A stretch of 32,000 nt of DNA from Oscillospiraceae bacterium (GCA_034927685.1 JAYFPO010000023.1:213967-245966); one strand, 5' to 3'; positions 1-32,000 are shown, counted from the stretch's first letter. Notes: generated from the sequence alone by a model not told the origin. Made by a program: numbers and translations.

Positions 1-2
1 GA

Positions 3-254
3 AAGGGCTGCCTCAACATCTCCAACCTGGGCAGTTCTTCGGTGCCAGAGGCCATGCGCCCCTATGTGGCACGGCTGGAATTTATTATCGGGGTACAAAA
101 AACCTATCCCAATAACTGCTCGGTGGCCTCCTGCGGCGACGTCACCTGCATCAACATGATTCGCAACATTGAGGAGCCGACCCTCGAGCGGAATTTTTTC
201 TCCCATTTGGTGGAACTGGGTATTCCCGTCACCATTGAAAGCAACGAAAGGTGA
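3..254 (+). CDS. C-terminal fragment of an unidentified protein (5' end outside window)
   Basis: Frame 3 is open from the window edge (KGCLNISNLGSSSVPEAMRPY...) to TGA at 252-254. The stop lies 4 nt before the next ORF's ATG. No family recognised. Confidence 0.35.
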   Translation, partial: KGCLNISNLGSSSVPEAMRPYVARLEFIIGVQKTYPNNCSVASCGDVTCINMIRNIEEPTLERNFFSHLVELGIPVTIESNER

Positions 255-258
255 GCCT

Positions 259-951
259 ATGTACTGTGTAAAATGCGGCGTCCGGCTGGACGACGGTCTG
301 GAGCGCTGTCCGCTCTGCGGCACGCCGGTCTGGCGGCCCGACCAGGAGGAGCCGGAGGCGGAAAGAAAATATTCCGGTCTCTACCCGGAAAAGGTGCGCA
401 ACGCGCGGCTGGCCGGGACGGCCTTTCTGACCGCCCTGCTGGCGATGGCCGCCCTTGTCTCCCTGCAAATCTGCCTGAAGGTCTACGGCGGCATAGCCTG
501 GTCCGGCTACGCCATGCTGGGCATCGCGCTGTTTTATACCATCGTTGTACTGCCCGGCTGGTTTCGCCACCCGAATCCCATGATTCTGATGCCAGTTGAC
601 CACGCGGCGGTGGCCGGCTATCTGCTCTATATCTGCCTCGTTACCGGCGGACGCTGGTTCCTCTCCTTCGCGTTTCCGGTGGTAGGGCTGTCCTGCCTGC
701 TGCTGACCGGCGTGGTCGCCCTGCTGCGATACCTGAAAGGCGGACGGCTCTATATCATCGGCGGCAGCGTCATTGTGGCCGGTGGCTTCGCGATTTTGCT
801 GGAATTTTTCCAGCACATCACCTTTGGCTCCAAAATGTTCACCTGGTCCCTCTACGTCGTGAGCGCCTGTTTCTTCTTCGGCATGTTTTTGATCGTCTCC
901 GGCTTCATCCGCCCCCTGCGCGAGTATCTGGAGCGGCGGTTTTTCCTCTGA
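259..951 (+). CDS. Zinc-ribbon membrane protein (N-terminal CxxC...CxxC, then about 6 predicted TM segments)
   Basis: The track ORF 169-951 is trimmed to ATG 259, which is preceded by GAAAGG 7 nt upstream. Translation starts MYCVKCGVRLDDGLERCPLCGTPVW, followed by long hydrophobic stretches. Confidence 0.6.
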   Translation: MYCVKCGVRLDDGLERCPLCGTPVWRPDQEEPEAERKYSGLYPEKVRNARLAGTAFLTALLAMAALVSLQICLKVYGGIAWSGYAMLGIALFYTIVVLPGWFRHPNPMILMPVDHAAVAGYLLYICLVTGGRWFLSFAFPVVGLSCLLLTGVVALLRYLKGGRLYIIGGSVIVAGGFAILLEFFQHITFGSKMFTWSLYVVSACFFFGMFLIVSGFIRPLREYLERRFFL

Positions 952-957
952 TTTGAA

Positions 958-999
958 CTACGGTGCGCTGCAAAATTACCATTTTGCAGCGCACCGTAG
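958..999. terminator. Bidirectional hairpin between convergent genes
   Basis: ctacggtgcgctgcaaaa-ttacca-ttttgcagcgcaccgtag is a perfect 18-bp stem. It lies between the stop at 951 (+) and the stop at 1002 (-). T-rich sequence (ctttatttc) follows on the plus strand. Confidence 0.6.
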
Positions 1000-1001
1000 C
1001 T

Positions 1002-2186
1002 TTATTTCAGCAGCCGCAGGACGTTTTCCACCTGTATGGCGATGCCAATGGGGATGCAGCCGTCATCCACGTCGAACTGGCAGCTATGGGCAACCAGGCG
1101 GGGCGATTCCAGTGACGGACGGCAGCCCAAGTGAAAGAAGCAAGCGGGCCGCGCCGCCGCGAAATAGGAGAAATCCTCCACGCCCATAGAGGGTGCCGGA
1201 AGCTCCACCACGTTTTCCTCGCCCAACAGCGACCGGCAGGCGGCACGGACCACGTCCACCACCGCATCCGTATTGATCAGAGGGCCGTAGCTCTCCTGCA
1301 TCGCCAGCTCCGCGCGGCCACCCAGCATGGCCGCCGTCTGCTCCGCGATGGTCCGAACCCGATCCCGCACATACAGCCGGGTATTTTGATCCAGCGTTCG
1401 GAGGATTCCCGTCAACTCAACCCGGTCCGCCACCTGATTAAGCACGTTGCCGCCATGGATGGTGCCGAAGGTGCAGACCGCCGCGTCCGTGGCGGCCACG
1501 TTTCTGCTGACCACCGATTGCAGATTATTCAGAATCGCGGCGGCAATCAGGATCGCGTCCACGCCCTCGTCTGGGTGCGCGCCATGGCAGGATTTCCCAA
1601 ATACCCGCAAATCCAGCATATCGGAAGCCGCATACATTTTTCCGTTTTTTACCCCGATCTGGCCCGTCAGCAGACCGGAGTCCACATGCAGCCCCAACAC
1701 GCAGTCCACATGCGGGTTTTCCAGGCAGCCCGCCGCGATCATCCGGGCCGCGCCGCCGATGGTTTCCTCCGCAGGCTGAAACAGCAGCTTCACGCTCCCG
1801 TGCAGCCGCTCCCGCATGGCAGAGAGCATTCTGGCCGTACCGAGCAAAATCGCCGTGTGGGCGTCGTGCCCGCAGGCATGCATCACGCCGGGTACGCGGG
1901 ACGCATAGGGAAGCTCCGGGTTCTCCTCCTGGATGGGCAGCGCATCCATGTCCGCCCGCAGACCAACCGTCGGGCCGTCCTGCGCGCCGCGCAGCAGGCC
2001 GACGACACCGGTTCCGGCGATCCTTTTTTCATAGGGAATTCCGAGTCTTTCCAGCTCGCCGCAGATCAGCTCCATGGTGCCGAATTCCCGCTCCGACAGC
2101 TCCGGGTTCTGGTGAAGCCGCCGCCGCAGAGCAATGGCATCCACGCCAATGCCAAGTGCTCGAATCTGTTCCAGACGTTCCGACAT
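1002..2186 (-). CDS. M20-family amidohydrolase (N-acyl-L-amino acid amidohydrolase / hippurate hydrolase-like)
   Basis: Contains the HACGHDAH metal-binding motif and M20D-like sequence throughout. Start moved to MSERLEQIRALG (ATG at 2186), which is preceded by GGAGGGAAC. The track ORF began 13 codons earlier. Confidence 0.85.
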   Translation of the reverse strand: MSERLEQIRALGIGVDAIALRRRLHQNPELSEREFGTMELICGELERLGIPYEKRIAGTGVVGLLRGAQDGPTVGLRADMDALPIQEENPELPYASRVPGVMHACGHDAHTAILLGTARMLSAMRERLHGSVKLLFQPAEETIGGAARMIAAGCLENPHVDCVLGLHVDSGLLTGQIGVKNGKMYAASDMLDLRVFGKSCHGAHPDEGVDAILIAAAILNNLQSVVSRNVAATDAAVCTFGTIHGGNVLNQVADRVELTGILRTLDQNTRLYVRDRVRTIAEQTAAMLGGRAELAMQESYGPLINTDAVVDVVRAACRSLLGEENVVELPAPSMGVEDFSYFAAARPACFFHLGCRPSLESPRLVAHSCQFDVDDGCIPIGIAIQVENVLRLLK

Positions 2187-2219
2187 ATTGTTCCCTCCGT
2201 CCATGCCGCGCAGCAAGGC

Positions 2220-2254
2220 GGGCACATTTCTGTTATTTTACCAGAAATGTGCCC
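2220..2254. promoter_or_regulatory. Perfect 13-bp inverted repeat (operator-like or 5'-UTR hairpin) upstream of the M20 gene
   Basis: gggcacatttctg-ttattttac-cagaaatgtgccc, located 34 nt upstream of the amidohydrolase start codon. Confidence 0.35.
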
Positions 2255-2359
2255 GCCTGTTAAGTATGCGGCGCGCTTTTTTTTCAGAAAATCCGCCATG
2301 ATCCTATCTCTCACCGGTAAATCAGGTCTGCGGAAAAATTCTTGTCCTGGAAGGCCGAG

Positions 2360-2387
2360 AAAAAACGCGGGCGGAGGCTCGCCGACG
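2360..2387 (-). terminator. Weak candidate intrinsic terminator after the GT2 gene
   Basis: Minus strand reads cgtcggcg-agcctc-cgcccgcg followed by TTTTTT. The stem is 7 bp with one mismatch. It lies about 65 nt downstream of the stop at 2452. Confidence 0.3.
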
Positions 2388-2451
2388 AGGAGAACCCGGC
2401 AGGACGGGAAAGGAACGGAAACGGCGTCCGCTCTTTCGTGAGATCGCAGGA

Positions 2452-3711
2452 TCACTCCCCGGAGGCCATCCGGCCGACTGGGACCGCAACCGTGTGCGCA
2501 ATGGGCTGCCACTGGAATTTCCGAAACAACGCACTGATCGTAATTGGTATGTAGGTCATCATAAACAGAGGAAAGGTGAAGAGATACAAAATCTTCTGCG
2601 AAGTCCCGGCATCGATTCGCTTCCACTCCGAAACGGTGGTCAGCAAGCCGACCGCCCACAGAGAGCCATAGGCGCCAAGCAAAGACTCGAGCAGGAACTG
2701 CGGCAGCATCGCCCAGCCGGCCCAGAGTACCGTAGTCGTCAGGGTAAGTGCCATGACCGCAAAGGAAACCACATAGCCCCAGAAAGAAAGCGTCGCCATT
2801 TCAAAGCTGGCGTAGCCTGTCCGGCCGCCCCGCGCCATGCCGCACAGCATATCCCAGCTACAGCGGCGCGCAATTTGCATTCCACCCTGAACCCAGCGGG
2901 TTCGTTGCCGCCAGGACTGGCGAAAAGAGGACGGCTGCTCATCGTAGAGTATGGCGCCCGGGCAGTAGCCGATTCTGGCGCCGCGCGTCGCGCACCAGGT
3001 ATTGAATTCATTGTCCTCCGTCAGCGTGAAGAAGTGCCAGCCGCCGCAGCGGTCCAGCAGCGCCCGCGTAAAGCCGAAGCCCGTACCGCTGACGGCGCAG
3101 GTGGTCCCCAGCAGCATCCGGGCCTGGTTCAGATGAACGCATTCGTGAAGAAACCACAGGGCATAACCGGCGGAAATCCAGTTGTCGCTGTAATTTTTGG
3201 AGTTCCGGTAGCCACAGAAGGCTTCATAGCCGTCGCTGCAGGTCCGGTTGATCTCCGTCAGATAGTTGGAACGCAGCAGGTTATCCGCGTCAAACACCAA
3301 AAAAGCGTCATAATTCTCGTACTCCCCGCTCTCGTGAATCCGGTCCAGCAGATAGCGGAGCGCATAGCCCTTGCCGATCTCCGTCCGGTTAAACCGGCGA
3401 TAGACCCGCGCACCGAGCCGGGCGGCCACCTCTGCGGTCCGGTCTGTACAGTTATCGGCCACTACATAGGTGGTCACCAGCTCCGCAGGGTAATTCTGCG
3501 CCGCAATGCTGTCCAGCAGATAAGGCAGTACCGCCTCCTCATTCCGCGCGGCAATCAGAATCGCGTAGCGGGTTTTCTTCTCCGGACCGTGCGCCCGCCG
3601 CTTTTGAAAGAGGGGCACAAACAGATATACAATCTGATACAGATAACAGAAACTGAGCGCAGCTGTCAGCATCCGGCAGACGACTCGTAAAATTTCGATG
3701 GTATGCACCAA
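2452..3711 (-). CDS. Processive family-2 glycosyltransferase (synthase type; IcaA/PgaC/NodC/cellulose-synthase-like), integral membrane
   Basis: Motifs seen: IAARNEE, FDADN (DxD), LTEDNEF (TED) and QRTRW (QxxRW). There is an N-terminal TM segment and several C-terminal TM segments. Start placed at TTG 3711 or GTG 3708 because AGGGAGG lies 5-8 nt upstream. The track start at 3828 is a GTG without an SD. Confidence 0.8.
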   Translation of the reverse strand: MVHTIEILRVVCRMLTAALSFCYLYQIVYLFVPLFQKRRAHGPEKKTRYAILIAARNEEAVLPYLLDSIAAQNYPAELVTTYVVADNCTDRTAEVAARLGARVYRRFNRTEIGKGYALRYLLDRIHESGEYENYDAFLVFDADNLLRSNYLTEINRTCSDGYEAFCGYRNSKNYSDNWISAGYALWFLHECVHLNQARMLLGTTCAVSGTGFGFTRALLDRCGGWHFFTLTEDNEFNTWCATRGARIGYCPGAILYDEQPSSFRQSWRQRTRWVQGGMQIARRCSWDMLCGMARGGRTGYASFEMATLSFWGYVVSFAVMALTLTTTVLWAGWAMLPQFLLESLLGAYGSLWAVGLLTTVSEWKRIDAGTSQKILYLFTFPLFMMTYIPITISALFRKFQWQPIAHTVAVPVGRMASGE

Positions 3712-3932
3712 CCGTACCTCCCTTGTCCATTTTCCTGGTTTCAGCATACCCGCTGCAAAATAAAGAAACAAGGAGGGAAGTCTATAAGTTTTTCTTAAGA
3801 AAGCGGTATCTACAACTGTATCGGACACCGTTTCGCAACGGGAAACAGGACTGTTTGGGAGAAGTTTTGCAATTTTGACTGAAGTGTGGCCCGGGAACTG
3901 TGTCTATTCATACATTTGTGTTGGTTGGTTGG

Positions 3933-6900
3933 TCAGCTGACCATACGGCCGCTGTCGCCGCCCTGGAAGTAATGCTGCTCACCGCCGATGGTCTGCCAGC
4001 CGGTCAGCATGCAGCAGCTGGGCGATGCGTTAAAGCAGAAATATCCGTCGCTCTCCGCCACATATTGCAGCCCGGTGAGGGCATGGCCATCGGCCGGGTC
4101 CAGATAGAACCACGCGCCGCCAAGCTTCTGCCAACCGGTCAGCGCCTGGCCGTCTGCCTGGAAGTAGTACCAGCTGCTGCCGAGTTCCTGCCAACCGGTC
4201 AGCGTCCGGCCGCTGTCGCCGCCACGGAAGTAGTATTGCTTGCCGTGGATGGTCTGCCAACCGGTCATCATCCGGCAGCTGGGCGATGCGTTAAAATAGA
4301 AATATCCGTCGCTCTCCGCCACATATTGCAGCCCGGTGTAAGCATGGCCGTCGGCCGGGTCCAGATAGAACCACGCGCCGCCAAGCTTCTGCCATCCGGT
4401 CAGCATCTGGCCGTTTGCCTGGAAGTAGTACCAGTTGCTGCCGAGTTCCTGCCAGCCTGTGAGCATGCGACCGCTGTCGCCGCCACGGAAGTAATACTGT
4501 TTTCCGCCGATGGTCTGCCAGCCGGTCACCATGCTGCAGCTGGGCGATGCGTTAAAGCAGAAATATCCGTCGCTCTCCGCCACATATTGCAGCCCGGTGT
4601 AAGCGTGGCCGTCGGCCGGGTCCAGATAGCACCAGGAGCCGTCAAGCTTCTGCCAGCCGGTCAGCATTTGCCCGTCTGCCCCCTCGAAGTAATACGTTTT
4701 TCCGCCGATGGTCTGCCAGCCGGTCAGCATTCGCCCGTGTGACCCCCCGAAGTAATACTGTTTTCCGTCGATGGTCTGCCAGCCGGTCAGCGTCTGGCAG
4801 CTGGGCGACGCGCTAAAGAAGTAATATCCGTCGCTCTCCGCCACATATTGCAGCCCGGTGAGGGCGTGGCCGTCGGCAGGGTCCAGATAGAACCAGGAGT
4901 CGCCAAACCACTGCCAGCCGGTCTTCATTTGCCCGTCTGGTGCCGTGAAGTAATACTGTTTTCCGTCGATGGTCTGCAAGCCGAACCGCCTCTGGCCGTC
5001 TGCCCAGAAGTAGTACCAGTAACTGTCGATTTCATGCCAGCCTGAGGTTACCGTTACCGTACATGTGGCAGTTTTTCCGTTTCTTGTCGTTGCCGTGATA
5101 ATCGCGCTGCCGGGGTCTCTCGCCGTCACGACTCCTCCTGACACTGTAGCCACCGCACTGTTGCTGGTACTCCATGTGACATCCTGATGGGAAGCATCCT
5201 CCGGTAAAACCGTCGCCTCCAGTGTTTCACGGTCATGTGGCGCCAGTGTGAGCACAGTCTTGTTCAGCGCAACGCTCTGCGCCAGCACCTGCTGATCCAC
5301 AAAGACTTTGCCGGCACGATTGGCATAGGTTTCAGCGTATGTACCGCCAATGCCATAGATGAAGGTCAAGTTTGTGGATAAGAACGCATCATTAGAAATG
5401 GAGGTGACTCCCATGCCGATCGTCACGCTTGTGAGCATTCTGCAGTCCTCGAACGCAGCTTCGCTAATGCTCCTCACTCCCGCTGGTATGGCATAGCTCG
5501 CAATTATATTGTCAGCGGGGTGCCGGATCAGAACGGTTTTATCCTTGTTGTAAAGGACACCATCTGCATCGCTGCTGTATTTGGTGTTCCCGGGCGAGAC
5601 CGTAAAACTCGTGAGTGAGTGGCAGCCATAAAATACGTAACTTCCGATCCAGCTTACGCTATCCGGTATTGTCACGCTCGTGAGTGCACTACAAGTTTGA
5701 AACGCATAATCTCCAATGATCGTCACGCTGCTCCCTATTGTTACGTTTTTGAGTGAATCGCAGCTTTCAAACGCACTATTTCCAATGATCGTCACGTTAT
5801 CCGGTATTGTCACGCTCGTAAGCGAACTGCAGCCTCTAAATGCGTTACTTCCGATGCTCGTTACGCTCCCTGGAATCGTCACGCTCGTGAGTGCGTTGCA
5901 ATCCTCAAACGTATCATATCCAATTTCTGTCGTTCCATCCGGTATTGTCACGCTCGTAAGCGAACTGCAGCCTTTAAACGCACAACATCCAATGCTCGTC
6001 ACGCTATCCGGTATCGTTACATTTGTGAGCGCGCTGCAACTTATAAACGCAAAATCTCCAATGCTCGTCACGCTATCTGGTATCGTTACATCTGTGAGTG
6101 AACAGCAGCCTTGAAATGCGTATTTTCCGATGCTCGTTACGCTCTCTGGAATCGTCACGCTCGTGAGTGAGTTGCAAGCCCCGAACATATTATCTCCAAT
6201 TTCTGTCGTTCCATCTGGTATTGTCACGCTCGTAAGCTTATTGCAGCCTCTAAATGCGCCTTGTCCGATGCTCGTTACGCTCTCTGGAATCGTCACGCTC
6301 GCAAGCGAGACGCAGCCTCCGAATGCGTTACTTCCGATGCTCGTTACGCTCTCTGGAATCGTCACGCTCGTGAGTGCGTCGCAATTTGAGAACGCATAAG
6401 AGCCAACGCTCGTCACCCCGGCAGCAATTGTCACAGTCTTGATTTTGGATCTAAATGCGCCCCATAAGGATGTGGATCCCAAATTGTACATTGCACCGGA
6501 GCCTTCTATGACGAGCTCGCTGCCTCTACGCATCGCCCATGTCACTGCTTCACCGCAGCGATCTGGCGTAAAATGCAGTAACGCATTGTTAAACTGGTCT
6601 TTGTTGTCGAGAACTCCGCGTCCAGTCCAATCCATAATTGGCCCCGCGAAATACACATTTTCCAGCGCGCCGCAATTTTGGAATAAATTCAAATTTGATA
6701 CGCTCTTCACGCCGCTTCCAATCGTCACGCTTGTAAGCGCGCTGCAATCTTGGAATGCATTGTTTTGGATGCTTGTCACGCTATTTGGTATCGTCACGCT
6801 TGTAAGCGCGCTGCATCCTTCAAACGCATGATGTTCAATGCTCGTCACGCTGTCCGGTATCGTCACGCTTGTGAGCGAACGACAATTTTCGAACGCATAT

Positions 6901-7766
6901 GCTGGGATGCTTTTTATGCTATCCGGTATTGTCACGCTCGTAAGCGCGCTGCAGCCTGAAAACTCAGATTCACTGAGGCTGGTAACCGTCGCGGGTATGA
7001 CAAAATTACTCTCTGCTTTCCCGGCAGGATAACAGACAAGCTGTGTCTTATTCATGTTATACAGAACGCCGCCGTCACTAATAAACCAATTGTTTCCATC
7101 TTCTACAGCAATATTCGTGAGCGAACTACATCCGGTGAACACCTGCCCGCCAATGCTCCTCACCTTCTCCGGGATCACCACACTCGTGAGTGAGTAACAA
7201 TGAAAAAACGCATAATCCCCAATGTTCGTCACGCTATCCGGTATCGTTACGTTTGTGAGTGAGCTGCACTCGGCAAACGCGCCATAGCCGATGCTCGTCA
7301 CACACTCCGGTATGGTCACGCTCGCGAGTAAGTCGCACCTCACGAACGCCAAAGTACCAACGCTTGTTACTCCGGATGGAATTTCGACATTCGTGAGTGC
7401 AGAACAGTCAGCAAAGGCCTCTACGCCAATGCTCGTCACGCTATCTGGTATGGTCACGCTTGCGAGTGAGCTGCACCCGTAAAACGCGCCATCAATGCTT
7501 GTTACACCAGAGCCAATGGTTGCCGTATGAATGCTGGAGACGTATGCGTGCCAAGGAGGATAATATTCCTCTGAATATTCCGTCATCGGGCCAGTACCCT
7601 CAATCATAAGTTCGCCGTCGTCGTACAGCGTCCAGGTCAGCGCGGGGCCGCAGGTTCCGGTTGCTGTGACCGTTTCGCTGACGGCCAGGGCCGTCTCTGG
7701 CAAAATGAAAAAGAATAATGCAAACGCAATCAGGATGGGCATCGCTATGGACAACGCTTTTTTCAT
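3933..7766 (-). CDS. Secreted surface protein (1277 aa): signal peptide, two BspA-type leucine-rich-repeat arrays, one Big_2 Ig-like domain, 17 cell-wall-binding (CW_binding_1/choline-binding-type) repeats
   Basis: Signal peptide MKKALSIAMPILIAFALFFFILPETALA|VS. About 23-aa units of the form SLTSVTIPDSVTSIGxxAFxxC repeat many times. Big_2-like segment: VALNKTVLTLAP...TATCTVTVT. The C-terminus carries GWQxxxGxWYYF repeats. Confidence 0.9.
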   Translation of the reverse strand: MKKALSIAMPILIAFALFFFILPETALAVSETVTATGTCGPALTWTLYDDGELMIEGTGPMTEYSEEYYPPWHAYVSSIHTATIGSGVTSIDGAFYGCSSLASVTIPDSVTSIGVEAFADCSALTNVEIPSGVTSVGTLAFVRCDLLASVTIPECVTSIGYGAFAECSSLTNVTIPDSVTNIGDYAFFHCYSLTSVVIPEKVRSIGGQVFTGCSSLTNIAVEDGNNWFISDGGVLYNMNKTQLVCYPAGKAESNFVIPATVTSLSESEFSGCSALTSVTIPDSIKSIPAYAFENCRSLTSVTIPDSVTSIEHHAFEGCSALTSVTIPNSVTSIQNNAFQDCSALTSVTIGSGVKSVSNLNLFQNCGALENVYFAGPIMDWTGRGVLDNKDQFNNALLHFTPDRCGEAVTWAMRRGSELVIEGSGAMYNLGSTSLWGAFRSKIKTVTIAAGVTSVGSYAFSNCDALTSVTIPESVTSIGSNAFGGCVSLASVTIPESVTSIGQGAFRGCNKLTSVTIPDGTTEIGDNMFGACNSLTSVTIPESVTSIGKYAFQGCCSLTDVTIPDSVTSIGDFAFISCSALTNVTIPDSVTSIGCCAFKGCSSLTSVTIPDGTTEIGYDTFEDCNALTSVTIPGSVTSIGSNAFRGCSSLTSVTIPDNVTIIGNSAFESCDSLKNVTIGSSVTIIGDYAFQTCSALTSVTIPDSVSWIGSYVFYGCHSLTSFTVSPGNTKYSSDADGVLYNKDKTVLIRHPADNIIASYAIPAGVRSISEAAFEDCRMLTSVTIGMGVTSISNDAFLSTNLTFIYGIGGTYAETYANRAGKVFVDQQVLAQSVALNKTVLTLAPHDRETLEATVLPEDASHQDVTWSTSNSAVATVSGGVVTARDPGSAIITATTRNGKTATCTVTVTSGWHEIDSYWYYFWADGQRRFGLQTIDGKQYYFTAPDGQMKTGWQWFGDSWFYLDPADGHALTGLQYVAESDGYYFFSASPSCQTLTGWQTIDGKQYYFGGSHGRMLTGWQTIGGKTYYFEGADGQMLTGWQKLDGSWCYLDPADGHAYTGLQYVAESDGYFCFNASPSCSMVTGWQTIGGKQYYFRGGDSGRMLTGWQELGSNWYYFQANGQMLTGWQKLGGAWFYLDPADGHAYTGLQYVAESDGYFYFNASPSCRMMTGWQTIHGKQYYFRGGDSGRTLTGWQELGSSWYYFQADGQALTGWQKLGGAWFYLDPADGHALTGLQYVAESDGYFCFNASPSCCMLTGWQTIGGEQHYFQGGDSGRMVS
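3936..5045 (-). repeat. 17 cell-wall-binding repeats (20-24 aa) organised as a 261-nt (87-aa) higher-order repeat, about 3.7 copies
   Basis: The string ccgtcgctctccgccacatattgcagcccggtg recurs near 4045, 4305, 4567 and 4830. The unit order GWQKL(21)-GLQYV(24)-GWQTI(22)-GWQEL(20) repeats. Confidence 0.9.
5046..5282 (-). other. Big_2 (bacterial Ig-like group 2) domain within the surface protein
   Basis: aa 829-907: AQSVALNKTVLTLAPHDRETLEATVLPEDASHQDVTWSTSNSAVATVSGGVVTARDPGSAIITATTRNGKTATCTVTVT. Confidence 0.7.
5366..7532 (-). repeat. Two tandem BspA-type LRR arrays (69-nt / 23-aa periodicity)
   Basis: Each array is introduced by a C-G-x-x-(L/V)TW...G(E)L-I-EG-G-M module: GTCGPALTWTLYDDGELMIEGTGPM and RCGEAVTWAMRRGSELVIEGSGAM. 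The nucleotide motif ctcgtcacgctatccggtatcgtcacgctcgtgag recurs. Confidence 0.85.
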
Positions 7767-7877
7767 GTTTCGTACCTCTCAATTTTGTTTTGCAGGTGGA
7801 GGTCGTCTGTTCCTGCTTCCACCTTAGGGCTGCTATGGTGGCAATGTTATTTTTTCCAATATTATCCAATATCCTAA

Positions 7878-7906
7878 TTGTAGCATGGAAACTTTTCAAA
7901 CTCAAC
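7878..7906 (-). promoter_or_regulatory. Sigma-A-type promoter for the surface-protein gene
   Basis: Minus strand reads TTGAGT-17 nt-TACAAT (-35 at 7901-7906, -10 at 7878-7883). It sits about 110 nt upstream of ATG 7766 in an AT-rich stretch. Confidence 0.5.
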
Positions 7907-8262
7907 CGAAAAACCCGCGAATACTATACGTTTTTTTCATTTTATGCCTCCACGCCTTCCATGCAGTCCAACCCGTAAAGCATTTGGCCCCCTGGCTTAC
8001 GGCGCCGGAACAGGGCACAGGGGTCCGTCTGGAACACGATTTTCAACCGGCAGCGTTCCAAGGAACGGCCTCAACCCTTTCAGTTCAGTTTCTGTGCCTA
8101 ATGAACCACTTGATTCTCCGCTGCCCACGCGCCGGCGGTTTAATCTTTTGTCGCTGCGCTCCTCAAAATGACACGCGGGTTCCTTCCCATCCTGTTTCCC
8201 TCTTTGCTGAGTAGCGCACGCACCCTCCCGGCGTACAGCATGGCAGGCAGCCTGAAACGCGC

Positions 8263-8321
8263 AAAAAATGGCTGCTGAAAAACGAACAGTCAAAACTGTT
8301 TCGTTCTGCAGCAGCCATTTT
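8263..8321 (-). terminator. Intrinsic terminator downstream of spoVAC (hairpin usable on both strands)
   Basis: tggctgctg...cagcagcca outer stem plus aacgaacag/ctgtttcgtt inner stem. It is followed by TTTTTT on the minus strand and TTTT on the plus strand. Confidence 0.65.
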
Positions 8322-8398
8322 GACACATCACAACTTAACCGAAATCCCTTTGTCTTCTCTCGGTGCCCAGGCGACCATGCATCCTTGTGGGCTGCGGA

Positions 8399-8845
8399 CT
8401 ACAAAACCAGGGTCAGCCAGTAAATGACGCCGTAAATTGCGCTCGCGACGGTGCCAAATACAATGACCGGCCCCGCAATCACGAACATCTTGGCGCAGGT
8501 ACCCAGCGTGATCGACTCCGTCTTAAACTCCATGGCCGGCGCCACGATCGAATTGGCAAACCCGGTAATCGGAACCACCGTGCCCGCGCCTGCCAGCTTG
8601 GCGATGTTGTCGTAGACGCTGAGACCGGTCAGGAGCGCGCCCAAAAACACCATGCTGATGGAGGTGGCAGTGCCCGCGTTCTGCTGCGCCAGCCCCAGGG
8701 CCGTATAGCCGTTCTGAATCAGCTGCCCAATGACGCAAATCAGTCCGCCCGTCCAAAAAGCGTTCAGAATATTCTTCCAAATGGGAGAATTTGGCGACTG
8801 CCGCTTCACATAGGCTTTATACTCCTTTTGACTCATTTTGAGCAT
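8399..8845 (-). CDS. spoVAC: Stage V sporulation protein AC (SpoVAC, dipicolinate channel component)
   Basis: Conserved blocks seen: AFWTGGLICVIGQ, AGAGTVVPITGFANS and VIVFG. The 148-aa length is typical of SpoVAC. SD AAGGGGG lies 7 nt upstream of the ATG. Confidence 0.85.
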   Translation of the reverse strand: MLKMSQKEYKAYVKRQSPNSPIWKNILNAFWTGGLICVIGQLIQNGYTALGLAQQNAGTATSISMVFLGALLTGLSVYDNIAKLAGAGTVVPITGFANSIVAPAMEFKTESITLGTCAKMFVIAGPVIVFGTVASAIYGVIYWLTLVL

Positions 8846-8847
8846 AA

Positions 8848-8890
8848 TAAAACCCCCTTTGGCACTATTTTGGCCAAAAGGGGGTTTTTT
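8848..8890 (-). terminator. Intrinsic terminator after rplQ (end of the alpha operon)
   Basis: Minus strand reads cccccttttggcc-aaaatagt-gccaaaggggg followed by TTTTATTAT. The 3' arm contains the spoVAC SD. Confidence 0.6.
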
Positions 8891-8903
8891 ATCAGAAACT
8901 TTT

Positions 8904-9245
8904 TTAAACCAATTCGATGACTGCCGTCTCGGCTGCGTCGCCGCGGCGCGCGCCCAGTCTGGTCACTCTCGTGTAACCGCCGTTGCGCTCCTTGTACTTG
9001 GGAGCGACCTCGTCGAACAACTTCTTTGCCACGTCCTCGCGGGTCAGATAGGAAACGGCTCTGCGGTAGTTGGACAGGCCTCCCTTCTTACCCAGAGAAA
9101 TCAGCTTCTCTGTGATGGGCTGGACTTCCTTGGCACGGCAGAACGTCGTCTCCAGCTTGCCCTTTTCCAGCAGATCGGTGGCCTGCTGCCGGAGCAGCGC
9201 TTTTCTCTGTGTGCTGGTCTTGCCCAGCTTACGGGTTCCAAACAT
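8904..9245 (-). CDS. rplQ: 50S ribosomal protein L17 (bL17)
   Basis: MFGTRKLGKTSTQRKALLRQQ... matches the bL17 family. Last gene of the alpha operon. Confidence 0.95.
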   Translation of the reverse strand: MFGTRKLGKTSTQRKALLRQQATDLLEKGKLETTFCRAKEVQPITEKLISLGKKGGLSNYRRAVSYLTREDVAKKLFDEVAPKYKERNGGYTRVTRLGARRGDAAETAVIELV

Positions 9246-9270
9246 CGTCTTTACCTCCTTCTAACAAGGC

Positions 9271-10236
9271 TCAGTTATTATTGTTGTTGGCGGAATCATC
9301 GCTGGCCAGGCTGAGGCCCATCATCGCCAACTTGTTCTGCACTTCTTCCAGCGACTTTCTGCCCATGTTGCGAACCTTCATCATGTCCTCGCCGCTTCTG
9401 GAGATCAGATCCTCGACGTTGTTGATGTTGGCACGCTTTAGGCAGTTGAAGCTACGAACCGACAGGTCCAGCTCCTCAATGGTGAGCTCCAAGACCTTGT
9501 CGCGATGTGACTCCACCTTGTCGACCACGGTGGACTTACTGGCTACGTTCTCCGAGAGATCCGTGAACAGCGCCAGATGATCGGTCAGGATTTTTGCGCC
9601 GAGGGATACCGCGTCTCTCGCAGAGATCGTGGAATCCGTCCATACCTCAAGTGTCAGCTTGTCATAGTCGGTCATGTTGCCCACGCGGGTGTTCTCCACC
9701 GTATAGTTGACTTTGTAGACCGGCGTGTAGATCGAGTCGATTGCAATGACGCCAATGGGCATCTGGGGATTCTTGTTCCGGTCCGCCGGCACATAGCCGC
9801 GGCCGTGACTCATGGTGATCTCCATGTTGAAGGTCGCATCCGGACCCAAAGTGCAGAGATGCAGCTCCGGGTTCAGAATTTCCACGTCGGAATCCGCTTT
9901 GATGTCGCCGGCCGTGACCTCGCACTCGCCAGTCGCGTCAATATAAACGGTCTTCACACCCTGGCAGTGCAGCCGGGCAATGATCTTCTTCACGTTCAGC
10001 ACGATCTCCGTCACGTCTTCCTTGACGCCGGGAATCGTAGAAAACTCATGCTGTACACCGGCGATCTTGATGGAGGTCGCGGCGGTGCCTGGCAGGGAAG
10101 AAAGAAGAATCCTTCTCAGGGAATTGCCCAGGGTCGTGCCATAGCCTCTCTCCAGCGGTTCTACGACATATTTGCCGTAGGCGCCGTTTTCGGGAGAATC
10201 CAAACACTCAATGCGGGGCTTCTCAATTTCTACCAT
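9271..10236 (-). CDS. rpoA: DNA-directed RNA polymerase subunit alpha
   Basis: [14 protein letters not shown]...[31 protein letters not shown] is the canonical RpoA N-terminus. The C-terminal domain has [17 protein letters not shown]. Confidence 0.97.
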
Positions 10237-10315
10237 TTACTAAATACCCTCCTTGTAACTGCGAAACAACGCTTCGCTGCCGATTTTCAGCTTACCAATA
10301 GACGAGGGTCAAGCA

Positions 10316-10912
10316 TTACTTGGAGTACAATTCGACGATCAGATGCTCTTCAATCTCGAAGTCGATGTCGTCTCTTGCGGGCATCGCAATAACCTTGCCC
10401 TGAAGGGTGTTTTTGTCTCTGTCCAGCCACTTGGGGGCCGCGACAAAAGCATCGGCTTCCTTCATCATCTTGAAACGGGTAGCGGATTGGCTCTTCTCGC
10501 AGACTGCGATCACATCATCCACCTTCACCAGATAGGAGGGGATGTTGACGCGCTTGCCGTTGACGATAAAATGGCCATGGTTGACCATCTGACGGGCTTC
10601 GCGGCGAGACGCGGCAAAGCCGAGACGGTAAACAACATTGTCCAATCTGCGCTCAATGAGGCTCAGCAGGTTTTCACCGGTGTTGCCGCCGGCGCGGTCG
10701 GCTTTCTCGTAGTACATCCGGAACTGTTTCTCCAGAATGCCATATACGAATCTAACCTTCTGTTTTTCCTGGAGCTGGAGTGCATATTCGGATTTCTTAT
10801 GCCGTCTCTGACCGCCGGGGTTTTTATTGGAAGACTTATTATAGCCCATGGCAGCGGGAGATACGCCAAGGGTTCTGCAGCGCTTGAGAATCGGCTGTGT
10901 ATTCTTCGCCAT
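10316..10912 (-). CDS. rpsD: 30S ribosomal protein S4 (uS4)
   Basis: Start trimmed to MAKNTQPILKRCRTLG (ATG 10912, GGAGGAAAC upstream). The uS4 family sequence ends with ...IVELYSK. Confidence 0.95.
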   Translation of the reverse strand: MAKNTQPILKRCRTLGVSPAAMGYNKSSNKNPGGQRRHKKSEYALQLQEKQKVRFVYGILEKQFRMYYEKADRAGGNTGENLLSLIERRLDNVVYRLGFAASRREARQMVNHGHFIVNGKRVNIPSYLVKVDDVIAVCEKSQSATRFKMMKEADAFVAAPKWLDRDKNTLQGKVIAMPARDDIDFEIEEHLIVELYSK

Positions 10913-10935
10913 TACTTTGTTTCCTCCTTCACGAA

Positions 10936-11337
10936 TTAGACACGGCGTCTCTTGGGAGGACGGCAACCATTGTGAGGAATGGGAGTGACGTCCTTAATCA
11001 TGGTAACGTCGAGACCGGCGGACTGCAGCGCGCGAATCGCGGCTTCACGTCCCTGACCGGGTCCCTTCACGTACACTTCCACGGTCTTGAGGCCGTAGCT
11101 CTCAATTGCGGCCTTGGCAGCGGTTTCCGCAGCCATCTGGGCGGCAAATGGAGTGGACTTCTTGGAGCCGCGGAAACCCAGCCCGCCGGAGGAGGCCCAG
11201 GACAGCGCATTACCATTGGCATCCGTCAAGGTAACCATGGTATTATTGAACGAAGAGCGGATATGCGCGGTGCCCTTCTCTACATTTTTCCGCTCGCGGC
11301 GGCGCTTAACAACTTTTTTTGCAGCAGCTTTGGCCAT
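10936..11337 (-). CDS. rpsK: 30S ribosomal protein S11 (uS11)
   Basis: ...[30 protein letters not shown]... matches the uS11 family. Confidence 0.96.
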
Positions 11338-11351
11338 GACATATCCCTCCC

Positions 11352-11720
11352 TTACTTCTTCTTATTTGCAATGGTCTTTTTGGGGCCCTTGCGAGTTCTG
11401 GCGTTGGTCTTCGTGCGCTGACCGTGAACGGGCAGACCGCGACGGTGACGAACCCCGCGATAACAGCCGATTTCGGTCATCCGCTTGATGTTCAGCGCAA
11501 CCTCGCGCCGCTTATCGCCTTCAATGATATAGTTCTTATCAATGACCTCGCGAAGCGCGGCCTCCTGATCCTCAGTCAAATCCTTGACGCGGGTATCGGG
11601 ATTGATGCCGGCCTTCTGCAAAATTTCGCTTGCGCTTTTTCTGCCGATGCCGAAAATATAAGTCAGTCCGATTTCAATTCTTTTTTCTCTGGGCAGGTCA
11701 ATACCAGCAATACGTGCCAT
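11352..11720 (-). CDS. rpsM: 30S ribosomal protein S13 (uS13)
   Basis: [26 protein letters not shown]... matches the uS13 family. Confidence 0.96.
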
Positions 11721-11740
11721 ATTTCTTAAAGCACCTCCTA

Positions 11741-11854
11741 TCAGCCTTGTCTTTGCTTATGCTTGGGATTTTCGCAAATTACCATTACGCGGCCCTTGCG
11801 CTTAATGACTTTGCATTTGTCGCACATGGGCTTTACGGACGGTCTAACTTTCAT
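11741..11854 (-). CDS. rpmJ: 50S ribosomal protein L36 (bL36), zinc-binding form
   Basis: Not in the ORF track (37 aa). Reverse translation gives [43 protein letters not shown] lies upstream of ATG 11854. Confidence 0.93.
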
Positions 11855-11884
11855 ACTGTTACCTCCATTTGAGAACAACTGTCT

Positions 11885-12103
11885 CTACTTGCTTCTCCAC
11901 GTGATCCTTCCGCGGGTCAGATCGTACGGAGACATCTGTACCGTTACCTTGTCGCCGGGAAGAATCTTGATAAAATTCATCCGGAGCTTGCCGGAAATGT
12001 GTGCCAGAATGATGTGGCCGTTGCCGATATCAACGGAAAACATTGCATTCGGCAGCGCATCAGTTACGATGCCCTCAAGCTCGATTACGTCGTCTTTGGC
12101 CAA
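11885..12103 (-). CDS. infA: Translation initiation factor IF-1
   Basis: (M)[71 protein letters not shown] gives the canonical 72 aa if the TTG at 12103 is the start. The track ORF's N-terminal extension is not IF-1-like. Confidence 0.9.
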
Positions 12104-12104
12104 G

Positions 12105-12398
12105 TTAATTTTTACCCCCTTGGTTTTGACATGGAAGAGTTTGGCAAAATACCGCCAACTCTCTTCGTAAATCACTGTTGAGTACTTTGTCGCCGGAGCG
12201 CAGCTTTGCCGCGACTCTGGATTCAGCCCGGGCAGCCAGCCGGAGTTGCCTGCGGTTTTTCCGCTTCGGCTTTTCCAGCTTTCTGTTTTTCCCGTCGGCG
12301 ATCAGGACGTACTCTCCTTCCGTCTCAATGACGAAGAAGTACTTCCCTCTGTCGCGGCCGGACAAGGCAGTGACGATGTCCGACTTTGATAGTTCCAT
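12105..12398 (-). CDS. KOW-domain RNA-binding protein (small L14E-like protein commonly found between map and infA in Firmicutes)
   Basis: [48 protein letters not shown]. Identification rests on position and the KOW-like N-terminus. Confidence 0.7.
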
Positions 12399-12403
12399 AT
12401 CTT

Positions 12404-13159
12404 CTATCGCTCCCCGGCGACGGTGAGAATTTCCGGCTCGCCGTCTTGAATGAGCACAGTATTTTCATAGTGGGCCGCAAGCTTCCCGTCCTTTGTCACC
12501 GTTGTCCAGTGGTCCTTCAGCACCTCGACTTCCCAGGTGCCCACATTGACCATGGGTTCAATGGCGATCGTCATTCCGCGAATCAGCCTCGGTCCTCTTC
12601 CCGGAGCACCGTAATTCGGTACGCTCGGCTCCTCGTGCATGTTTGCGCCGACGCCGTGACCGACGAAGTCGCGAACCACAGAAAAGCCGTTTTTCTCCAC
12701 ATAGCTCTGTACGGCATGGGAGATATCAGAGACACGATAGCCCTGGCGCGCAAATTTCAGCCCCTCGAAAAAACTCTGCCTCGTGACATCAATGAGCCTC
12801 TTTGCCTCCGGTGAAATCTCGCCGCAGGCATAGGTTGCGGCACAGTCGCCATGAAAGCCTCCATAGTACGCGCCCACGTCCACGCTGACGATGTCGCCTT
12901 CCCGCAGCTTCCGATGGTTCGGAATGCCGTGGATCACGACTTCGTTGACAGAAACACACGCGCTGGCGGGATAACCGCCGTAATGGAGAAAAGATGGCGT
13001 CGCGCCTTGCGACATGATAAAATCGTGAACCGCTTTGTCGATCTCAAGCGTGGTGACGCCGGGCCTTACCATTTTACCTGCCAGGGCACGCGCTTCCGCG
13101 GTAATTTTACAGGCCTTGCGCATCACGACGAGTTCGCGCTCAATTTTTACAGGTATCAT
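12404..13159 (-). CDS. map: Type I methionine aminopeptidase
   Basis: MAP1 family sequence: ...VVIHGIPNHRKLREGDIVSVDVGAYYGGFHGD..., FVGHGVG, TIAIEPM. The start overlaps the adk stop by 4 nt. Confidence 0.95.
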   Translation of the reverse strand: MIPVKIERELVVMRKACKITAEARALAGKMVRPGVTTLEIDKAVHDFIMSQGATPSFLHYGGYPASACVSVNEVVIHGIPNHRKLREGDIVSVDVGAYYGGFHGDCAATYACGEISPEAKRLIDVTRQSFFEGLKFARQGYRVSDISHAVQSYVEKNGFSVVRDFVGHGVGANMHEEPSVPNYGAPGRGPRLIRGMTIAIEPMVNVGTWEVEVLKDHWTTVTKDGKLAAHYENTVLIQDGEPEILTVAGER

Positions 13160-13794
13160 TGCGGAATCCCCAATGCCGCCAGAATGTCACGAGTCGCATG
13201 TTCGATGGGCTGATCGCCATTCACAAGCTTCAGCTTATGAAGGTTTTCGTAAAAGCCCTTGAGCGCCTCGGTCTCCTCGTGGAACACCTTCAGCCTGTTT
13301 TTCACGGTTTCCGGCGCGTCGTCCTTGCGGACAACGAGCGCTCCGCCGCAGGCGTCGCAGATGCCCTCGCGTTTGGGCGGGTTTGCCGTAATATGATAGC
13401 TTACGCCGCAGCTGCCGCAGACGCGGCGGCCAGTCATTCGCTTTTCAATCACAGCGTCGTCGATCTCAATGGATATGACACAGTCCATCTGAACGCCCGC
13501 ATCCTCCAGAGCCTGGGCCTGTGGGATGGTGCGCGGCATGCCGTCCAGAATAAAGCCGCCCGCGCAGTCGTCTCTGCGGACCCGTTCCGCGACGATGCCG
13601 ATGATGACATCGTCAGGAACGAGTTTGCCCGCGTCCATGAAGCTCTTGGCCTTCAAGCCGATCTCCGTGCCGTTTTTGATGGCCTCTCTGAGAATATTCC
13701 CCGTAGAGATGGTAGGAATACCCAACTTGGCGGCAATAATTTCCGCCTGGGTCCCCTTCCCCGCGCCGGGGGCGCCTAACAAAATCAGCTTCAT
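13156..13794 (-). CDS. adk: Adenylate kinase (Cys4 zinc-lid type)
   Basis: MKLILLGAPGAGKGTQAEII P-loop. The lid has CGSCG...CDACGG. Confidence 0.96.
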   Translation of the reverse strand: MKLILLGAPGAGKGTQAEIIAAKLGIPTISTGNILREAIKNGTEIGLKAKSFMDAGKLVPDDVIIGIVAERVRRDDCAGGFILDGMPRTIPQAQALEDAGVQMDCVISIEIDDAVIEKRMTGRRVCGSCGVSYHITANPPKREGICDACGGALVVRKDDAPETVKNRLKVFHEETEALKGFYENLHKLKLVNGDQPIEHATRDILAALGIPQ

Positions 13795-13808
13795 CGTTAC
13801 TCCACCCC

Positions 13809-15083
13809 TTATTCCAAGAAGCCCTTATAGTGCCGCATCAGCATCTGTGCTTCCAAAGCGGAGACAGTTTCGAGTGCGACGCCGACCACGATAATGACGG
13901 ACGTGCCACCGATGGCCAATCTGGAAACGCCAATGATGTTGCCGACCACGATGGGCAGCAGGGCGACAACGCCCAGATAGAGCGCGCCAAAGAGAACGAT
14001 CTTATTGATGGTCTTGTGAATGAAGTCCGCGGTAGGCCGGCCAGGACGGAACCCGGGAATAAAGCCACCGTTCTTCTTCAGGTTGTTGGAGATCTCCACC
14101 GGATTATACTGCACCGTCGAATAGAAATAGCTGAACAGAATAATCAGTATGAAATAGATAATCGCATAGAGTGTGCTGTTGTTGCTGAATACGTGATCGT
14201 ACCACCAGCCCGAGGTCTTGCTGATAAATGCGCAGATGGTCGCTGGAATCGATGCAATGGACTGCGCAAAGATGATCGGCAGAACGCCGGACATGTTGAC
14301 CTTGATGGGCAGATGGGTGTTCTGACCGCCATATATCTTGCGGCCCACCACCCGTTTTGCGTACTGGACGGGAATTCTGCGCTCGGCGTTCGTAATGAAC
14401 ACGATAAACGTTACCAGCAGCAACGCGCCAAGAATCAGCAAAATTGCGGTGTACCACTGGATGGTGCCGCTCTGTAGGCTGGAAATCATCGTGCCGATCA
14501 GGCTCGGAATTCTGGAGATGATGCCGGCAAACAGAATCATGGAGATGCCGTTTCCAATACCAAACTCCGTAATCTGCTCGCCCAGCCACATCACGACGGA
14601 AGCACCGGCGGTGAAGGACAGAATGACAACGACCGCCGGCAGCACGCCGGTCTCGTTCAAGAGCGAGTAATTGTGCAGCATCACATAGTAGGCGTAGCCC
14701 ATAAGCAGGCCGAGGCCAATGGTCGTGTAGCGCGTAATCTTATTGATCTTTTTCTTGCCCTCTTCGCCTTCCTCTTTCGAGAGTCGCTCCAGATAGGGAA
14801 TGGCGATGGTCAGAAGCTCAATAATGATGGATGCGTTGATATACGGCTGAATGCTGAGCGCAAACAGCGTTGCGTTGGAAAACGCGGAGCCGGACATAGC
14901 GTTGTACATGCCCAGAATCGTGTTCGCCAGATGGTAATTGAAGTAGCTGTTCAGTGCTTCCACGTTGACGTATGGAACCGGAACTGCGTTACCCAGCCGA
15001 AAGATCAGAAGAACCAGCAGGGTAAACAGAAGTTTTTTTCGCAGTTCAGGGATTTTCCAGGCATTACGCAGTGTAGTAAACAC
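13809..15083 (-). CDS. secY: Preprotein translocase subunit SecY
   Basis: 424 aa, about 10 TM segments, ...LFALSIQPYINASIIIELL..., and the expected position after rplO. Confidence 0.96.
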   Translation of the reverse strand: MFTTLRNAWKIPELRKKLLFTLLVLLIFRLGNAVPVPYVNVEALNSYFNYHLANTILGMYNAMSGSAFSNATLFALSIQPYINASIIIELLTIAIPYLERLSKEEGEEGKKKINKITRYTTIGLGLLMGYAYYVMLHNYSLLNETGVLPAVVVILSFTAGASVVMWLGEQITEFGIGNGISMILFAGIISRIPSLIGTMISSLQSGTIQWYTAILLILGALLLVTFIVFITNAERRIPVQYAKRVVGRKIYGGQNTHLPIKVNMSGVLPIIFAQSIASIPATICAFISKTSGWWYDHVFSNNSTLYAIIYFILIILFSYFYSTVQYNPVEISNNLKKNGGFIPGFRPGRPTADFIHKTINKIVLFGALYLGVVALLPIVVGNIIGVSRLAIGGTSVIIVVGVALETVSALEAQMLMRHYKGFLE

Positions 15084-15524
15084 TTACACCACCTCGGCCT
15101 TTCCACCTGCCTGCTCGATTTTTTCCTTGGCAGATGCGGAAAATGCGGCGGCCTTCACCGTAAGCTTTTTCGTCAGTTTCCCATTCGCAATCAGCTTCAG
15201 GCCATACTTGCACTCGTGAATGATCCCCTTTTGGATCAGCGCGGCGGCGTCAACCTCCGCACCGTCCTCAAACAGATTCAGCGCGCCAATATTGACCGCA
15301 GTCAAAGGCTTTGCATAGATATTGTGGAAGCCGCGCTTCGGAACCCGGCGCGCCAGAGGCATCTGGCCGCCTTCGAAACCGACCCGGATCTTGCCGCCGG
15401 AACGGGCCTTCTGGCCCTTGTGTCCACGGCCGGCGGTCTTGCCATTGCCGGTCGCGGTACCGCGACCTTTCCGTTTTCCAACGTGGGTGGAACCCAGTAC
15501 GGGAGCAAGTTCATGTAATTCCAT
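15084..15524 (-). CDS. rplO: 50S ribosomal protein L15 (uL15)
   Basis: Start trimmed to [44 protein letters not shown] (ATG 15524, GGAGGAGAC upstream). Confidence 0.94.
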
Positions 15525-15537
15525 TCTTGTCTCCTCC

Positions 15538-15720
15538 TTAGTCTTGCTTGGTGACTTCCAGCAGATAGCCAATTTGGCGGATCTTACCGGCGGTCACATC
15601 GTTGTCGGGCTGGACAGTCTCCTGGCCGATCTTATGAAGGCCAAGGGATTCCGCAGTCTCAATGTGCTTCTTAAGGCGGCCCGAAAGGCTCTTCGCCAGC
15701 TTGATTTTATAAGTTGCCAT
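15538..15720 (-). CDS. rpmD: 50S ribosomal protein L30 (uL30)
   Basis: [33 protein letters not shown]... matches the uL30 family. Confidence 0.93.
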
Positions 15721-15738
15721 CTCTTTTTCCCGCCCTCC

Positions 15739-16248
15739 TTAACCGACGATCTGTTCCACGCTCAGGCCTCTCGTGCGGGCAACCTCTTCCGCGCCGCGGA
15801 GAGAAGTCAGACCCTGCATGGTAGCCTTTACCACGTTCTGCGGATTGTTGGAGCGCAGGCACTTGGTACGGACGTTGGTGATACCCACCGCCTCCATAAC
15901 CGCGCGAACTGCGCCGCCGGCGATGACGCCGGTGCCGTCGGGAGCGGGCTTCAGAAGAACCTCACCGGCGCCAAACTTGCCGATGATCTCGTGGGGGATG
16001 GTCGTACCGGAGGTGGTCACATGCACCATATTCTTCTTAGCGCTGGCAATCCCTTTCAGAATTGCCTCGGAAACCTCGGACGCCTTGCCCAGGCCATAGC
16101 CGACGGTACCCTTGCCGTCGCCAACGACGACCAGCGCGGAGAATTTCATGACGCGACCGCCCTTGACGGTCTTGGATACACGGTTCAGGTTGACGACCTT
16201 CTCAATGAACTCGGGAGCAGTAGCTTCTGCTTGTCTGTTGTAAGCCAT
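15739..16248 (-). CDS. rpsE: 30S ribosomal protein S5 (uS5)
   Basis: ...[39 protein letters not shown]... matches the uS5 family. Confidence 0.96.
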
Positions 16249-16268
16249 TTAATCTTCCTCCTCCTGAC

Positions 16269-16628
16269 TTAAAATTCGAGTCCGCCTTCGCGGGCGCCAT
16301 CGGCCAACGCTGCGACACGGCCGTGATAGATGCAACCGCCACGGTCAAATACGACAACGTCGATACCCTTTGCCTTGGCGCGCTGCGCAACCAGCAGGCC
16401 CACCTTCTTGGCAGCCTCGCAGTTGCCGGCAGCTCCTTCGAACTCCTTGTCCAACGTGGACGCAGAAGCCAGGGTGACGCCATTGACATCGTCAATGATC
16501 TGCGCATAGATGTTCATATTGCTGCGGTATACGTTCAGCCGAGGTCTCTCGGGTGTGCCGGAGATCTTGCCGCGCACTCTGATGTGGCGCTTTGCCCGCT
16601 GCGCTTTCTTATCAATTCTACTTACCAT
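16269..16628 (-). CDS. rplR: 50S ribosomal protein L18 (uL18)
   Basis: [37 protein letters not shown]... Start placed at ATG 16628, 8 nt after AGGAGG. The track start is an upstream GTG. Confidence 0.94.
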
Positions 16629-16643
16629 TCCGCACACCTCCTC

Positions 16644-17189
16644 TTATTTCTTACCGCCGGCCTTGCCCTCTTTGCGGCGAATGACCTCGGCAGCATATTT
16701 GATTCCCTTGCCCTTATAGGGTTCCGGGGGTCTCTTTCCTCTGATCTCGGCAGCGACCTGACCGACCTTCTGCTTGTCGGGACCGCTGACGATGATCTTA
16801 TTGGGGGTGGGCGCTTCCAGCGTCACATCGCCCGATTCCTCGACGACGATGGGATGGGAATAGCCCAGGCTCATGACCAGCTTCTTGCCGTCCTTCAGCA
16901 CACGGTAGCCTACGCCGTTGACCTCAAGATCCTTGTGGAATCCCTCGGAAACGCCGACGACCATGTTGTGCAGCAGGCTACGGGTCAGGCCGTGGAGCGC
17001 CTTGGTCTCAGTCTCGTCATTGGGACGAGACACAGACAGGATATTATCGTCCTGCCGGATGGTCATCATGGCGCAGAGCTGCTGCTGCAGCGTGCCCTTG
17101 GGACCTTTGACTGTGACCATGTTGCCGTCGGCAACAGCGACTTCCACGCCGGCCGGTACAGTGATGTGCATTTTGCCAATTCTAGACAT
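16644..17189 (-). CDS. rplF: 50S ribosomal protein L6 (uL6)
   Basis: MSRIGKMHITVPAGVEVAVADGNMVTVKGPKGTL... matches the uL6 family. Confidence 0.96.
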   Translation of the reverse strand: MSRIGKMHITVPAGVEVAVADGNMVTVKGPKGTLQQQLCAMMTIRQDDNILSVSRPNDETETKALHGLTRSLLHNMVVGVSEGFHKDLEVNGVGYRVLKDGKKLVMSLGYSHPIVVEESGDVTLEAPTPNKIIVSGPDKQKVGQVAAEIRGKRPPEPYKGKGIKYAAEVIRRKEGKAGGKK

Positions 17190-17203
17190 AATGTGTTCCT
17201 CCC

Positions 17204-17602
17204 TTACCAGACAAACGCGAGGACTTCGCCGCCGACGTGCAGCTCTCTGGCTTTCCGATCGGTCATGACGCCCTTGGATGTGGAAATGATTGCAATGCCG
17301 AGGCCCTTCAGAACCTTGGGCACTTCGTCGGCGCCGGCATAGACACGCAGGCCGGGCTTGGAAACGCGGCGAAGACCGGACAGGGCCTTCTCCTGCTTGC
17401 CGAGGTATTTCAGTACGACGCGGATCACGCCCTGCGTGCCGTCATCCTTCACCTCATAGCTCTTGATATAGCCTTCCTGGAGAAGGATCTGCGCAAGGGC
17501 CTTCTTCAGGTTGGAAGCAGGAATGTCGACAGTGGGGTGCTTGGCGGAGTTTGCGTTCCGAATACGGGTCAGCATATCTGCTACGGGATCGGTAATTTGC
17601 AT
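17204..17602 (-). CDS. rpsH: 30S ribosomal protein S8 (uS8)
   Basis: [22 protein letters not shown]... matches the uS8 family. Confidence 0.96.
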
Positions 17603-17625
17603 GTTACTACCTCCTATCAGAAGTT

Positions 17626-17707
17626 ACAGACGTTGTCTGTGATGATTTCAGGGTATCAGCGGAATGTTGACCGCACGCGGCCTCATCTTCCGCTGACTAC
17701 TGAAACC
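17626..17707 (-). promoter_or_regulatory. Structured RNA element in the rpsN-rpsH spacer (candidate r-protein autoregulatory site)
   Basis: Minus strand reads ggtttcag-tag-tcagcggaa-gatga-ggccg-cgtg-cggtc-aaca-ttccgctga-ta-ctgaaatc, a three-tier hairpin of 8+9+5 bp. It is followed by a second hairpin, acagac-aac-gtctgt, and then the rpsH SD. Confidence 0.3.
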
Positions 17708-17724
17708 CGTTCTCAAATAATTCG

Positions 17725-17910
17725 TTACCAGCTTGCCTTCTTGACGCCTGGGATCTCGCCCTTGTGCGCCAGCTCCCGGAAGCAGATACGGCAAACGCCG
17801 AAGTCCCGCAGATAGGCATGGGGTCTGCCGCAAATCTTGCAGCGGTTGTAACGGCGGCAGGAGAACTTTGGCTCTCTCTGCTGCTTCAGGATCATTGCTT
17901 TTTTCGCCAT
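17725..17910 (-). CDS. rpsN: 30S ribosomal protein S14, type Z (zinc-binding, 61 aa)
   Basis: [61 protein letters not shown]. Confidence 0.95.
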
Positions 17911-17926
17911 TATTCAATTCCTCCCA

Positions 17927-18466
17927 TCAAGCGTAAAACGGAGCGCCGACCAGTTTCAACAGCTCCTTGGCTTCCTCGTCCGTCTTTGCACTGGTGCAAA
18001 TGATGACGTCCATGCCGCGGATCTTGTCAACTTTGTCGTACTCGATTTCAGGGAAGATGAGCTGCTCCTTCAGGCCAAAGGCATAGTTGCCGCGACCGTC
18101 GAAGGAGTTGGGATTGATGCCGCGGAAGTCGCGGACACGGGGCAGCGCCACATTGAAGAGGCGGTCCAAAAATTCCCACATTCTTTCTCCGCGCAGCGTC
18201 GCCTTGACGCCGACGGTTTCGCCCTCACGGACCTTGAAGTTCGCAACGGACTTCCGGGCCTTGGTGGTAATCGGCTTCTGCCCGGTGATCGTAGCGATGT
18301 CTCTGCAAATTGCCTCGATCTCCTTCTGGTTGTTCTTGCTCTCGCCGCAGCCGACGTTCAAAACAATCTTCTCCACCTTGGGGATCTGCATAACGCTCTT
18401 GTAGGCAAATTTGTTCATCAGAGCGGGAGCGATTTCATCGTTATATCTAATTTTCAGTCTAGCCAT
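17927..18466 (-). CDS. rplE: 50S ribosomal protein L5 (uL5)
   Basis: [39 protein letters not shown]... matches the uL5 family. Confidence 0.96.
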
Positions 18467-18484
18467 TTATTCTGCTCCTCCCTC

Positions 18485-18793
18485 TCAGATTTCTGCGCCG
18501 CACTTTTTACAGACGCGGGACTTTTTATCGCCCTCGACCTTATGTGCAACGCGGGTACCCTTGCCGCACTTGGGGCAGACGAGCTGCACCTTGTCGGCGC
18601 GGATGGGGATCTCACGGCGGATGATGCCGCCCTGATCGCCCTGCTTCTTGGGCTTGGTGTGGCAGGATGCAACGTTGACGCCTTCCACAACGACCTTGTT
18701 ATCTGTAGGCATTGCCCGCAGAATTTTCCCCTTCTTGCCCTTGTCCTTGCCGGACAGAACAAGCACGGTATCATTGGTCTTAATATTCATCAT
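18485..18793 (-). CDS. rplX: 50S ribosomal protein L24 (uL24) with C-terminal CxxC...CxxC
   Basis: ...DTVLVLSGKDKGKKGKILRAMP... is the KOW region. The C-terminus has CPKCG...CKKCG. The start may be the second ATG (18790), 7 nt after GGAGG. Confidence 0.94.
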   Translation of the reverse strand: MMNIKTNDTVLVLSGKDKGKKGKILRAMPTDNKVVVEGVNVASCHTKPKKQGDQGGIIRREIPIRADKVQLVCPKCGKGTRVAHKVEGDKKSRVCKKCGAEI

Positions 18794-18803
18794 GGTACCT
18801 CCG

Positions 18804-19172
18804 TTAAATGGTTTCCGGTGCCAGGGAGAGGATCTTCATGAATTCCTTATCACGAAGTTCTCTTGCAACCGGCCCAAAAATACGGGTACCGCTGGGGTTC
18901 TTATCGTCCTTGATGAGAACGGCCGCGTTCTCGTCAAAGCGAACGTAGGTGCCGTCGGCACGATGAACGCCCTTGGCGGTACGGACGATGACCGCTTTGA
19001 CGACGTCGCCCTTCTTCACGCTGCCACCGGGTGACGACTTGCGGACGGAAGCGACGATGATATCACCGATGCTGCCGAACTTCCGCTTGGAGCCGCCCAG
19101 GACGCGGATACATTTAATCTCTTTGGCGCCGGTATTGTCGGCAACCTTCAGAAAACTTTCCTGTTGAATCAT
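18804..19172 (-). CDS. rplN: 50S ribosomal protein L14 (uL14)
   Basis: [32 protein letters not shown]... matches the uL14 family. Confidence 0.97.
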
Positions 19173-19186
19173 GGATTGTTGCCTCC

Positions 19187-19450
19187 TTACTTAGCCTTTT
19201 CGATGATTTCAACGAGTCTCCATCTCTTGTCCTTGGACATGGGACGGCATTCCATTACCTTGACGGTGTCGCCAATGCCACACTCGTTATTCTCGTCATG
19301 CGCCTTCAGCTTATTGGTGCGCTTGATGATTTTTTTGTACAGCTTGTGCTGTACGCTGTCCTCGATAGCAACCACGATGGTCTTGTCCATCTTGTCGGAG
19401 ACGACCTGACCAATTCTGGTTTTACGGAACGCTCTAGTAGTTTCATCCAT
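19187..19450 (-). CDS. rpsQ: 30S ribosomal protein S17 (uS17)
   Basis: ...[22 protein letters not shown]...[36 protein letters not shown]. Confidence 0.95.
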
Positions 19451-19464
19451 TACCGCTTACCTCC

Positions 19465-19659
19465 TCAGTTCTCAGCCTGTTTCTCACGAATGATGGTTTT
19501 GACGCGGGCGATATCCTTCTTGACCACGCTAATTTTGATCGGGTTGTCAAGCTGGTTTGTGGCATGCTGCATCCGCAGGAAGAACAGATCCTTCTTCAGA
19601 TCGGCAGCCTTGGCTTCCAGTTCAGCGGTGGTCATTTCTCTGAGTTCCACAGTCTTCAT
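19465..19659 (-). CDS. rpmC: 50S ribosomal protein L29 (uL29)
   Basis: [40 protein letters not shown]... The start overlaps the rplP stop by 4 nt. Confidence 0.94.
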
Positions 19660-20084
19660 GATTCTTCACCATCGCTTTCTTCTTTCTTGATAATCCTGCA
19701 CTTCACGGGGAGCTTGTGCATGGCGAGGCGAAGGGCTTCGCGGGCAATATCGTCGGGCACGCCGCCGATCTCAAACATGACCTTCTGTGTCTTGACAACG
19801 GCAACCCAGTACTCGGGAGCGCCTTTGCCGGAACCCATACGAGTACCCAGCGCCTTTTTGGTGACGGGCTTATCGGGGAAGATCTTAATCCAGACCTGAC
19901 CGCCGCGCTTGGTGTAACGGGTCATGGCCACACGGGCGGCCTCAATCTGGTTGCCTGTGATCCAGCCCGGCTCCAACGCCTGAAGGCCGTAATCGCCATA
20001 GGAAACCTTGTTTCCGCGGGAAGCAACGCCGGTCATACGGCCTCTGTGCACCCTGCGGTACTTGACTCTCTTTGGCATTAACAT
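19656..20084 (-). CDS. rplP: 50S ribosomal protein L16 (uL16)
   Basis: [19 protein letters not shown]... matches the uL16 family. Confidence 0.96.
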
Positions 20085-20920
20085 CAGCGGTTGCCTCCTT
20101 CCCGATTATTGTTGAAGGGCCTATTGCCGCCGTTATTGCCGTTATTGCCGGCATAGTTTCTGTCTCTGTTGAAGGGACGGCGGTCGCCGTCTCTCCGGTC
20201 GCCATCACGGCGGTCGCCGGGACGACGGTCACCCGGACGGCGGTCGCGGCGGTCGCGCTTGGCGGGTTCCGGGTTCTCAACGCGCAGCGTGGAGTTCAGG
20301 ACCTCGCCTTTATAGATCCAGACCTTGCAGCCAATTTTGCCGTAGGTGGTATTGGCCTCGGCAAAGCCGTAGTCGATGTCGGCGCGCAGCGTCTGCAGGG
20401 GGATCGTTCCCTCGTGATAGGTCTCGCTGCGGGCGATTTCGGCGCCGCCCAGACGGCCGGCACAGGCACATTTGATGCCCTTGGCGCCAAGGCGGGTTGC
20501 TCTCTGCATGGCCTGCTTCATCGCACGCCGAAAGGAAATTCTCTTTTCGAGCTGGGCCGCGACGTTCTCGGCCACCAGCTGGGCGTTCAGATCAGGGCTG
20601 CGGACCTCAACAATGTTCAGAGCGACGGACTTGCCGATTCTCTTTTCCATTGTCAGACGCAGCTTCTCAATCTCCGTACCGCCTCTGCCGATGATAACGC
20701 CCGGGCGGGAGCTGTGAATATTAATTTTAACCTTGCCGTTGCTTCTCTCAATCTCGATTTTGGCAATGCCAGCGGAGTAGAGGGCCTTTTTCAGATATTT
20801 CCGAATATTGTAATCCTCTACAATCAGGTCGCCGACCTGATCCTCGCGGGCGTACCAACGAGAGTCCCAGTCCTTAATTACGCCGACGCGCAATCCATGG
20901 GGATTAACTTTTTGTCCCAT
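20084..20920 (-). CDS. rpsC: 30S ribosomal protein S3 (uS3) with about 70-aa low-complexity C-terminal tail
   Basis: [24 protein letters not shown]... is the canonical uS3 core. The tail reads [57 protein letters not shown]. Confidence 0.95.
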
Positions 20921-20933
20921 AGCTACCTCCTGT

Positions 20934-21272
20934 TTAAGCCTTCTCGCTCACACCAATGGTGATGTGAGTGGTTCTCTTCAGAATGCGATTGTAACTGCCC
21001 TTGGCACGGGGCATGCCGCGCTTCAGCGTGGGGCCAGGGTCGGCAACCGCAGTGGAGATGAACAGTTTGTCGCCGTCCATGCCAAAGTTGTTTTCCGCAT
21101 TGGCCTTGGCGCTCTCCAAAACCTTCAGGACAGGCTCGCAGGCGATCTTCGACGTATTCAACATGTGTGCCCGGGCAGTCTTGTAATCTTCACCGCGGAT
21201 CATATCGCAGATGATCTTGACCTTCCTGGGAGACATGCGCAAATATTTCAGTTTTGCTTTCGCTTCCATCAA
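20934..21272 (-). CDS. rplV: 50S ribosomal protein L22 (uL22)
   Basis: ...[24 protein letters not shown]... matches the uL22 family. Confidence 0.95.
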
Positions 21273-21283
21273 ATTGTCCTCCC

Positions 21284-21562
21284 TTAGCCGTTATTGGAGG
21301 TCTTGCTGCCGGCGTGTCCCCTGAACGTTCTGGTGGGAACGAATTCACCCAGCTTGTGACCGACCATGTCTTCCGTCATATAGACGGGTACGTGCTTCCG
21401 GCCGTCATGGACCGCGATGGTATGGCCGACAAAGGAGGGGAAAATGGTAGAGGATCTGGACCAGGTCTTCAGCACTTTCTTTTCGCCGTTCTTGTTCAGC
21501 AATTCCACTCTCTTATAGAGCTCCGGTGCGACATATGGGCCTTTTTTAACACTTCTGCTCAT
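21284..21562 (-). CDS. rpsS: 30S ribosomal protein S19 (uS19)
   Basis: [19 protein letters not shown]...[29 protein letters not shown]. Confidence 0.97.
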
Positions 21563-21574
21563 CTTTCTTCCTCC

Positions 21575-22411
21575 TTACTTGCTGTTTCTGCGCTTGACGA
21601 TGAACTTATTGGTGCGGTTCTTCTTCTTGCGCGTCTTATAACCCATCGTTGGCTTGCCCCAAGGAGTAACAGGGCCGGGTCGGCCGACAGGAGCCTTGCC
21701 TTCGCCGCCGCCGTGGGGGTGGTCATTGGGGTTCATGGCGGAGCCGCGGACCGTGGGACGAATGCCCATGTGGCGCTTCCGGCCGGCCTTGCCGATATGA
21801 ATGTTCTCGTGGTCGAGATTGCCGACCTCGCCGATGACTGCGGTGCAGTTCATGCGGACCAGGCGGACCTCGCCGGAGGGCATTCTGATCTGGGCCATCT
21901 CGCCGTCCTTCGCCATCAACTGCGCGAATGTACCGGCTGCGCGAACCAACTGTGCGCCGCGTCCGGGATTCATCTCCACATTGTGGATGATCGTGCCCAC
22001 GGGGATATTGGCGATCGGCAGGCAGTTACCTGGCTTGATGTCGGCGGCAGCGGATGACAGCACGACATCCCCGGCCTTCAGGCCGACGGGCGCCACGATA
22101 TAACGGAGCTCACTGTCCTCATATTTCACCAATGCGATGAACGCGCTGCGGTTGGGATCGTACTCGATGCGCTGCACAGTGGCGGGCATATCGATCTTAT
22201 CGCGCTTGAAGTCGATGATTCTATATTTGCGTTTGTTTCCGCCGCCACGATGACGGACGGTAATTCTGCCGTAGCTGTTGCGACCAGCATTCTTCTTGAC
22301 GGTCTCAACCAGGCTGCGCTCAGGCTTTGCTTTCTTATCCACACCCTCAAAGGCGGAAACAGTCATGTTTCTCCTGGAGGGGGTATAAGGCTTAAAAGAT
22401 TTGATTGCCAT
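21575..22411 (-). CDS. rplB: 50S ribosomal protein L2 (uL2)
   Basis: [18 protein letters not shown]...[17 protein letters not shown]. Confidence 0.97.
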
Positions 22412-22436
22412 TTTGCGTTACACTCCTTTTCGAGAA

Positions 22437-22733
22437 TTAGACCATGCCTTCGAAGAATTCGATGGTCTTGGAATCCGCGGTCAACTTCACCATGGCTTTC
22501 TTAAAGGAAGCACGGCGACCGGCAGGGGAAGAACCCTGGTGCTTCTCTTTGCCTTCCATCCGGAGGGTGTTCACCTTTTCGACCTTCACGCCGAAAATTT
22601 CCTCCACCGCCTTCTTGATCTCGGTCTTGTTGGTGTCGGTGGCAACTAAGAACACATACTTCTTCTCGTCGGCAGACTCCATGGACTGCTCGGTGATGAC
22701 GGGCCGAAGGATAATATCATAAGCGTTCTTCAT
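22437..22733 (-). CDS. rplW: 50S ribosomal protein L23 (uL23)
   Basis: MKNAYDIILRPVITEQSMESADEKKYVFLV... matches the uL23 family. Confidence 0.95.
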   Translation of the reverse strand: MKNAYDIILRPVITEQSMESADEKKYVFLVATDTNKTEIKKAVEEIFGVKVEKVNTLRMEGKEKHQGSSPAGRRASFKKAMVKLTADSKTIEFFEGMV

Positions 22734-23356
22734 TACGCAAATACCTCCTCAATCTTGGTCAGCGCGGCCTGGTCAACAACAAACTTTTTGGCGTTCAGAA
22801 TGTCATAGACGTTCAGAACGTTCGCGAAGGAAACGCTGACGCCGGGGATGTTGCGCGCGCTCTTTACGACGAACTCGTCGTTTTCCGCGGTTACGACAAG
22901 GGCCTTGCAGTCGGCGCCGACGGCGGAAAGAAAGCTCTTGAAGGATTTGGTCTTGATTTCGTTCATCTTGATCGCATCGATCACGATGATCTCCTCGGCC
23001 TGAGCCTTGGCGGAAAGCGCGGACTTCATTGCGAGTCTCCTCACCTTCTTGTTCAGGCTGTAGGAGTAATCTCTGGGCTTCGGGGCAAACACGATGCCGC
23101 CGTGGGTCCACTGGGGTGCGCGGGTGGAACCCTGACGCGCGTGCCCGGTGCCCTTCTGTTTCCAGGGCTTCCTGCCGCCGCCGGAGACCTCCGCGCGGGT
23201 CAGCGCGGACTGTGTACCCTGCCGGCAATTGGCCAGGTGATTCTTAATGATGTCGTGCACGACGGCCTGATTGGGCTCGATGCCGAAGATTGCCTCGTTC
23301 AGCTGAGCTTCGCCGACCTGCTGGCCGGACATGTTGAGAACTTTAACGGTAGCCAT
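22733..23356 (-). CDS. rplD: 50S ribosomal protein L4 (uL4)
   Basis: ...TRAEVSGGGRKPWKQKGTGHARQGSTRAPQWTHGGIVFAPKPRDY. Confidence 0.96.
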   Translation of the reverse strand: MATVKVLNMSGQQVGEAQLNEAIFGIEPNQAVVHDIIKNHLANCRQGTQSALTRAEVSGGGRKPWKQKGTGHARQGSTRAPQWTHGGIVFAPKPRDYSYSLNKKVRRLAMKSALSAKAQAEEIIVIDAIKMNEIKTKSFKSFLSAVGADCKALVVTAENDEFVVKSARNIPGVSVSFANVLNVYDILNAKKFVVDQAALTKIEEVFA

Positions 23357-23373
23357 TTAAGCAATCTCCTTTC

Positions 23374-24099
23374 TTAGCGGTTTCTTGCGGAAGCCTTCTG
23401 CGGGTTCATACGCGCGGAAGCCTTCTGCGGGTTGATGGTGCCAACAGCAGCCGCCTGCTTGACGGCAGTCTTCTTGACGGTGCTCTTCACATAGACGAGG
23501 CCGCCTTTTGGACCGGGGATCGCGCCGCGGACTACCAGCATGTTGAGCTCAGGGTCAACCTTGACCACAACGAGATTCTGGACCGTGACCTGATCGACGC
23601 CCATCTGGCCCGCGCCGATCTTCCCCTTGAAAATCCGGGAGGGAGAAGAGGACGAACCCATGGAACCCGCATGGCGATGGACTGGGCCGCCGCCGTGAGA
23701 GGTCGGAGTTCTCTGCGCGCCGAAACGCTTGATAACGCCCTGAAAGCCATGGCCCTTGGAGACGCCGGTCACGTCGACCTTGTCGCCCTGGGCGAAGGTA
23801 TCGGCCTTGACGGTGTCACCGATGTTCATGTTTGCGGCGTCATCCAGCTTGAATTCCTTCAGGTGCTTCATAAGGCCGGTGCCGGCTTTCTTCAGGTGGC
23901 CGGCCTCGGGCCTCGACAGCCTGGACGCCTTGACTTCCTCAAAGCCGAGCTGTACGGAAGCGTAGCCTTCTTTTTCCGTGGTCTTCTTCTGCGTGACAAC
24001 GCAGGGACCGGCTTCAATGACAGTGACCGGAATGACGTGGCCGCTCTCATCGAAGATCTGGGTCATGCCCATTTTTTTGCCGATGATTGCTTTTTTCAT
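23374..24099 (-). CDS. rplC: 50S ribosomal protein L3 (uL3) with short repeated C-terminal tail
   Basis: MKKAIIGKKMGMTQIFDESGHVIPVTVIEAGPCVV... is the uL3 core. The tail reads INPQKASARMNPQKASARNR. Confidence 0.96.
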   Translation of the reverse strand: MKKAIIGKKMGMTQIFDESGHVIPVTVIEAGPCVVTQKKTTEKEGYASVQLGFEEVKASRLSRPEAGHLKKAGTGLMKHLKEFKLDDAANMNIGDTVKADTFAQGDKVDVTGVSKGHGFQGVIKRFGAQRTPTSHGGGPVHRHAGSMGSSSSPSRIFKGKIGAGQMGVDQVTVQNLVVVKVDPELNMLVVRGAIPGPKGGLVYVKSTVKKTAVKQAAAVGTINPQKASARMNPQKASARNR

Positions 24100-24222
24100 C
24101 TTGTTTGTTTCCTCCTGTATAGGTTATTGGTTGGCCCCATTTAGGAAAGGCCAACATGACCCGTCCGTCCTCTTACCGACGAACCGTGGCGGGCAGCTGT
24201 AATACATATTAATAATGTATGA

Positions 24223-24534
24223 TTACAGCTTTATCTCAATCTCAACGCCGGCGGGAAGATCCAGGGCCATCAGGGCCTCGACGGTCTTCTGGTTGGGGCT
24301 GAGAATATCGATCAGTCTCTTGTGGGTTCTGCGCTCGAACTGCTCGCGGGAATCCTTGTACTTGTGGACAGCGCGAAGGACGGTGATGATCTCTTTTTTG
24401 GTGGGCAGCGGAATAGGGCCGGAAACCTGAGCGCCGTTGCGCTTTGCGGTTTCGACGATTTTTTCCGCGCTGGAGTCGATGAGTTGATGATCATACGCCT
24501 TCAGACGAATTCTGATCATTTCCTGGTTTGCCAT
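24223..24534 (-). CDS. rpsJ: 30S ribosomal protein S10 (uS10)
   Basis: [47 protein letters not shown]... AAGGAGG lies 9 nt upstream of the ATG. Confidence 0.97.
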
Positions 24535-24634
24535 TTCGTGTTTCCTCCTTAAATAACGTACTCAGTGTCTTTGTCTGCTGGGTACGGTCGAAAACTTGTC
24601 ATCCGCTATGCCGTGCGTATCATTCCGCATCATG

Positions 24635-24661
24635 AAAAAAGACCGACAGAATCCGTCGGCC
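24635..24661 (-). terminator. Intrinsic terminator/attenuator inside the S10 operon leader
   Basis: Minus strand reads ggccgacgg-att-ctgtcggtc (9 bp, two G-U pairs) followed directly by TTTTTT. It lies about 100 nt upstream of the rpsJ ATG and about 145-170 nt downstream of the predicted promoter. Confidence 0.55.
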
Positions 24662-24809
24662 TGGACTTTCACTGCGACGATTTACGCTGCAAGAGCAAGT
24701 TTTCAGCCGCCCGATGACCGGACATACTCCGCAGAAGTTACCGCCCTGGGGGCGCAATCTCCTGTTTCATCGCGTACCGCGGGCGACACCTAGGTTCGCA
24801 CGCTCGTTT

Positions 24810-24838
24810 ATAGTAATACACGGAGCCGTGAATGTCAA
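24810..24838 (-). promoter_or_regulatory. Sigma-A-type promoter of the S10-spc-alpha cluster
   Basis: Minus strand reads TTGACA-17 nt-TACTAT (-35 at 24833-24838, -10 at 24810-24815). An A-rich UP-like tract (aaaaaaattcatgaaaaacgccaaaatgaa) lies immediately upstream. Confidence 0.6.
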
Positions 24839-24990
24839 GTTCATTTTGGCGTTTTTCATGAATTTTTTTCTGCTTATTTAGGCATTCCAGAGATTTTTCA
24901 TGAAGCGACCGCGCAGCGGTAAAATTCACGCGCCGAGCGGTAAAATTCATTCTACGATCGTGCAAATTTTCCGCGTTTTCCTGCCGCGAT

Positions 24991-25035
24991 AACGGTCCTG
25001 CCGCAAAACTCTTTCGTTTTGCAGCAGGACCGTTT
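24991..25035 (-). terminator. Very stable hairpin closing the upstream catabolic operon (no clear U-tract)
   Basis: aacggtcctgccgcaaaac-tctttc-gttttgcagcaggaccgtt forms 19 bp with one G-U pair. It lies 55 nt downstream of the stop at 25090. Confidence 0.5.
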
Positions 25036-25089
25036 CAGATTTCAGGCTGCGAAGAGAGCCGCGGATTTCCCATGGCCCCCGCATTCTGC

Positions 25090-25641
25090 TCAGGAGCGCG
25101 ATGAGTTCCGTTGCTGGGAGTCGAAACCAGCGTCGAAGCAACCACCGTTTTTGGCGTTCCGCTTCCCCTTTTTCAGAAAATAGTGATCGACGGCGCTCCG
25201 CAGATAGTCGTGTTCAAACAGAGACGCGTGCGCGGCCAGCGCGCCGAGCATGACCACGTTGAGACCCCGCGGGTTGTCCTGTTCCAATGCCAGGTCCGTC
25301 GCAGCCACCGGCACAACGGTAATATCACTCCGATAGACCCGGCCGCTGGCCGCCATGGAGGTGTTGACTACCAAAATGCCGCCCGGCTTGATGCTTTTTT
25401 CAAACCTTGTGATGGAAGCGTCGTTCATAGCCAGAAGAATATCCAACTCCTCACAATAGGGACTTCCGATCTCTTCGTCGCTGATTTTCAGGCTGCAATT
25501 CGCTGTTCCGCCGCGCATTTCCGCTCCATAGGAGGGGAACCAGGTGACTCGCATCCCCTGTTCCATGGCGGCATCCGCCAGAATCAATCCCGCCACCAGT
25601 GTGCCCTGACCGCCGAAGCCCGCGCAAATGATTTCTGTCAT
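25090..25641 (-). CDS. 2-oxoacid:ferredoxin oxidoreductase, gamma subunit
   Basis: Start trimmed to MTEIICAGFGGQGTLVAGLILA (GxGGQG motif). AGGGAGGAA lies upstream of ATG 25641. Confidence 0.88.
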   Translation of the reverse strand: MTEIICAGFGGQGTLVAGLILADAAMEQGMRVTWFPSYGAEMRGGTANCSLKISDEEIGSPYCEELDILLAMNDASITRFEKSIKPGGILVVNTSMAASGRVYRSDITVVPVAATDLALEQDNPRGLNVVMLGALAAHASLFEHDYLRSAVDHYFLKKGKRNAKNGGCFDAGFDSQQRNSSRS

Positions 25642-25654
25642 CGTAATTTCCTCC

Positions 25655-26377
25655 CTATCCGATAAACTCGCCGACCTCAAATACCGGTCGCAGGACCTCG
25701 CCGACCTTCTTCATTGCGTCGACCGGGCTCAGATTCCAGTTCGTACTACAGGAGCTTAAAATTTCCACCAAGCAGAACCCTTCGCCGTTTTGCTGCTTTT
25801 CCATGGCCTTTTTCAGCATTTTTTTCGTGTTCCGAATTTCCCGGGGATTCTCCACGGAGCCTCTGGCCAGGTATGCGATTGGCATATGGTGCAGCGTTTT
25901 GACGACATCAAACACAGAGCCGTCCCGCCGCGGGTCGCGGCCCGCGGGCGTGGAGGTCGTCTTCTCCCCTTCCAGCGTTGTGACGGACATCTGCCCGCCG
26001 GTCATGCCGAAACAGGTATTGTTGATGACAACCGCCAGGATATTCTCATTGCGGATGGCACAGTGGATCGTGCTTTCCATACCGATGGAATAGGCCGCGC
26101 CGTCGCCCAGATAGGCGATGACCAGATTGTCCGGCCGGACACGCTTGATCCCGGCCGCCGTCGGCATTGTGCGGCCGTGGGCGCCGCAGATATTGTCAAA
26201 TTTCGTCGTAAAGCAAAGGTTGTAGCCGCAGGCCACATCCAAAGCAAGAATGACCTTCTCCGTCATCCCCAACTCGTCCGCCGCTTCCGCAAGCAGCCGC
26301 GTTGCGATGCCATGGCCACAGCCGGGACACCAGAAATTGACTTCGGGAACCAGAGAGCTTGGCGCTTTCATTTTCAT
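25655..26377 (-). CDS. 2-oxoacid:ferredoxin oxidoreductase, beta (TPP-binding) subunit
   Basis: Start trimmed to MKMKAPSSLVPEVNFWCPGCGHG (AAAGGAG upstream of ATG 26377). TPP motif YLGDGAAYSIG is present. Confidence 0.88.
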   Translation of the reverse strand: MKMKAPSSLVPEVNFWCPGCGHGIATRLLAEAADELGMTEKVILALDVACGYNLCFTTKFDNICGAHGRTMPTAAGIKRVRPDNLVIAYLGDGAAYSIGMESTIHCAIRNENILAVVINNTCFGMTGGQMSVTTLEGEKTTSTPAGRDPRRDGSVFDVVKTLHHMPIAYLARGSVENPREIRNTKKMLKKAMEKQQNGEGFCLVEILSSCSTNWNLSPVDAMKKVGEVLRPVFEVGEFIG

Positions 26378-26391
26378 GGCGATTTCTCCTT

Positions 26392-27453
26392 TCAATACCG
26401 GGAAAGCATATCCCGCGCGATGCCGATGATGTCTTTTGTCGCCGGTACCGTTAGGAAATTGCCATAGCACTCCACGGGATAGTTACAGTTGGTATTCAGC
26501 AGAATATCCTCCCGCATTTTCCCGAGCATGCTCATCTCGACGGAGACAAAGCCTTTCACCTGACTCCCCAGCTGATCGAAGGCCGTCTTCGGGAAGGGCC
26601 AAAGGGTAATCAGCCGGATCAGCCCCAAGCGAATGCCTTCTTTTCTGGCAAGGCGGACCGCCTCCTTGCAGATTCTCGAGCTGATGCCGTAGGCAACCAG
26701 AACGATTTCCGCATCGTCCGTCTGCACGGATTCCCATCGCTGCTCCGTCTCCTCAATCCGCTTCCAGCGCGCGTTCATGATCTCCTGATAGCTGGCATAG
26801 TCGTCCAGCAGGCCATAGACGTTGGCGATTGTAATCTGCTTTTCGCCCTCCCTGCGGCCGCGCACGACGTAGTCGAACTGATTGATATCATGCTCCCTGC
26901 GTTCCGGCAGCTCGACCGGTTCCACCATCTGTCCGATGGTCGCGTCGGAGTTGATGATGACCGGCATCCGGTAGGTTTCCGCCAGGTCAAAGGCCAGTCC
27001 GACCATGTCGGCGCTGTCCTGCACGCTGGCAGGCGCCAGACTGATATGGCGGTAGTCGCCGTGGCCGCCGCCGCGCGTCGCGAGCCAGTATTCTCCCTGG
27101 CTCTGGCTGACCTCGCCCAGACCCGCGCCCGCCCTGGAGACATTGGCGACCACGCACGGAATCTCCGAGGACGCAATATACGAGAGTCCCTCCATCATCA
27201 GGGAGAAGCCCGGGCCGGAGGTCGACGTCATGGCACGCGCGCCCGCGCCGGCGGCGCCAAATACCATATTGATCGCCGAAAGCTCCGACTCCGTCTGCAC
27301 AAAAACGCCGCCATAATCCTGAATCATATGTGCTGCCAGATATTCCAGCACCTCCGATTGCGGTGTGATGGGATAACCGGCAAAAAACCGGCAGCCAAAG
27401 CGCATGGAAGCCTCCGCAAACGCCTCGTTCCCCTTCATGAGTACCTTTGCCAT
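26392..27453 (-). CDS. 2-oxoacid:ferredoxin oxidoreductase, alpha subunit (VorB/KorA-like)
   Basis: MAKVLMKGNEAFAEASMRFGCRFFAGYPITPQSEVLEYL... is the canonical OFOR alpha N-terminus. Length is 353 aa. Confidence 0.9.
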   Translation of the reverse strand: MAKVLMKGNEAFAEASMRFGCRFFAGYPITPQSEVLEYLAAHMIQDYGGVFVQTESELSAINMVFGAAGAGARAMTSTSGPGFSLMMEGLSYIASSEIPCVVANVSRAGAGLGEVSQSQGEYWLATRGGGHGDYRHISLAPASVQDSADMVGLAFDLAETYRMPVIINSDATIGQMVEPVELPERREHDINQFDYVVRGRREGEKQITIANVYGLLDDYASYQEIMNARWKRIEETEQRWESVQTDDAEIVLVAYGISSRICKEAVRLARKEGIRLGLIRLITLWPFPKTAFDQLGSQVKGFVSVEMSMLGKMREDILLNTNCNYPVECYGNFLTVPATKDIIGIARDMLSRY

Positions 27454-27467
27454 CGTTTCACTCCTCC

Positions 27468-27668
27468 CTATCCCAGAATTTCAATGACGTAATCCGGGCA
27501 CATGGTATAGCAGATTCCGCACTGAACGCATTTCTCCTGATCGACCTGCACCACGGGATAACCTTTTGCTCCAACCGTCTCAGAGGGCGACAGCGCGCCC
27601 TGCGGACAATGCTCCACGCAGAGGTAGCAGCCCTTGCAGAGGTTCAGATTCAGTTTGATTCTATCCAT
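27468..27668 (-). CDS. 2-oxoacid:ferredoxin oxidoreductase, delta subunit (2x[4Fe-4S] ferredoxin)
   Basis: 66 aa with CKGCYLCVEHCP and CVQCGICYTMCP. Confidence 0.85.
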   Translation of the reverse strand: MDRIKLNLNLCKGCYLCVEHCPQGALSPSETVGAKGYPVVQVDQEKCVQCGICYTMCPDYVIEILG

Positions 27669-27684
27669 AACGACTCCCCTCTCT

Positions 27685-28794
27685 TCATTCGTCCGGCAGC
27701 AGGCCGTGCTTTTTCATGATTTCCCTGCAGGCCGCCACAAGCGCCCGGTTCTGGTCCATCCGGCCGACGGTGATCCGTGGGAACTGGAAGGTGCCGCGGA
27801 TCACAATGCCGTAGCTGCAAAGCTCGTCGGTCAGTTCCATGGCGTCCATATGCGCATCCGCGTAAATGAAGTTGGACTGCGAGTGATAGACCTTCCAGCC
27901 CATCTTCCCAAATTCTTCTGTCAGGTATTTCCTGCCCTCCGCGATTCCCGCATGTGTCATCGCGACGTACTCCTCGTCGTCGAGGGCGGCGCAGGCTGCA
28001 TCCAGCGAGGACTGCGTCATCGCAAACACGCCGATATTGGAATCGATGATGTTCGCCAGCTCCTGCCTCGCGACCGCATAGCCGATCCGCGCGCCGCCCA
28101 GGCCGTACATCTTTGACAGCGTTTTCATGACGACCACATTATAATCATGGATCATCGGCAGCATGGAGCGATACGCCGGCTCATCCGCAAAATCCAGATA
28201 GGCCTCGTCCACCACAACGATCACATGTTCCGGTACTTTTTTGATAAACGCCTCGAGCTGGTCTCCATTCACCGCCACGCCCGTTGGATTATCCGGATTG
28301 CAGATCCAGACGATTTTCGTCTGATCCGTAATGGCATTGTACATGGCGTCCAGATCCACCTCGTAGTCGGCGGGGTCGAGCTCCAATACAATGGCGTCCG
28401 TCTGCGTACGGTTGGCGTAATACTCATAGCCGAAAGACGGCTCATAGCAGATCATAACATCGCCCGGACGGAGGAAGGACCAGGTGAAGGCATCCTGCAA
28501 ATGCGTGGTGCCGTTGCTGATGGCAAGATTGTCCGGCGTAATCCCATTCCCCAGCTTTTCACAGAGCTTTTGCCGCAGCAGGCGGCTGGATGGTTCCGTA
28601 TAATACTGGATGGTCTCGGCGGACTTTTTCAGCGCCGCGACCGCCTTGGGCGATGGGCCGTAGGGATTCTCGTTGGAGCCCAGACGGATCAGTTCGTCCT
28701 TTCCGCTAAGCTCCCGCACCTTCTGCAAATCCTTGCCCAATTTATACTCCGGTTCTCTGTCGCATCCCTTAATGATGTATTTCTCAATATCCAT
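27685..28794 (-). CDS. HisC-family (class II) PLP-dependent aminotransferase
   Basis: Motifs seen: LGSNENPYGPSP, NPDNPTG, DEAYLDF and KTLSKMYGLGGARIGY (PLP lysine motif). GAGGAG lies 6 nt upstream of the ATG. Confidence 0.88.
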   Translation of the reverse strand: MDIEKYIIKGCDREPEYKLGKDLQKVRELSGKDELIRLGSNENPYGPSPKAVAALKKSAETIQYYTEPSSRLLRQKLCEKLGNGITPDNLAISNGTTHLQDAFTWSFLRPGDVMICYEPSFGYEYYANRTQTDAIVLELDPADYEVDLDAMYNAITDQTKIVWICNPDNPTGVAVNGDQLEAFIKKVPEHVIVVVDEAYLDFADEPAYRSMLPMIHDYNVVVMKTLSKMYGLGGARIGYAVARQELANIIDSNIGVFAMTQSSLDAACAALDDEEYVAMTHAGIAEGRKYLTEEFGKMGWKVYHSQSNFIYADAHMDAMELTDELCSYGIVIRGTFQFPRITVGRMDQNRALVAACREIMKKHGLLPDE

Positions 28795-28806
28795 GCGGTT
28801 CTCCTC

Positions 28807-30204
28807 TCATCGATAGCTTTCCGGAATCAGTTCTTCCAGAATAGCCCGCTGTGCCTGATCCAACTCCGGCGCCTGATATTGCTGGATTCTCTCCCGCCAA
28901 GCCGCTGCCGCCATCGTCTCCGCCGTGGGACATTCTTTGGCGATCCATGCGTTGTGGCCGTCCCGCTGTACCAGCTTCGGCATATAGTAATCCGTGTGAT
29001 AGCTTTTCTGCGTGCGTTCAAAGCTCTGGCCGGTCGGGCCAGTCTTTTTCATCTTCTCGAACATCAGCGTTTCGTCGCTGACGGTATAGCCGCGCAGCAG
29101 CCTCTGAAAGCCCAGAATCCGCTCCTCGTCCAGCAAGAACTTTTCATAGCTGACCGCGTTGTAGGAATCCAGAACCGCCGTGGAATGCAGCATACAGTCC
29201 ACGCCGTTCATGTACGCGGTAAACAGGTTCATGAACGTCTCCGCGCCGCACTGATAGTCCAGCGCCTTGGAATCGGTGTTCGCGTTTCCGCTGTGGACGG
29301 GCAGACCATAGAATTTTCCCATCTGATAGGCGGTCGCACCGGACAGCATGGCCTCAATGCCGCCGTAAGCCGCGGCGGAGGTCATCCGCAGATCGTCCGA
29401 GTCCGTCTTTCCGCTGTAGACCACCGGCGTGCCGGGGCTGATGAGCTGCGTCAGCACCAGGGCGGCCAGAATCATGGCGTTTCCAAGCGTATAGTCGGCC
29501 GCCAAAGACTGCGGTGTCGTGATGCCGAACGACTGGCCCGGGCCGATAATCAGCGGCTGACGCTCTTTGGCGTAGACCATCAGCGCCTCGCACATGGCGG
29601 TATTCAGCCGCATGGGACCCATGGTATCGATCAGGCCGAGGGAAATCGGCTTGTCCTGAACGCCATAAAACCGGCGCATCGCCGAAAGGCCCATTTCCGC
29701 CGCCGCCTTGCCCTCCACCAGGCCCATCATCGGCTTGGTGCAGTACTGGAGCGCGACTCCGATGCGGTATTTCTCGCGCTGCTCGTGGGGAACATAGGAG
29801 ACGTCGATGATGTTGGCGTTGGCGGCTTCCACCACCTGGCTGGTTTCGCAGAGCTTGTGAAAGTTAACAAGATGCTGGTGGCTGCTCTTTTCGTAGTTCC
29901 CATCCACGAGGACATAAATGGGACCGTAGGCGGGCAGCGCATGCGTGCTGCCGTCGCCAACCGTAATCTTGTCGCCGAGTCTGCCATACCAGTCGAAGCT
30001 GCCGGGAACGGTCCGCAGTGCCTCTTCCACCATTTCTTTCTCAATGTACACGGTCTGGCCGTCTACCCTGGCGCCATGGCGGCGGAACACTTCCACAGCC
30101 TCTTCGCAGTGGAACGCCGCACCGATTTCGCTGAGGATTCGCAGGCCGCACTCGTGGATTTTTTCCGGACCGTCCTGACCGCCTATGCCGTAATGCAGTT
30201 TCAT
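28807..30204 (-). CDS. MttB-superfamily (trimethylamine methyltransferase-like) protein, non-pyrrolysine type
   Basis: 465-aa uninterrupted ORF. The N-terminus (...PEKIHECGLRILSEIGAAFHCEEAVEVFRRHGARVDGQTVYIEKEMVEEALRTVP) and overall length match the MttB family pattern. GGGAGG lies 6 nt upstream of the ATG. Confidence 0.8.
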   Translation of the reverse strand: MKLHYGIGGQDGPEKIHECGLRILSEIGAAFHCEEAVEVFRRHGARVDGQTVYIEKEMVEEALRTVPGSFDWYGRLGDKITVGDGSTHALPAYGPIYVLVDGNYEKSSHQHLVNFHKLCETSQVVEAANANIIDVSYVPHEQREKYRIGVALQYCTKPMMGLVEGKAAAEMGLSAMRRFYGVQDKPISLGLIDTMGPMRLNTAMCEALMVYAKERQPLIIGPGQSFGITTPQSLAADYTLGNAMILAALVLTQLISPGTPVVYSGKTDSDDLRMTSAAAYGGIEAMLSGATAYQMGKFYGLPVHSGNANTDSKALDYQCGAETFMNLFTAYMNGVDCMLHSTAVLDSYNAVSYEKFLLDEERILGFQRLLRGYTVSDETLMFEKMKKTGPTGQSFERTQKSYHTDYYMPKLVQRDGHNAWIAKECPTAETMAAAAWRERIQQYQAPELDQAQRAILEELIPESYR

Positions 30205-30221
30205 TAGGAACCTCCCGCCTC

Positions 30222-32000
30222 TTATTTCTCCGTCAACACGATCAAGGCGTCCGCGATGGAGACGCCGTGCTCATATACTTTTACTGGATTCAGGTCCATT
30301 TCCGTCAAATGGTCCCGGTTTTCACTGGCAAACCGGGAGACTGCGGCCATCAGCACCGAGAGCGCGTCCAGGTCCAGCGGCGGCGCGCCGCGATAGCCGG
30401 AGAGCAGCGGGAATGCGCGCAGCGTGCGAATCATCTCCATCGCCTCCGCCCGATTCAAGGGCACGGGGTAAAGCGCCACGTCGTGATAGAGTTCCGCAAA
30501 AATTCCGCCCAGGCCAAGCAGCAGCATCGGGCCGAACTGCGGATCCCGCTTGACGCCCAAAATGACCTCGATCCCCTTCGGCAGCATTTTCTGCACCAGA
30601 ACGCCGTTGACCACGGCTTGCGGCGCCAGTCTGGCAACGCTTTCCCGAATGGAGCGGTAGGCGTCGCGTACTTCCTGCTCGGTTTTCAGATTCAGAGCCA
30701 CGCCGCCGACATCCGATTTATGCGGAATCTCCGCCGACTCCACCTTCAGCACCACAGGAACCCCGATTTCCTTCGCGGCGACAATCGCGTCTTCCTCGCT
30801 CTTCGCCAGGACGCCAAGATCGACCGGAATGCCGGCGGCTTTCAGAAGCATCCGGCTGTCCCATTCGCCGAGCATCCGCGTTTTCCCGGAGGCCCTGGTC
30901 GGCAAGGCCAGGCACAATTCCCGGTGCGCATGGGAATACTGCGCAAAATCGCGCAGATGCCGGAGCACCTGGAACGCATATTGCGTGCATGGCAGCACGG
31001 GAACGCCCAGATTTTCGAACTTGCTCTCCAGGTCCCGGTTGCGCGACATCTCAATGAAGTTCAGGCAGGCAAATGGCTTGTCCGTCTGCGCGAGGGCCTT
31101 TTCAATTCCCTCAAACATGATATAAAAGGAATGGTCGACAATTTCATCCATCAGCGTGAAGCCGAGCAGCACCATATCCACATTGTCGTCCCGCAGCACC
31201 GCCAGCAGGGTCTCCGCCAGCGTATCCGGGTCATAGGCCGGCGTAGCCGTGATATCCAGCGGGTTGTTCTGCGGCGACGCATAAAACGGAAGGAGACCCC
31301 GGAGCTTCTCAACCGTTTCCTCGCTGAAGTCCGCGTAGGTGATCCCTGCCTTGAACCCCTCGTCGGCGCAGATCGCGGTCTCTCCGCCGGAGAGACAGAC
31401 CACGGAAAAGCGACTGCCCTTCGGCAGCGTGCGCATGGTCGCAAAGGCCAGCGAGGTGCTCAGCAGCTCCTGCATGTCGTCCACGCGAAGAACGCCGTAT
31501 TTCCAGAAGAGCGCATCGTACACCGCGTCGGAGCCTGCCATGCTGCCGGTATGTGAGCTGGCAATCTTTCCCGCCCGCGCGCTTTTGCCTACCTTCAGCG
31601 CCACCATCGGCTTCCTTTTGATCGCCGCCTTCCGCAGGCATTTTTCAAAGCGGGCCGGATCATTGACGCCCTCCAGATAGAATGCGACAACTTTGGTATC
31701 GGCATCTTCGATCAGAAAATCCAGGTATTCTTCCAGCGGCACGGCCTTGCTGTTTCCGCAGGAGATACAGTAGGAGAACGTCATATTGGGGCTGTCCATC
31801 AGGGACATGCAGACCTGGCCGCTCTGGGAAACAAAACCGACCTTGCCCTGCCTGTCGCGATGCGGATGCTCGATGGCATAGCAGAACTTCTGGTCCACAT
31901 AGTTCACAAAGCCGCAGCAGTTTGGCCCCATAATCGCGAGGTCCAGCTCTTTGGACAGTCGAACCAGCTCGGCTTCGTCCTGTTTGCCTTCCTCCGTCCC
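30222..32000 (-). CDS. NDP-forming acyl-CoA synthetase (ACD; fused CoA-ligase and ATP-grasp domains), N-terminus outside window
   Basis: The frame stays open to the window edge (GTEEGKQDEAELVRLSKELDLAIMGPNCCG...). Motifs GPNCCG, VSQSG and SSHTGSMAGS (phosphohistidine loop) are present. The C-terminal ATP-grasp region includes VPVVLKVESAEIPHKSDVGGVALNL. Confidence 0.85.
   Translation of the reverse strand, partial: GTEEGKQDEAELVRLSKELDLAIMGPNCCGFVNYVDQKFCYAIEHPHRDRQGKVGFVSQSGQVCMSLMDSPNMTFSYCISCGNSKAVPLEEYLDFLIEDADTKVVAFYLEGVNDPARFEKCLRKAAIKRKPMVALKVGKSARAGKIASSHTGSMAGSDAVYDALFWKYGVLRVDDMQELLSTSLAFATMRTLPKGSRFSVVCLSGGETAICADEGFKAGITYADFSEETVEKLRGLLPFYASPQNNPLDITATPAYDPDTLAETLLAVLRDDNVDMVLLGFTLMDEIVDHSFYIMFEGIEKALAQTDKPFACLNFIEMSRNRDLESKFENLGVPVLPCTQYAFQVLRHLRDFAQYSHAHRELCLALPTRASGKTRMLGEWDSRMLLKAAGIPVDLGVLAKSEEDAIVAAKEIGVPVVLKVESAEIPHKSDVGGVALNLKTEQEVRDAYRSIRESVARLAPQAVVNGVLVQKMLPKGIEVILGVKRDPQFGPMLLLGLGGIFAELYHDVALYPVPLNRAEAMEMIRTLRAFPLLSGYRGAPPLDLDALSVLMAAVSRFASENRDHLTEMDLNPVKVYEHGVSIADALIVLTEK

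Follow-up and report, generated by a model that had tools for sequence, protein, structure and literature searches.

Enzymes of the MttB family have so far been assigned only a handful of substrates (glycine betaine, proline betaine, carnitine, gamma-butyrobetaine, and phosphocholine), and dozens of family genes in gut and rumen Firmicutes are without a known substrate. To our knowledge, all assigned routes end at an excreted demethylated amine, and no characterized member gives a primary amine or uses a sulfonium compound or an amino acid. Family genes without a substrate are listed as ‘MtxB’ in MAGICdb (PMC10653893). In the 32,000-nucleotide stretch of Oscillospiraceae DNA analyzed here (the window), one such gene lies among genes for an ADP-forming acyl-CoA synthetase (ACD), an aminotransferase, and a 2-oxoacid:ferredoxin oxidoreductase (OFOR). 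The locus raises the question of whether demethylation and amino-acid fermentation act here in series on one molecule, in parallel on different molecules, or are neighbors with no functional link.

Organization of the Seven-Gene Block

The seven minus-strand open reading frames reported in the first-pass annotation are all present (Table 1), and profile searches of all seven proteins agree with its family calls (ACD, non-pyrrolysine MttB, HisC-family aminotransferase, and four-subunit OFOR). In the order ACD to OFOR gamma, the frames are separated by 17, 12, 16, 14, 14, and 13 nt, and all six downstream genes have an ATG start with a GGAGG-like motif ahead of it (in gene order, GGGAGG, GAGGAG, GGGGAG, GGGAGGAG, AAGGAG, and GGGAGG), in agreement with the 12–17 nt spacing and the individual Shine–Dalgarno motifs described at first. 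The ACD frame is open up to base 32000, placing the 5′ end of the operon outside the window, as had been proposed.

Table 1. Features of the block, listed in the direction of the minus strand.
Feature	Coordinates	Strand	Basis
ADP-forming acyl-CoA synthetase (ACD), fused alpha-beta type	30222..32000	-	PF13607 + PF13549; 5′-truncated by window end
Non-pyrrolysine MttB-superfamily methyltransferase (MT I), ‘clade A’	28807..30204	-	PF06253
Class I/II (HisC/aromatic-type) aminotransferase, probably catabolic	27685..28794	-	PF00155
OFOR delta subunit, 2x[4Fe-4S] ferredoxin-like	27468..27668	-	Fer4 families + two CxxCxxCxxxCP
OFOR alpha subunit, VorB-like subfamily	26392..27453	-	PF01855, PF17147, NF005507
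OFOR beta subunit, TPP-binding	25655..26377	-	PF02775
OFOR gamma subunit	25090..25641	-	PF01558, TIGR02175
Strong stem-loop, 53 nt past gamma stop codon	24987..25037	-	Perfect 19-bp stem; RNA folding energy -41.4 kcal/mol; z -9.1

The closing hairpin, previously placed at 24991–25035, is real: its perfect stem occupies 24991–25034 within the extended structure, and its z-score was calculated against 200 shuffles. A U-tract was looked for behind the stem of the 24987–25037 hairpin and none was found; the hairpin is the probable 3′ end or stabilizer of the transcript. Internal terminator-like matches across the block number 10 against a shuffle expectation of 7.7 ± 2.9, which is no excess, and none falls within any intergenic gap of the seven genes, consistent with the hairpin-free junctions noted earlier. 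The next transcription unit has its own sigma-70-like promoter (24838–24810) and an Rfam S10-Clostridia ribosomal-protein leader (24704–24778) ahead of rpsJ at 24534. Gene spacing, ribosome-binding sites, the hairpin that closes the set, and the independent promoter and leader of the S10 operon all fit one transcript; from this anatomy we infer that the seven genes are co-transcribed as the 3′ part of a single operon, which supports the single transcription unit first suggested.

Aminotransferase, OFOR, and ACD

The ACD matches PF13607 (1.4e-41) and PF13549 (2.4e-71) in the profile search; its Succ_CoA_lig and ATP-grasp_5 domains are in the window, and its N-terminal ~105–110 residues with the CoA-binding domain lie past base 32000. 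Its alignments to the NCBIfam ACD-type models begin near profile position 105, and full-length orthologues (698–701 aa) carry PF13380. The translation contains an SSHTGSMAG motif (SHTGSMAG loop), which we take to be the phosphohistidine catalytic loop of the family. The orthologues of this ACD form a discrete clade at 61–68% identity, below which identity drops to ≤54%. The first-pass annotation regarded the aminotransferase/OFOR/ACD route as unusual for Clostridia; its enzyme set stands, but because ACDs are common in Clostridia, the ACD part is less unusual than was implied.

The four OFOR subunit domain types are contiguous (Fer4; POR_N and PFOR_II; TPP_enzyme_C; POR). The delta subunit has two CxxCxxCxxxCP motifs (CKGCYLCVEHCP and CVQCGICYTMCP), and the beta subunit has a CPGCGH cysteine motif and a GDG-X27-NN TPP motif (GDGAAYS...VINN). 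The alpha subunit scores 431.6 against the NF005507 (VorB-like subfamily) cut-off of 399, and is 61–63% identical to the alpha subunits of loci L010, L046, and L047. The gamma subunit matches PF01558 (1.6e-40) and scores 87.9 against the TIGR02175 cut-off of 81.1.

The aminotransferase matches PF00155 (1.9e-49, 169 bits), contains the PLP-lysine motif TLSKMYGLGGARIGY, and has as its best PDB match 4r2n, a ‘putative phenylalanine aminotransferase’. Assignment as the HisC equivalog (histidinol-phosphate aminotransferase) was considered and rejected: the score of 269.2 bits is just under the TIGR01141 hisC cut-off of 276.55, and there is no histidine-biosynthesis context, the neighbors being MttB (12 nt) and OFOR delta (16 nt), not histidine genes. 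Among its four nearest homologues, the two with readable context (P0123, 50%; P0124, 46%) lie within aminotransferase–OFOR catabolic clusters, and the window enzyme is probably catabolic as well. The other OFOR–ACD clusters encode a class IV, type II branched-chain aminotransferase (BCAT), not a HisC-like enzyme, with scores of 389–423 bits against the NCBIfam equivalog cut-off of 307. As judged from these family assignments, the aminotransferase role is retained across clusters though the class differs and the genes are not orthologous; of the co-occurrence of a HisC-like aminotransferase with OFOR, ACD, and MttB considered at first, the OFOR–ACD linkage holds and the HisC-like class does not. 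Together, the aminotransferase, the four-subunit OFOR, and the ACD would provide a full route from amino acid via 2-oxoacid and acyl-CoA to acid and ATP.

The MttB-Family Methyltransferase

The MttB gene encodes an uninterrupted 465 aa protein with no in-frame UAG or other stop; its sequence is the same as that of MEA4965866.1, a GenBank entry of an Oscillospiraceae MAG. It matches PF06253 with 289 bits (residues 10–460 on profile positions 36–492 of 500), and scores 208 bits with the trimethylamine-specific equivalog TIGR02369, far under the cut-off of 525. Its PDB matches are MtgB and MttB, of which MtgB is best (9yce/2qne, E 2e-78), and the phmmer match to MtgB is 267 bits.

In MtgB, Arg312 binds the acidic group (carboxylate) of the substrate and is reported to be conserved in every characterized member, and neither dimethylglycine nor sarcosine is used as a substrate (PMC13080624). 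His304 occupies the Arg312 position in the window protein. This column in alignment A1 (31 rows, clades A and B) is His in 23 rows, Gln in 7 (clade B), and Arg in 1; other MttB paralogues within the same loci retain Arg. The onium-binding aromatic pair (MtgB Y97 and F356; cation–pi) is kept as Y93 and Y348. Because His replaces the carboxylate-binding Arg312, clade A likely has a new substrate specificity.

The 7 kb of the block (25090–32000) contain genes for neither a corrinoid protein nor an MT II nor an activase, so these partners are expected upstream or elsewhere. An MttB gene can sit apart from its partners, as MtpB, MtcB, and MtyB of Eubacterium limosum use one common, distant MtqC/MtqA pair (PMC12155760). 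Clade A orthologues with the same His (62–64% identity) are located between genes for a pterin-binding MT II and a corrinoid protein in L004, L008, L010, and L011, among which only L010 has a RACo-type activase. This accompaniment by corrinoid protein and MT II supports the view that clade A proteins are true corrinoid-dependent MT I enzymes. The first-pass annotation had also considered that the MttB fold might be recruited to another, non-corrinoid role, e.g., binding or modifying an amino-acid substrate. Although the His in place of MtgB Arg312 and the lack of a visible corrinoid protein in the window would suit such a role, the presence of these orthologues within corrinoid methyltransferase systems and the retention of Y93 and Y348 disfavor it and make it extremely improbable.

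Conservation of the Cluster in Other Bacteria

Orthologues of OFOR delta-alpha-beta-gamma and ACD (61–68% identity) lie directly behind quaternary-amine transporter genes in L010/L011 (Lachnospiraceae), L046 (a metagenome scaffold), and L047/48 (Mobilibacterium, Anaerovoracaceae), as counted over the ACD/OFOR orthologues with readable context. In L010, L046, and L047/48, genes for an MFS carrier and an OpuAC-type ABC system are followed by OFOR delta-alpha-beta-gamma, ACD, and type II BCAT. The onium transporters abut the OFOR–ACD–BCAT clusters with gaps of ~20–55 nt, and their binding proteins match OpuBC, OpuCC, ProX, and EgtUC structures; no amino-acid transporter lies beside OFOR–ACD–BCAT in the clusters read. 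L046 additionally encodes an AEC-family carrier. An MttB-family gene is located just upstream in L010, L011, and L046. In Mobilibacterium (L047/48), no MttB gene was seen in the DNA available, two assemblies ending ~500–600 bp upstream of the MFS gene. The recurring cluster comprises an uptake set (MFS carrier and OpuB/OpuC/EgtU-like ABC system) and a methyl set (MT II, corrinoid protein, and MttB of clade A and/or B) that runs into OFOR, ACD, and aminotransferase. In L003, which has the closest MttB orthologue (70%), a BCAT gene adjoins MttB in a third arrangement.

The OFOR–ACD extension is optional, because it is absent at 7 of the 11 informative clade A/B MttB loci (those with readable downstream DNA). 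The check proposed at first, whether MttB is conserved beside the aminotransferase, OFOR, and ACD genes, nevertheless speaks for the linkage, which is found in L010, L011, and L046 though not at these seven loci. Similarly, the embedding of MttB in the module is upheld as a linkage, but its exact placement between ACD and aminotransferase was found only in the window among the loci examined. All contexts are drawn from a handful of loci, and four of the linked loci have one common gene order.

The MttB gene could accordingly be imagined as standing beside a general amino-acid fermentation module with no functional link, co-carried by descent or horizontal transfer. Most MttB orthologues are away from OFOR–ACD, the gene order common to four of the linked loci could go back to a single event, and the ~40 MttB paralogues of E. 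limosum (PMC8604678) raise the odds of chance neighbors. However, every readable ACD/OFOR orthologue follows quaternary-amine transporters, and therefore chance linkage of MttB and OFOR–ACD appears unlikely. Moreover, the cluster proteins are only 60–78% identical and still adjacent, and the window keeps the linkage, with 12–17 nt spacers and ribosome-binding sites, despite another gene order and another aminotransferase class; together with the third arrangement in L003, this argues for selection for linkage and leaves the absence of a functional link quite unlikely. By gene content and orthology, the window shows in rearranged form a cluster also present in other Clostridia; methyltransferase and amino-acid fermentation genes are paired in at least one further bacterial family, and probably in more. 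A literature search turned up no account of this architecture, in line with the earlier statement that no characterized system with MttB inside an oxidative amino-acid module is known.

A Proposed Serial Pathway and Its Alternatives

The recurrence of the cluster suggests that a methylated (onium) nutrient is used by a pathway not yet described. The initial suggestion that an N-methylated amino acid or betaine is processed and its skeleton oxidized to an acyl-CoA with ATP gain, widened here to an onium compound, remains the best reading, with a probability of about one half. In such a serial pathway, an imported onium compound would give up one methyl group via MttB to Co(I)-corrinoid and then to tetrahydrofolate; the carbon skeleton would bear, or subsequently expose, a free alpha-amino group; and the skeleton would be transaminated and oxidatively decarboxylated with reduction of ferredoxin, the thioester yielding ATP by ACD. 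Gene content, orthology, and the recurrence of the linkage are direct observations; that flux runs in this direction, and that both halves act on one molecule, we infer.

Candidate substrates are S-methylmethionine (giving methionine) and N-epsilon-trimethyllysine, each calling for one demethylation. Methionine is accepted by BCAT-type and aromatic-type aminotransferases and by VOR-type OFORs. The acid formed from S-methylmethionine would be 3-methylthiopropionate, and trimethyllysine would give delta-valerobetaine-type products. It is a tentative and rather doubtful extension that clades A and B, with His or Gln for Arg312, are the first MttB-superfamily enzymes to act on an onium amino acid such as these two, and that the cluster is a full new fermentation pathway in which one methyl group would pass to tetrahydrofolate by the corrinoid protein and the alpha-amino acid formed or left over would be converted to acid and ATP. 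Several points are contrary to the serial reading in general: the extension is optional (it is lacking at 7 of 11 loci), the window shows no corrinoid partners, Mobilibacterium has no visible MttB, no characterized MttB-family enzyme gives a primary amine or uses a sulfonium compound or an amino acid, the BCAT and the VOR-like OFOR have the look of standard enzymes for branched-chain amino acids, and the four loci with one gene order could reflect a single ancestral fusion.

The same standard look of the BCAT (above equivalog cut-offs) and the VorB-like OFOR alpha would suit a parallel coupling, in which each half has a molecule of its own and both are co-regulated and balance each other, in a Stickland-like manner with the methyl group as electron sink. 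Oxidation of branched-chain or aromatic amino acids would give reduced ferredoxin, the betaine methyl group and CO2 would give acetyl-CoA (by a putative Wood-Ljungdahl carbonyl branch), and ACD would take ATP from both thioesters. Demethylating acetogens such as E. limosum pass methyl-tetrahydrofolate into the Wood-Ljungdahl pathway (PMC12155760), and the methyltransferase and transporter core stands alone at seven loci, as a self-sufficient betaine module would. Nevertheless, parallel coupling, the leading alternative to the serial reading, is rather unlikely: the clusters are without an amino-acid transporter, whereas MttB-less aminotransferase–OFOR modules have amino-acid permeases, and the clade lacks the Arg312 of all characterized betaine demethylases, so that an ordinary betaine is not the expected substrate.

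OFOR, ACD, and aminotransferase all catalyze reversible reactions, and the gene content would be equal if the route ran toward biosynthesis; ACD would then activate a short acid, either branched or aromatic, OFOR would carboxylate the acyl-CoA with reduced ferredoxin from methyl-group oxidation, and the aminotransferase would form the amino acid. Rumen and gut anaerobes are known to make amino acids from branched-chain acids by reductive carboxylation. This direction is very unlikely here, since one carboxylation takes only two of the six electrons per methyl group oxidized and costs ATP, and no acid transporter is present except the AEC-family carrier in L046; the sequence itself carries no sign of direction.

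Under the serial reading, the conserved MttB/aminotransferase/OFOR/ACD cluster leads to the prediction that an onium nutrient serves as both methyl donor and fermentable skeleton, and this leaves few candidates in the substrate search for the MttB clade. Were the pathway confirmed, anaerobes would have a further way to clear dietary onium compounds that does not form trimethylamine, and it might account for where host-relevant acids or betaines come from.

Comparison with Known Systems

The window protein resembles those of the MtgB/MtgC/MtgA system of Desulfitobacterium hafniense and the MtpB/MtcB/MtyB and MtqC/MtqA/RamQ systems of E. limosum in being a full-length PF06253 protein without pyrrolysine, and its orthologues likewise lie near a corrinoid protein, a pterin-binding MT II, quaternary-amine transporters, and, in L010, a RACo-type activase. 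Unlike those systems, clade A has His, and its sister clade B Gln, for Arg312. The known systems end at the demethylated tertiary amine and have no skeleton-catabolism genes, whereas the window cluster is linked to such genes.

In the MthK–MthB choline pathway of E. limosum, a kinase is clustered with an MttB member, which its authors describe as the first such case (PMC12155760). The window would similarly cluster an MttB-family gene with enzymes that act on the same molecule outside methyl transfer. The MthK kinase acts before demethylation, whereas the partners in the window, which include no kinase, would act after it and yield ATP.

The aminotransferase–OFOR clusters of gut Clostridia that hold P0123 and P0124 (L035–L037 and a GCA_016648615.1 contig) also have an adjoining four-subunit OFOR, but it is only 28–39% identical to that of the window. 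In place of ACD, L035–L037 encode a CoA-transferase, along with an amino-acid permease; both are missing from the GCA_016648615.1 contig, which has an MFS gene. Unlike the window-type clusters, none contains an MttB gene or onium transporters.

In peptide fermentation by Thermococcales, aminotransferases, VOR/IOR/POR, and ACD act in turn with substrate-level formation of ATP. The window shares these three enzyme types and the energy logic of ACD; it differs in being bacterial, in having ACD as a single fused polypeptide, in combining these genes with MttB in what appears to be one operon, and in the onium transporters of its relatives.

Probable Operon Structure and Downstream Boundary

All seven minus-strand ORFs that the first-pass annotation had placed at 25090–32000 were recovered by translation of the window, and its description of their spacing holds, with intergenic gaps of 17, 12, 16, 14, 14, and 13 nt (5′ to 3′). 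In every downstream gene the ATG stands shortly after a GGAGG-like motif, consistent with a ribosome-binding site for each, and the frame of the first gene is open through the last base, which places the operon 5′ end past the window, as had been proposed. No hairpin had been noticed between the genes; the intergenic gaps likewise contain 0 terminator candidates, and a scan of 7.6 kb gave 10 weak candidates versus 7.7 ± 2.9 in shuffled sequences. The 19-bp hairpin said to close the set is a perfect stem that begins 53 nt past the final stop codon; in its extended form it has a folding energy of −41.4 kcal/mol (z-score −9.1), and no U-tract was found 3′ of it. The S10 unit located 3′ of the operon has control signals of its own, namely a promoter-like site and a leader ahead of rpsJ (see table). 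Based on the gaps, the ribosome-binding sites, the lack of terminator candidates between the genes, the hairpin, and the separate signals of the downstream unit, the seven-gene block can be inferred to be the 3′ part of one co-transcribed operon ending at the hairpin.

Features of the window outside the seven coding regions
Feature	Position	Strand	Remarks
Hairpin after the OFOR γ gene, 19-bp stem	24991–25034		perfect stem
Same hairpin, extended	24987–25037		
σ70-like promoter, TTGACA-17-TACTAT	24838–24810	−	promoter-like match
S10-Clostridia ribosomal-protein leader, RF03136	24704–24778	−	Rfam, 36.7 bits vs. gathering score 35.1
Terminator-like hairpin with T-run	24662–24640	−	ahead of rpsJ (24534)
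rpoA	9271–10236	−	
SpoVAC/SpoVAEB gene	8399–8845	−	3′ of rpoA
Predicted surface protein	3933–7766	−	1277 aa
Family-2 glycosyltransferase	2452–3828		
M20 peptidase	1002–2225		

The terminator-like hairpin ahead of rpsJ resembles an attenuator. The S10 leader was the sole Rfam match in the window and seven related loci, where neither a T-box nor a cobalamin riboswitch was detected. The GC content of 25–32 kb (0.55–0.61) is the same as that of the remaining window, which rules out a compositional anomaly indicative of horizontal transfer. The same strand carries the S10-spc-alpha ribosomal super-operon in the rest of the window, which otherwise holds unrelated genes. Among the latter, the SpoVAC/SpoVAEB sporulation membrane protein gene suggests a spore-former, and beyond it lie the glycosyltransferase and peptidase genes. 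The predicted surface protein carries six BspA-type leucine-rich-repeat units, Big_2, and C-terminal choline-binding repeats; these repeats hint at choline-decorated cell-wall polymers, alongside genes of quaternary-amine metabolism.

Protein Families

The seven proteins were assigned to families by Pfam and NCBIfam profile searches. The ADP-forming acyl-CoA synthetase (ACD), the first ~105 residues of which lie beyond the window, has Succ_CoA_lig and ATP-grasp_5 domains and an SHTGSMAG motif. The MttB protein is identical in sequence to GenBank MEA4965866.1 (P0001), from an Oscillospiraceae MAG; it scores 289 bits on PF06253 and 208 against the pyrrolysine trimethylamine-methyltransferase equivalog (cut-off 525). 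The class I/II aminotransferase contains the PLP-lysine motif and scores 269.2 on the hisC equivalog, slightly below the 276.55 cut-off; the best match to it among solved structures is 4r2n, a putative phenylalanine aminotransferase. The 2-oxoacid:ferredoxin oxidoreductase (OFOR) is encoded as four subunits, δ, α, β, and γ in that order: δ carries two CxxCxxCxxxCP motifs, α exceeds the VorB-like subfamily cut-off (431.6 vs. 399), and β contains CPGCGH and GDG-X27-NN.

Conservation of the MttB–OFOR–ACD Linkage

Conservation of the linkage was examined from three sides, with MttB-, ACD-, and aminotransferase-centered comparisons covering about a dozen loci in all. MttB orthologs at 45–70% identity usually lie within a standard corrinoid methyltransferase locus comprising a pterin-binding MT II (the second methyltransferase of the system), a corrinoid protein, MttB of clade A (the group of the window protein, ~60% identical to it) and/or sister clade B (~48%), an MFS transporter, an OpuAC-type ABC transporter, DUF1638, and GntR; Lachnospiraceae locus L010 additionally has a RACo-type activase. 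An MttB fold serving in a non-methyltransferase role is therefore very improbable, because the orthologs belong to complete systems of MT I, corrinoid protein, and MT II. DUF1638 genes recur beside six of the corrinoid methyltransferase loci (L004, L008, L010, L014, L015, L022). At L001:11421–12862 and L002:4443–5884, insertion of an AbiEii-family toxin gene with its partner separates a clade A MttB gene from two class III aminotransferase genes.

The first-pass annotation had allowed for chance adjacency of MttB and the fermentation genes, to be judged from the neighborhoods of relatives, and these speak against it. Among the 11 loci with readable DNA 3′ of the transporter, four (L010 and L011, Lachnospiraceae; L046, an unclassified metagenome scaffold; L047/48, Mobilibacterium of the Anaerovoracaceae) carry OFOR δ-α-β-γ, ACD, and aminotransferase genes directly after it, and the other seven (L008, L014, L015, L019, L020, L022, L026) end with it, without OFOR or ACD genes. 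MttB itself is seen in L010, L011, and L046, directly 5′ of the transporter/OFOR/ACD block; no MttB fragment was seen in Mobilibacterium, where the two assemblies break ~500–600 bp 5′ of the MFS gene. That both independent Mobilibacterium timonense assemblies break at the identical point suggests a repeat there.

The window ACD falls in a discrete clade (61–68% identity), the next relatives being at ≤54%, and a metagenome scan with it returned only relatives at 31–38% identity. All three readable contexts of this clade, L046 (68%), L047/48 (62%), and L010 (62%), share the layout MFS, OpuAC-type ABC, OFOR, ACD, and type II branched-chain aminotransferase (BCAT; 389–423 bits vs. cut-off 307), with OFOR α subunits 61–63% identical to that of the window. 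In M. timonense, a cultured species with the cluster in GCA_016901405.1, the BCAT gene is followed (L047:10085–12255) by an aldehyde dehydrogenase gene, the best NCBIfam matches of which are sub-threshold (betaine-aldehyde, aminobutyraldehyde, and succinate-semialdehyde dehydrogenases), and then by a PAS_6/HTH_22 regulator gene.

For the window aminotransferase, the nearest homologs reach only 46–50% identity. Of these four homologs, P0123 and P0124 have readable context, and both lie in aminotransferase–OFOR clusters without MttB. P0123 is found in a LysR-regulated module (L035:3400–11146, L036, L037) with OFOR γ-δ-α-β, a CoA-transferase, an amino-acid permease, and the HisC-like aminotransferase, which is 50% identical to that of the window; its OFOR belongs to another clade (28–39% identical to the window OFOR). 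The P0124 contig has an MFS gene in place of the permease and CoA-transferase. Assignment of the window protein as a housekeeping HisC was rejected on the basis of its sub-cut-off score, the catabolic contexts of its nearest homologs, and its place inside the operon. The L035–L037 module, from human-gut metagenomes, has recombinase, transposase, Fic, and HEPN genes on its flanks and resembles mobile-element cargo. The gene for a further, abundant relative, P0125 (42% identity; 648 member sequences), stands between an Opp-type peptide ABC transporter (5′) and a 2-hydroxyacid dehydrogenase (3′) at L038–L040:2755–12111, a module that is the reductive counterpart (amino acid to 2-oxoacid to 2-hydroxyacid) of the oxidative module in the window.

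Judging from the three comparisons, the window operon is a reordered form of a recurrent cluster. Its genes run ACD, MttB, aminotransferase, OFOR, whereas elsewhere MttB precedes OFOR, ACD, and aminotransferase, and it carries a HisC/aromatic-type aminotransferase where other clusters carry BCAT; in L003, which has the closest MttB ortholog (70%), BCAT adjoins MttB in a third arrangement. Proteins common to several clusters are 60–78% identical. The survival of the linkage through rearrangement, the swap of aminotransferase class, and the broad taxonomic spread argue that the MttB/OFOR/ACD adjacency is selected rather than accidental, in a small sample with four loci of one gene order. That MttB and the fermentation genes are neighbors without any functional link appears improbable.

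The MttB Clade and Its Binding Site

MtgB holds glycine betaine via Tyr97 and Phe356 (cation–π interactions) and via Arg312 and His348 (carboxylate), and Arg312 is reported to be conserved in MtgB, MtpB, MtcB, MtyB, and MthB, enzymes whose substrates are acidic quaternary amines (PMC13080624). The active site was compared by aligning the solved MtgB sequence with 21 family members encoded in the window and in related loci, and in a 31-sequence ortholog alignment (A1) of clades A and B. The window MttB retains the aromatic positions (Tyr93 and Tyr348) and has His304 at the position of Arg312. Across the 31 sequences of A1, 23 have His in this column, seven (clade B) have Gln, and one has Arg. 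At the His348 position, clade A has His or Gln and clade B has Met. Arg and His are retained in other paralogs of the same loci, including an MtcB/MtyB-like gene beside a σ54 activator and MFS, and a ‘Ca. Formimonas’ DCMF gene. Identity of the window protein with MtgB, MtpB, MtcB, MtyB, or MthB was thus rejected, since these keep the Arg312 that this clade lacks. The linked ABC transporters have binding proteins that match OpuBC, OpuCC, ProX, and EgtUC structures. These matches and the MttB site residues point to an onium compound as the most likely import, with a mode of binding to MttB unlike all characterized cases.

Clade B combines its Gln at Arg312 with Met at both His348 and Phe356, and its Peptococcaceae/Adiutrix subgroup has additionally Asp at Tyr97. 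The two clades often occur together in one locus (L003, L004, L008, and L013 have two MttB genes each), sometimes accompanied by two corrinoid proteins and a single MT II, and may act on successive steps or related substrates.

Possible Pathway

A serial pathway, with about an even chance (0.5) of being correct, would begin with import of the onium compound. One methyl group would be transferred by MttB to a Co(I)-corrinoid protein and by MT II to tetrahydrofolate; both partners would be encoded upstream or elsewhere in the window organism, and in E. limosum several MttB paralogs use one common MtqC/MtqA pair (PMC12155760). The skeleton, with a free α-amino group, would then be handled in turn by the aminotransferase, by OFOR with reduction of ferredoxin, and by ACD with formation of ATP. 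This serial route is favored because onium transporters are tightly fused to OFOR–ACD–aminotransferase in clusters without any amino-acid transporter, because the aminotransferase role persists across two enzyme classes, and because the MttB pocket is unusual. A parallel redox coupling, in which a betaine methyl group is paired with the oxidation of amino acids, is rather unlikely, and a reverse, biosynthetic flux through the same genes is highly doubtful.

For the serial pathway, a substrate with an α-amino group that needs a single demethylation would fit best. One candidate is S-methylmethionine, which would yield methionine, a substrate of branched-chain and aromatic aminotransferases and also of VOR-type enzymes; N-ε-trimethyllysine would likewise have an α-amino group and require a single demethylation. 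Full three-step demethylation of an α-N-trimethyl amino acid is possible but less likely, because its only precedent is the stepwise conversion of glycine betaine to dimethylglycine and sarcosine, which was proposed without enzymology (PMC9768040).

Relationship to Known Systems

The first-pass annotation knew of no characterized system joining MttB to amino-acid catabolism, and a literature search likewise found no description of MttB combined with an aminotransferase, OFOR, or ACD, or tied to S-methylmethionine, trimethyllysine, valerobetaine, or amino-acid betaines. MAGICdb labels non-Pyl members ‘MtxB’, with substrate unassigned (PMC10653893). Each half of the cluster is of a known kind, one being an MttB-superfamily quaternary-amine methyltransferase system and the other the aminotransferase–OFOR–ACD fermentation route of Thermococcales, to which related modules exist in Clostridia. 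As for accessory enzymes that cluster with MttB members, the closest precedent is the choline kinase MthK, which was called the first such case in 2025 (PMC12155760). What is new here is a recurrent, undescribed cluster architecture, together with an uncharacterized MttB clade whose binding site is altered.
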